From NCBI GenBank assembly GCA_043771335.1, contig JAYVHM010000005.1:1-49340 (forward strand): a DNA stretch of 49,340 bases, written 5' to 3'. The translations under genes and the position numbers were made by a program. Source of the DNA: a bacterium (lineage in GTDB: Bacteria; Patescibacteriota; Minisyncoccia; Phycocordibacterales; UBA5272). Every line of letters begins with the position of its first letter. Position 1 is the stretch's first letter. The notes beneath the pieces are model-generated. The model was not told the DNA's origin. It made no database searches and saw nothing but the letters and a program-made list of their open reading frames with translations. Shown in pieces: positions 1 through 49,340 of the stretch.

Positions 1-1049
1 TCTTCGCGCGCCACCATCTCCGCCTCACTCTCTCCATCCCAGCTTGGCATTATTTCTATCAGTTCCCCTGCTTCACTTTTTGTAAATAAGTTTTTTTCTT
101 TTCTTATTGTATTTTTTTTGATTGCGCTATTAGCTAGATTTAAAATGTTTCCTGTCGATCTGTAATTCTCTTCTAACAATATTACTTTTGCATTTTTAAA
201 ATCAGTTTCAAAATTCATAATATTTTTAAGATTAGCTCCACGCCAAGAATAAATATTTTGATCTGTATCTCCTACAACACAAATATTATTTGTATCTCTG
301 TTTATTAAAAGTTTGGATAATTCATATTGAGCTTCATTAGTATCTTGATACTCGTCTATGTGTATGTGCTTGAAAAAGTTTTGATATTTATTCCTAACCT
401 CCGCATTATCACGCAGTAATTCTACGCACTTTATTATCAAATCATCAAAATCAAAAGCAGATTGCTCACGTAAACTTTTTTCATAATATTCCCAAGCATT
501 ACAAGTTATCTCCATGCTATAATTCGCAACTTTCTTACGCATATCCTCTACTGTTTTAAAATCACCCTTTTCACGGCTGATAGCATTTCTGATTTTGCTT
601 GGCTCATAGATTTTTGTGTCTATGTCTTGTGCATCCAAATATCCTTTTATTATACTCTTACTGTCATCACTATCCAGTATCACAAAGTTTTTACTTAGAC
701 CTATCTTATCTGCTTCGCGACGTAGCATCCACATTCCCAGTGAGTGAAAAGTTTTTATAGTCGGCAAATTAAAATTGCCAGATGAGAATCTCTGCAGTGT
801 CTGCTCATCATACTCATCACAAATATTTTCCTCGCGCAGTCTCATCATTATCCTCTCTCTCATTTCTTTTGCTGCTTTGTTGGTAAAAGTAACACACAGA
901 ACATTACGTGGTTCTACTCCACGCTTCACAATGTTAACCACACGCTCAACTATTGTTTTGGTTTTCCCTGCTCCTGCACCTGCTAATATTAGCAGTGGAC
1001 CATCTATATATTTTGTAGCTTCTTCTTGCCTGTCATTTAATTTGAACAT
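1..1049 (-). CDS. UvrD/PcrA/Rep-family superfamily 1 DNA helicase, N-terminal part; the 3' end lies beyond position 1
   Basis: Absent from the ORF track because it runs off the window. My minus-strand translation from the ATG at 1047-1049 reads MFKLNDRQEEATKYIDGPLLILAGAGAGKTKTIVERV..CVTFTNKAAKEM (motifs I/Ia), ..HIHIDEYQDTNEAQY (motif II), ..VVGDTDQNIYSWRGA (motif III), ..LEENYRS (motif IV). Confidence 0.88.
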   Translation of the reverse strand, partial: MFKLNDRQEEATKYIDGPLLILAGAGAGKTKTIVERVVNIVKRGVEPRNVLCVTFTNKAAKEMRERIMMRLREENICDEYDEQTLQRFSSGNFNLPTIKTFHSLGMWMLRREADKIGLSKNFVILDSDDSKSIIKGYLDAQDIDTKIYEPSKIRNAISREKGDFKTVEDMRKKVANYSMEITCNAWEYYEKSLREQSAFDFDDLIIKCVELLRDNAEVRNKYQNFFKHIHIDEYQDTNEAQYELSKLLINRDTNNICVVGDTDQNIYSWRGANLKNIMNFETDFKNAKVILLEENYRSTGNILNLANSAIKKNTIRKEKNLFTKSEAGELIEIMPSWDGESEAEMVARE

Positions 1050-1121
1050 ATTTTCTTTTTACATTTTAACATGAAAAAGATTTTTAATTAAACTAAAATA
1101 AATCATAGTTAATTATTCACC

Positions 1122-3014
1122 CTATCCAAATATTTTATCCATAACATCACCTGCCACACCAACAATACCTGAGCCAACTTTATCTCCAAGATATGCCCCC
1201 TTATCATAAGCTCCAAGAGTCATATAATGTCTCCATTTTGCGCTCGTCACCCTCCTGTTCATTCTTCTTGCTTTCTTCATTAATTTCCTCTTTAACTTTT
1301 GCTCCTTGTCTGACATTTCTGGCATTTTCTCTATCAACTCTTTTACTTCTTTTATACTTGCTTTTGGATCTTCTAGTGAAGCTTTTACATTTATCTGATT
1401 ATGATAAGTTTGACCATTATTATACTTTACAAATGGCGTCCACAGATTATCCAGCAATCCTTTTAATTTTCGATTCTCGTCAAAACGCATTTTACCTTCA
1501 CCGTCTTTTCTATTTACCTCTCTTATATTTTCTTCTATCTTTTCTATTTCTTTTTCTGCCTCGTCTAATTTTGCTATTATTTCTTTTTCTGTAGCCACTC
1601 TCTCTTTGTCTAATTTTTCTTTTTGTATTTCTATTCTCCTCTTAGCTCTGTCTATTATACTAACAATCAGATCTCTTGTTGGTTGATTTTCTGGTATATC
1701 TTCTAGTCTGTCTAGGTTATTTTGTGCCTCTTTAAGGTTAACTATTTCGACGTCAATCATCACTTCAAACTCTTCTCTCTTATCTGGAGAATATTTTTTA
1801 CCTATTGATAACTTGTCATAATCCTCGCTCATGTTTTTTTCTATTGTTCTCAGGCGGTCAGATATGGCAACGGCATTAGATCTTTGATCTTTTGCACTAT
1901 ATTCTTTTTTATTTTCCAGCTTCTCTGTAGCCTTAACATAACAAGAAGTGGTATATACATACTTTGAATAAAAGTTATTCGCTCTCCTGATCTGCTCTTC
2001 TGTTGGATTTGCTCCTAATGCGTCTGTTATCTTATCTCTCTCTACTCCAACATCCTTCATCTTATTGTAAATTTCTGATAAGTCAAAAATTAATTTAGAT
2101 TTTAATTCATCTTTTACTTTCCCTCCCCCATCTATTTCTTTTACTATTTCTGAATTAATTTTGGCAATATCTAAAAGAGTCTTGTCTAATTCTGCATCTA
2201 ACTTTTTAAATTTCTCCATACTCTCGTCCACTGGCTTATCCAAAGATTTTTGTATTTTTGAAAGTATAGACTCAGGATTCTCTTCTTCTATTTTTGTTCT
2301 TATTTCTAATATTCTGCTCAAGCTGACGCTTTGTACATTGTCTGATTCATCTATTTTATTTTTACCAGTTACATTCAAAAGATTGTCTAGCTCTGAAATA
2401 TGTATCAAATAATTATTTACATTTTTACTTACCTTTTCTTCATATTGTATTTTCTCAACGTCACTTATTTTTATAGCATTTTTTTTTCTACTTTCTAGAT
2501 CTGTATAGACTGAGATGAGTGACGAATAGACACTACTAAGATCATTGTTTATCTTCTTTATTTTCTCTCTATTTCTTTCGTTTATTTTTTCTGGACTCTT
2601 GTCTTCTATGTCTTTCATCTCGTCAGCAAAAGAAATTCTAAAATCTCTTTCTGTATTACTGATAGCATCTATTATTTTCTTTTTTAATTCTATCAATTTT
2701 TTCTTTTCTGCTTTCTTTTCTTTTTCACCTTGAACATTAGTATCTATGTCGCTCTCAGTTGGTAACGCATCGTAAAAATTTTTTAGCTCATCCCTGTAAC
2801 CTTTTACTTCGTCTCGCAACTCCTCTTTTGCATTTTCATTACCATTAGCAACATTACTTCTTAATGTAGTTAGGGATAGATTGCATTTGTGTTGTATAGA
2901 ATTACGAAGTATTGTAAAGTCATTCTTAAGAGAATCTATACTTCTAAAACTCTCTTTATTACTGTCTGGAGTTGGTGGGTTAACTTCTAATGATTTTGGA
3001 GTTTCTGTTATCAT
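1122..3014 (-). CDS. Hypothetical 630-aa Lys/Glu-rich coiled-coil protein
   Basis: Long uninterrupted ORF. Composition is strongly K/E/I/N-rich and heptad-like throughout. No enzymatic motif recognised and no TM segment. It lies 13 nt downstream of the 82-aa ORF on the same strand. Confidence 0.7.
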   Translation of the reverse strand: MITETPKSLEVNPPTPDSNKESFRSIDSLKNDFTILRNSIQHKCNLSLTTLRSNVANGNENAKEELRDEVKGYRDELKNFYDALPTESDIDTNVQGEKEKKAEKKKLIELKKKIIDAISNTERDFRISFADEMKDIEDKSPEKINERNREKIKKINNDLSSVYSSLISVYTDLESRKKNAIKISDVEKIQYEEKVSKNVNNYLIHISELDNLLNVTGKNKIDESDNVQSVSLSRILEIRTKIEEENPESILSKIQKSLDKPVDESMEKFKKLDAELDKTLLDIAKINSEIVKEIDGGGKVKDELKSKLIFDLSEIYNKMKDVGVERDKITDALGANPTEEQIRRANNFYSKYVYTTSCYVKATEKLENKKEYSAKDQRSNAVAISDRLRTIEKNMSEDYDKLSIGKKYSPDKREEFEVMIDVEIVNLKEAQNNLDRLEDIPENQPTRDLIVSIIDRAKRRIEIQKEKLDKERVATEKEIIAKLDEAEKEIEKIEENIREVNRKDGEGKMRFDENRKLKGLLDNLWTPFVKYNNGQTYHNQINVKASLEDPKASIKEVKELIEKMPEMSDKEQKLKRKLMKKARRMNRRVTSAKWRHYMTLGAYDKGAYLGDKVGSGIVGVAGDVMDKIFG

Positions 3015-3027
3015 ATTTCTTAATTAA

Positions 3028-3276
3028 TTATATCACGTTATTTTCTAGCTCACTATGTTGTATATATAACTCTTCAAAAACTTTTCCTATTTCAACGTTA
3101 TCAAAATTAATATCTGGATTCTCTTTTATTACTTGTTTTAAAAATTCACCCAGATTACGCATTTGATTTATCTCTACGTCTTTTGGTATGCTCTCCAAAG
3201 AGAAAAACTCTAAAAAAGTCATCTTGTAAAAATTCTTTTCAAAAAGTACCTTTTCATCTATTTTAAATAATTTCAT
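3028..3276 (-). CDS. Hypothetical small acidic protein (82 aa)
   Basis: ORF packed between two giant coiled-coil genes, 3 nt from the upstream one and 13 nt from the downstream one. Acidic composition. No recognisable motif. Confidence 0.55.
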   Translation of the reverse strand: MKLFKIDEKVLFEKNFYKMTFLEFFSLESIPKDVEINQMRNLGEFLKQVIKENPDINFDNVEIGKVFEELYIQHSELENNVI

Positions 3277-3279
3277 ATT

Positions 3280-6216
3280 TTATGCAGTTTTAATCATAAA
3301 TGGATTATACTCAAAATGGTATTTTGCCTGTCCATAATTATTAATGGCATAATTATCTGCTTTAGATTCTGGGCCATTATTCATTATGTCACCCGCAGAA
3401 GACAACATCTCTTGCTTCACTCCGGACTTTAGATTCACGGTCATACTCTTAGCATCAAATGCGTAGAATTTATTTTCAGCAATAGATATAGCCTCTAACA
3501 TCTTTGACATGTCTAGGCTCGCGAGCTTAGTATCTACATTTACTTTCACTCCATAATCTTTATATGTTTTTTGTATTATTTTCATATAATTATCAAAAGA
3601 GTCTTCATTAATCTCTCTATTTAGATTTGCATATTTGGATAACATATCACCTAGACTAGACTCAGCACTTAGTCCCACCTTATTATTACCTGACTGATAT
3701 CTCCATAATTGATGTAAGCAGGCAGTAGCTGCATCCTGCAGAGAATTAAATCCTAGGAAGGATTTACTCTCAGCACTTTTCAAATTACAAAAATTATTTC
3801 TCCTCTCTACGCTTTTTGATATTGGATTTGCTATGTATTCTATACCATCTTTATTTACTCCTTCTATTCCATAATCGGCTAATTTATATACCGTTCCCTT
3901 TTCTGTTCTCTTAACCTCAACTGATTTATTGTCAGCTCCCGCTAAACTAGAAAAGTCTACAGAGGATTTTACTGGTGCAGTATTCAAAGATTGAGCTTCT
4001 GGTTTTGGGCTGACACTTGCCTTATTAGTCCATTCTAATTTTTTTGCAGGTTCTTGTGGCTTAGCTTCTAATTTTGCTTCAGATTTTGGAGTTTCTGTTT
4101 TTTGTTCTGGTTTTGCTGTGTTTTTTTCTATTTTTGCAGGCGATGTTACTTGGCTTTCTGGAGTAGCTTCTTTTGTTAAAAGATTTTCCGCAGCATCCAT
4201 TTTAGATTTTTCATAACCTTTATTATACGAATCAACAACAATCTCTTCCGCTTTCTTTGTGGCAGCTTCTGCATCTTTTATTTTCTCTGCATTAAAATTT
4301 GCAATTAAGGTCTCTGTGGTTTTTTCTGATCCGATCTTTTCCCCGTACACATAACCTCCACCAGCAGCCATGAGTCCAGCAAAGACAGCAGTTAAGATAG
4401 CGCTACGTAATCCAACCTTCCCTGTCTTCTCTTCTAATCTTTTTGTATTAGGTCTAATGTAAGTAGGTGTAGCAGGCGCATGAGAGGCTGGTGCAGTATT
4501 GGTATTATTTGTGGCTAGCTTTATTTCTTTTTTTAATTTTAGTTTTTCGATTATCTCATCGAGATTAATAGGTTGTATCTTTGGAGCGATATCAGTTACT
4601 TGTGGTGTTCTTGGAGCAGACTGATTTATCGGCACTGTTGCTATTAAGTTTTTATTCTTCTCAGTCTCGAGAGCTGCTTGTATTCTTATTAGGTCTTCCT
4701 CTTTTTTTCTTATCTCCTCATTCTTTCTATTCATTTCATCTTCAAAACTTGCTCTTAGAGCATTTATCTTCTCGTCTAATTTTAACTTCTCTTCTATCAT
4801 CGCTTTTTCTGATTCTTGATTTGCTTTTTCAAGATCTTTTTGATCTTGCAGTCTTGTCATCTCTGCAGTCATCCATATGTCACCCTCGTTAAATTTAGGT
4901 TTTGTTATTCTTGGAGATTTTAGCTTTGAAGTAGCTGCTGCATCTTCTGGCAATACCTCGACAACTGGCGCGTCTGATATTATTGGTGTTGAAGCTTGGT
5001 CTGGTTCTAACTCCTCCTCGATTTTACTTGTAGGATTTTTATCTGGAGCAAAGCCTGCGGCTTTCTTTCTGTTGTAATCAGCTATCTCTTCTGATACATA
5101 ATTTTGTTTTGAATATTTCCAGTCCATATAAGCATCATCTACATCTATTGGTATTTTTTTATCTGCTTTACTTGAAGAAAAAGCTTTGCCTACTTTTTTC
5201 TTAGGGTTCAATTTTTCCTTTATCAACTCCTCTCTTTTTCTATTCACAAGAAAATCAAAACTAGCACCGACTCTTCCGTCCGTGTTTTTTATTCTGCCTT
5301 GTGTCATGTCATGATAAAAATCATCAACATTTTTTAGTTTTATATTTTTTGATTCTGCTATATCTCTTAACTTATCTTGCTCTAATGCTACATAATAATC
5401 TAATTCTTCTACCGACTTAACTTCTAAGAGTTTTACTTTTAAATCACTAACTATTTTATTTCTTATCTCCTCTGCTTCTGTTGCTGAGATAAATCCTACA
5501 CCATCTTTTCTTTTATTGTCTTCTTGTTTTTGTTCTGGTTTTAATTTTTTGTCTTCTTTTATGATCTTATTTGCAGCAGAGGCAGTCATTTCGCCTATAG
5601 CTCTAGATGCTTTTACTACTTCCTCCTCATACTTTTTCAAATCTTTCTCTGCTTGGTCTAACTTTTCTAAAAAATTACTTTTATCAAAAGAGGTAGCGTC
5701 CAGCTCACTACGTAATCTCTTTATCTCTTCTCTGTTTCTCTGCATTATGTTTTCAGAATCCATGATCTCTCTCAACAGTCTATTATTAGCTTCTAAAGCT
5801 ATTACTCGTCCCAGTTCTGTTTTTTGGTTTTTCTTTTCCAGAGATTTTAAATCTTCTTCTATTTGTCTTGATCTTGGACGCATTTCAGAACCAACACGGA
5901 CTACAAAATTAGGAATTATTTTATTCGCCCTAGGTAGTGAAGAAGGTTTATTTAATTCTTTTTCTCTTTTCTCTAAAAAAGAAGAAACTTTTTTTGTGTC
6001 ATAAAAAACATCATCATCTCCAGTAACTTCATTTTTCTCAACAGTTACTCCTGTCTTTACACCTTCTAACTTGTTATACTTTGTGATTCTGTCTAAAATC
6101 CTTACGTTCCCCTCATCAAAATCTTTAAAAGAACCTTCATTTAGCTTTACAGACATGTTACGTAACTGATCATGTATGCTAGGCTTACTTAAAAATGTGG
6201 GACTAGATGGATTCAT
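3280..6216 (-). CDS. Hypothetical ~978-aa membrane-spanning coiled-coil protein with a Pro/Glu/Lys-rich spacer and a C-terminal globular domain
   Basis: Long ORF. The likely start is the ATG at 6214-6216 (MNPSSPTFL...) rather than the track start at 6267. The N-terminal ~620 aa are K/E-rich coiled coil. There is one hydrophobic segment (LRSAILTAVFAGLMAAGGGYVYG), then a TolA/TonB-like PEQKTETPKSEAKLEAKPQEPAKK spacer, then a ~230-aa non-repetitive C-terminal domain. Confidence 0.75.
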   Translation of the reverse strand: MNPSSPTFLSKPSIHDQLRNMSVKLNEGSFKDFDEGNVRILDRITKYNKLEGVKTGVTVEKNEVTGDDDVFYDTKKVSSFLEKREKELNKPSSLPRANKIIPNFVVRVGSEMRPRSRQIEEDLKSLEKKNQKTELGRVIALEANNRLLREIMDSENIMQRNREEIKRLRSELDATSFDKSNFLEKLDQAEKDLKKYEEEVVKASRAIGEMTASAANKIIKEDKKLKPEQKQEDNKRKDGVGFISATEAEEIRNKIVSDLKVKLLEVKSVEELDYYVALEQDKLRDIAESKNIKLKNVDDFYHDMTQGRIKNTDGRVGASFDFLVNRKREELIKEKLNPKKKVGKAFSSSKADKKIPIDVDDAYMDWKYSKQNYVSEEIADYNRKKAAGFAPDKNPTSKIEEELEPDQASTPIISDAPVVEVLPEDAAATSKLKSPRITKPKFNEGDIWMTAEMTRLQDQKDLEKANQESEKAMIEEKLKLDEKINALRASFEDEMNRKNEEIRKKEEDLIRIQAALETEKNKNLIATVPINQSAPRTPQVTDIAPKIQPINLDEIIEKLKLKKEIKLATNNTNTAPASHAPATPTYIRPNTKRLEEKTGKVGLRSAILTAVFAGLMAAGGGYVYGEKIGSEKTTETLIANFNAEKIKDAEAATKKAEEIVVDSYNKGYEKSKMDAAENLLTKEATPESQVTSPAKIEKNTAKPEQKTETPKSEAKLEAKPQEPAKKLEWTNKASVSPKPEAQSLNTAPVKSSVDFSSLAGADNKSVEVKRTEKGTVYKLADYGIEGVNKDGIEYIANPISKSVERRNNFCNLKSAESKSFLGFNSLQDAATACLHQLWRYQSGNNKVGLSAESSLGDMLSKYANLNREINEDSFDNYMKIIQKTYKDYGVKVNVDTKLASLDMSKMLEAISIAENKFYAFDAKSMTVNLKSGVKQEMLSSAGDIMNNGPESKADNYAINNYGQAKYHFEYNPFMIKTA

Positions 6217-6290
6217 ATATTCAATTATACAATACAAAGACAAATATAACACTTGCTTTATGCACAAATACTTGTTAGTATGAATATCTG

Positions 6291-7346
6291 ATGAAGAAAA
6301 AGTTAAAAACGCTTTCTATTCTTGTTTTATTTGTAATAACATACAATACAGCAAGCGCAAATATATTCCAGGATACAGTATCTAAAATAAGCTTTAAGAT
6401 AAAAGGCTTATTCTCTGAAGAGCAAAAAATAGAAAAGCTGTCAATTCTAAGTTTTGATGAAGATGAGCCAATATTAAAAGCAAAATACAATACTGACATA
6501 GTTGACGGTAACGCAAAAGAAAAACTACAAAAACAAAATATACAAAATAGTAATGAAAATGTATTGCAGGCTGAAGTCGGACCGATGAGAACATCTACCG
6601 ATGAAGAGCTGGTTGATGGTGACAACATACAAGTCTATGAAGTAAAAGAAGGAGACACCTTATCTAGTGTTGCAAAAATCTATGGAGTATCCAAAAACAC
6701 AATCGCCTGGGCTAATGAAATTAAAAATGGTAAAGCAAAAGTTGGAGACATACTAATTATACTCCCCATCTCAGGTGTAAAGCATACTATTAAAAAAGGA
6801 GACACATTGAAAAGTGTCTCAAAAAAATATGCAGCTGACATATTAGAAGTGTCTGACTTTAATGGATTAAAAGATGGTGATGAGTTAGTCGTGGGTGAAG
6901 ATATTATAATTCCTGATGGCAAGTTAGACTTTGATGCTCCAGTAGTGAACAACAAAAAACCAGACACAAAAAAGAAAAAGAGAATCTATGCTTCAGCTGG
7001 TATTGGATATTTTGCTAGACCTATAGTTGGTGGTGTAAAGACGCAAGGACTACATGGACATAACGGTGTTGATATCGGTGCTCCAGTAGGCACTCCACTA
7101 CTAGCTGCGTCTAACGGTACAGTACTGGTCGCTAAAAATACTGGCTACAATGGTGGTTATGGTAAGATGGTAATTATAAGTCATCCAAATGGAACTCAGA
7201 CCGTATATGGCCATATGAATAATGTGTATGTTAGCACAGGACAAAATGTAACACAGGGAGAACAAATAGGTGAGAGTGGTAACAGCGGTAAATCAACAGG
7301 ACCACATCTACACTTTGAAATCCGTGGCGCTAAGAATCCATTCTAG
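6291..7346 (+). CDS. Secreted LysM-domain peptidoglycan endopeptidase, peptidase M23 family
   Basis: N-terminal signal-like segment. Two LysM-like repeats (YEVKEGDTLSSVAKIYGVSKNTIAWAN; HTIKKGDTLKSVSKKYAADILEVSDFN). M23 motifs are present: HGHNGVDIGAPVGTP and GNSGKSTGPHLHFEIR. Confidence 0.9.
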   Translation: MKKKLKTLSILVLFVITYNTASANIFQDTVSKISFKIKGLFSEEQKIEKLSILSFDEDEPILKAKYNTDIVDGNAKEKLQKQNIQNSNENVLQAEVGPMRTSTDEELVDGDNIQVYEVKEGDTLSSVAKIYGVSKNTIAWANEIKNGKAKVGDILIILPISGVKHTIKKGDTLKSVSKKYAADILEVSDFNGLKDGDELVVGEDIIIPDGKLDFDAPVVNNKKPDTKKKKRIYASAGIGYFARPIVGGVKTQGLHGHNGVDIGAPVGTPLLAASNGTVLVAKNTGYNGGYGKMVIISHPNGTQTVYGHMNNVYVSTGQNVTQGEQIGESGNSGKSTGPHLHFEIRGAKNPF

Positions 7347-7404
7347 GATTTGATTAATGCTTAGAAATTGATGACCTCTCTTGTTTCCATATTACAAACA
7401 CAAC

Positions 7405-7435
7405 AAAAAACACTATATTTCTATAGTGTTTTTTG
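7405..7435. terminator. Bidirectional intrinsic terminator between the convergent M23 peptidase gene and rplO
   Basis: Stem aacactata (7409-7417) pairs with tatagtgtt (7422-7430) around loop tttc. An A-run flanks it on the 5' side and a T-run on the 3' side. Confidence 0.6.
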
Positions 7436-7461
7436 TTAATATTTCTATTATTTGTTTTGGT

Positions 7462-7878
7462 TTATTTAACCGCTTCTTCAGAAACTTTTGAGAACTTTAC
7501 GCTTTCAAATATTAATTTCTTTTCTAATTTTCCTGTTCCTAAGATTTTTACTTTTGGTATACGTCCTAGTCTCATTTGTATTAGACCCATAGCAACTAGT
7601 GTTGTAGGCGATACGACAGAGCCATTTTCAAATACATTAAGGTCAACTAAGTTAACTGGTATGTAATTTTCTCTAAAGGCTTTGTTCATATTCACTCCAC
7701 GTCCGCGAAGCTTTGGTATTTTCTTGATTACATCACGAAGCGCTGGACGACGTTTGTTACCTGCTCTCGCAGTTTGTCCTTTGCCTCCACGTCCTGATGT
7801 TTTTCCTCTTGTTCCACCACGACCTACTTGGCGTGATTTCTTATTTGGGTTTTCTCTTACTATTTCATTTATTTGCAT
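7462..7878 (-). CDS. rplO: 50S ribosomal protein L15
   Basis: Gly/Arg-rich N-terminus typical of L15: RQVGRGGTRGKTSGRGGKGQTARAG. Sits immediately downstream of rpsE. Confidence 0.95.
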   Translation of the reverse strand: MQINEIVRENPNKKSRQVGRGGTRGKTSGRGGKGQTARAGNKRRPALRDVIKKIPKLRGRGVNMNKAFRENYIPVNLVDLNVFENGSVVSPTTLVAMGLIQMRLGRIPKVKILGTGKLEKKLIFESVKFSKVSEEAVK

Positions 7879-7912
7879 ATATTCTTTTTAATTAATGTTT
7901 TCGTGTTAGAGA

Positions 7913-8656
7913 TTATGCGCGAGATGACACTTCGGCTAATGCCTTCATGGTTGCTCTTGCATTGTTAAGTTTATTTTTTGTACCACCATGGAACTTTGCA
8001 GTTACATTTTGTAATCCTGCTAAGTTCAAGATAACACGCGCTGATGATCCGGCAATTAGTCCCTTACCTTTGTTAGGTGAGATCCAAACTTCTGAACTGT
8101 CATATTTTGCACTAACTTCATGCTTGATAGTTTTTTTATCATCAAGGTTAAACTTGACCATATTCTTTCTAGCTGATTTTAAGGCTTTTTCCATAGCTGC
8201 TTGTGTATCCATAGCTTTTCCAGTACCAAGTCCAACACGACCATTACGGTCACCAGCTATCATAGTAACATGGAGTGAGAATCTTCTACCTCCTGATACT
8301 ACACGAGTCACACGACGCACATCGATAGCCTTAGAGTCGAACTCAGGCTTCTCACGTGGTGGTCTCGCTGGGCGTCCTCCACGTTGTCCACCTCTTGGAG
8401 CTGGACGAGCTGTACCTGGACCACGAGATGTAGAGTTAGCGTATTTACTTACTCTTGGGGCTATGGTCTCAGTTGATGCTACTACTTCTGGTGTTCCTGC
8501 TGGAGCTTGCACTTCTTCTGCTTGCACAGTTTCTGTTACAGCTTCTTCAGCTACAGTTTCAGTTGAAGCTTCTGTATTAGTTTCAGATGGAGTAACTTCT
8601 GCTACTACCTCTTCTGCTACTACTTCTGCTTCTGTGTTTATTATTTCGTCATTCAT
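7913..8656 (-). CDS. rpsE: 30S ribosomal protein S5 with a ~104-aa N-terminal low-complexity extension
   Basis: Conserved S5 core: IDVRRVTRVVSGGRRFSLHVTMIAGDRNGRVGLGTGKA...AGLQNV. It is preceded by an E/T/A/V-rich acidic tract and then an R/G/P-rich tract. Confidence 0.95.
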   Translation of the reverse strand: MNDEIINTEAEVVAEEVVAEVTPSETNTEASTETVAEEAVTETVQAEEVQAPAGTPEVVASTETIAPRVSKYANSTSRGPGTARPAPRGGQRGGRPARPPREKPEFDSKAIDVRRVTRVVSGGRRFSLHVTMIAGDRNGRVGLGTGKAMDTQAAMEKALKSARKNMVKFNLDDKKTIKHEVSAKYDSSEVWISPNKGKGLIAGSSARVILNLAGLQNVTAKFHGGTKNKLNNARATMKALAEVSSRA

Positions 8657-8674
8657 ATAATTATATTTTTAGAA

Positions 8675-9031
8675 TTAGAAGATTAAGCCCGATTCGCGAG
8701 CTGCGTCTGCTAATGCTTTTACACGACCTCCGTATTTAAATCCTGCTCTATCAAATACAACAGTAGTTATTCCGGCTTTTTTTGCTTTCGCTGCAATATC
8801 TTTTCCAACATTTATTGCACATTCCATCTTTGTCATTTTACTTTCTTTCATATCATTTGATGAACATACAGTTGTAGCTGTATCGTCATTTATGATTTGA
8901 GCATAAGTATACATGTTTGATTTGAATACACATAATCTTGGCTTGTCTTGTGTTCCAGATACTTGGGTACGAATCTTTTTATGGAGACGTAATCTTTTTT
9001 CAGCTTTTACACTTTTTATTTTTTTTATCAT
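8675..9031 (-). CDS. rplR: 50S ribosomal protein L18
   Basis: Contains KPRLCVFKSNMYTYAQIINDD...VVFDRAGFKYGGRVKALADAARESGL. Sits in the canonical L6-L18-S5 order. Confidence 0.95.
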   Translation of the reverse strand: MIKKIKSVKAEKRLRLHKKIRTQVSGTQDKPRLCVFKSNMYTYAQIINDDTATTVCSSNDMKESKMTKMECAINVGKDIAAKAKKAGITTVVFDRAGFKYGGRVKALADAARESGLIF

Positions 9032-9053
9032 ATATTTATTTTGTGTTTAATTA

Positions 9054-9587
9054 TTATGCTGATTTTTTACCTTCTTTACGACGGACGACCTCTCCCGCGT
9101 ATCTGATACCCTTACCTTTATATGGTTCTGGTTTCTTGTTTTTCTTTACTTGCATAGCAAATAAAGTTACAAGCTCCTTATCAATACCAGTGATTGTCAG
9201 CTCTGACTTTGCAGCCTCAACTGTTAACCCTTTTGGTATGTTAAGAGTAACTGGGTGTGAGAATCCTAGTGACATGTGAAGGATATCGCCCTTAACTTCC
9301 CACTTGAATCCTACTCCTTCTACTATTAACTTTTTGACAAATGGAGTTACTACTCCAGAAATCATGGCTTTGATTAATGACATGTATGTTCCCCAAAGTG
9401 ACTTTGAGAATTTATCATTACGTCTTGGCTCTGATGTTAATTTTCCATCTTCAAACTTTAACACAACCTCCTCACGGACTGGTCTTGTTAATTCTCCTTT
9501 TGGACCTTTTACAGTTACCGAGTTGTTTGTTATTAAAACTTCAACTCCTGCTGGTACTGTTATGATTTGTTTTCCTACTCTACTCAT
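9054..9587 (-). CDS. rplF: 50S ribosomal protein L6
   Basis: Starts MSRVGKQIITVPAGVEV...VTVKGPKGEL and contains KGKGIRYAGE. Sits in the canonical S8-L6-L18 order. Confidence 0.95.
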   Translation of the reverse strand: MSRVGKQIITVPAGVEVLITNNSVTVKGPKGELTRPVREEVVLKFEDGKLTSEPRRNDKFSKSLWGTYMSLIKAMISGVVTPFVKKLIVEGVGFKWEVKGDILHMSLGFSHPVTLNIPKGLTVEAAKSELTITGIDKELVTLFAMQVKKNKKPEPYKGKGIRYAGEVVRRKEGKKSA

Positions 9588-9595
9588 ATATTTGT

Positions 9596-9979
9596 TTAGA
9601 ATATTTCAAAAAGTGCTTCTCCTCCTGTATTACTAGCGCGCGCTGCACGTCCAGTCATTATACCTTTTGGAGTTGATAAGACTACGTTACCGTAACCATT
9701 TCTAACTTTTTGTATATCACTTAATTTATAATAAACTCTACGACCTGGTTTTGAAATGCGTTTTGTTGAGCTGACAGCGTGTACATTTTCTTTGTTATAC
9801 TCAAGTACAACTTCGATTTTGTATTCTGCAGCATTATCTTTTACTGCTTTCACATAACCCTCCTCTTTTAAAAGATTTAAAATAGAAAGAGTTAATTTTG
9901 AAAATGGTACAGATATTTTTTCTTTTCTGATAGCACCCGCATTACGGAGTGATACCAACATGTTTCCTATTGTATCCAT
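9596..9979 (-). CDS. rpsH: 30S ribosomal protein S8
   Basis: Starts MDTIGNMLVSLRNAG and ends VVLSTPKGIMTGRAARASNTGGEALFEI. Confidence 0.95.
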   Translation of the reverse strand: MDTIGNMLVSLRNAGAIRKEKISVPFSKLTLSILNLLKEEGYVKAVKDNAAEYKIEVVLEYNKENVHAVSSTKRISKPGRRVYYKLSDIQKVRNGYGNVVLSTPKGIMTGRAARASNTGGEALFEIF

Positions 9980-10013
9980 ATATTAATAATTTTATATTGT
10001 GCTTAATAAGAGA

Positions 10014-10199
10014 TTACCAAGATGCTTTCTTAACGCCTGGGATTTGTCCTTCGTTAGCAAGTTCACGGAAGCAGATACGACAGAGATCAAAATCTCTCAT
10101 GTATCCGTGTTTTCTTCCACACTTGAAACAACGACTTACCTTGCGTGTTGAAAATTTTGGCGTCTTAGCAGCTCTTGCGATGACTGATGTTTTTGCCAT
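10014..10199 (-). CDS. rpsN: 30S ribosomal protein S14, short zinc-binding (type Z) form
   Basis: 61 aa with the CxxC...CxxC motif ([20 protein letters not shown]). Immediately upstream of rpsH. Confidence 0.95.
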
Positions 10200-10325
10200 A
10201 ATTTTTTTGTTCGTAATTTATTTTTGTATTTACTTTCGCAAATACTCGCTTTTATTATCTAATGTGATTTTGACTGTTTCTTAAGAATAACACTCAGAGA
10301 CACACTGATTAAAAACGATGTAAAC

Positions 10326-10354
10326 ATAATAACATAAAATCTATTCTTTTGCAA
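10326..10354 (-). promoter_or_regulatory. Candidate sigma70-type promoter for the rpsN-rplO operon
   Basis: On the minus strand, TTGCAA (10349-10354), a 17-nt spacer, then TATTAT (10326-10331). It lies just downstream of the terminator that ends the orphan cassette. AT-rich background makes chance matches likely. Confidence 0.3.
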
Positions 10355-10381
10355 ACTGATATAAGATCTTTTTTGATAAAT

Positions 10382-10415
10382 AAAATCCCCGCAAAGCGTA
10401 GCTTTGCGGGGGGGG
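10382..10415 (-). terminator. Intrinsic terminator ending the two-gene orphan cassette
   Basis: Stem ccccgcaaagc pairs with gctttgcgggg around loop gta (10387-10411). On the minus strand a U-rich stretch (auuuuauuu) follows. It is 13 nt past the stop of the 292-aa ORF. Confidence 0.65.
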
Positions 10416-10427
10416 CAAGTAACAACA

Positions 10428-11306
10428 TTACACATGCTGCTGACTTGGCATTACAACTTCTATTCCAAGTTTTGCGTGAGTTGAAATGTTTTTCAGAAGA
10501 GTGAATCTTTCTAATTTTTTCCTTGCAGAATAATTATTATCTATAACTCTTAACTTTTTATCTGGGACAGCGTTGAATTTTTCTATTTCCTTTACCCACA
10601 ACAGCTTGACCTCTTCTAACCTTTTTTTACAAATCATATTTGGAATATTTCTACCAAAAAGATTCATAATAGTATACATCTTAAAATTAAGAACATTAAT
10701 CTTATTATCTCCAAAGAACATTGTTTTTGAAAGTCTCACTGATCTAAGTTTTTTCCTAACTTCACGATCGCCGACAATAAAATTGTATTTTAAATCAGGA
10801 TCAGAAGCAATGTTAATTGGCTTAGGAGTTTTAAATACATCTGAATCGTCATTTACACTATTACCAAGATATATAGCACTTGCATTGTATGTGCCATACG
10901 TATGTTCAAAATCAAAAGAAAAGTTCATACCTTCTTTTATAAGACAAATATAAGTTGCTTTTAACTCATGAGTGCCACAGGCATACATTACATCATCACC
11001 ATGCTTTTCCCAAATCTCAACCATCATGTACTCGCCGACATGATTTTCCATTTTTGCTTGGATAGCCTTATACTGTTCAAGTTTTTTTGACACTTCCCTA
11101 ACATTTAGACTCCATACTGCAAAAACAAAATCAGCAAGCTTGTCCCCAGTACTACCACCTGACTTTAAAGTTTTTACAATGTCACATAACATGGCACCTT
11201 GTAACAAGATTGCAGAATGAAGTTGTCTCTCAGTTTCTTCAGCTAATCCTGAAGTAAATAGAAAGTTTCTGGCTTCTGGTGAAAAATTTTTAACGTCGAG
11301 TGTCAT
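10428..11306 (-). CDS. Hypothetical protein (292 aa), no recognisable family
   Basis: Clean ORF with a strong SD (aaggag, 6 nt before the ATG). No signal peptide or TM segment. No motif I can name. Confidence 0.75.
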   Translation of the reverse strand: MTLDVKNFSPEARNFLFTSGLAEETERQLHSAILLQGAMLCDIVKTLKSGGSTGDKLADFVFAVWSLNVREVSKKLEQYKAIQAKMENHVGEYMMVEIWEKHGDDVMYACGTHELKATYICLIKEGMNFSFDFEHTYGTYNASAIYLGNSVNDDSDVFKTPKPINIASDPDLKYNFIVGDREVRKKLRSVRLSKTMFFGDNKINVLNFKMYTIMNLFGRNIPNMICKKRLEEVKLLWVKEIEKFNAVPDKKLRVIDNNYSARKKLERFTLLKNISTHAKLGIEVVMPSQQHV

Positions 11307-11324
11307 AACTATCTCCTTTAATGA

Positions 11325-11732
11325 TTAATTAATTTTTGCAACAGAAAATTCAATATCCTTTTCACAAAAATAATTAGAAAGTAATTCTTTCAGATCTTCT
11401 ATGTATTCACTAACTCCCAATTTTAAATCTGCTCTAACTTTTTCATGCAAAGATTTCTTTAATTTGCTAAACACTTTTTCTATGGACTCTTCTGTTATTT
11501 CAGCTATTATCTTTGGAGATAATCCTAATGGTATTTTAGAACCGCATCCACAAGTAGATTTATCTGTTAATAGTCTCACGAGAAGAACAGAACTTTTTAC
11601 TTCATCTTTATATTTTGACTCATCTGGCTTTAATACATCCACGGCAATAATCATCTGGTTACCGCCTCCTCCATTACCGCCACCGTCAGGGTTAAACTTT
11701 TTCAAAAAAGGTTTTGATGTTTTGAAAAGCAT
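11325..11732 (-). CDS. Hypothetical protein (135 aa) with an N-terminal Gly-rich tract, no recognisable family
   Basis: ORF with SD aaggag 5 nt before the ATG. Contains GGGNGGGGN and then a CGCG motif. An alternative internal start (MIIAVDV) also has a GGAGGAGG SD. It is 18 nt upstream of the 292-aa ORF. Confidence 0.65.
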   Translation of the reverse strand: MLFKTSKPFLKKFNPDGGGNGGGGNQMIIAVDVLKPDESKYKDEVKSSVLLVRLLTDKSTCGCGSKIPLGLSPKIIAEITEESIEKVFSKLKKSLHEKVRADLKLGVSEYIEDLKELLSNYFCEKDIEFSVAKIN

Positions 11733-11843
11733 AATTACTCCTTATGTTATAAATTAAGAACATTTTTTGAATTATAAAAATAATTTTATTTACTTTTATA
11801 TTTGAAATATTATATTAACATAAATATAAAAATATGTAAATAC

Positions 11844-11870
11844 AAAAAGCCGCGCGAAGCGCGGCTTTTT
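11844..11870 (-). terminator. Intrinsic terminator after rpsG
   Basis: aaaaagccgcgc-gaa-gcgcggcttttt, a perfect GC-rich stem flanked by A/T runs, 17 nt past the rpsG stop codon. Confidence 0.7.
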
Positions 11871-11887
11871 GTATTTTACTTTGCTTG

Positions 11888-12355
11888 TTACCACGCAAAG
11901 TGAGCAAAAGCTTTGTTAGCTTCGGCCATTCTGTGTGTATCTTCTCTCTTCTTAACTGCTGATCCTTCACCTTTACTAGCACCAATTAACTCATCACCTA
12001 ATTTCTTATGCATTGCTTCTCCTTTTTTACTACGAGCAGCATTGATAAGCCATCTGTATGATAGTTGCATTTGGCGTTCAGCGCGAACTTCACGAGGAAC
12101 TTGGTAATTAGCACCACCGATACGGCGTGATTTTACTTCGATTAATGGAGAAGTGTTTTTAACAGCTTCTTTAAAAATCTCAATTCCCTCTTGCTTTGTT
12201 TTTTCTTTGATATAGTCAAAAGCAGCGTAAACTATTTCGCGTGCTGTATTTTTCTTACCACTCCACATTACATAGTTTATGAATTTCTCAACATCCATCG
12301 AGTTATGATTGATGTCAGGCTTTACTATATTTCTATTTTTTACTGGTCTTCTCAT
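11888..12355 (-). CDS. rpsG: 30S ribosomal protein S7
   Basis: Contains FINYVMWSGKKNTAREIVYAAF...IEVKSRRIGGANYQVPREV...EANKAFAHFAW. Confidence 0.95.
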   Translation of the reverse strand: MRRPVKNRNIVKPDINHNSMDVEKFINYVMWSGKKNTAREIVYAAFDYIKEKTKQEGIEIFKEAVKNTSPLIEVKSRRIGGANYQVPREVRAERQMQLSYRWLINAARSKKGEAMHKKLGDELIGASKGEGSAVKKREDTHRMAEANKAFAHFAW

Positions 12356-12423
12356 GTTATTGTTTTAATTTATTTAATTATTATATTCTTTTCTTTAAAT
12401 TATTTTACTAATTTAAATACTTT

Positions 12424-12855
12424 TTATTTCTTTGCGGCAGCGCCAGCTTTAGGGCGTTTTGCTCCGTACAGAGAACGAGATTGGCGACGAGCGTCAACAC
12501 CAGTAGCGTCGAATCTTCCACGCACTATGTGATAACGCACACCAGCCAAGTCTTTTACACGTCCACCGCGTATCATAACTACAGAATGCTCTTGTAATTT
12601 ATGTTTCTCGCCTGGAATATACGCAGTTACTTCTTGACCATTAGTTAGTCTAACACGAGCTATTTTACGTAGCGCCGAGTTCGGTTTCTTTGGAGTTGTT
12701 GTTGTAACTTTTGTACACACGCCACGCTTAAAAGGTGAATCGTAAAAGTTAGGTCTATTTTGTATACTGTTAAATCCACGTCCCATAGTTACAGAACGAG
12801 ATTTTCTAGCTACTTTAGATCTAGCTGATTTTACTAATTGATTAATTGTTGGCAT
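12424..12855 (-). CDS. rpsL: 30S ribosomal protein S12
   Basis: Starts MPTINQLV and contains [71 protein letters not shown]. Confidence 0.97.
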
Positions 12856-12877
12856 AATTTTTTAATGTTGTAAGAAA

Positions 12878-13243
12878 TTATTTAAGCTCAACTTTAGCGC
12901 CAGCTTCTTCTAATTTCTTTTTCATTTCCTCAGCATCTGCTTTTTTAACATTTGCTTTTAAGTCGATAGGAGCTCCATCAACTAAGTCCTTAGCCTCTTT
13001 AAGACCAAGAGCTAAAGCCTCTTTTACTACCTTCATAACTGCAATCTTTTGTTCACCAGCTGATGCTAAGTGTACTGTGTATTCTGATTTACCTTCTTCA
13101 GCTACGGCAGCGCCAGCAGCGGGAGCAGCTGATACAGCAGCAGCTGATACTCCGAATTTCTCCTCGATAGCACTTACTAGCTCGTTAAGATCTAGAACGC
13201 TCATTGATTCGATTTTGTTTAACATGTCTTCAAATTTATTCAT
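12878..13243 (-). CDS. rplL: 50S ribosomal protein L7/L12
   Basis: An N-terminal dimerisation helix, an Ala-rich hinge ([17 protein letters not shown]), and a C-terminal domain [22 protein letters not shown]...[10 protein letters not shown]. Confidence 0.96.
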
Positions 13244-13270
13244 ATATTTTATATTATTTTTATTAATTTA

Positions 13271-13756
13271 TTATTTTGTCTTTGCTACTTCACTAACTGC
13301 TATCGCTATGCGTTGCATTGGTGATTTTAATAAGTAAGCAAGTTGTGATAGTAATACATCACGTGTTGGTATAGTAGCTATTTTCATCATACCTGCCGCA
13401 TCCTTGAATCCTCCTTCAAATATACCTCCGAGTATTGCAATAGATTTTTTATTTTCTTTTGCAAAGTCATTAGCGATACGAGCGGGAGCAAGAAGGTCAT
13501 CACCCCAAAGTACTGCCATTTCGGCTGCAACTGCTGGTGACTCACCTGTAATATTATTAGCAGTAGCTGCTCTGTCCCATAGTGATTTTTTTACTACAGT
13601 ATAGTTCATCTTTTCTGCAAATAATTTCTTACGAAGTTGTTCTTGTTTTCCAACTGATAGTCCCTTAAAAGAAACGTATACAGCTGATTTAGAATTCTTG
13701 ATAGCATTATTGTATGAGTCAATTAACTCTACTTTTTTGTTTTTGCTTAATGCCAT
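13271..13756 (-). CDS. rplJ: 50S ribosomal protein L10
   Basis: Contains K..LIDSYNNAIKNSKSAVYVSFKGLSVGKQEQLRKKL. Immediately upstream of rplL. Confidence 0.93.
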   Translation of the reverse strand: MALSKNKKVELIDSYNNAIKNSKSAVYVSFKGLSVGKQEQLRKKLFAEKMNYTVVKKSLWDRAATANNITGESPAVAAEMAVLWGDDLLAPARIANDFAKENKKSIAILGGIFEGGFKDAAGMMKIATIPTRDVLLSQLAYLLKSPMQRIAIAVSEVAKTK

Positions 13757-13936
13757 AATTATTTTATTATTATGTTTTGTAATGTGCTTTTTATAAATTA
13801 AATGCAGTGCATATAATCTATAAAAATAAAATCGCCTACACCGGCGACTTAGAGATTTTTGTAAAGATATTAATTAAAACTTATTTAAGCTTTTAGTCTT
13901 TATTTCTAAAGTTTAAAACGAAAACAAATCTTATAT

Positions 13937-13988
13937 CTCTACGCCTCCGCAGGGCTTATGCACTTACGTGCGCCTACTTCTTTGGTGT
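13937..13988 (-). promoter_or_regulatory. Candidate structured 5'-leader element of rplJ (possible L10-leader-like autoregulatory RNA)
   Basis: This is the only GC-rich patch in a 605-bp AT-rich non-coding gap. The minus-strand RNA GGC-GCAC-GUAA-GUGC-AUAA-GCC can form a GNRA-capped hairpin with an asymmetric internal loop. It starts a few nt after a candidate promoter and lies 180-230 nt upstream of the rplJ ATG. I did not match it to a covariance model. Confidence 0.25.
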
Positions 13989-13996
13989 ATGTTACA

Positions 13997-14025
13997 ATAC
14001 TAACACAAAAACTACTTTTCTGCAA
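13997..14025 (-). promoter_or_regulatory. Candidate promoter for rplJ-rplL-rpsL-rpsG
   Basis: On the minus strand, TTGCAG (14020-14025), a 17-nt spacer, then TAGTAT (13997-14002) preceded by a TG extension. Confidence 0.3.
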
Positions 14026-14324
14026 ATGAAAAGCGTGCATGAACACTGAGATTCAAAACACGCTTACAGATGAACTACGTCACCATTACAGAGCTGATGA
14101 TCATGACTACCCATATAATATTGGTGGTCTTTATAAAATCTTTGACAAAAATCACAAACACAATCTCCATTTGCTCTGTACCAGTAATCGTTAACATTAC
14201 TGTCGTCTTCTAACAAATCATTTTGATGCAAAAAATTATCTACAAGATTTTTAACGAGTATTTACTCACCTCTTTTCTATAAAAATAATCTATGCAGTGG
14301 ATTATATCACACATCTTAGCTTTG

Positions 14325-14333
14325 TGCTATAAT
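14325..14333 (+). promoter_or_regulatory. Candidate extended -10 promoter element for smpB
   Basis: TGCTATAAT (TGnTATAAT consensus), 29 nt upstream of the smpB ATG. Confidence 0.35.
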
Positions 14334-14361
14334 ACAAAAAGAAAATACCTCATACAAAAAT

Positions 14362-14811
14362 ATGAATACAATTATCAACAAAAAATTACATCATGATTAC
14401 GAAGTGCTGGAAAAATATTCTTGTGGAGTTGAGCTGCTGGGTCATGAAGTAAAAAGTATAAGAAAAGGCATGATCAATATTACTGGAGCAAAAGTAATAT
14501 TAACTGGAGGTGAAGTGTTTATGATCGGTGCCGACATACATCCTTATCAAGAAAATAACACCATTGTAAACAAAAACTTAAAAGGCTCTGTATTAAAGTA
14601 TGACAAATTAAGAACCAGAAAACTTTTGATGAATAAAAAAGAAATATCAAAGCTGTATAAAACTATGGAAAATAAAAGTTTACACCTGGCTGCCTACTCT
14701 GTTTTTGATAAGCATGGAATAATAAAAATAGACATTGCACTGTGTAAAAAATTAAACAAGCATGATAAGAGAGAGAAAATAAAAGAGCGTGATTTCCATC
14801 AAACCGGCTAA
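14362..14811 (+). CDS. smpB: SsrA-binding protein SmpB
   Basis: Contains NKKLHHDYEVLEKYSCGVELLGHEVKSIRKG...GGEVFMIGADIHPYQ with a basic C-terminal tail. A tmRNA gene lies 1 kb downstream. Confidence 0.95.
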   Translation: MNTIINKKLHHDYEVLEKYSCGVELLGHEVKSIRKGMINITGAKVILTGGEVFMIGADIHPYQENNTIVNKNLKGSVLKYDKLRTRKLLMNKKEISKLYKTMENKSLHLAAYSVFDKHGIIKIDIALCKKLNKHDKREKIKERDFHQTG

Positions 14812-14848
14812 AATATTTAGCAAAAATATTTTATGATATAATATAAAT

Positions 14849-15751
14849 ATGAAGAAGTTAATTTTTATCTTTAATATATTTTTTGCTTTTAGCTTTTTGA
14901 ATATTGCCTCTGCACAAAATAATTCTATTCCTGCAAATTCTAGCAGTACGGAGATTTTAAAAAATACATATGTGCAGATAATAGACAGTTGTAATTGGGC
15001 GCACTCTGGAGTCTGCGTTGCTGCGCGTGGTGGACCGGGGACTAGCTTTTCAAAAGAACACAGGCTGCGTAATGGTATAGTTTTAAAAGTTTCAGAAAAA
15101 ATAGAAACAAAAAATGGGAGTTGGTATAAAATAGATTTTAAAAACGAAAAAATAAATAAATCAGAAAGACTTAAAAAAGACTGGTATGTGAATGCAAAAT
15201 ATACAAAGATATTAGAAAATATAAAACCAGAAGTGTATGATGAAGATAATTACCTTGAAAATAAAGAAATTGAAAATAAAAAGATATACATAAATCTAAA
15301 AAAACAAATCTTAGAAGCTTATGAAGGTGAGACCCTTTTTATGAGAACAAAAATATCTACTGGGTTAAAAGATAGCCCGACGGAAAGTGGTGAATATTTT
15401 ATACATTACAAGACGCCAAGTAGATACATGCAAGATGATGCGACTACGACTAAAATCTTTTACACTCATACAAAGACAGATACCTTAGCTAGCGGGGAAA
15501 GCAAAATATCAACCAGCACAAGATCTTACTCTACCTCTACTAAAAATAAAATAAATTACAAAGAATACTATGATTTGCCAGGTGTCCCTTTCGCTATGTA
15601 TTTTGATGAAGATGGAAAGGCGATACATGGGGCTTATTGGCATAATAATTTTGGCAATAGGCATTCACATGGATGTATTAACTTAAATTTAAAAGATAGT
15701 GAAAAATTATATCGCTGGACTCCTGTTGGTGCTATTGTAATAGTAAAATAA
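14849..15751 (+). CDS. Secreted L,D-transpeptidase (YkuD domain)
   Basis: Signal peptide MKKLIFIFNIFFAFSFLNIASA. The YkuD catalytic region is IHGAYWHNNFGNRHSHGCINLNLKDSEKLYRW (His...SHGC motif). Confidence 0.9.
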   Translation: MKKLIFIFNIFFAFSFLNIASAQNNSIPANSSSTEILKNTYVQIIDSCNWAHSGVCVAARGGPGTSFSKEHRLRNGIVLKVSEKIETKNGSWYKIDFKNEKINKSERLKKDWYVNAKYTKILENIKPEVYDEDNYLENKEIENKKIYINLKKQILEAYEGETLFMRTKISTGLKDSPTESGEYFIHYKTPSRYMQDDATTTKIFYTHTKTDTLASGESKISTSTRSYSTSTKNKINYKEYYDLPGVPFAMYFDEDGKAIHGAYWHNNFGNRHSHGCINLNLKDSEKLYRWTPVGAIVIVK

Positions 15752-15754
15752 AAC

Positions 15755-15782
15755 TTGACAACCATTGATTTTCTGCTACAAT
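15755..15782 (+). promoter_or_regulatory. Candidate promoter for ssrA (tmRNA)
   Basis: Consensus TTGACA (15755-15760), a 16-nt spacer, then TGcTACAAT (-10 at 15777-15782). It lies 39 nt upstream of the mature tmRNA 5' end. Confidence 0.5.
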
Positions 15783-15820
15783 GTATATAGTTCTCTTTTG
15801 CTATTGTAAAAGAGAACTAT

Positions 15821-16209
15821 GGGGGTGCCAGGCTTTGATCTTTGTAATTATTATACAGTGCAATACAACCTTGTAGATGTGGTTTGAACATTTACAAAAA
15901 GAATGCAAACAAAACTGCATCAAGAGTAGCATCTGATTTTTGGATGTTCTCTCCAGCTTTTGCTCGTGCGTAATCGCATCAGCCAGCAGGCGCTATTATA
16001 ATTTTCACACATCGAATTATTATTAGTGTTATAAAGAATGTGAGTAGAATATTTTATTTAATAATTTAAAAAATATTTGAAATAAAAAATTATAAATATA
16101 TTTCTATTTTGCAAAATTTTCTAAAAATATATTACAACAAATCTTGCTAAGTATTGTAGATGCTGTATGATTTTGCTCTGACACGGGGGTTCAACTCCCC
16201 CCATCTCCA
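15821..16209 (+). ncRNA. ssrA: Transfer-messenger RNA (tmRNA, SsrA), ~389 nt
   Basis: The 5' GGGGGUG pairs with the 3' CAUCUCC, including the G3:U pair, followed by discriminator A (CCA not fully encoded). The T-arm is GGGGGUUCAACUCCCCCC. The 5' part GGCUUUGA resembles the tmRNA D-loop region. An internal tag ORF starts at a GCA resume codon. smpB is nearby. Confidence 0.9.
15905..15973 (+). other. Predicted tmRNA tag reading frame (ANKTASRVASDFWMFSPAFARA-stop)
   Basis: GCA AAC AAA ... GCU CGU GCG UAA. The resume codon GCA follows an A-rich stretch, as in known tmRNAs. The Ala-x-Ala C-terminus is only loosely like canonical ..LAA tags. Confidence 0.5.
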
Positions 16210-16216
16210 CAAAAAG

Positions 16217-16244
16217 AAAACCACCAATCACTTGGTGGTTTTTA
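16217..16244. terminator. Bidirectional intrinsic terminator after ssrA and the convergent lipoprotein gene
   Basis: aaaa-ccaccaa-tcac-ttggtgg-ttttt. Confidence 0.65.
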
Positions 16245-16280
16245 TTTATTTAAAATATATTAATTAAATAAATGTTGTTT

Positions 16281-17168
16281 TTAGAATGTTTTAAACTTAC
16301 AAGACTTTGTGGCTAAGCTACCATCTGTATGTGTAACATTAACCACCAATGAGTAACTGGACCCTGAGGTAAGTGGCGATATCGGCATACCCATAGCTAA
16401 ATGGGGGGAGCCTATGTTTTTATCATTAAATGAAGTTAAGGTGGGATAAAAATCTTCAGCACTACCCTTACCATCCTGAATCAAAGATATATTAACCGTC
16501 TTAATAAGACTGCCACTAGATATATAAATAGGAGTACCTGTAGGATTTGTATTCAGAGACAAACCAAACTGAATCAAAGGGTCTGGTATTTCCCCTCTAG
16601 AGCTGTCTCTTGGAACTACTACCCCATTACATGGGTGCACCATTAGACTTGAATCATGTAGATAAAAATCAGCTATCTCAAGCACGGTATTATCTGGTCT
16701 ATTTGCTATACCAATCTTTCTGTATGGAGACATAACAAGCGCTAGTCCATGATAAGGTGCTGTTAATAATTCCCATATTTTCTGAGATGATGTATACCCA
16801 AAAGCAAGCCCGGTGGCAGCTTCGCCCACATGAGAATCTATACCGAGAGCCTTTGCTCTATCTATAGGCGTAATGCCTGTAAAGCCTGGCCGACCTGGAA
16901 TCTCTCCGTGACCAAAATTATCCAGATTCAAACTCAGATAATTAGAATGAGTATTAGCAGCATCCATCAGTTTTGTATAAGGAACTACAGTTGGCAGGCC
17001 AGCGTGTGAGCGGAGATGATTTAGGATACCTAACACTTCGGCTTGGTCCGGATTAAGGGTTGCAGGAGATCCGAGATCGTTACTCGAAGAGTCAGACGAT
17101 CCTCCATCACAAGCACTTAATGACAAAGCAAAAAGAGAGAACAAAAAATAACAAAGAACTTTTTTCAT
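16281..17168 (-). CDS. Lipoprotein with a CAP/SCP (YkwD-like) domain and a beta-rich C-terminal domain
   Basis: Lipobox signal MKKVLCYFLFSLFALSLSAC. The CAP-like pattern is LNHLRSHAGLP...L..AANTHSNYL...GHGE...GE...P.H...SPYRKIGIA. Pattern recognised by eye only. Confidence 0.6.
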   Translation of the reverse strand: MKKVLCYFLFSLFALSLSACDGGSSDSSSNDLGSPATLNPDQAEVLGILNHLRSHAGLPTVVPYTKLMDAANTHSNYLSLNLDNFGHGEIPGRPGFTGITPIDRAKALGIDSHVGEAATGLAFGYTSSQKIWELLTAPYHGLALVMSPYRKIGIANRPDNTVLEIADFYLHDSSLMVHPCNGVVVPRDSSRGEIPDPLIQFGLSLNTNPTGTPIYISSGSLIKTVNISLIQDGKGSAEDFYPTLTSFNDKNIGSPHLAMGMPISPLTSGSSYSLVVNVTHTDGSLATKSCKFKTF

Positions 17169-17251
17169 ACTACAAACTCCAGAAAGAGCAATATTACTCT
17201 GATAAGCATATTAACATAAATATTATATCTTGGCAATACCAGAACAAAAAC

Positions 17252-18166
17252 TTATCTCGTCCAGCAGACTCTGTAATACTCTAATATGTCCTCTTTTGTT
17301 AATACGAATCTATCTTCAGAATTAAGATAATACATAATAGATGCTGGGGTTTTTGTATGGCTCATTTTAAGAGCATGCCCTAACTCATGAGCTATTAATC
17401 TTTTTAAATTTGTAATGTCTTTGTATTCATATAAAGTGATTTTGTTATTAAAATATGTCCCTTGTTCGAACTTTTTACCGATATTTTTATTCAACTCTTT
17501 TACCAAGTTATTCGCCTCGGCCACCAAATCATTATATCCATTGACGCTCATGTTGAGAGAGGTGACATAGCTCTCTAGTTTTTTATTCCTTGTTTCTAAT
17601 TCATGCTTGTCACTTTCTAATACACTCTTGTTTTGATTTAATTTATAATAGTCAGAATCATTAGCTCCACCCTCTTTGTTTATTCTTGTGACTTCATTGT
17701 TGTAATTATTTAATTTATTTTTAAAAACCTCCCAATCTTTTTCAAAATCAGTCTGCTCGCTTTTTAACTTCTCCTTTTCTGTATTCAAATGTTTCAACTG
17801 ACTTTCTAGGACAATAGACTTGTCTTTTGTTTTTTCAGATAAAATATTTTTTTCTATTGTCTCTCTTTGCCTTTCATCATATTTAAAATCAATTACAACT
17901 TTTCCGGTCTCACTGTATTCTAAAACTTTTTCACCCAGACCATTGTTCCAGATATTAGCTGCTTCGGTAGCGTATTTTAAAACTTCTTCTTTTGTTAAGT
18001 TAAACTCAGTATCTACTTTTCCTATTCTAAAAGTTTGAGTCTTTTCACAAGAGCTTTTAAATGAGTAAGCACTGGTTGACATTAAAAATACAAAAGAGAT
18101 AAGTAAAAGGTAGCTTAACGTGTGTTTTAAATTTTTATATTTTTTAGAAAAATACGTCATCATCAT
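17252..18166 (-). CDS. Membrane-anchored or secreted metzincin (matrixin-like) zinc metalloprotease with an internal coiled-coil insert
   Basis: HELGHALKMSH matches HExxHxxxxxH, followed by a Met-turn candidate SIMYY. N-terminal hydrophobic segment. The central ~130 aa are K/E/N-rich coiled coil. Confidence 0.75.
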   Translation of the reverse strand: MMMTYFSKKYKNLKHTLSYLLLISFVFLMSTSAYSFKSSCEKTQTFRIGKVDTEFNLTKEEVLKYATEAANIWNNGLGEKVLEYSETGKVVIDFKYDERQRETIEKNILSEKTKDKSIVLESQLKHLNTEKEKLKSEQTDFEKDWEVFKNKLNNYNNEVTRINKEGGANDSDYYKLNQNKSVLESDKHELETRNKKLESYVTSLNMSVNGYNDLVAEANNLVKELNKNIGKKFEQGTYFNNKITLYEYKDITNLKRLIAHELGHALKMSHTKTPASIMYYLNSEDRFVLTKEDILEYYRVCWTR

Positions 18167-18228
18167 TCTTATATTATAGCAGAGATACTAGAATCATAAA
18201 AGATAGTTTTGTGTGACGTGTTTATAAT

Positions 18229-18258
18229 AAAAAAACCTGCTTAAAAATAAGCAGGTTA
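18229..18258 (-). terminator. Intrinsic terminator after the 282-aa orphan gene
   Basis: Minus strand reads aaccugc-uuauuuuuaa-gcagguu followed by uuuuuuu. Confidence 0.55.
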
Positions 18259-18266
18259 AGAACTAA

Positions 18267-19115
18267 TTAAGAAATACGAAGTAATGCTGGGTTAATAACC
18301 CCGCTATTAACATTTGCTTTTTCACCCTCATCACTTAATTGAATATCAATATTGTGCCAAAGACGAAGCTCTTCTCCATGTTTCCAACAATTAGCAAGAA
18401 TAGATACAGCGCATCCATACATAAAGCCTGTAATACCAACAGGAATGTCTGCTTTGTTACTGCACTCATTAGCAATAGCTGAAAGTTTGTAACCTTCACC
18501 TATTTTCTTCTGCATTAATCTAGCCCAATACTCAGCATAAGTAAAAACAGCCAAGCCATACCCATCTCCATTTTGAGCCTTTATGCCTTGTTGCCACTTT
18601 TCTTCATTACGGTCCATTGCTGGACAAGTATTAATCTCAGAAAAAAAGACAGCTTCTTTTTTATTTTGAATGACTTGATATTCAGCATTTTCTTTTTCCC
18701 ATAGCGCATCTTTTTCTTTTTTAATTTTAGAATCTTTAGCTAATTCTTTACTTGAAAGAGTTGCTTTTGGATATGGTCCAACCTTACATGTAATATAGCC
18801 CGATATATTTCTGTGCCAATCGCGGCAAATCAAATCAGGATCGGAATCCTGACAAACACTAATATTAACCCCATTAAAATTAAATGAAACTAAATACGGT
18901 GAGACTTTCTTGTTAGAGAAAAGCTTAACCATCTGAACCATAGCAACCTCATATAAAGTCACGTCACAAGACTCTGCAAGATTAATAGCTTCTTTGATAG
19001 CTTTACTAATACTGTCTCCAGCGTAAACTTTTAACTCCATTTTAAAGTATTTAACTGCGCCAGAGTTGGCCCAGCACCTCCAGAATCTGGGATCATTAAT
19101 TTTACTTTGATTCAT
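18267..19115 (-). CDS. Hypothetical protein (282 aa), Cys/Trp-rich, no recognisable family
   Basis: Clean ORF bounded by a terminator. No signal peptide. No motif I can name. Confidence 0.7.
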   Translation of the reverse strand: MNQSKINDPRFWRCWANSGAVKYFKMELKVYAGDSISKAIKEAINLAESCDVTLYEVAMVQMVKLFSNKKVSPYLVSFNFNGVNISVCQDSDPDLICRDWHRNISGYITCKVGPYPKATLSSKELAKDSKIKKEKDALWEKENAEYQVIQNKKEAVFFSEINTCPAMDRNEEKWQQGIKAQNGDGYGLAVFTYAEYWARLMQKKIGEGYKLSAIANECSNKADIPVGITGFMYGCAVSILANCWKHGEELRLWHNIDIQLSDEGEKANVNSGVINPALLRIS

Positions 19116-19258
19116 TGAAATTCTCCTTGTAAGCTTATTTAAAAGAACTAATAGACACTAAGTGTTGGATAGACCTGAACGCTAATTTTATACTAACACA
19201 AAAATATAGCATGTGTCAAATATAAAAACTTTTTCTTTTTTCATGTTAAAATATAATT

Positions 19259-20218
19259 ATGAAAACTAATAATCTGAATAATCTTTTATTAAAAGTAAAA
19301 AATGATAAGAGGGTTTTAATTGCTTTTGCATTACTTGCCACACTACTCTTTACTTGTATTTATCTATACAAAATCAACCTAGATTATAAAAAGCAAAATG
19401 TATTAATAACAGAAGAAGCTAAAATACTAAAAATAAATCTAGATGAGATAAATCAAAAATACATAGATATAGTAAATAAAATAGAAGTAGCTGAAAAAGA
19501 TAAAATATATCTATTCAATAGTTTAAATGGAGTCAAAAGCGAATACAATGGGTTAATGCAGAATTATGATGCAAAACTAAAAGAAGTAGACACTTTGAGT
19601 AAGGCTGTATATTACGATGATGAACTATTGAAAAAATATTCCAAATACTACTTTCTCAATGAGAACTATGCCCCGTCTTCTACCGAAATAATATCTCCCA
19701 TATACACACTTAATAATAAAGAAATCAAAATATTAAGTGAGGTAAAGCCAAAATTAGAAAACATGTTAATGGCAGCACAAAATTATAATCAAAACTCTAC
19801 CAATACTACAAATAATATTAATCTTGTAATTCATTCTGGATACAGATCTTTTGCTGAGCAAAAAGGCTTAAAGAGTGCCTATACGAGAACCTATGGTATA
19901 AGTAAAGCAAATCAGTTCTCGGCTGACCAAGGTTATAGCGAACATCAATTAGGAACTACTGTAGACATAACTGATGGGAAAAGTGGACTGTCTACTAATT
20001 TTGATAAAACGAAAAGTTTTTTGTGGCTAAAGGATAATGCACATAGATATGGATTCATCCTTTCTTATAACAAAGAAAATAAATACTATATGTATGAGCC
20101 ATGGCACTGGAGATATGTTGGAGTAGAACTTGCTACTTATATGCATGACAATGGTCTTAATTTCTATGATATAGACCAAAACAAAATAGACGAGTATAAG
20201 ACTAAGATATTTGATTAA
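19259..20218 (+). CDS. D-alanyl-D-alanine carboxypeptidase, peptidase M15B (VanY-like), membrane anchored
   Basis: N-terminal TM segment, then a coiled-coil linker. Zn-ligand motifs are SGYRSFAEQ, SEHQLGTTVDI and EPWHWRYVG. Confidence 0.85.
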   Translation: MKTNNLNNLLLKVKNDKRVLIAFALLATLLFTCIYLYKINLDYKKQNVLITEEAKILKINLDEINQKYIDIVNKIEVAEKDKIYLFNSLNGVKSEYNGLMQNYDAKLKEVDTLSKAVYYDDELLKKYSKYYFLNENYAPSSTEIISPIYTLNNKEIKILSEVKPKLENMLMAAQNYNQNSTNTTNNINLVIHSGYRSFAEQKGLKSAYTRTYGISKANQFSADQGYSEHQLGTTVDITDGKSGLSTNFDKTKSFLWLKDNAHRYGFILSYNKENKYYMYEPWHWRYVGVELATYMHDNGLNFYDIDQNKIDEYKTKIFD

Positions 20219-20240
20219 GTTTTGAACTGTTAACTTTTTA

Positions 20241-20272
20241 TTGCTTAAAAATATTTTGTATGTTATTATAAT
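20241..20272 (+). promoter_or_regulatory. Candidate promoter for infC-rpmI-rplT
   Basis: TTGCTT (20241-20246), a 17-nt spacer, then TATTAT/TATAAT (20264-20272). AT-rich background. Confidence 0.3.
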
Positions 20273-20303
20273 ATTAAATATAAAGATTTAAATAAATAAA
20301 ACT

Positions 20304-20819
20304 GTGATACAACAAAAGACACTAATCAATAACGCCATCCGTGCAAGAGAGCTAAGAATAATAGACCAGAATGGTGACAATCTAGGAGTGATGACAAAAG
20401 AAGATGCAATATACAAGGCGCGCGCGGCCGGTCTTGACCTTATCGAAGTGTCTAATAATGGTGAAGTAGCTGTCGGACGTATAGCTGATTATGGCAAATA
20501 CCAATATGAGATGAGTAAAAAGTTCAAAGAAGTGAAAGCTAAATCAAATATAACTGAAACAAAAAATATACAGTTGAGTGTAGGTATCAGTGATCATGAC
20601 ATACAAACAAAAGTAGATCAGGCTGTAGTCTGGATAAAAGAAGGACATAGAGTAAAATTTGAATTACAATTAAAGGGACGTGGTAAGTTTATGGAGGAAA
20701 ACTTTTTAAAGGAGAGGTTGAATAGAGTTTTAGCTATTATGCCTGTAGATTACAAGGTGGCTGAGCCATTAAAGAAGTTTCCAAAAGGCTTCGCCATAGT
20801 ACTTGAAAAAGCCAAATAA
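20304..20819 (+). CDS. infC: Translation initiation factor IF-3
   Basis: Contains INNAIRARELRIIDQNGDNLGVMTKEDAIYKARAAGLDLIEVS. It has a GTG start, and non-AUG starts are typical of infC. rpmI and rplT follow. Confidence 0.93.
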   Translation: MIQQKTLINNAIRARELRIIDQNGDNLGVMTKEDAIYKARAAGLDLIEVSNNGEVAVGRIADYGKYQYEMSKKFKEVKAKSNITETKNIQLSVGISDHDIQTKVDQAVVWIKEGHRVKFELQLKGRGKFMEENFLKERLNRVLAIMPVDYKVAEPLKKFPKGFAIVLEKAK

Positions 20820-20840
20820 CTATGTTATAATGCTGTGACC

Positions 20841-21029
20841 ATGAAAACCAACAAATCCTATACTAAGAGATTAAAAGTAACAAAGAATGGTAAGATACTA
20901 GCAAGAAAAGCCGGTCAAAATCACTTTAACGCAAGAGCATCAGGTAATAGAACATTACAAGGACGCAGAATGCAAGAGTTTAAAATGACAGGAAAAGAAA
21001 AAGCAAGATTCTTACCTGGTGCATTATAA
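20841..21029 (+). CDS. rpmI: 50S ribosomal protein L35
   Basis: Starts MKTNKSYTKRLKVTKNGKILARKAGQNHFNA. I prefer the ATG at 20841 over the track's GTG at 20835. Confidence 0.93.
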   Translation: MKTNKSYTKRLKVTKNGKILARKAGQNHFNARASGNRTLQGRRMQEFKMTGKEKARFLPGAL

Positions 21030-21115
21030 GACTAGTTATAACTAGTATTATATAGTAAGCATTTTCATAAGAAAAAATTAAAAATAAAAATTAGCAATAA
21101 AAAAACAATAAGTAT

Positions 21116-21463
21116 ATGTCAAGAGTAAAAAGAAGTAGTATAGCAATGAAGAGACGCCGCAATGTCCTCAAAGCAGCAAAAGGATTTAGATTTCAAAGAT
21201 CAAAAACAGAAGTGATGGCAAAGGTTGCGCTTAAAAAAGCTGGAGCTTATGCATTTGCACACAGAAAAGACAGAAAGACAGACATGAGAAGATTATGGAC
21301 TGTAAGATTAAATGCCTTCCTACGTGATAATGGCACTACATACTCAAGATTTATAGCTGAAGCTACAAAGAAAAGCATGTTAGTAGACAGAAAGATAATG
21401 GCGACACTCGCCGAGACTAATCCAGAATCAATGAAAGCAATAGTTGACTCAGTAATGAAATAA
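21116..21463 (+). CDS. rplT: 50S ribosomal protein L20
   Basis: Starts MSRVKRSSIAMKRRRNVLKAAKGFRFQRSK and contains AFAHRKDRKTDMRRLWTVRLNA. Confidence 0.96.
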   Translation: MSRVKRSSIAMKRRRNVLKAAKGFRFQRSKTEVMAKVALKKAGAYAFAHRKDRKTDMRRLWTVRLNAFLRDNGTTYSRFIAEATKKSMLVDRKIMATLAETNPESMKAIVDSVMK

Positions 21464-21468
21464 CATAA

Positions 21469-21522
21469 AGACTAAAACATTAAAAGCGCGACCTCCGGGT
21501 CGCGCTTTTAATGTTTTAGTCT
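21469..21522. terminator. Bidirectional terminator: a 54-nt perfect palindrome with the core AAAAGCGCGACC/GGTCGCGCTTTT
   Basis: A perfect 25-bp stem: agactaaaacattaaaagcgcgacc - tccg - ggtcgcgcttttaatgttttagtct. The right arm overlaps the stop codon of the convergent gene at 21521. Confidence 0.75.
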
Positions 21523-22132
21523 ATCCTCTTACTTCACTCTCTGTCTTACTATCATCAGTTGGTGCTTTGAATGTAACTCTTGATTTTTGTTTTTTTACTA
21601 ATTCTATAACTCTTTCCACTAACTTTTTTGGATCAGCATCAAAGATGACCAAATCATTTTCTCTGTTACTATTATCTATAATATTTTTTATAACTTCATC
21701 AGTTGACCATTCCCCTTCTAATATACCTATGGGTATATTGCTTTCCCAGGCTACAGTAAACTCATGTATAGTTCCTATGCGTCCACAGCCAAGTATAATA
21801 GCATCCGAGGAACGCACCAGCATCATGTCGCGTCCAGGGAATCCAAAACCTGTGTATATAACCACATCGTTGTGCTCGAGAGGCATCTTGTAAGTTTCCA
21901 AATGCTCTATTTTACTAGCTGCAGGAGAGAGTCCGATAGAAAATCCTGACCCAGCTTCTTTATATCCGTGAGCGACATACAGTGGAAAACCACTGGTGGC
22001 CCCTGTTGATATTTGAACATCAGGATAAGCCGATATCGCCCGCCCTATTTCCATAGCACTTCTTATAACATGAGGACCGCAATGTGTGACTTCTGCTGCT
22101 CCGCTAATTGATATTGTTATTTTTTCTTTCAT
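21521..22132 (-). CDS. LOG/SLOG-superfamily Rossmann protein (TIGR00725-like)
   Basis: Pattern ISISGAAE...ISTGATSGFPLYVAHG...VRSSDAIILGCGRIGTIHEFTVAW...PIGIL. This resembles the GGxxG...PGGxGTxxE layout of LOG/TIGR00725 proteins. Recognised by eye only. Confidence 0.65.
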   Translation of the reverse strand: MKEKITISISGAAEVTHCGPHVIRSAMEIGRAISAYPDVQISTGATSGFPLYVAHGYKEAGSGFSIGLSPAASKIEHLETYKMPLEHNDVVIYTGFGFPGRDMMLVRSSDAIILGCGRIGTIHEFTVAWESNIPIGILEGEWSTDEVIKNIIDNSNRENDLVIFDADPKKLVERVIELVKKQKSRVTFKAPTDDSKTESEVRG

Positions 22133-22227
22133 GTCTTATTTTTGTATTTAATTTTTCTTAATATAATTATAACATACAAAAAATATTAAAAATTAAATAC
22201 ATTAACAAATAATAGTATTTAGAAAAA

Positions 22228-22737
22228 TTAAATAGTGTATTTTTTATGTAAAGAAATCTTGAGTCCAGAAGCTTTTGCTTTATCTATTGTATCTTGTGTC
22301 CCAGTAGAATTATTAACCTGAAAAGCATACACTTCATCAGAATATACAACCTCTTCATCATGCCTGTTGTAATAATCATCCTCGGTTATATCTCCTCCAC
22401 TGTGATATATTTCAAGCAATCCACTTGAATTTTTATTTTGAAAAGCTTTTAAAACTACTTCTAATTTTTCTATGTCTAATTTTGTTATGGGTTCAGTCAT
22501 CCAGTTTTTATAGTAATCAGAAATATATTTATCTAGCTTGGCTGGTATAATAACTCTCATCTTATTTTCTTGTCCTAATTTTAAAACTTCATCCATACAA
22601 AAATAATCAACCCCTGTGGCTCCACCAGTCACTATTCCATTTCCAGATGAAAGCACTTCACGCACAGCAGTTCGTACATCAGACTCAACTTCATTGTTAG
22701 TAATTCTCCATGTCCCTGTAAATATTATCCATTTCAT
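22228..22737 (-). CDS. SLOG-superfamily protein (DprA/DUF2493-like Rossmann fold)
   Basis: IIFTGTW...GIVTGGATGVDYFCMDEV carries the SLOG Gly-rich loop. The C-terminal NSTGTQDTIDKAKASGLKI resembles the GTxxxxxxAxxxG helix of DUF2493/DprA-like proteins. Recognised by eye only. Confidence 0.5.
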   Translation of the reverse strand: MKWIIFTGTWRITNNEVESDVRTAVREVLSSGNGIVTGGATGVDYFCMDEVLKLGQENKMRVIIPAKLDKYISDYYKNWMTEPITKLDIEKLEVVLKAFQNKNSSGLLEIYHSGGDITEDDYYNRHDEEVVYSDEVYAFQVNNSTGTQDTIDKAKASGLKISLHKKYTI

Positions 22738-22847
22738 TTGTGTATTGTAACATAGAAATTTAAAATTAACATTTGCTTTGATGCATAATTAATGTTATCA
22801 TAAAATTTCAAAAGTTCTTTTATAACACTCTTAAGGAGATATCTAAA

Positions 22848-23195
22848 ATGCCTGTGGCAAATAAAAATGTAACACTCACAAAAACTCAAGTGCATAAGCT
22901 GGGCCTCATGTGGCATAAAAGTCATGAGGAACCTCCAAAAGATTCAAATGACTGGATAGCCTATCTCATAAGCATACAGACTGACTCAGTAAAAAAGAAA
23001 AAGGAATTCCCTACAACCCACGACATTAATACACTACAGCTAAATAGATACTTTTACTGGCTCGTACGCTCTGCAATTATTAATAACAGTTGTGAGCAGA
23101 TGAAGGAAGCTTTTATTTTTTTAAATCATTTAAGAAAAGCTCGAGCTGACTACAGAACAGAAGTTATGAATGCTTCGATACGAAAAGTCTCCTAA
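22848..23195 (+). CDS. Hypothetical protein (115 aa), paralog A of a tandem pair
   Basis: SD aaggag sits 8 nt before the ATG. It aligns by eye to the next ORF: VTLTKTQVHKLGLMW..DWIAYL..FP..YFYWLV..AFIFLNHLR versus VTITAEQAVKLTSLW..DWLTYL..FP..YAYFLV..AFAFLDQLK. Confidence 0.65.
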   Translation: MPVANKNVTLTKTQVHKLGLMWHKSHEEPPKDSNDWIAYLISIQTDSVKKKKEFPTTHDINTLQLNRYFYWLVRSAIINNSCEQMKEAFIFLNHLRKARADYRTEVMNASIRKVS

Positions 23196-23238
23196 TTACG
23201 AAAAACTCTTCCAAGATAACTTTAAAGAAGGAAAGAAA

Positions 23239-23619
23239 ATGACTACAGATGCTTTAGAAAAAGTGGTGGTGGCTGCAGTAACAATAACTGCGGAACAGGC
23301 CGTAAAATTAACAAGTCTTTGGACTAGCCATGTACACAGTCCGCAAACAGTAGAGGACTGGTTAACTTACCTACCGAGACTACGTGCAGAAAAAAGACGT
23401 TTCCCTGATATAGAAAGGGTAGATATATTAAGCTCTGAAATGAGTACTTATGCTTATTTTCTAGTGTGTAAAGCTTTGGAAAAAAATAGCCAAGAAGAGC
23501 TTAGTGCAGCTTTTGCATTTTTAGACCAGCTAAAAATTCAACAAAATAAGCAGAGAGCAGAAACAAGACTACTGTCTTTTAGTAAGATGGGGAGGCTAAA
23601 AGATACCTTGTCGAAATAA
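23239..23619 (+). CDS. Hypothetical protein (~126 aa), paralog B of a tandem pair
   Basis: I prefer the ATG at 23239 (MTTDALEKV), which follows aaggaaag, over the track start at 23170 that overlaps paralog A. Paralogy as described for 22848-23195. Confidence 0.65.
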   Translation: MTTDALEKVVVAAVTITAEQAVKLTSLWTSHVHSPQTVEDWLTYLPRLRAEKRRFPDIERVDILSSEMSTYAYFLVCKALEKNSQEELSAAFAFLDQLKIQQNKQRAETRLLSFSKMGRLKDTLSK

Positions 23620-23631
23620 AGCCAGAAAAAC

Positions 23632-23662
23632 AAAAGAGTAACGAAATTCGTTACTCTTTTTT
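23632..23662. terminator. Bidirectional terminator between paralog B and gyrB
   Basis: aaaagagtaacg-aaatt-cgttactctttt followed by a T-run. Confidence 0.6.
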
Positions 23663-23674
23663 ATTTTATTATTT

Positions 23675-25774
<2,100 letters not shown>

Positions 25775-25923
25775 TTATACCATATCTGATTATTAAATAT
25801 CACTTTACAAATACAAAAAATAGATGTATAATCAATCTGGCTAAACAAAATAAGGGGTAGGATATGGGACAATAATCTATATCGAAAACAAGACTAGAAC
25901 TAGAAATAGAGCTGGCAAAAGAA

Positions 25924-26250
25924 ATGGATAAATTAATTGAAATGCTAGTCTCGGCTGCAGAGTCAGTAAGAGAAGAGATACTCAGATGCAACACAGAAGT
26001 TGAACCGCTTTTAAAGAAAATTTTCTCTGAAAAGTGGGCGACCGAGGACAGAGATTTACGAAAAGCCCGTAGCTTACTCGATCTTATGCTTGAAAAATTA
26101 GATTATTTGATTTTATTTTTTGGAGAAAGTCCTGCAAATAACATGAGAGTTGTTAGTCTTTTAATAGCCAGAACACAAGCTGTTAATGGTCTGCGTGTAG
26201 TTAGTATGTACGTGCAAAAAAAGCAAAGTTTTGAAAAGAAATTAACTTAG
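25924..26250 (+). CDS. Hypothetical protein (108 aa)
   Basis: ORF with a weak SD. An SD-led ATG lies 60 nt upstream in the same frame but is separated by one TAA (see findings). Confidence 0.45.
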   Translation: MDKLIEMLVSAAESVREEILRCNTEVEPLLKKIFSEKWATEDRDLRKARSLLDLMLEKLDYLILFFGESPANNMRVVSLLIARTQAVNGLRVVSMYVQKKQSFEKKLT

Positions 26251-26259
26251 GAGAGATAA

Positions 26260-26451
26260 ATGGAGATTATTTTAGTTTGGTTTTTATGGACAGGTTTCGA
26301 TGGCTCATACGGGAAACATTTGACTCAGCAACCCGCACAATACCCATCTCGTTCTGACTGTGAGCAGACAGCTGAAATGGTGAAGCAGAATACATATAAA
26401 TATGGTTATTGGGTTTGTGTGGAAAGTAAAGTATTGGTTAATAAAAAATAA
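26260..26451 (+). CDS. Hypothetical small protein (63 aa)
   Basis: Strong SD: aggagagataa then ATG. Hydrophobic N-terminus and two Cys. A hairpin plus T-run follows. Confidence 0.5.
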   Translation: MEIILVWFLWTGFDGSYGKHLTQQPAQYPSRSDCEQTAEMVKQNTYKYGYWVCVESKVLVNKK

Positions 26452-26465
26452 TCACAGAAACAAAG

Positions 26466-26492
26466 GCAAGAAAATTCTTGCTTTTTTTTATT
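26466..26492. terminator. Weak hairpin plus T-run between the small ORF and murD
   Basis: gcaagaa-aa-ttcttgc followed by tttttttt. The loop is very small, so the effective stem is shorter. Confidence 0.4.
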
Positions 26493-26494
26493 TT

Positions 26495-28027
26495 CTAAAT
26501 TAAACTACTAACAGCCTGATTAAACTTCTCTCCCCTGTCATATTCATTTTGAAACATACCAAAAGATGCAAAGGCTGGGGTAAATAAAATAATATTTTCA
26601 GCATCACTTTCCTTACCATTCTCAGACACGCTTCGCGCTGTGGTCACTGCCAACTCCAAATTTTCTACCAATATATAATCCTTAAAATTATTTTTCTCAA
26701 ATATTTCTAATAATTTTCTTGTTCCTGTTGTAGTCTCGTCACTTAGTAAGATAATTTCTTTTATTATATTTTTATTCTTAAAATCTATTATCGTATTAAC
26801 ATAATTAGTCATGTCTAGCTCTTTGTCTCGACCTCCTGTTATGAGTATTATTTTCTTACTTGTGTTTTGATTTTCTGTAGCGAAGCTTTTAAGCGCTGCG
26901 ATGCTGGCATCCCCTGTGGTCGCACAAGTATCATTAATATAATCTACTCCATTTAAAGTTCTAACTTTTTCAAGCCTTCCCTCCACTCCATAAAAATCAT
27001 CCAAGCTTTTCTGTATACTAATATCATCTACTCCAAAACTTTTACAAGCAGTGATAGCGAGTGCTACGTTTATCTTATTATGCTCTCCTGGTAAATTAGA
27101 TTTAAAATTATTATTTATTTCTAATATATTTTCTTCATTTAAAAATATTTTTTTATTTTCTTTATTATAAAAATCTTTTAACTCATCATCACTTAGATAC
27201 TTCTCCATGCTTAGCATTATATTTTCTGTGCTTACAAAAACATCTGTATTATTTTTCTCAGATCTTTGATTGAGGAATATCGCAGCCTTGTCGTGAAAGT
27301 AGTCCTGCATATCACCCTTATAATAATTCATATGATCAGGCATAATGTTTGTAAAAACTGCAATGTCTGGAGAATACCCTATATCTGCAAATCCTTGTAA
27401 TATCCATGAATCTAACTCCATAACAATCACGTCGCCAGATTTTACATGTTTTAAATTCTCAAGAGTAGCTACACCTTGAACGTTACCACCAAAATATACT
27501 TTTCTATTTGTGTTCTCTAAATAATCTTCTATAATTTTTTTTATCAAAAATGTAGTGGTGGTTTTTCCTCTCGTGCCCGTCACGCCAATTATTTTTATAA
27601 TATTATTTTCTTCCTGATTAAGATTAAACTCTCTGATTATTTCTACAAATAGGCTAGACTCTTGATATATTTTTACACCACTTTTTTTTGCGTGATTTAA
27701 ATATATATTATCTTTTGGGACACCGCTCGCCTGCACGACATAGTCACAATTTTCTTTTTCAAAATCTTCTAATCTGTGCTCGCCTAATCTATAAGTTATT
27801 CTGTTTTCATCTATATTGTTTTCTTTTATAAAATCTTCTACTTCCTTTATACTTTGCCCTAAATCTTTTTCACTTTTCATGTCAGTCACTAAAACACTTG
27901 CTCCATTTTCTAATAAAAATTTTACCACATTAGCCCCACGCCCCAAAAAACCAAAACCCTGTTTGGTTATTCTCTTACCCTCAAAGTGTTTTTTGTAATC
28001 GAGACTTTTGTCTAAACTTTTCTTCAT
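26495..28027 (-). CDS. murD: UDP-N-acetylmuramoylalanine--D-glutamate ligase (Mur ligase family)
   Basis: N-terminal Rossmann region GFGFLGRGANVVKFLLENGASVLVTD. Mur ligase P-loop GVTGTRGKTTTT. I prefer the ATG at 28027 over the track's TTG at 28051. The protein is longer than E. coli MurD because of inserts. Confidence 0.78.
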   Translation of the reverse strand: MKKSLDKSLDYKKHFEGKRITKQGFGFLGRGANVVKFLLENGASVLVTDMKSEKDLGQSIKEVEDFIKENNIDENRITYRLGEHRLEDFEKENCDYVVQASGVPKDNIYLNHAKKSGVKIYQESSLFVEIIREFNLNQEENNIIKIIGVTGTRGKTTTTFLIKKIIEDYLENTNRKVYFGGNVQGVATLENLKHVKSGDVIVMELDSWILQGFADIGYSPDIAVFTNIMPDHMNYYKGDMQDYFHDKAAIFLNQRSEKNNTDVFVSTENIMLSMEKYLSDDELKDFYNKENKKIFLNEENILEINNNFKSNLPGEHNKINVALAITACKSFGVDDISIQKSLDDFYGVEGRLEKVRTLNGVDYINDTCATTGDASIAALKSFATENQNTSKKIILITGGRDKELDMTNYVNTIIDFKNKNIIKEIILLSDETTTGTRKLLEIFEKNNFKDYILVENLELAVTTARSVSENGKESDAENIILFTPAFASFGMFQNEYDRGEKFNQAVSSLI

Positions 28028-28133
28028 TTTAATATTATACACTAAAGACAAAACTCTGTATACTTTGAGGTCTAAAAATGATAATATGTATGTAGGAAAA
28101 GACGGAAATCAAATATATAATATTAATTAAAAT

Positions 28134-30446
28134 ATGCTAAAAAAAATACATCATGCTCTTAGTGGCCACACCAGTGGGCGCGCTCATCAAAAAGATGAAT
28201 ACGAAGAGAATCATCACAAAAACCTTAATCACAGGAGAAAGAGTTATGGTACTTCTCTTTTCAAAGAGATGACCCTATTCACTTTTGGATTAGGGTTCAT
28301 TTTGGTTGCTATAACTTTAGTATGGGTAGCGACTCTTCGCTTGCCAGATTTTAATGATTTTGAAAATAGAAAAATAGCTAATAGTACAAAAATATATGAT
28401 AAAACTGGAAAAGTTTTACTCTATAATCTTCACGATAATATCAAGAGAACTCAAGTAAAATCTGAAGATATAAGTGATAATATAAAAAGAGCAACAATAG
28501 CCATCGAAGATAGAGACTTCTACCAACATTATGGCATTAGTCCAAGGGGTATCATGCGCTCTGTCTATGTTGCCGTCACCACTGGGTCAGCTTCACAAGG
28601 AGGCTCAACAATAACACAGCAAGTAATCAAAAATGCATTACTTACCAGAGAGAAAACAATTACAAGAAAATTAAAAGAGTGGATACTCGCTGTAAAGTTA
28701 GATGCTCAAGTTAGTAAAGAGGACATTCTGACCATATATCTAAACGAATCTCCGTATGGAGGAACTATTTACGGTGTAGAAGAGGCTTCACTGTCTTATT
28801 TTAATAAAAATGCAAAAGATGTAACTCTCGTTGAGGCTGCATACTTAGCGGCTATGCCTCAGGCCCCTTCTCGTTACTCACCTTTTTCTGGAAACAAAGA
28901 AGCTTTAGAGAATAGAAAAAATCTGGTTCTAGATAAAATGCTAGAGACAGATGCTATCACAAAAGAAGAATATGATAAAGCAAAATTAGAGAAGGTAGAG
29001 TTTCAAGAGAGAGATAATGTAAATGGAAAAGCTTATCACTTTGTATTTTATGTTATAGAATATCTTGAAGATAAATACGGAAAAGAGGTTATAGAAAATG
29101 ATGGACTAAAAGTCACAACGACTCTTAATTGGGATTATCAAAAAGAAGGTGAGAAGATCGTAAAAGAAGCTGCACTTAAAAATGCAGCGAAGTTCGGCGC
29201 AGAAAATGCTGCCATGGTAACTCTAGATCCAAAGACTGGGCAAATATTAGCCATGGTAGGTTCGAGAGATTATTTTGACGATGAGATAGATGGAAAATAT
29301 AATATAGCAACAGCACTCAGACAGCCAGGCTCTACTTTTAAGCCCATTGTCTATCTTCTTGGTTTTATGCGTGGCTTTGAACCTGAAACTGTTTTGTATG
29401 ATTTACCTACACAATTCTCTACGAACTGTGATGCCTATGGGACCAGCTTAAATGGGGGCAAATGTTATGCACCAGTTAATTATGATGGAAACTTTCATGG
29501 TCCAGTGTCATTACGTATTGCTCTTCAAAATAGTATTAACATCCCTGCTATAAAAATGCTTTACTTGGTTGGAATCAAAAATACTTTAGACTTTGCAAAG
29601 AAGCTTGGCATATCTTCGCTCGGTGACACTTCTCGTTTTGGTTTGTCTCTGGTGCTTGGAGGTGGTGAGGTATCATTGCTTGAGATGACAAATGTATACT
29701 CTACTTTTGCTAATAGCGGTGTCTACAATAAGACTACACCGATATTAGAAGTAAAAGATAAAGATGGAAATATTTTAGAAAAATATACACAAAAAAGTGT
29801 AGACGTAGTACCAAAAGAATATACAGATAAATTATCAAATGTGCTCAGCGATGCTGAGGCCAGAAGCCTAACCTTTTCTCGTGGTAATCCTATTAACTTT
29901 TATGATAGGCAAGTAGCTGCAAAGACAGGAACTACCAATGATTTTCGTGACGTATGGGTTATGGGTTATACCCCAAGCATTGCTGTTGGAACCTGGGGAG
30001 GTAATAACAATAACAAATCAGTTACTAATGTCGCAGGTGCCGTATTGTCTCCTATGTGGAGAAAATATATGAACTTTGTTTTAGCTGATCTACCTGTTGA
30101 AACTTTTGATACACCTCATGCTGACGCCAGCTCAACACCACATTATCTAAATGGTAATTACTGCGCAGCTGGAGCTGGCACTATATTACGCTTCATCGGT
30201 GGACAAGGCGGTAAAGGCGGATCAAGTGATCCACAGTACAGTCTATGGAATACACCGATACTTGCGGGGAATTATTGTAATAATGGTGATACTGGTGTAG
30301 AGACAAATACAACAGGCACGACAGATACAACAACAAACACAATTGAAACTAGCCCTGTAAATACAGAACCAAATGCGACCCAAGACACCACCACCACAAA
30401 TAACGGGAACACAATCAACCTGATCTTTACCCCATCTTCTATATAG
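28134..30446 (+). CDS. Class A penicillin-binding protein (bifunctional GT51 transglycosylase / transpeptidase)
   Basis: TM anchor. GT51 motifs are EDRDFYQHYGISPRG, GGSTITQQVIKN and RKLKEW. Transpeptidase motifs are STFKP, SINIP (SxN) and KTGTT. Thr-rich C-terminal tail. Confidence 0.92.
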   Translation: MLKKIHHALSGHTSGRAHQKDEYEENHHKNLNHRRKSYGTSLFKEMTLFTFGLGFILVAITLVWVATLRLPDFNDFENRKIANSTKIYDKTGKVLLYNLHDNIKRTQVKSEDISDNIKRATIAIEDRDFYQHYGISPRGIMRSVYVAVTTGSASQGGSTITQQVIKNALLTREKTITRKLKEWILAVKLDAQVSKEDILTIYLNESPYGGTIYGVEEASLSYFNKNAKDVTLVEAAYLAAMPQAPSRYSPFSGNKEALENRKNLVLDKMLETDAITKEEYDKAKLEKVEFQERDNVNGKAYHFVFYVIEYLEDKYGKEVIENDGLKVTTTLNWDYQKEGEKIVKEAALKNAAKFGAENAAMVTLDPKTGQILAMVGSRDYFDDEIDGKYNIATALRQPGSTFKPIVYLLGFMRGFEPETVLYDLPTQFSTNCDAYGTSLNGGKCYAPVNYDGNFHGPVSLRIALQNSINIPAIKMLYLVGIKNTLDFAKKLGISSLGDTSRFGLSLVLGGGEVSLLEMTNVYSTFANSGVYNKTTPILEVKDKDGNILEKYTQKSVDVVPKEYTDKLSNVLSDAEARSLTFSRGNPINFYDRQVAAKTGTTNDFRDVWVMGYTPSIAVGTWGGNNNNKSVTNVAGAVLSPMWRKYMNFVLADLPVETFDTPHADASSTPHYLNGNYCAAGAGTILRFIGGQGGKGGSSDPQYSLWNTPILAGNYCNNGDTGVETNTTGTTDTTTNTIETSPVNTEPNATQDTTTTNNGNTINLIFTPSSI

Positions 30447-30449
30447 ATG

Positions 30450-30488
30450 AAAATAAATAACGGCGCCTTTGGCGCCGTTATTTATTTT
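30450..30488. terminator. Bidirectional intrinsic terminator
   Basis: aaataaataacggcgcc-ttt-ggcgccgttatttattt, a perfect 17-bp stem with flanking A/T runs. Confidence 0.7.
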
Positions 30489-30500
30489 TTATATTTTTAA

Positions 30501-31358
30501 TTATAGACCTGCATACCTATCAATTTTTATTCTATCTAAATGCATATTGTAAACATCGTCCTCAGAAAGACCTAATAGACTCACAGCTTCCCTATGTGAA
30601 TTAATTCTGCTTTGCTTCCAATCATTAAACATACTCTCTTTTTCATATTTCTTTTCTTCTTCAGAAACGCCTTCTTTTGGTCTACTTTCAACTCTAGACC
30701 TAATAGTATTTTTTACAGACGCAAGATCTTCTTCTGTACCATCTGGATTAATAAGGGTCGCGAATAGATCAGGTCTACTGGCAAAAGTTTTTATCGCTTT
30801 AGCAACTTCATTATCCTGTTCTGGTGTTTTAGAACTCTTAAGTTTGTCTGAAATGCTCATAGTAAGCGCTTCATTAAAAACCTGCAGTGACTGTTTGTAT
30901 TTATTTGGATCTTTTGCGTACGATTCTAAAATAGACTTAACTGAACTTTTAATATCTTTTAGGTCAATAATCGTATCGAGAGATCTTTTAAGATTATTTC
31001 TTTCACTTTCGTAATTCTTATCATTAATTACCCCCTCTTCGATTTTTTTATTACTGTCAAACATTTCTTTTGCCTTCACATGCGCATCATCAAGAGGTAT
31101 TGTCGCTGGTTTTACTAAATATTTTTTATCTGCAGCAGCGGTTATTTCTGCCAATTTAGCTGGGTCAGCATTTGGATCATTAGTCGCTGCAAGTAAAGCG
31201 CTACCTGGATTAGTATTGTGGTCTGGGTATAAATTAGGCATTGCAGATTTTGCACCATCTATTAGTGTAGGTTGCACTGCTGGACTAGTTTTAACTTCTA
31301 GTGCTGCCAATCTTGCTTTTTCTTGATCTGGAGTTTCTAATTCAAATGTTGGTTCCAT
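30501..31358 (-). CDS. Hypothetical protein (285 aa), no recognisable family
   Basis: Clean ORF. No signal peptide or TM segment. Ala/Pro-rich N-terminal part, then a K/E/D-rich helical part. Confidence 0.7.
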   Translation of the reverse strand: MEPTFELETPDQEKARLAALEVKTSPAVQPTLIDGAKSAMPNLYPDHNTNPGSALLAATNDPNADPAKLAEITAAADKKYLVKPATIPLDDAHVKAKEMFDSNKKIEEGVINDKNYESERNNLKRSLDTIIDLKDIKSSVKSILESYAKDPNKYKQSLQVFNEALTMSISDKLKSSKTPEQDNEVAKAIKTFASRPDLFATLINPDGTEEDLASVKNTIRSRVESRPKEGVSEEEKKYEKESMFNDWKQSRINSHREAVSLLGLSEDDVYNMHLDRIKIDRYAGL

Positions 31359-31495
31359 ATTATTATTATTTTTTAATTAAGTTTTATATAATTACTAAAT
31401 TAAATTTTATTTTTAAAATATATTTTAGTTAATATAACTATAGCAAGACACGACCCACCCCCGCAAGCTATTTGTGCACACATGAAAGTTTGAGA

Positions 31496-32383
31496 CTAGC
31501 AAAAATCTCTCAAAAAGTTTTTTTCTAATTGGCTTTTTAAATCTTCTACTTTTATATTTTTAATCTCGGCTATTTTATTTATTATAATCTCAATATTTTC
31601 TGAGCTGTTTATCTTACTTACCCTCTTCCCTTCACTGTCTTTTGGTACTACGTATGGACTGTCTGTCTCAGTGTGTATGTGGTCTGTTGGTATGTATTTT
31701 AATACTTCATTATATTCATCTGTAATAGTAATCACTCCACCAAATGAAAAAGTAAAACCAAGATTAATAAATCTTTGAGCTACTTCAATATTTCCAACAA
31801 AAAAATGCACATTGCCAACAGATTTTTTTTCTATTTTTTTAATCTCTACATCAACATCATCACTTTCTTCTCTATTTTCTTTTTTATAATATTTTTCTAA
31901 TATGAAAAGCATGTCTTCGTATGCATCTACTCCTTCTGGATTATCTATTTCATTTTTCTCACTTGGCCTGCCGTGTATCATGAGTGGCTTATTGTATTTC
32001 TTTGCGAATTCTATTTGTTCTATAAAAAGACTTTGTTGTCTATCCACCTCTCTATCCATATTTTCTATTAACCCTTTTTCCTTATCTCCTTTTAAATAAA
32101 AATAATCAAGTCCACACTCCCCTACAGCTACACACTTACTGTCTTCCATGTATTTCTCATAGTCTGATTCTAAAAAATCTTCATCAAGATTATCATGTGG
32201 ATGTAAGCCTACAGTATAAAATACTCCATCATATTTATCTGCTAATTTCTTTGCTTTTTCATTATTTGTCTTATCTGTACCTATGGTTATGATTTTAATA
32301 TTTTTATTTTCTAGATTCTTCATTCTCTCAGCTAGAGTATCTAAAAAAATATCATCGTGCATATGGGTGTGAACATCGTACAT
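31496..32383 (-). CDS. tatD: TatD-family metal-dependent hydrolase
   Basis: Contains MYDVHTHMHDD, ECGLDY, MIHGR, NVHFF and ETDSPY. There is an acidic insert in the middle. Confidence 0.85.
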   Translation of the reverse strand: MYDVHTHMHDDIFLDTLAERMKNLENKNIKIITIGTDKTNNEKAKKLADKYDGVFYTVGLHPHDNLDEDFLESDYEKYMEDSKCVAVGECGLDYFYLKGDKEKGLIENMDREVDRQQSLFIEQIEFAKKYNKPLMIHGRPSEKNEIDNPEGVDAYEDMLFILEKYYKKENREESDDVDVEIKKIEKKSVGNVHFFVGNIEVAQRFINLGFTFSFGGVITITDEYNEVLKYIPTDHIHTETDSPYVVPKDSEGKRVSKINSSENIEIIINKIAEIKNIKVEDLKSQLEKNFLRDFC

Positions 32384-32387
32384 AAAA

Positions 32388-33149
32388 TTACAAATTAATT
32401 ATTAAAATAATCCCAAGCAATATTCTATATATTCCAAAAGGGACAAAAGAATATTTTTTCACAAAAGGGATTAGCATCTTTAAAACAATAAGCGCAGTGA
32501 GGAATGCAAAACTAAATCCGATAAATATGTTCAAAATATTATTTTGTTCATTTAAAAAAACTTCTCTATTTTTTAATATTGAATAACATGTAGCAGCAAA
32601 CATAGTTGGCACCGCTAGTAAAAAAGCATACTTTGCTATCACCTCTCTTTCATATCTCATAATAAGACCACTGACAATAATAGCCCCTGACCTAGATACT
32701 CCTGGTATCATTGCAATTGATTGTACCACTCCAAATAAAAATGAATTTTTGTATGTGATTTCTTTTTTAAAATTACTCTGCTTTTTATACCAGACCTCTG
32801 TTATTATCATAATAATACCACCAAGTAAAAGTGTGTAAGCTATTACTTGAGGATTGGCTAATAATATTTTTACATAGTCTTTAAATACTAGCCCAATAAC
32901 TATAGTGGGGACCACCCCAACCACTAATATTTTTATGGTTTCTAACTTTATCAAATCTTTAAAATAGTAAAAAACTACAGCAAATACCGCTCCTAGCTGT
33001 ATTGATATTTCAAAAGTCTGTATAAGGTCTGATCTTAGATCGTAGCCAAGAAAATAATTAGCTAATACAAGATGTGCAGTAGATGAGACTGGCAAAAATT
33101 CTGTAAAACCTTCTAATATGCCAAGAAAAATGGAGTGTATTGTTTGCAT
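32388..33149 (-). CDS. uppP: Undecaprenyl-diphosphate phosphatase
   Basis: GILEGFTEFLPVSSTAHLVL and PGVSRSGAII motifs, and multiple TM segments. I prefer the start at MQTIHSIFLG (33149) over the track start at 33212. Confidence 0.9.
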   Translation of the reverse strand: MQTIHSIFLGILEGFTEFLPVSSTAHLVLANYFLGYDLRSDLIQTFEISIQLGAVFAVVFYYFKDLIKLETIKILVVGVVPTIVIGLVFKDYVKILLANPQVIAYTLLLGGIIMIITEVWYKKQSNFKKEITYKNSFLFGVVQSIAMIPGVSRSGAIIVSGLIMRYEREVIAKYAFLLAVPTMFAATCYSILKNREVFLNEQNNILNIFIGFSFAFLTALIVLKMLIPFVKKYSFVPFGIYRILLGIILIINL

Positions 33150-33208
33150 ATTTTTAATTATAACATAAAAAACACACAAAATAATATAAATATTTTGTGT
33201 GTTTGTCT

Positions 33209-33895
33209 TCAACTTAAGACTGAGACACTTTTTATCTGCCTAGCGATCTTTTTAACTAGAGGGTCGTTATCTAACTTTAAAAGATGATGTAAAAACGTTG
33301 ACATTGTATGCTGGTCAAAATACTGAAAAGTCTTTCCGATAATATCCAATCTATAAGTCCCTACAACTTTTATTTTAAAATCACTAAGTATCTCTTTGTA
33401 ATCTAAGTGAAAAGTTAATATATTGCTAAGCGGCGACAATTTGTAATTGTTTCTTTTTTCCCACAATAGCCTAACTGTTCTGTGTATAAGAATATTTTGC
33501 CATATTGATAAATCAAAAGATTCAGACGAAACTTCTTCTACTTCATGCAGCGCTCGCATACTACCTGTTAATATTAACTGCTCTATTAGTTTTGATATTT
33601 CTTTTTGACTTAGAGGTCTGTCTAAGATATCCAAAGTAGCTGAGACGTCAAAGTATCGTCCAGTTGAAATAGCTTTTTTGAGGCAATCCTCATACCATGC
33701 CGTTGGAACTTCGAACTGTATGTGGTCAGTTATTTCTTTTGCTGTTGCAAAATCTGCTTCTTGTGCTAACAGATTTCTAGCCTGCTCTACGAGATCTGCA
33801 ACATTTAGACTTATTGGTTTTTCATATATCCCAATCAAAAGCTTTTTAACTTCGGGATTTTGTATATCTTTAAAAACTTTTTCTGCTTCAATCAT
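33209..33895 (-). CDS. Hypothetical protein (228 aa), no recognisable family
   Basis: Clean ORF directly upstream of uppP-tatD on the same strand. No TM segment or signal peptide. Confidence 0.65.
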   Translation of the reverse strand: MIEAEKVFKDIQNPEVKKLLIGIYEKPISLNVADLVEQARNLLAQEADFATAKEITDHIQFEVPTAWYEDCLKKAISTGRYFDVSATLDILDRPLSQKEISKLIEQLILTGSMRALHEVEEVSSESFDLSIWQNILIHRTVRLLWEKRNNYKLSPLSNILTFHLDYKEILSDFKIKVVGTYRLDIIGKTFQYFDQHTMSTFLHHLLKLDNDPLVKKIARQIKSVSVLS

Positions 33896-33952
33896 GGGAA
33901 ACTCCTTTTGGAAAAGTTGGTTTACTCTGACTTACATAGTATAATATAACAC

Positions 33953-34912
33953 ATGACACTAAGTGAACACAAGTTACAATATCTGGAATACATAGAAATA
34001 GAAAAAGGCAGGTCTCAATTAACCGTGCGTAATTACGATCACTACATATCTAGATTCATAAAGTTCTTAGGCTCAGAAAAAATGGGTGACATCACTGACC
34101 TTAAAATGCGTGAATACAGAATATATCTAAATAGACTAAGTGCTACACCACAAATGGATGCTGTAAAAAAGCATATAAACAAAAGTAGAATAGGAGAAAA
34201 GACATTAGACAAAAAAACACAGAATTATCACATGATAGCACTGCGAGCATTTTTCAAATTCCTAAGAAAAAGAGATGTAGACATATATGACCCTGAGAAA
34301 ATAGAATTAGCAAAAACTTCGCAACGTGAATTAGACCTCATAACCACCAAGGAATTAGAGAGGCTACTCTCCTCACCAGACGAAAACAAAATAGATGGAA
34401 AAAGGGACAAGGCCATACTAGAATTATTTTTTTCTACTGGATTACGCGTCTCAGAATTATGTGCGTTAGACAAGAATATAGACCTGAGTAATATAGAGAT
34501 GAGTATAAGAGGTAAAGGGGGTAAGGTGCGCGTGGTTTTTATAAGTGAACAAGCAAAAGATTATATTAAAAAATATCTGAAAGCGAGGGAGGATATGGAT
34601 GAGGCACTTTTTATAGATCATAGTAAGCGAGGGGCCGCTCGCTACGCTCGCGGCGAAAATCTCCGCCTCTCTGTTCGTAGTGTTGAACGCTGTATAGAAA
34701 AGTATGCGATGCTAGCAGGCATTAGTAAAAAGTGTACCCCTCACGTACTGCGTCACTCATTTGCAACTGATTTACTGTATAATGGGGCCGACCTACGTAC
34801 TGTGCAGATGATGCTGGGACATGCCAGTATTGCCACTACGCAGATATATACGAATGTTACGAACAAGTTCCTGCGTGAGCAATTTGAGAAGTTCCATAAT
34901 AAGAGGGGGTAG
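33953..34912 (+). CDS. Tyrosine site-specific recombinase, XerC/XerD type
   Basis: N-terminal SAM-like domain (YLEYIEIEKGRSQLTVRNY). The catalytic region contains ..GLRVSELCAL.., HVLRHSFATDLL and LGHASIATTQIYTNV, which supply the R..HxxR..H..Y residues. Confidence 0.88.
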   Translation: MTLSEHKLQYLEYIEIEKGRSQLTVRNYDHYISRFIKFLGSEKMGDITDLKMREYRIYLNRLSATPQMDAVKKHINKSRIGEKTLDKKTQNYHMIALRAFFKFLRKRDVDIYDPEKIELAKTSQRELDLITTKELERLLSSPDENKIDGKRDKAILELFFSTGLRVSELCALDKNIDLSNIEMSIRGKGGKVRVVFISEQAKDYIKKYLKAREDMDEALFIDHSKRGAARYARGENLRLSVRSVERCIEKYAMLAGISKKCTPHVLRHSFATDLLYNGADLRTVQMMLGHASIATTQIYTNVTNKFLREQFEKFHNKRG

Positions 34913-34925
34913 TTTTTTACCACGC

Positions 34926-34954
34926 TTGACAAATATTAGTAAATAGTATATTAT
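34926..34954 (+). promoter_or_regulatory. Candidate promoter for hfq
   Basis: Consensus TTGACA (34926-34931), a 17-nt spacer, then TATTAT (34949-34954). An SD (aaaggag) sits 7 nt before the hfq ATG. Confidence 0.5.
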
Positions 34955-35013
34955 TAAAAAGCTTAGCAAATCCGCTAACTATTTTCAATAACCAAAAAAT
35001 AAAGGAGCTCATT

Positions 35014-35310
35014 ATGAGCAACGAAAAACAAAATGCATTACAAGACCCTTTTCTGAATAAACTGAGAAAAGAGAATGTTCCCGTAAGTATATACCTAGTC
35101 AATGGTATAAAGCTGCAAGGGCAAATAGAGTCTTTTGACCAATACGTTATCCTGCTCCGCAATACGGTGACACAGATGGTGTATAAGCATGCCATCTCCA
35201 CCATCGTGCCTGGACGCACGATTGCCTTTACGCCCTACGATGCGGGGAATAACTTTATGAGCGCGGACACAGGCAAAAGCGAAGACCTGCCTAAAATACC
35301 TATTGATTAA
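35014..35310 (+). CDS. hfq: RNA chaperone Hfq (proteobacterial type)
   Basis: [58 protein letters not shown] is almost identical to the Sm1/Sm2 core of E. coli and Neisseria Hfq as I remember them. Confidence 0.96.
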
Positions 35311-35329
35311 TATCAAATAGCAGAGAAAC

Positions 35330-35359
35330 AAAACCACAAGTGGCAGTTGTGGTTTTTTA
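35330..35359 (+). terminator. Intrinsic terminator after hfq
   Basis: aaaccacaa-gtggcag-ttgtggttt followed by a T-run. Confidence 0.6.
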
Positions 35360-35395
35360 TTTTATATATGAACAGAAATGTGATAGAATGGGATT

Positions 35396-35725
35396 ATGAA
35401 AAAATATTTATTCCTAATAATCTTATTAGCGTTAGCAACTTCGGCTCTCTATTCTTATTTTATACTTGGCAATCAAATGCGCTCGGCGCGTGGTATCACT
35501 CTCGGCAAAGAATACTCTACTAAAATGTATAGTGACTACTCTGTTGCTGGTGAGAGCTGTCAAGGAGAAGACACTAACAGTGATGGTTATATTACTTGTA
35601 ATTTTAGATTAAAAGAAAATACTAGTGGCATGGAAAAAACTATTAACCTACAATGCCCTACTTTTATAAAATCATTTATGGCGACGAGTTGTAAAGAGAT
35701 TGGTATTACTATAAATCAGAACTAA
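35396..35725 (+). CDS. Hypothetical small exported or membrane-anchored Cys-containing protein (109 aa)
   Basis: N-terminal hydrophobic segment MKKYLFLIILLALATSALYSYFILG. Four Cys in the mature part. Confidence 0.55.
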   Translation: MKKYLFLIILLALATSALYSYFILGNQMRSARGITLGKEYSTKMYSDYSVAGESCQGEDTNSDGYITCNFRLKENTSGMEKTINLQCPTFIKSFMATSCKEIGITINQN

Positions 35726-35742
35726 TAACTAAAATAAAATAC

Positions 35743-35769
35743 AAAAGCGCGACCGAAGGTCGCGCTTTT
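35743..35769. terminator. Bidirectional terminator, second copy of the AAAAGCGCGACC/GGTCGCGCTTTT hairpin
   Basis: aaaagcgcgacc-gaa-ggtcgcgctttt. Confidence 0.7.
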
Positions 35770-35775
35770 CTTAGA

Positions 35776-36414
35776 CTAGAGGAAAATCCTAAATATAAAA
35801 TCAACTATATCTCTGTATATAAACGAAAACAAATATGAACCAGCAAATATGGCAATAATCATACTGACTGGGTTGTATTCCAAATGCTGGAATCTGTGAT
35901 TGAGGCTAGGGAAAATGCTGCGCAATATGCCCATACCATCAAATGGTGGAATAGGGAGAAGATTGAAAAATCCAAGACCGATATTCACTATTGCTATCTT
36001 GAAAAATAATTCAGAGTTAAGCTTTAAGGTGTCTGAAATATTTTGCAATAAAGTATTACTAAAATCAGACATTGAGACTTTCATTAACATTAAAAAAACA
36101 AATGCTATAATAAAATTAGTAATAATGCCGGCCGCACTAACAAAGAACTCTTTCAATCTACTGCCTCCGAGATTAGCCATATTTACCGGCACCCCCTTTG
36201 CCCAGCCAAAAACTCCATAACCCATAAGCACAGCAGTAACTGGAATAAGGACACTGCCCACTGGATCAATATGTGGTGCAGGATTGAAAGACAGTCTGCC
36301 TGCATGCTTTGCAGTATTATCACCGCACAAATAAGCTATATAGCCGTGGGCTATCTCATGTAATATAATAGAATATATAACTATTACTATGTAGACAATG
36401 GTGTCAAAACTCAT
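35776..36414 (-). CDS. Site-2 protease family (peptidase M50) integral membrane metalloprotease
   Basis: HEIAHGY zinc motif inside the first TM segment. FNLLPIPPFDG motif. Multiple TM segments. Confidence 0.85.
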   Translation of the reverse strand: MSFDTIVYIVIVIYSIILHEIAHGYIAYLCGDNTAKHAGRLSFNPAPHIDPVGSVLIPVTAVLMGYGVFGWAKGVPVNMANLGGSRLKEFFVSAAGIITNFIIAFVFLMLMKVSMSDFSNTLLQNISDTLKLNSELFFKIAIVNIGLGFFNLLPIPPFDGMGILRSIFPSLNHRFQHLEYNPVSMIIAIFAGSYLFSFIYRDIVDFIFRIFL

Positions 36415-36469
36415 AAATACATTATAGCATAAAATAATATTTATAATAAAAATCTGCTATAATATATCT

Positions 36470-38155
36470 ATGAAAAAAGATTTAAAATATGTTTTTATCG
36501 TTGGTGGTGTTATGAGTGGGGTGGGTAAAGGTATAACTACGGCCAGTCTCGCTAATATATTTAAATACAAAGGATACAATGTGAGTGCCATGAAAATAGA
36601 CCCATATATTAATGTAGACGCAGGAACCATGAACCCTGTAGAACACGGAGAAGTCTTTGTAACTCATGACGGAGATGAGTGTGATCAAGATATGGGCAAT
36701 TATGAGAGATTCTTAAATGTTAATCTATCTAGAAGCAACTACATGACTACTGGGCGCGTATATCTCGATGTTATAAAAAAAGAGCGAGCCCTAAAGTATG
36801 GAGGTAAGTGCGTCCAAGTAGTGCCTCACATACCGCTGGAGGTAATAGAAAGGGTAAATATAGCAGCAGAAAAAGAAAAAGCAGAAATTATGTTCATAGA
36901 AATAGGTGGTACGGTAGGTGAATATGAGAACTTACTTTTTCTAGAAGCTATCAAAATGCTAAAATATAAAAACCCAAATAATGTGGCGACGGTTATGGTC
37001 TCGTATTTACCCACACCATTTGAGGGTGGTGAGATAAAAACAAAACCAACACAACATGCAGTGCGCGCACTGAACGCTGTCGGACTTTTCCCTGATATAA
37101 TAATAGCTAGATGCAAAAATCAATTAGACAAAATTAGGAAAGAAAAAATAGCTGTTATGTGTAGTGTGCCAGCTGAATCAATAATCTCAGCTCCTGACGT
37201 GGAAAGCATATATGACATAGTTGGTAATTTTGAAAAAGATAAAGTAAGTGAAATAATAATTAAAAAACTGTCATTAAAAAACAAAGACAAAGTAAGTAAA
37301 GAAAAGAATCCAGTAATAGATTTATCTAAAAAAATATCAAAAATAAACAGTGGCGGGAAAAATATTATTAAGATTGGATTAGTTGGAAAATATTTTGATT
37401 CGGGGGACTTTGTAATTAGTGACTCTTATGTGTCTGTAATAGAGGCTGTAAAATACAGTGCTTATGGCCAAAATGTAAAGCCGGAATTAACCTGGATAAA
37501 TGCACTGGATTTTGAGGTGGTGGGCAAAAATACAAAAAAACAAGCAGAAAAAAACCTGAATAAATTAAAAGACTTTGACGCGATAATAGTTCCTGGAGGT
37601 TTTGGTACCCGTGGCGTAGAAGGTATAATCAGCTCTATAAAATATATAAGAGAAAATAACATACCGTTCCTTGGCATATGTTATGGCATGCAATTAGCGG
37701 TAGTTGAGTATGCCAGAAATATTTTAGATTTAAAAGATACAAACACTACAGAAGTAAATCCTAAAACTAAAAATAATATTATAGATATACAACATTCTCA
37801 AATAGACAAGTTGGCAGGGGGAGATATGGGTAATAGCATGAGGCTCGGTGATTATGTATGTAATATAAAAGAAAAGATAAATAACATAGAAACTTTGGCA
37901 TATAAAGTATTTAAAAATAGAAAAATAATTGAAAGACATAGGCATAGATATGAAGTAAATAATAAATATATAGAAAGCTTAGAAAAACTTGGTATGAGCG
38001 TGAGTGGATATTCTGATTCTGGATTGGTAGAAATAATAGAAATAACTAAAAATAAATATTTTATCGGCATACAATCACATCCTGAGTTCTTGGTTAGACC
38101 GGGAGTTACTCACCCACTTTTTGATGGTCTTATAAAGGCTGGACTAAGTAAATAA
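36470..38155 (+). CDS. pyrG: CTP synthase
   Basis: KYVFIVGGVMSGVGKGITTASL...KIDPYINVDAGTMNPVEHGEVFVT.DG.E.D.D.GNYERF. The glutaminase domain carries GICYGMQ and HRHRYEVN. Confidence 0.97.
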   Translation: MKKDLKYVFIVGGVMSGVGKGITTASLANIFKYKGYNVSAMKIDPYINVDAGTMNPVEHGEVFVTHDGDECDQDMGNYERFLNVNLSRSNYMTTGRVYLDVIKKERALKYGGKCVQVVPHIPLEVIERVNIAAEKEKAEIMFIEIGGTVGEYENLLFLEAIKMLKYKNPNNVATVMVSYLPTPFEGGEIKTKPTQHAVRALNAVGLFPDIIIARCKNQLDKIRKEKIAVMCSVPAESIISAPDVESIYDIVGNFEKDKVSEIIIKKLSLKNKDKVSKEKNPVIDLSKKISKINSGGKNIIKIGLVGKYFDSGDFVISDSYVSVIEAVKYSAYGQNVKPELTWINALDFEVVGKNTKKQAEKNLNKLKDFDAIIVPGGFGTRGVEGIISSIKYIRENNIPFLGICYGMQLAVVEYARNILDLKDTNTTEVNPKTKNNIIDIQHSQIDKLAGGDMGNSMRLGDYVCNIKEKINNIETLAYKVFKNRKIIERHRHRYEVNNKYIESLEKLGMSVSGYSDSGLVEIIEITKNKYFIGIQSHPEFLVRPGVTHPLFDGLIKAGLSK

Positions 38156-38167
38156 TCAAAACAAAAA

Positions 38168-38953
38168 ATGAAAACAAAAAATATAAAATTAATAAGCTGG
38201 AATGTGAATGGTATACGCGCTGGACTACGCAAAGATACATTGAAACAAATGTTCGAAGGAGATTTAAAATCTGACATAATAGCCCTGCAAGAGACAAAAT
38301 GTGAACCAGCACAACTGACTGAAGAGCAATTAAATTATTATGGATATAAAAGTATTTTTGAAAGTGCAAAAAATAGAAAAGGTTACTCGGGTGTTGCTAT
38401 ATACTCTACCCTGCCCTTTACATTGGTCCATGCCACTATGAATAAAAAAGATTTTTATGATGAGGAAGGCAGGACGCTAGTAGCAGAATTTGAAGAATTT
38501 TATTTTATAAATTGTTATTTTCCTAATGGCGGGAAAAGCCAAGAACACTATCTATATAAATTAGAATATTATAAACACTTTTTAGAGCTTGCTCAAAAGC
38601 TGGAAAAGAAGAAACCTGTTATTTTTACTGGGGATATAAATGCGACGAATACTGATATCGATCTGGCGAGACCAAAAGAAAACAAAGACAAGCTGGGATG
38701 TACCGAGCCAGAGAGGACTGCACTTAAAAAATTTACCAATAACTTTGTAGATACATACAGAAAAATAAATGGTGAGAAAATACAATATACTTGGTGGGAT
38801 ATGAAAACAAGAAGCAGGGAGAAAAATGTTGGTTGGCGTATAGACTATTTTTATACTTCTAAGAGCTTAGAGTCTGCGATAGTGGGGGCGAAAATACATG
38901 ATGATATTTTTGGTAGTGATCATTGTCCTATTAGCTTAGAGGTTAAGATGTAA
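38168..38953 (+). CDS. xth: Exodeoxyribonuclease III (AP endonuclease, EEP fold)
   Basis: Contains KLISWNVNGIRA, ALQETK, GDINATNTDIDL and SDHCPISLEV. Confidence 0.93.
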   Translation: MKTKNIKLISWNVNGIRAGLRKDTLKQMFEGDLKSDIIALQETKCEPAQLTEEQLNYYGYKSIFESAKNRKGYSGVAIYSTLPFTLVHATMNKKDFYDEEGRTLVAEFEEFYFINCYFPNGGKSQEHYLYKLEYYKHFLELAQKLEKKKPVIFTGDINATNTDIDLARPKENKDKLGCTEPERTALKKFTNNFVDTYRKINGEKIQYTWWDMKTRSREKNVGWRIDYFYTSKSLESAIVGAKIHDDIFGSDHCPISLEVKM

Positions 38954-38961
38954 CTTAGGTG

Positions 38962-39006
38962 TATAAAAATAAAAGCGCGACCAAAGGTCGCGCTTTTATT
39001 TTTATA
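38962..39006. terminator. Bidirectional terminator, third copy of the AAAAGCGCGACC/GGTCGCGCTTTT hairpin (21-bp stem)
   Basis: tataaaaataaaagcgcgacc-aaa-ggtcgcgcttttatttttata. Confidence 0.75.
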
Positions 39007-39043
39007 GTTAATCTTCTTTAGACACTTTCTAATATTTTAAAAA

Positions 39044-39502
39044 TTAGTAAGCGTAAGTAGGATTAGATATTACGTGAGCTTTTTCTCCATGATCCTTAAC
39101 TCCACAGGCCTTCATGTCTACTTCAAAAGTAGTCCAAGTTGCTTTTCTAGCAGCTCTCATTTTGTCATGAGCTGTCTGCATAGATGTTTTAAAAGTAGTC
39201 CAAGCAGCTTTTTTTGCTGTATTTCTAGCTGTCTTATCACTAATACCCCAAGCAGCTTTTAAAGCATCTTTTCTAGCTAAAAGTGCAGCTCTGGTAGAAG
39301 ATGCCATAGCATCGCTGGCTGCCATTATTAATGTCTCTCTCTTATCTACAGCATTTACTGCGCAAGCAAGAGTCGTAGTTGATAATGTACTAGAAGCTTT
39401 TTCAGAACGTAAAAGAAAAGATCTATTTTCATTACCTTCATTTGCGCTAGCAAATGATAATAACGATAACCCTAAAGCTAATGGTAAAAGTATTTTTTTC
39501 AT
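39044..39502 (-). CDS. Hypothetical secreted protein (152 aa) with an internal 22-aa repeat
   Basis: Signal peptide MKKILLPLALGLSLLSFASA. Repeated K(K/A)AW(T/G)TF motif. The underlying DNA repeat aaaagtagtccaag..gctttt occurs at 39125 and 39191. Confidence 0.65.
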   Translation of the reverse strand: MKKILLPLALGLSLLSFASANEGNENRSFLLRSEKASSTLSTTTLACAVNAVDKRETLIMAASDAMASSTRAALLARKDALKAAWGISDKTARNTAKKAAWTTFKTSMQTAHDKMRAARKATWTTFEVDMKACGVKDHGEKAHVISNPTYAY

Positions 39503-39615
39503 ATTTTTATTTATTTTATATATATTAATAAGAGTGACAAAGCTTTTACTGTAAAGTTTTATACTCTCTTAATATATATAACAGATTAGGATTAAATAGC
39601 GTGACAATGAAATCA

Positions 39616-40293
39616 TTAAAAAGATGTAGACAAATCTTTGAAATCTTGTCTTATGTTTTGACTATTTTTTAAGAAACTTCCTACCGCAAAGCTATCCGCT
39701 CCTGCTGCTTTACATAATTTTATATTATTTGTATTCATTGCTCCGTCTATTTGTATATATTTTTGATTTGAAAACATGTCACCAGAGCTTTTGCTTCTTT
39801 TGTTAAGGAAGTTTTTTATATTTTCTATTTTGTTTAAAATATTTTTATCAAAAGTTTTTCCCTGTTCCCCTATTTCTCTTATTCCCATGATTTGTACATA
39901 ATCAAAAAACAAATAATTATCGTAAACACGACTAAGTTCATCGCTATGCTTTATGGCTATGCCAACTTTTATTATATTGTTATGAGACTTTATCTCAGAA
40001 TATATTTTCCTGTATTCTAAATCACTAAAACAAGAAAGATGTATTATTATAAACTTTGCATCGTATGCATATAGACTCTTAAGCAGACTCCTGGGATCAG
40101 AAACCATAAGATCGAACTCTAAGTCTATATTGTAACCATTAATGTGATCGTGTGCATTTGGTAACCATGTCTTACTTTTTACGTATAATCCATCGCACAC
40201 ATCTATTTGTATCTTTCTGCTTAAGGTAGAATACCTCTCTAAATATAGCAAAACTTTATCATAATCTTTTTCTAAAATAGCTGGTATTATCAT
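39616..40293 (-). CDS. rpe: Ribulose-phosphate 3-epimerase-like TIM-barrel protein
   Basis: IPAIL..., IQIDVCDGLYV, FDLMVSDP, IIIHLS, IQIDGAMN and AGADSFAVGSFL follow the order of Rpe motifs (xHxDxMDG, DxHLM, H.E, DGG, GS), but the sequence is divergent. Confidence 0.55.
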   Translation of the reverse strand: MIIPAILEKDYDKVLLYLERYSTLSRKIQIDVCDGLYVKSKTWLPNAHDHINGYNIDLEFDLMVSDPRSLLKSLYAYDAKFIIIHLSCFSDLEYRKIYSEIKSHNNIIKVGIAIKHSDELSRVYDNYLFFDYVQIMGIREIGEQGKTFDKNILNKIENIKNFLNKRSKSSGDMFSNQKYIQIDGAMNTNNIKLCKAAGADSFAVGSFLKNSQNIRQDFKDLSTSF

Positions 40294-40320
40294 AGATATA
40301 TTATAGCAAATAAAACCTCT

Positions 40321-40785
40321 TTACTTCAAGGTAATTGTTTTTATTAATTTATCTTCCTTGGCATCATACATAACGAGTAGCGTGGGATAAGCGATAAGAT
40401 AGTCATCTTTTTTCAAATCATTATACATGGGAGAAACTTTTTGCAAGACCATCGGGTCTTTTACTTTTATAAAAAGACTAGCCTCTCCTTTTGGTAAAGT
40501 TATTATATTTTTAACTTTATCCATAACTTGTTCTTTTGTTAAAATTACATTTTCTATCTCTACTTTTTCTACTTTTTGTATATCATTAATTTTCTTATCT
40601 TCTTTTTCTTGACTATACTTTTGCATAACTTTTCCACTGACACCAACTATCATACTGAGAGACTTTTTTGTTACAGCATACATGGAGAACATCAAAAATA
40701 TTACGACAAAAACAAGCGTCATCAATCTGACCAGACTGATTCTTTTTATTTTCTTTTTATTTATTTTTAGATTTTTATCTTTCAT
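40321..40785 (-). CDS. Hypothetical membrane-anchored protein (154 aa), divergent third member of a paralog family
   Basis: N-terminal TM segment (LVRLMTLVFVVIFLMFSMYAV). The C-terminal domain ITLPKGEASLFIKVKDPMVLQK...DDYLIAYPTLLVMYDAKEDKLIKT aligns by eye with the ORFs at 41851 and 42231. Confidence 0.65.
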   Translation of the reverse strand: MKDKNLKINKKKIKRISLVRLMTLVFVVIFLMFSMYAVTKKSLSMIVGVSGKVMQKYSQEKEDKKINDIQKVEKVEIENVILTKEQVMDKVKNIITLPKGEASLFIKVKDPMVLQKVSPMYNDLKKDDYLIAYPTLLVMYDAKEDKLIKTITLK

Positions 40786-40803
40786 ATTTTTGATTTATAA
40801 AGT

Positions 40804-41826
40804 TTAATTATTTCTGTATTGACTATCTATTTTGTTATAAACATACTCTGACGTTTTATAAATAGCATCTATAAGCTTGCTAACATCTTGTCCTCTAGTC
40901 ATAACACATAATAGATACGGGTGATCTGGGTAGTAAATAATACCGCAATCATGGAACTGTTGGAGACTATCTGTCGGCTTCCTCTCGCCAAATTTGTGAG
41001 ATATAGGAATACTGAGTGGCACACCCTTCCTCACCCCCTGCTCAAAAGTTGACTGTGATAGTAACTTGAGGGCATACTCTGAATTAGATTGTGACAAGAA
41101 AGATGCATTAAAAAGTATTCTAAAAAATATACTGTATTGTGTTATAGAGAGAGCGCTTTTTGGGTCTGTCATGATATTTACATCTACTCCAGTGAGTGAG
41201 TATAGGTCTTGTTGATAAGACACAGGTAATCTTTGGTACAATAAGACCAGGGCCTGATTGTCGGAATATTTTACCATACTCTCCATGAGCTCTCTGGCAG
41301 TGTATGTTCTACCCACTTCTAGTGGTATAGTAGGCGCAAACTCTTGTGTGTAGCCGACACTCACCTCTTTTTCAAACTTTATCTTCTCATCCATAACTTC
41401 TGGTTTATCTTCTGACCATTTGAGATAAGCTATTAGTATAGGAACCTTTAAGAGGCTAGCTGGAGCAAAAGCTTCATTTGCATTGATGCTTATCACTGGT
41501 CCATTGTTGAGGTCGCGATAGTATACAGAGATATCTTTTAGATTTTCCTTTTCTTTTATTTCTTCTGAGAAGTCTTTTAGGTCTGGTGAGAAGTCTAACT
41601 TTTTCGAAGAGATAGTGTCTCTTGCTATCTCACATTCCAGAAGAGGATTTGTGAATCCAAGCTTACTCCCTGCTCTTAACTCTACATCTTGTTCTGCATT
41701 TGAAACAGAGAAATTATTTGCAAAAACATAACCAGATAATAATCCAATGCACAATAAAAATATATAACTAAGAATTACTCTTGGTGTTAAGAACTTTATT
41801 ATATTTTTAATGGTATTGTTTTTCAT
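40804..41826 (-). CDS. Membrane-anchored serine hydrolase with a class-A beta-lactamase/PBP-like fold
   Basis: N-terminal TM segment. SLLK (SxxK), YSDN (SDN) and HKFG (KTG-like) occur with spacing close to class A beta-lactamase numbering (70/130/234). Confidence 0.62.
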   Translation of the reverse strand: MKNNTIKNIIKFLTPRVILSYIFLLCIGLLSGYVFANNFSVSNAEQDVELRAGSKLGFTNPLLECEIARDTISSKKLDFSPDLKDFSEEIKEKENLKDISVYYRDLNNGPVISINANEAFAPASLLKVPILIAYLKWSEDKPEVMDEKIKFEKEVSVGYTQEFAPTIPLEVGRTYTARELMESMVKYSDNQALVLLYQRLPVSYQQDLYSLTGVDVNIMTDPKSALSITQYSIFFRILFNASFLSQSNSEYALKLLSQSTFEQGVRKGVPLSIPISHKFGERKPTDSLQQFHDCGIIYYPDHPYLLCVMTRGQDVSKLIDAIYKTSEYVYNKIDSQYRNN

Positions 41827-41850
41827 GTTTTGCTTTTTATTTATTTTTTA

Positions 41851-42222
41851 TTAATTGTTTAAATTGATACCTCCCACCTCAATGATCTTGTTCATTGATG
41901 GACTATATAGTATTACTTTTTTGATATTACTGTATATGAGTATCTTGTCTCCTGCTTGCGCCTTTGCAAAGAATGGCTGCCCTTCTAATTTCTTCGGATC
42001 TGTTACTGTGGCGAGTGTTGGCGTCTCATCTTCTGGTAATATCATTAGCTTTGAAACTTTTTTTATAACTTGCTCTAACTCTTTTTGTGAGTCACCACTG
42101 GTGTCAGCTTTTCTCATCGCAAAGTAGTATCCACCTCCAGTAAATATGCCAGCAATTATAAGAATTGGGATAAATCTTATGGCTAGCCTTATTATTGTTT
42201 TGTTTATGTTTATTTTTTTCAT
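41851..42222 (-). CDS. Hypothetical membrane-anchored protein (123 aa), paralog family member
   Basis: TM anchor, then LMILPEDETPTLATVTDPKKLEGQPFFAKAQAGDKILIYSNIKKVILYSPSMNKIIEV. About 55% identical by eye to the C-terminal domain of the next ORF. Confidence 0.7.
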   Translation of the reverse strand: MKKININKTIIRLAIRFIPILIIAGIFTGGGYYFAMRKADTSGDSQKELEQVIKKVSKLMILPEDETPTLATVTDPKKLEGQPFFAKAQAGDKILIYSNIKKVILYSPSMNKIIEVGGINLNN

Positions 42223-42230
42223 GTTTTTGT

Positions 42231-42608
42231 TTAATTTGTTTTGGTAATTATTGGTGCTATTTCTACTATTTTGTCTCCTGTTGGTCTGTATAATATTGCC
42301 TTCTTGGCGAGACTATATATCAAGACCTTGTCTCCCTTTTCTGCATTTGTAAAGAAGGGATACTTTTTTAACTGTTCTGGATCTGAGACTGTGGCCAGTG
42401 TCGGCACTTCATCTTTTGGTAATACTATGTGAGTCCCTACTTTACTAATCACCTCTACTCTCTCCCTCTCGGCTACATCTACCATGTCCACCTTACCCTT
42501 GTCTGGATAAAAATATTTCCACCCGATAAATATTAGTAAGGATAATATAATTACAAATAGAAATCTTATTATTGCTTTTGTTTTTAGTTTTATTTTTGTT
42601 TTTTGCAT
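42231..42608 (-). CDS. Hypothetical membrane-anchored protein (125 aa), paralog family member
   Basis: TM anchor, then HIVLPKDEVPTLATVSDPEQLKKYPFFTNAEKGDKVLIYSLAKKAILYRPTGDKIVEI. It starts 26 nt after the giant gene's stop codon. Confidence 0.7.
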   Translation of the reverse strand: MQKTKIKLKTKAIIRFLFVIILSLLIFIGWKYFYPDKGKVDMVDVAERERVEVISKVGTHIVLPKDEVPTLATVSDPEQLKKYPFFTNAEKGDKVLIYSLAKKAILYRPTGDKIVEIAPIITKTN

Positions 42609-42634
42609 ATTTTTAATTTTAGGATTTTATAATT

Positions 42635-45600
42635 CTATTGACCATTTACTGGTATTTCTGAAGGTGTGTTAGTGGTATTGTTTTCTGTAGTACTTGACGT
42701 AGTATCTGTTGTTGTGTTTATATCAGGAATAATCTCGTCTGTTGTGGTGCTAGTAATATTTGACTCTGTTGTAGTTGACGTATCACCTTCAGTAGTAAAA
42801 GTATTTATATTTTCTGCTGTGCTAGTGGCTACTTCGAGTGAAGTAAATACTTTTGCATCCTTGATGGCGAGCGCCATCCACATAAAGGTTATATCTTCGT
42901 TTGGTGCTTTGTTAAGTAGGATTGTGAATCCTTTTGTGTTTCTCTTTGTTACTATAAACTTAAGACTTTCATCAAAAGCTGCAAGCTCCCTGATCTCTAA
43001 CGTACTAGTTGCCTCATCTGAGAATGATATAGAGGCTACTACTGATGGAGATTCTATATACTCTTTATCAAATATAATCTCTACTGATTTTGCTCCTTTT
43101 TTGATTATAGCTGTTCCTCCCATATCATGATTAAAATATGGTCTACCAAAGAACTCCACATCACCAAGAAGTGCAAGCACTGAATTATCTGTTCCTATAG
43201 TGTTAACAAGTAATCCACCGCGTAATACAGCTTGACCGCTTACAGATAACGATTCTGTCTTAACCTCTTTAGCTACTATCTCTCCCGCAAAGAATGCATT
43301 ACCTTTCATGTCAAAAGCAATAACTTCATCTGGGCCAAATATTGAAACTTCTGTAGTTGTTGCTGTTGTGCTTGCGATGTTGTCTGTACTACTAGCAAAT
43401 TCATCTGTGCTAGTTGCTGTAGCTACTGTGCTAGTAGATTTACTAAACATCACCATTCTACCATCAGCAGTGAATCTAAAACCAATATCTCCTGTAGTAG
43501 AAACTAGTGCATCAGTCACAACCTTCTTAGCAATTATAACTTCTGCTGATATTCTGAACCCTTCGATATTTGTTATATGCGCCTCGCGGGCCGCTAATAT
43601 ATCTGTGATTATTTTTGGAGCGATAACTTCTGAGATAACGTGGACATTCTGAGCAAATATATCTGATTGACCATTTAGATTGGCTTCATTTTCTTCTTTT
43701 ATTTTCTTTAAGAATGCGAGAACTTCTGTGTCGTGAGTTGTAGCTATAGAGTTAAATCCTAGTGTACTAGTCGCACCATTTGCTGTTACTCCATAACCCT
43801 CTACTCCAGCTACAGATAATCCTGTCTCATTATATAGCGCTGTAGTATCTGAGTGATTTGATGACCATTCATCCATGGCTACTTGTATTGATCCTCCTTT
43901 GTAGTCTACAAGATTTACGAACATCATAACTACTCCACACTTTACATTCTCTCGGAGTCCAGCAGCTACTCCAGGACAAACTTTCATATTACCCTCTGTC
44001 AGATCCTCCATAGCTTTACCTATTACGCGTCCAGCATATGTTGCCTTCATGGCGTAACCAGGAATAGATGCAGAAGTTAAATAGTCACCAGCTCTCACTG
44101 GTCCATTCTCAGTGCTAACCTTTACCGGTACACGTCCGACAAGTCCTATCGGATATGAATCTTCGGTGAATGCACCAGCGATGAATCCAGGCGCTGTACT
44201 CACAACTCCGAGCATGCCTTCTTGATATGCTCCTGTTGATTTCTTTACTCCATGATTATTCATATAGTCTGAAACCACAACATCTCCAGCCTCTAGGTAA
44301 TCAGTAGAAGTATAACGCTCCGCGAGGTCGGCACCTCCCGAATAGAATCCACCACTTGCTCCTGTATAAACATTACCAGATGTGGTCACCCTCATTACAT
44401 TTAATCCATTATCTTGTAGAGTAAGTAAGTCCATACCATTATTCACCTTGTACTCACTCACTGTTGGTAGTGATATGGTACGATATGGATAAACCATACC
44501 TCCTCCTGTGTTATAAACACCACTCAAGGCTCCACCAAAAGTTGGAAAATCACGACGAAAATTAACTACTACTTGCACCCATGTCTCACCACCCGCATTG
44601 TTGATGCTAGACCCACTTATTCCTATAGTGTTATACCCAGTAGAAGATAGTCCTGACTGAGTAGTTGAAGCACGTATTTCCATACGGACAAAGTTGTCTG
44701 GGGCTTGCTTCCATTCTAATGTAGAGTTAGCAGCGAGTGCAGGGACATTCATCTGCTCAGATAGATATTGACCCTCGGCATACCATCCAGCATCATAAGT
44801 AAGCACTGATGCAGTAGAGCTACCATTTATCATTACCCACTTACCATCAGGACGTTGAAATGATATAGCACCGACTCCTTGACCTATCAAGGTAGATGGT
44901 CCAGACACTGTAGATCCAAGCTGTGTACCTACTGCAAAAGTAGAACCATTTGGATCATATATAGTGCTGAGTGTAACAGAAGAAGACGCGTGTATAATAA
45001 GGAATGTACCGTCAGCGCGTGGTATCATGTGGGCCCCACGACTAGCAACAGCAGATAGAGCAGGTCCTGCAATAGTCGTACCGTTAACAGCATTAATAAT
45101 ATTTGTAGAGTTGGCAGGTATACCTGCAGCACCTGACTGTGCTGTTATAGACAACCACTGACCATCAGACTTTTGAAAAGCAAAGGCTCCGCAACCGTGT
45201 GCTGTAGTGAATGCAGTACCTGCTGAAAAAGATTTGGCTGCTGGATTATAAACCATAGCCGTAGTAGCACCAGCGACTCCAGGAGCAACACCTACAGAAG
45301 TTTTGTATGTACCATTTTGTAATGGTATCGCAAAGAATCCACAGTTAGCCGCAGTAGTTAATACTGGCCCAGCTATCATAGTGTTACGCACTGGATCATA
45401 GAGAGATGAAGTCGTTAATGCTCCACCGTGAACTATTGTAAATGTGCCATCAGTGTTAGGTATTGCAGATGCTCCTAGCGCCGCGACTCCTGAGAGTATT
45501 GGTCCTGCTGAGAAAGTGTTAGTGTCAGCATTATAAATATTTGTAACTGCAGTAGAACTTCCCATCACAACCAAGAACTTACCGTCTGGTCTCTTGAGGG

Positions 45601-48600
45601 CAAAACCTCCACCTCCATTTGGTGCTGTCGGTATACTAGCTCCTGACTGTGCAGTAAAAGTCTGTGTAGCTGGATCGTAAAGTGCAGCATTAGCAGCTGG
45701 GGTATTAAGAGACGCGATGATTATAAAAGTTTTATTTGGTCTAACAATAACTATTGTACCTTCATTTGTCTGAGCTTGAGGAAGATTTGGATGTGCGGCA
45801 GAGACGAGCCCCATATAGTAACCATTTGTACCTGCAACTGTAGTTGGTGTGATGCGACCATATGGAAGCTGTAGTCCAGCAGCACTAGGCTCGACACGAG
45901 TCATAGTAGGTCCTGAAGTTTCTGTCTGAGCACCGTTAAGAGCAGCGTTAGGAAGTCCAAAGTCAGCAGCAGAGCGATGTAATGCCACAGAGTTATCAAT
46001 AGAGTAATCAAACACTGCAGGAGTCTGATAGTCTAGTCTATTTACAGAGCTACCGTTACCAGTCCATGTACCACGCTCATCTACTATTCTCTTTGGTATT
46101 GGTCTGTTAAATTGTATCTTTACTTTTATTGCCTGGTCAGTACTACTTGCTCCAACAAGACTTCCAGAAGAGCTGATCTCTCTATCTGTAGCATAAGCTA
46201 GAGCTGCTGTACTTGTACCAGTACGCACTAGGAATTGAAGAGTTGAGAAGGCTGAGTTAATAGTGCTGTTTGTTCCAACATATGGAGTTTCAAATTGCGC
46301 TGTCCATTTGAATACTGAGCGAGCGTTCAGTGCTGTGCTTGCTATATCTTCTGAAGTATATAAAGCAGTTGTTCCTGTCATAGTTAGACCAGTATCATAT
46401 TTGTTTGAGGCTGTACCTCCTCCTACGAATACTTGCCATGTACCATCATAATTCATAAGCGAGAACGCTCCTGTAGTTATTGCAGTAGTGGCTGTGCCTT
46501 GTGCAGTATAAGTATTATTAACGGAATCATAGACGTAAGAAGCTGTGGATCCACCACCCACAACAATCAAGAAGTTTCCATTTTGTAATGGTATAGCGTG
46601 CGCTCCATCACCAAGTGCTGTTGCTGGTCCGTTACTGGTTGAACATGTGAAAGTGTTTGCTAATGGGTCATAGATAGTAGAAGCATTCACTTTTGAGAGT
46701 ACTACATATTTACCATCTTGTTTTTTGAGTGCTACTGACCCTGCACCATTGATTTCACAGCCTGTACCCATAGTAGGCCCTGCTGAGAAGACTCCAATAT
46801 TTCCCGTACCAGACCCTTGATTATAAAGTTGAGTATTTCCTGTTGCGCCTCCGACGACCATTAGAGCTTGTCCATCTGGTCTTTGTAAAACCAGCGCTCC
46901 AGCTGCAGAAACACCAGCCGTCATAGAAGGTCCTGTTGCAAAGGTGTTTGCTACTGTATCATATATCTGTGTAGTACCCGCTCCACCATTTGTAAATAAG
47001 AATCTACCATCAAAACGCTTAAATGCTACAGTACCAGCACCAGACGCAGTAACTGCAGGTCCTGCTGCAGCTGCAAGAGATCCTTGTGGATCTATAAGGG
47101 TAGTAGTAGTCAAAGCTCCTCCGTGTATCACTAGGTATCTTCCGTCTGGTCTTGGCAATGCTAGTGCTCCTGCTCCAGCCACTCCAGTTAATACTTGAGC
47201 TGAGGCACTAGTGGTTGCAGCTACTGAGTTGTATATATCCATACCTGTTCCTGCTCCTCCACGAATAATGAGATACATGCCGTCAGCGCGTGTGATACCA
47301 AAGGCTCCTGCACCGAGCGCTGCTGAAGTTGTAACTTGTCCTGCAGTAGTGATCGTACCTTTACCAGAGTTTGGTACTGTGCCATCTGACAATTCTAGGC
47401 GACCATTTAGATTTGTTAAACTTGCTCCAACAGTTCCAAGAGAAAATTCAGGAGTTGATGTCCTCACGATAGACGAGTCAGCTCCATTGATGGTTAGTCC
47501 ACCGTTGTTAGCTACAATAAATTTATCAAGTCCGGATTGTTGTAGTTGTAATAGATTTCCTGAGCCTGTTTGATTTACTCTAATGCCTGAGTTAGCAGAG
47601 TTTGCCACGTCAGCAGAAGTAGGCGCAAGAGATACACCGCCGCCAGCTCCACCAGAAATAGTACTCCAATACATTCCTCCTGCACCGTCGGTAGTAAGAG
47701 CTTGCCCACTTGTACCATTTGTACCAGGGAGAGTAAATGTTAAGTTTGAGGCCTGAGTAGACGAAGATTTTAAATATGTGGCAAAAGAATTAATAGCATT
47801 TTGGAATGCTAATACACCAGCTTGTGAAGAAGCTGCACCCAAAGTAGTAGTGCCAGTTACTAATGCAGTACCTGCAACAGTTAAAGAAGACCCTGGTGTA
47901 GTAGTTCCGATTCCTAACCTATTATTAATACTGTCCCAGAAGAAATTTGAAGCACTTTCTTTAATAAAACCATCACTTCCGCCAAAAGCTACAGCACCTG
48001 TCGTATAGGCACCAAAGCGTGAACGTTGGGCAGAAATAAATATATTTCCAGACGCTCCTACTTTTGACACTTGTGCTATCGGATTTGTGAAGTTAGGCTG
48101 GCTTGGACGAGTGGAAGTCAGCGCTCCTGCGGTAGCGGCCGAAACATAGAGCGTGGCACCAGCTGCGAACGCAGACGTGTCATATACATGGATAACCCCA
48201 AAAGCAGTTACATAACCATTTGCATTGTTGGCTATGCTTTGAGTGGTAACGCCGACAGCATCACTGGTGGTGATAGAGTCTGCTTTGGCTAGAGCAATAG
48301 TTGGAAGTCCGGTCGTTCCATCCGCACCGTTAATATAGACAGCAGAACCGTTTGCGATAGTACTTCCTGTGATATTGCGTACGCGAATCCAATTTTCCTG
48401 ACCCAGATTCATGGTTACATTACTGTCATCGTTAAATAAAGAAAGTGCTTTTTCTGTATTGTCATAAAACAGGCGCCCTTCGGAATACGTAGGCTTGGTG
48501 CCTGTTGAAGAAAAATTAAGATAGGAAGCAGAAGAGCCGGAAACTGATAAGCCAATACTGCCAACCACTTGTAGAGCTTCTGCAGGTGTAGTCGTTCCGA

Positions 48601-49340
48601 TTCCCAGCCTATTATTCGTATTGTCCCAGAACAGCTGTGTGTTGTTTTGAGTAAGAACACCTGATGTTCCGATGAATGGCACAGATCCTTGAGTTAAAGA
48701 TGAGAAGGTTGGATTTGTAGAAAAAGTCTTAGACCCAGCAAATGTTTGTATACCTGTTGTCACAACTCCACGAGCAGAAACCGAAGCATCAGGTAAAGCA
48801 AAGGTATGCACTCCTCCTGATGTGGTAATAGAAAAGTCTGTACCAGATGTTGTGCTTGCAAATGTTTGAGTAGAGGCAACTGAACCATTTAATGAAGTTA
48901 AACCAGATCCTCCAGAACCACCAATACAAGATCCGTTAATAGCGAAACATCCTGCTCCTGTCAAAAGATTCAGTCCTCCGTTAAATGTAGATGTTCCAGT
49001 TCCAAGTAAGCTGAGTGTTCCAGTTGCAATAACGTTACCAGCAACGGAAAGCATCTCAGTTGGAGTCGATGTTCCTACGCCTAGGAATCCAGAAGTAGTT
49101 AGTCTTGTAGTTGTTGTAGTGGCTAAAGTAGAATTACCTGCAACAGCCAAAGTTCCATTAGATACTAATGATGAAGTGGCTGTAATATTTCCTCCAGTTA
49201 ACGTGTTGAAAGTTGCAGTGATGGCATTTATTAAGCTGGTGAAGAAGTTAGACGAGGTGGCGTTAGTGTTAATTAAGTTAGTGAGTGTAGCATTAGAAGA
49301 GTAAAGATTGCTTATCGTTCCAGAAGAGATAGATAGATTA
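42635..49340 (-). CDS. Giant Thr/Gly/Ser/Ala-rich surface protein (at least 2,235 aa; N-terminus beyond the window end) with tail-fibre-like repeats and two Kelch-like beta-propellers
   Basis: The track start at 49150 is a TTG inside an open frame. My minus-strand translation of 49151-49340 has no stop: NLSISSGTISNLYSSNATLTNLINTNATSSNFFTSLINAITATFNTLTGGNITATSSLVSNGT, then LAVAGN. See the repeat features and findings for domain evidence. Confidence 0.88.
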   Translation of the reverse strand, partial: NLSISSGTISNLYSSNATLTNLINTNATSSNFFTSLINAITATFNTLTGGNITATSSLVSNGTLAVAGNSTLATTTTTRLTTSGFLGVGTSTPTEMLSVAGNVIATGTLSLLGTGTSTFNGGLNLLTGAGCFAINGSCIGGSGGSGLTSLNGSVASTQTFASTTSGTDFSITTSGGVHTFALPDASVSARGVVTTGIQTFAGSKTFSTNPTFSSLTQGSVPFIGTSGVLTQNNTQLFWDNTNNRLGIGTTTPAEALQVVGSIGLSVSGSSASYLNFSSTGTKPTYSEGRLFYDNTEKALSLFNDDSNVTMNLGQENWIRVRNITGSTIANGSAVYINGADGTTGLPTIALAKADSITTSDAVGVTTQSIANNANGYVTAFGVIHVYDTSAFAAGATLYVSAATAGALTSTRPSQPNFTNPIAQVSKVGASGNIFISAQRSRFGAYTTGAVAFGGSDGFIKESASNFFWDSINNRLGIGTTTPGSSLTVAGTALVTGTTTLGAASSQAGVLAFQNAINSFATYLKSSSTQASNLTFTLPGTNGTSGQALTTDGAGGMYWSTISGGAGGGVSLAPTSADVANSANSGIRVNQTGSGNLLQLQQSGLDKFIVANNGGLTINGADSSIVRTSTPEFSLGTVGASLTNLNGRLELSDGTVPNSGKGTITTAGQVTTSAALGAGAFGITRADGMYLIIRGGAGTGMDIYNSVAATTSASAQVLTGVAGAGALALPRPDGRYLVIHGGALTTTTLIDPQGSLAAAAGPAVTASGAGTVAFKRFDGRFLFTNGGAGTTQIYDTVANTFATGPSMTAGVSAAGALVLQRPDGQALMVVGGATGNTQLYNQGSGTGNIGVFSAGPTMGTGCEINGAGSVALKKQDGKYVVLSKVNASTIYDPLANTFTCSTSNGPATALGDGAHAIPLQNGNFLIVVGGGSTASYVYDSVNNTYTAQGTATTAITTGAFSLMNYDGTWQVFVGGGTASNKYDTGLTMTGTTALYTSEDIASTALNARSVFKWTAQFETPYVGTNSTINSAFSTLQFLVRTGTSTAALAYATDREISSSGSLVGASSTDQAIKVKIQFNRPIPKRIVDERGTWTGNGSSVNRLDYQTPAVFDYSIDNSVALHRSAADFGLPNAALNGAQTETSGPTMTRVEPSAAGLQLPYGRITPTTVAGTNGYYMGLVSAAHPNLPQAQTNEGTIVIVRPNKTFIIIASLNTPAANAALYDPATQTFTAQSGASIPTAPNGGGGFALKRPDGKFLVVMGSSTAVTNIYNADTNTFSAGPILSGVAALGASAIPNTDGTFTIVHGGALTTSSLYDPVRNTMIAGPVLTTAANCGFFAIPLQNGTYKTSVGVAPGVAGATTAMVYNPAAKSFSAGTAFTTAHGCGAFAFQKSDGQWLSITAQSGAAGIPANSTNIINAVNGTTIAGPALSAVASRGAHMIPRADGTFLIIHASSSVTLSTIYDPNGSTFAVGTQLGSTVSGPSTLIGQGVGAISFQRPDGKWVMINGSSTASVLTYDAGWYAEGQYLSEQMNVPALAANSTLEWKQAPDNFVRMEIRASTTQSGLSSTGYNTIGISGSSINNAGGETWVQVVVNFRRDFPTFGGALSGVYNTGGGMVYPYRTISLPTVSEYKVNNGMDLLTLQDNGLNVMRVTTSGNVYTGASGGFYSGGADLAERYTSTDYLEAGDVVVSDYMNNHGVKKSTGAYQEGMLGVVSTAPGFIAGAFTEDSYPIGLVGRVPVKVSTENGPVRAGDYLTSASIPGYAMKATYAGRVIGKAMEDLTEGNMKVCPGVAAGLRENVKCGVVMMFVNLVDYKGGSIQVAMDEWSSNHSDTTALYNETGLSVAGVEGYGVTANGATSTLGFNSIATTHDTEVLAFLKKIKEENEANLNGQSDIFAQNVHVISEVIAPKIITDILAAREAHITNIEGFRISAEVIIAKKVVTDALVSTTGDIGFRFTADGRMVMFSKSTSTVATATSTDEFASSTDNIASTTATTTEVSIFGPDEVIAFDMKGNAFFAGEIVAKEVKTESLSVSGQAVLRGGLLVNTIGTDNSVLALLGDVEFFGRPYFNHDMGGTAIIKKGAKSVEIIFDKEYIESPSVVASISFSDEATSTLEIRELAAFDESLKFIVTKRNTKGFTILLNKAPNEDITFMWMALAIKDAKVFTSLEVATSTAENINTFTTEGDTSTTTESNITSTTTDEIIPDINTTTDTTSSTTENNTTNTPSEIPVNGQ
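44780..45765 (-). repeat. Kelch-like repeat array 2 (7 blades) within the giant protein
   Basis: IVRPNKTFIIIAS, LKRPDGKFLVVMG, IPNTDGTFTIVHGG, IPLQNGTYKTSVG, FQKSDGQWLSITA, IPRADGTFLIIHA and FQRPDGKWVMING, each followed by (I/L)Y(D/N)....(T/S)F..G. Confidence 0.55.
46385..47350 (-). repeat. Kelch-like repeat array 1 (7 blades of ~45 aa) within the giant protein
   Basis: Seven recurrences of the pattern h-x-R/K-x-DG-x-h-h-h-h-GG....YD....NT(F/Y): ITRADGMYLIIRGG, LPRPDGRYLVIHGG, FKRFDGRFLFTNGG, LQRPDGQALMVVGG, LKKQDGKYVVLSK, IPLQNGNFLIVVGG, LMNYDGTWQVFVGG. Confidence 0.55.

Follow-up and report, generated by a model that had tools for sequence, protein, structure and literature searches.

A giant, very probably secreted double-Kelch-propeller protein with a phage-type chaperone domain as a candidate attachment fibre in Patescibacteria

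The window, by which we mean the whole stretch of 49,340 nucleotides of DNA analysed here, belongs to a Paceibacteria-like bacterium of the Patescibacteria, and its minus strand carries a giant ORF of 2,234 codons which translates with zero internal stops from 49339 down to the stop codon at 42635-42637 (Table 1). The surrounding genes encode GyrB, a Mur ligase, PBP1, CTP synthase, Rpe, a recombinase of the XerC/D type and Hfq. Cell-wall enzymes are abundant in the window. A sequence-only reading had already described the ORF as truncated by the window edge, had taken its listed start at 49150 for an internal TTG and had found it richer in GC than its neighbours. All three observations are borne out: the frame is uninterrupted and runs past 49150, the gene is still open on the parent contig, and its GC content is 0.43-0.46 vs about 0.30-0.37 across most of the remaining window.

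Table 1. Features of the giant gene and of the genes downstream of it; positions refer to the window and residues are counted from the first codon inside it
Feature	Position	Strand	Basis or remark
Giant ORF, C-terminal 2,234 codons and stop	42635..49339	-	N-terminus outside window
Thr/Ser/Asn-rich shaft, aa 1-125	48965..49339	-	includes degenerate GFLGVGTSTP joint (aa 87)
Module SLNG..TQTFA..GTDF..HTFALPDASVSARGVVTTGIQTFAGSKTF, aa 125-235	48635..48967	-	BppL_N-like motif aa 192-211
First joint motif FWDNTNNRLGIGTTTP..L.V.G, aa 236-262	48554..48634	-	regex search, translation
Beta module, aa 263-465	47945..48553	-	phage cement/decoration-like core at about aa 346-410
Second joint motif FWDSINNRLGIGTTTP..L.V.G, aa 466-492	47864..47944	-	regex search, translation
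Beta-rich neck leading to the head, aa 493-655	47375..47863	-	conserved in P0001, P0003, P0114
Propeller 1, seven Kelch-type blades, aa 660-985	46385..47362	-	repeats, AlphaFold, Foldseek
Post-propeller beta domain 1, aa 986-1186	45782..46384	-	homologous to aa 1521-1668
Propeller 2, seven Kelch-type blades, aa 1187-1520	44780..45781	-	repeats, AlphaFold
Post-propeller beta domain 2, aa 1521-1668	44336..44779	-	ends at predicted cleavage site
Predicted phi29-gp12-type (Peptidase_G2-like) intramolecular chaperone/autocleavage domain, aa 1669-1812	43904..44335	-	family profile, Pfam, Foldseek
D-L-A-E motif, aa 1671-1674	44318..44329	-	predicted autocleavage between A1670 and D1671
Linker, two long predicted helices (about aa 1865-1923) and Thr/Ser-rich low-confidence stretches, aa 1813-2065	43145..43903	-	AlphaFold
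H-type-lectin-like domain, aa 2066-2170	42830..43144	-	Pfam, AlphaFold, Foldseek
Thr-rich low-complexity tail (36% T), aa 2171-2234	42638..42829	-	
Co-directional downstream genes, gaps 8-26 nt	40321..42608	-	candidate fibre partners
Three paralogous small TM proteins	42231-42608, 41851-42222, 40321-40785	-	
TM-anchored Beta-lactamase2-fold protein	40804-41826	-	Pfam Beta-lactamase2, E 8e-33

The ORF is a real gene and no assembly artefact, since its frame is intact, the contig extends it, internal repeats are lacking and an independent assembly agrees with it. The window equals its parent contig (L001) minus 816 nt, at 100% identity, and on that contig the gene lengthens to 2,506 aa, running off the contig end with its frame still open; the ortholog on contig L004, of about 3,670 aa, begins with a Sec signal peptide. 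A chimera or a collapse of repeats might be suspected from the fact that contigs terminate within the N-terminal repeat region, for the window-edge peptide NLSISSGTISNLYSS... recurs upstream in L001 and places the break within protein-level repeats, and from an N-gap at the equivalent repeats in an ortholog scaffold. However, a 46-nt pair at 72% identity is the only DNA repeat found within the window part of the gene; a second assembly, made independently from another sample (L003), agrees with the window at 99.94% identity across 41857-45423, which covers the C-terminal 2.8 kb of the gene; orthologs P0001-P0004 are colinear with the protein, and several homologs from different assemblies are so over the head and C-terminus. 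An artefact is therefore given next to no credence.

From its sequence, the part of the protein leading up to the head reads as a mosaic of cassettes of the phage receptor-binding-protein type, in which a BppL_N-like motif, GIGT joints and a cement-like beta module can be recognised. BppL_N is an N-terminal motif of phage receptor-binding proteins. The giant protein itself reaches 19 bits (E 1e-3) on the Pfam profile, under the cut-off of 25.8, so that the assignment leans on homolog P0007, which is 51% identical to the aa 125-235 module and scores 64.6 bits; this module is common to 45 other giant proteins. As to the joints, at least three copies of (F/L)FWDxxNNRLGIGTTTP had been proposed, of which two (aa 236 and 466) are full, but the third, GFLGVGTSTP at aa 87, is without FWD. 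The beta module between the two full joints is an exchangeable shaft cassette, present in 64 other giant proteins and missing from ortholog P0001. It scores 24.9 bits on Pfam Phage_cement_2 (cut-off 24) and two of 12 homologs match the PHROG annotation 'head decoration'; no sequence relative of it was found in the PDB.

In the head, a seven-bladed Kelch-type propeller and a beta domain together form a unit that is duplicated in tandem. Kelch repeats in general span 44-56 aa and build four-stranded blades, typically 6-7 to a propeller, with a hydrophobic run plus GG and a Y/D..W pattern. Each array consists of seven blades of about 45-50 aa with the consensus G.GA.A..R.DG..L...GG...YD..NTF, in which F takes the place of W, and the two units (aa 650-1195 and aa 1195-1668) align over 491 columns at 27% identity (E 1e-32). 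The domain that follows propeller 1, earlier seen as a beta-rich spacer, is indeed beta but is not a mere spacer, for it recurs after propeller 2, and the two post-propeller domains aligned alone give E 6e-5. AlphaFold confidently predicts two blocks made up wholly of beta strands, 27 in one and 28 in the other, or about seven four-stranded blades each, with pLDDT 70-88 in propeller 1 and mostly 70-94 in propeller 2, and low confidence in post-propeller beta domain 1 (mostly pLDDT <50); the two models are moderate overall (mean pLDDT 68.7 and 59.9) and were built on shallow alignments of 9 and 17 sequences. Foldseek against the PDB and a viral library matches the head to double propellers, to galactose oxidase and to Kelch proteins, one designed and others viral, with TM-scores to known structures kept low by the multi-domain queries. 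Repeats, AlphaFold and Foldseek thus agree with the two seven-bladed Kelch-like arrays that had been read by eye, nearly at the same limits, and structure prediction, proposed as the check, returns a propeller fold for both. At the level of sequence profiles no direct Pfam Kelch match was obtained for the giant protein, whole or tiled; the Kelch name comes from the predicted folds and from homologs P0053 and P0022, which are 30-34% identical over the propellers and match Kelch_6/Kelch_1 above cut-off, including within the aligned region.

With such a head the protein could be an enzyme in the manner of a tailspike and not an adhesin, its propellers acting as a glycosidase, lyase or oxidase that degrades a surface polymer of the host or prey. 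The Foldseek matches include galactose and alcohol oxidases, phage depolymerase tailspikes carry chaperone domains of the G2 type considered below (Dpo31, PMC13317679), homolog P0003 ends in a Peptidase_M23 domain, and the window is rich in cell-wall enzymes. On the other hand, the oxidases are only 11-14% identical, no enzyme family in Pfam, NCBIfam or PDB is matched by the giant protein, the conserved blade residues are structural Kelch positions and no catalytic motif was identified, so that we regard an enzymatic role as unlikely.

Behind the head comes a module, containing GADLAERY, that had been noted as conserved-looking; conserved it is, and the identity that was missing there can now be supplied as a phi29-gp12-type (Peptidase_G2) intramolecular chaperone/autocleavage domain, on the strength of sequence profiles and a predicted fold. 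A profile of 35 family sequences matches phi29 gp12 (6qz9_A residues 685-750, E 3.4e-6), the fragment that gp12 releases (3gqh_A, from residue 1 onwards, E 4.9e-6) and domain D4 of Dpo31 (E 5.3e-5). Pfam PF11962 is matched by 13 of the 35 members (best E 8.5e-11); the giant protein itself stays at 17.8-18.2 bits (E about 2e-3), under the gathering score of 25 bits. The domain is modelled at pLDDT 75-91, and 3suc is the top PDB match in the Foldseek search of the C-terminal model (E 2.4e-4, probability 1.00; TM-scores are low, the query being multi-domain). Self-cleavage is predicted before D1671; the alignment puts this Asp opposite residue 1 of the fragment that gp12 releases (DFAEYFE...). 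In the D-x-x-E motif of gp12, Asp and Glu were reportedly identified as catalytic by Xiang et al. in 2009. In Dpo31, D4 is described as a gp12-like auto-chaperone which is cleaved off and starts at Asp (PMC13317679).

The domain stands directly after the head, yet about 420 aa come after it. This stretch had been described as some 450 aa of beta-rich sequence followed by a Thr-rich tail. The tail is as described; the rest is partly beta, but it also holds two long predicted helices and a lectin-like domain. The linker varies in length and sequence among homologs. In all eight family segments searched, Pfam H_lectin (PF09458) is the top match, once above the cut-off of 24 (28.5 bits), and the giant protein itself scores 16.5 bits, under that cut-off; the domain, modelled at pLDDT of about 68-91, matches SLL-2, Helix agglutinins and discoidin II in Foldseek with E-values of 6e-3 to 4e-2, among them 3wmp, 4q56, 2ccv and 2vme at a marginal 6e-3 to 2e-2 with a probability of about 1.0. 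These lectins are trimeric.

These C-terminal residues bear on whether the chain is cut at all. In the alternative, the G2-like module is a structural or oligomerisation barrel without cleavage, and the protein stays intact with the H-type-lectin as its distal sugar-binding tip and the propellers in a sub-terminal place. About 560 aa extend past the D-x-A-E motif in the giant protein, with a lectin-like domain conserved in 29 of 39 members, and 260-800 aa do so in homologs, of which P0003 ends with Peptidase_M23; at aa 346-410 a related cement-like barrel is simply one of the shaft modules. A probable lectin among the 420 residues behind the domain is odd for a discarded piece and counts against cleavage as the best explanation, and so does the ATP that release of the gp12 fragment reportedly requires, which is unavailable outside the cell. 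Against the uncleaved barrel, all 35 sequences keep the D and E of the motif despite about 30% mean column identity elsewhere in the module; in the alignment the motif falls exactly on the residue with which the released gp12 fragment begins; and no other part is as well conserved between orthologs as this module (89% identity). The uncleaved form is thus a possibility of some substance, though not the one we expect, and a self-cleaving G2 domain is retained in what follows.

A family was defined by a 900-position cassette (propeller plus beta domain, twice) with the D-x-A-E module no more than about 130 aa behind it; the giant protein is the founding member of the cassette profile. At E<1e-30, 139 cluster representatives match. 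The full double-propeller cassette is present in 39 proteins, and 38 of these have the G2 module 105-130 aa after it; the lectin module occurs in 29, and a functional name in none. In many sister proteins S74 (PF13884) stands in place of G2. The architecture, which had seemed unassignable, indeed has no Pfam or curated family for the whole, but it is not unique: the head and G2 block is conserved across an unnamed family, many members of which have Sec signal peptides and lie in cellular loci. The giant protein is very probably exported via Sec as well, to judge from sequence features, because signal peptides are found in P0003, at the true start of the L004 ortholog and in about 20 of the 39 family members, because TM segments are absent from the giant protein (its N-terminus lying outside the sequence), and because it has four pairs of nearby cysteines, which recur by eye in P0001-P0004. 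As for its attachment to the cell, no TM segment, C-terminal LPXTG signal or anchor domain was found in it, and neither the whole protein nor its C-terminal tiles match the YadA_anchor beta-barrel of Pfam.

The phage-type modules (BppL_N-like, cement-like and G2 chaperone), together with a G2 module that shares 37-39% identity with structural proteins in the virions of PA5oct-like jumbo phages, could be taken to mean that the protein is the tail fibre of a prophage or tailocin and hence a virion part rather than a cellular protein. However, the 49 kb contain no phage genes for structure, packaging or lysis, the genes for GyrB, Mur ligase, PBP1, CTP synthase, Rpe and Hfq lie around the giant gene, and three homolog loci are equally cellular. 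Close homologs embedded among phage structural genes, named earlier as a finding that would refute the first reading, are thus not what is seen. In addition, family members commonly have Sec signal peptides, which a virion protein can do without, the propeller cassette had no tblastn match in 50,697 phage records, and the whole protein had no PHROG family match. That the protein is a virion part is accordingly considered very improbable. The families of the downstream genes also adjoin the giant gene in L004, L005 and L088, which is the synteny that was to be looked for, and a membrane-anchored beta-lactamase-fold gene adjoins it in four of four loci examined. In the window copy of this enzyme the SLLK, SDN and KFG motifs are readable.

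For the protein as a whole we lean towards a Sec-exported modular fibre, C-terminally autocleaving and trimeric, that acts as an adhesin; its cleavage, trimerisation and adhesion we infer. It probably serves to grip another cell. After export, the G2 domain would nucleate trimerisation and folding of the part upstream of it, as in phage tailspikes, and would next cut the chain before D1671. The mature trimeric fibre would then end in six propellers as its distal ligand-binding tip, which would probably recognise a glycan or protein on the surface of a host or partner cell, and the released fragment of about 560 aa with the lectin domain might stay associated or act separately. At the cell envelope, the conserved neighbours, a membrane-anchored penicillin-binding-fold enzyme and small TM proteins, may serve to mount the fibre or to process it. 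A bolder proposal, about which we are doubtful, is that all this forms a dedicated "cellular tail fibre" system of Patescibacteria, in which a Sec-secreted, self-matured trimeric fibre of shuffled phage cassettes would carry an exchangeable double-Kelch head that sets host recognition, with the enzyme and the small TM proteins mounting or processing the fibre on the cell wall. If so, head types would predict CPR-host pairings.

Little is known of how ultrasmall Patescibacteria locate their hosts and hold on to them. Type IV pili and a few adhesins have been implicated in host attachment, only in cultivated Saccharibacteria (PMC12206443, PMC10633639). From the present locus an unnamed family can be defined, widespread and made up of giant exported proteins, which appears to reuse the logic of phage receptor-binding proteins, with swappable shaft cassettes, a distal head and a predicted self-cleaving chaperone, in a cellular genome and a conserved neighbourhood. 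Should the fibre mediate attachment, it would be a concrete candidate for the specificity determinant, with a testable cleavage site (A1670|D1671) and two candidate carbohydrate-binding modules, and another phage-type intramolecular chaperone would be in use outside the virion.

Among the closest known systems are the pre-neck appendage (tailspike) gp12 of Bacillus phage phi29, with its C-terminal auto-chaperone (MEROPS/Pfam Peptidase_G2; PDB 3gq7/3gqh/3suc/6qz9), and domain D4 of the marine-phage tailspike Dpo31. The D-x-A-E module of the giant protein is homologous, and its Asp aligns with residue 1 of the released gp12 fragment; the predicted fold matches 3suc, and in gp12 too a long beta-rich protein has the module directly behind its receptor-binding part. 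However, the gp12 chaperone is the extreme C-terminus, of about 163 aa, whereas the giant protein has about 420 more residues, the lectin-like domain included; a beta-helix precedes it there and a double Kelch propeller here; and gp12 is a virion part, unlike a chromosomal, Sec-secreted protein whose direct Pfam score is sub-threshold. Chaperones of the Peptidase_S74 type are found on phage fibres and spikes such as the K1F endosialidase and the L-shaped fibre pb1 of T5 (PMC4690869), and such a domain is also in non-viral use, in eukaryotic MYRF (PMC3742443). The giant protein would share with the S74 fibres the logic by which an elongated trimer sheds its C-terminal chaperone through self-cleavage. 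Endosialidase also pairs a beta-propeller with a chaperone domain, and among our viral fold matches one, at rank 17, is a phage protein with both. There S74 goes with a six-bladed sialidase propeller, whereas here G2 goes with the seven-bladed Kelch type in a cellular setting. Galactose oxidase (1k3i) and the periplasmic domain of the Bacteroides double-propeller sensor BT4663 (4a2m) resemble the propellers in predicted fold, blade number and the hhhhGG...YD..N.(W/F) pattern, but at only 8-14% identity, and the giant protein is without copper ligands, Y_Y_Y or a histidine-kinase context. Helix pomatia agglutinin, discoidin II and coral SLL-2 resemble the predicted fold of aa 2066-2170 at marginal E-values, and the protein's own H_lectin score is sub-threshold. 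The N-terminal region of the L004 ortholog contains SVAIGxxA-type repeats, which may resemble the head repeats of YadA, but trimeric autotransporter adhesins of the YadA class have a beta-barrel anchor and the giant protein has none; in one account Patescibacteria are considered monoderm (PMC12102498). Finally, the Saccharibacterium Southlakia epibionticum is reported, from Tn-seq, to require multiple protein adhesins of its envelope in order to grow as an epibiont (PMC10633639). These carry VCBS, dockerin and Fn3 vs Kelch, G2 and H-lectin here, with no sequence relationship shown, and the likeness is a functional analogy only: in both cases a large exported protein with glycan-binding-type domains, in an epibiont of the Patescibacteria there and in a relative of that phylum here.

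The giant gene is read in translation as a single open frame on the minus strand, running from 49339 to a stop at 42635-42637 over 2,234 codons, and its residues are numbered here from the codon at 49339. As the sequence-only reading had stated, the TTG at 49150, where the mechanical ORF call starts, is internal and the frame continues past the window edge: the window is 100% identical to the ENA contig k141_154623 of sample ERZ27315211, without the last 816 nt of that contig, on which the protein reaches 2,506 aa and is still open at the contig end, the true start not being reached within these 816 nt. The added N-terminal extension (positions 1-1000 of this parent contig, upstream of the window edge at 49340) is composed of ~20-aa repeats of the form '...TVNGV.ATT...' and carries, 218 aa upstream, a 33-aa peptide identical to the one at the window edge (NLSISSGTISNLYSS...). 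Since this peptide occurs twice in the parent contig, the assembly break falls within N-terminal shaft sequence that is repetitive at the protein level; all assemblies break in the N-terminal repeats, and the scaffold of an ortholog (L004) is interrupted by an N-gap within its repeats, at about 7560-7660. A protein search with the extra 333 N-terminal residues returned relatives at 41-49% identity only, and an exact DNA scan of JGI metagenomes gave no match.

It had been considered that the ORF could be an artefact of collapsed repeats. This is ruled out because the part of the gene in the window holds no DNA repeats except one 46-nt pair of 72% identity, a contig of another sample is 99.94% identical to the window over 41857-45423, and the orthologs are colinear with the giant protein. 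The GC content is 0.43-0.46 in the gene versus about 0.30-0.37 in most of the remaining window.

Taken whole, the giant protein has nothing significant in Pfam, PHROGs or NCBIfam and no phmmer match in the PDB, and its domains were found only after tiling and with family profiles. In the N-terminal shaft (see table), the module with the BppL_N-like motif aligns with a homolog, P0007, that scores 64.6 bits on BppL_N. The core of the beta module between the two full joints matches Phage_cement_2 with 24.9 bits (cut-off 24), and 2 of 12 homologs match a PHROG annotated "head decoration", while the profile of the module at aa 250-465 has no meaningful match in the PDB. The cassette at aa 236-465 is common to 64 other giant proteins and absent from P0001, the closest ortholog, where another insert (residues 675-840 of P0001) takes the place of the cement-like cassette. 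The shaft modules are mosaic, in a way which resembles the module swapping of phage tail fibres.

The shaft is followed by a double-propeller head built of 14 repeats of about 45-50 aa with the pattern G.GA.A..R.DG..L...GG...YD..NTF. Two seven-bladed propellers had been read from the sequence, and structure prediction agrees: for aa 640-1545, AlphaFold (alignment of 9 sequences; mean pLDDT 68.7) models two all-beta blocks with confidence, one of 27 strands and the other of 28, with a poorly predicted stretch between them, and the first Foldseek match in the PDB is BT4663, which has double seven-bladed propellers (E 1.7e-15), followed by Kelch-type galactose oxidases and a designed Kelch protein. 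Many Kelch proteins are also matched in the viral fold library, together with a phage protein uniting a propeller and an intramolecular-chaperone domain. No Pfam Kelch model matches the giant protein directly; two homologs with 30-34% identity over the propellers, P0053 and P0022, match Kelch_6/Kelch_1. The "beta-rich spacer" of the earlier reading is a domain repeated after the second propeller: the unit at aa 650-1195 aligns with that at aa 1195-1668 over 491 columns (E 1e-32), and the two post-propeller domains align by themselves with E 6e-5.

With a word-indexed search, propeller 1 plus the spacer gave 6 matches only, and the family is visible only by exhaustive profile search, in which a 900-position profile of the head cassette matched 4,882 cluster representatives below E 1e-3, 139 of them below E 1e-30. 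The full cassette was recognised by local HMMs in 39 of the retrieved proteins; in 38 of these a module of the GADLAERY... type lies 105-130 aa downstream, the exception being a truncated protein, and 29 have a lectin-like module. Obvious Sec signal peptides are present in about 20 of the 39, often of the form ...AFA followed by ATGINKQINFQGK. Many family members, including P0003 with its signal peptide, P0118, P0129, P0130, P0141 and P0166, share just past this peptide the mature N-terminus A(A/T)G(I/V)..QINFQGK(L/V).N..GTN, probably a shared base or anchoring domain. On L004, the real start of the ortholog gene is at L004:4859, beginning MSFRKHINNKIFLVVISSVLLLSSFTFNTNAQS; the gene crosses the N-gap of the scaffold and continues as the P0001 ORF, for a total of about 3,670 aa; its N-terminal region is unlike the conserved one and has SVAIGxxA repeats, which we take to resemble YadA head repeats. 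PF26696 is precomputed on some homologs. The named homologs of the giant protein are almost all from Patescibacteria; the family members looked up in the clusters are all "hypothetical protein" with no functional or taxon names.

On Pfam Peptidase_G2 the GADLAERY... module reaches 18.2 bits, under the cut-off of 25. A profile of the whole C-terminus was too dilute, reaching only E 0.34 in the PDB, whereas a focused 35-sequence profile of the G2 module succeeded: its matches were residues 685-750 of phi29 gp12 (E 3.4e-6), the crystal structure of the released fragment (3gqh_A), aligned from residue 1 onwards (DFAEYFE; E 4.9e-6), and D4 of the tailspike Dpo31 (E 5.3e-5). Of these 35 family members, 13 match PF11962 directly (best E 8.5e-11), and in all 35 the D and E of the D-x-A-E motif are invariant. 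In the AlphaFold model of aa 1640-2185 the G2 block is confident (pLDDT 75-91), with premature gp12 (3suc) as the best PDB match of the model (E 2.4e-4), and PA5oct-like jumbo phages have virion structural proteins that share 37-39% identity with the module. A likeness to the Aureispira grappling-hook protein GhpA was dropped, as the match of the G2 profile was not significant (E 0.17). Domain D4 of Dpo31 is described as a gp12-like auto-chaperone that is removed by cleavage and has an Asp as its first residue (PMC13317679). From the alignment with gp12 and 3gqh_A, the invariant D and E, the gp12-like model and the Asp at the start of D4, an autocleavage site is predicted between A1670 and D1671 (codon 44327-44329).

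Past the G2 module, AlphaFold predicts two long helices and a low-confidence linker. The segment at aa ~2066-2170 has Pfam H_lectin as the top match in 8/8 family segments, one of which exceeds the cut-off (the giant protein itself scores 16.5 bits), and Foldseek aligns its model with SLL-2, Helix agglutinins and discoidin II. The tail described as Thr-rich contains 36% Thr. The eight cysteines form four near pairs (aa 131/138, 861/899, 1333/1383 and 1788/1801), compatible with extracellular disulfides. Neither a TM segment nor a C-terminal sorting signal was found in the giant protein. By eye, the cysteine pairs recur in the sequences of its orthologs P0001-P0004. Among homologs the segment after D-x-A-E varies from 260 to 800 aa, and P0003 (L005:5940-14684) has a Peptidase_M23 domain at the C-terminus, behind its H-lectin-like module; this length spread and the M23 domain hint at a variable C-terminal 'cargo'.

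The analysis establishes the modular architecture, the homology of the G2 module, the predicted folds, the cellular context and how common signal peptides are in the family. Beyond this, by analogy with phage tailspikes, the giant protein would be exported, the C-terminal chaperone would trimerise the part upstream of it, the chain would be cut before D1671, and the double-propeller head would become the distal binding tip. The mechanism is made uncertain by the long lectin-bearing piece past the predicted cleavage site, by the release of the gp12 fragment, which is reportedly ATP-dependent, and by the question of how such a fibre would be anchored on the cell. The main rival explanation is that no cleavage takes place and the H-lectin domain is the tip.

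Another alternative, a prophage tail fibre, is rejected on the basis of the cellular context, the lack of PHROG matches and a tblastn search of 50,697 phage records in which the propeller cassette had no match. Among the products of the 49-kb window, which is rich in cell-wall genes, are GyrB, Mur ligase, class A PBP, LysM-M23, VanY, CTP synthase, Rpe, a XerC/D-type recombinase, Hfq and BacA, with no phage structural genes or tRNAs, and the loci of P0001, P0003 and P0008 are cellular too, not stretches of phage structural genes. The CTP synthase shares 83% identity with that of an unclassified MAG and 52-59% with its counterparts in many Paceibacteria, Nomurabacteria and Saccharibacteria MAGs. 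The 630- and 995-aa ORFs were rejected as relatives of the giant protein, having no module in common with it.

The giant gene is followed by three paralogous genes for small TM proteins and one for a TM-anchored protein of the Beta-lactamase2 fold, the intergenic gaps measuring 8-26 nt. Each small protein has one N-terminal TM helix and the conserved C-terminal domain LP.DE.PTLATV.DP..L...PFF..A..GDK.LIY, with no Pfam match. As the Beta-lactamase2-fold gene adjoins the giant gene in 4/4 loci examined, the wider context differing in each, and the small TM family is present in 3/4 (it is conserved at this downstream position in L004 and L088), the giant gene and its neighbours are suggested to form a functional module. 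The Beta-lactamase2-fold protein may have a role in, e.g., wall attachment or processing of the putative fibre.

Features of the giant protein's shaft (aa) and genes of the window and of homolog loci (nt)
Feature	Position	Strand	Remark
T/S/N-rich shaft	aa 1-125		
Degenerate joint	aa 87		
Module with BppL_N-like motif	aa 125-235		Pfam 19 bits, under cut-off
Full FWDxxNNRLGIGTTTP joints (n=2)	aa 236 and 466		
Beta module with phage cement/decoration-like core	nt 47945-48553		between the two full joints
Small paralogs, 125, 123 and 154 aa	42231-42608, 41851-42222, 40321-40785	-	
Beta-lactamase2-fold protein, membrane-anchored	40804-41826	-	Pfam E 8e-33; SLLK, SDN, KFG motifs readable
Beta-lactamase2-fold homologs	L004:16681-17670, L005:15510-16478, L088:18029-20067		identity 32-57%
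630-aa ORF	1122-3014	-	no Pfam match
995-aa ORF	3280-6267	-	no Pfam match; Lys/Glu-rich, probable TM segment (GLRSAILTAVFAGLMAAGGGYVY)
LysM-M23 peptidase (cell wall)	6291-7346		
Matrixin-like metalloprotease (cell wall)	17252-18166		
VanY carboxypeptidase (cell wall)	19259-20218		
Mur ligase (cell wall)	26495-28051		
Class A PBP (cell wall)	28134-30446		
Hfq-family ORF, 98 aa	35014-35310	+	precomputed Pfam match of parent contig

Module by module the giant protein has known relatives, namely the gp12 G2 chaperone, the Kelch propeller, the H-type lectin and motifs of phage RBPs. The general logic of a self-cleaving C-terminal chaperone is likewise already known, from phage fibres and, outside phages, from eukaryotic MYRF (PMC3742443). 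What is new is the conserved combination of [Kelch propeller + beta domain] x2, G2 and H-lectin in giant Sec-secreted chromosomal proteins of Patescibacteria, together with the conserved neighbourhood of the gene; in the literature searched we found no description of a double-propeller plus G2 family of giant proteins. In a cultivated Saccharibacterium protein adhesins are essential (PMC10633639), and these have domains other than those of the giant protein.
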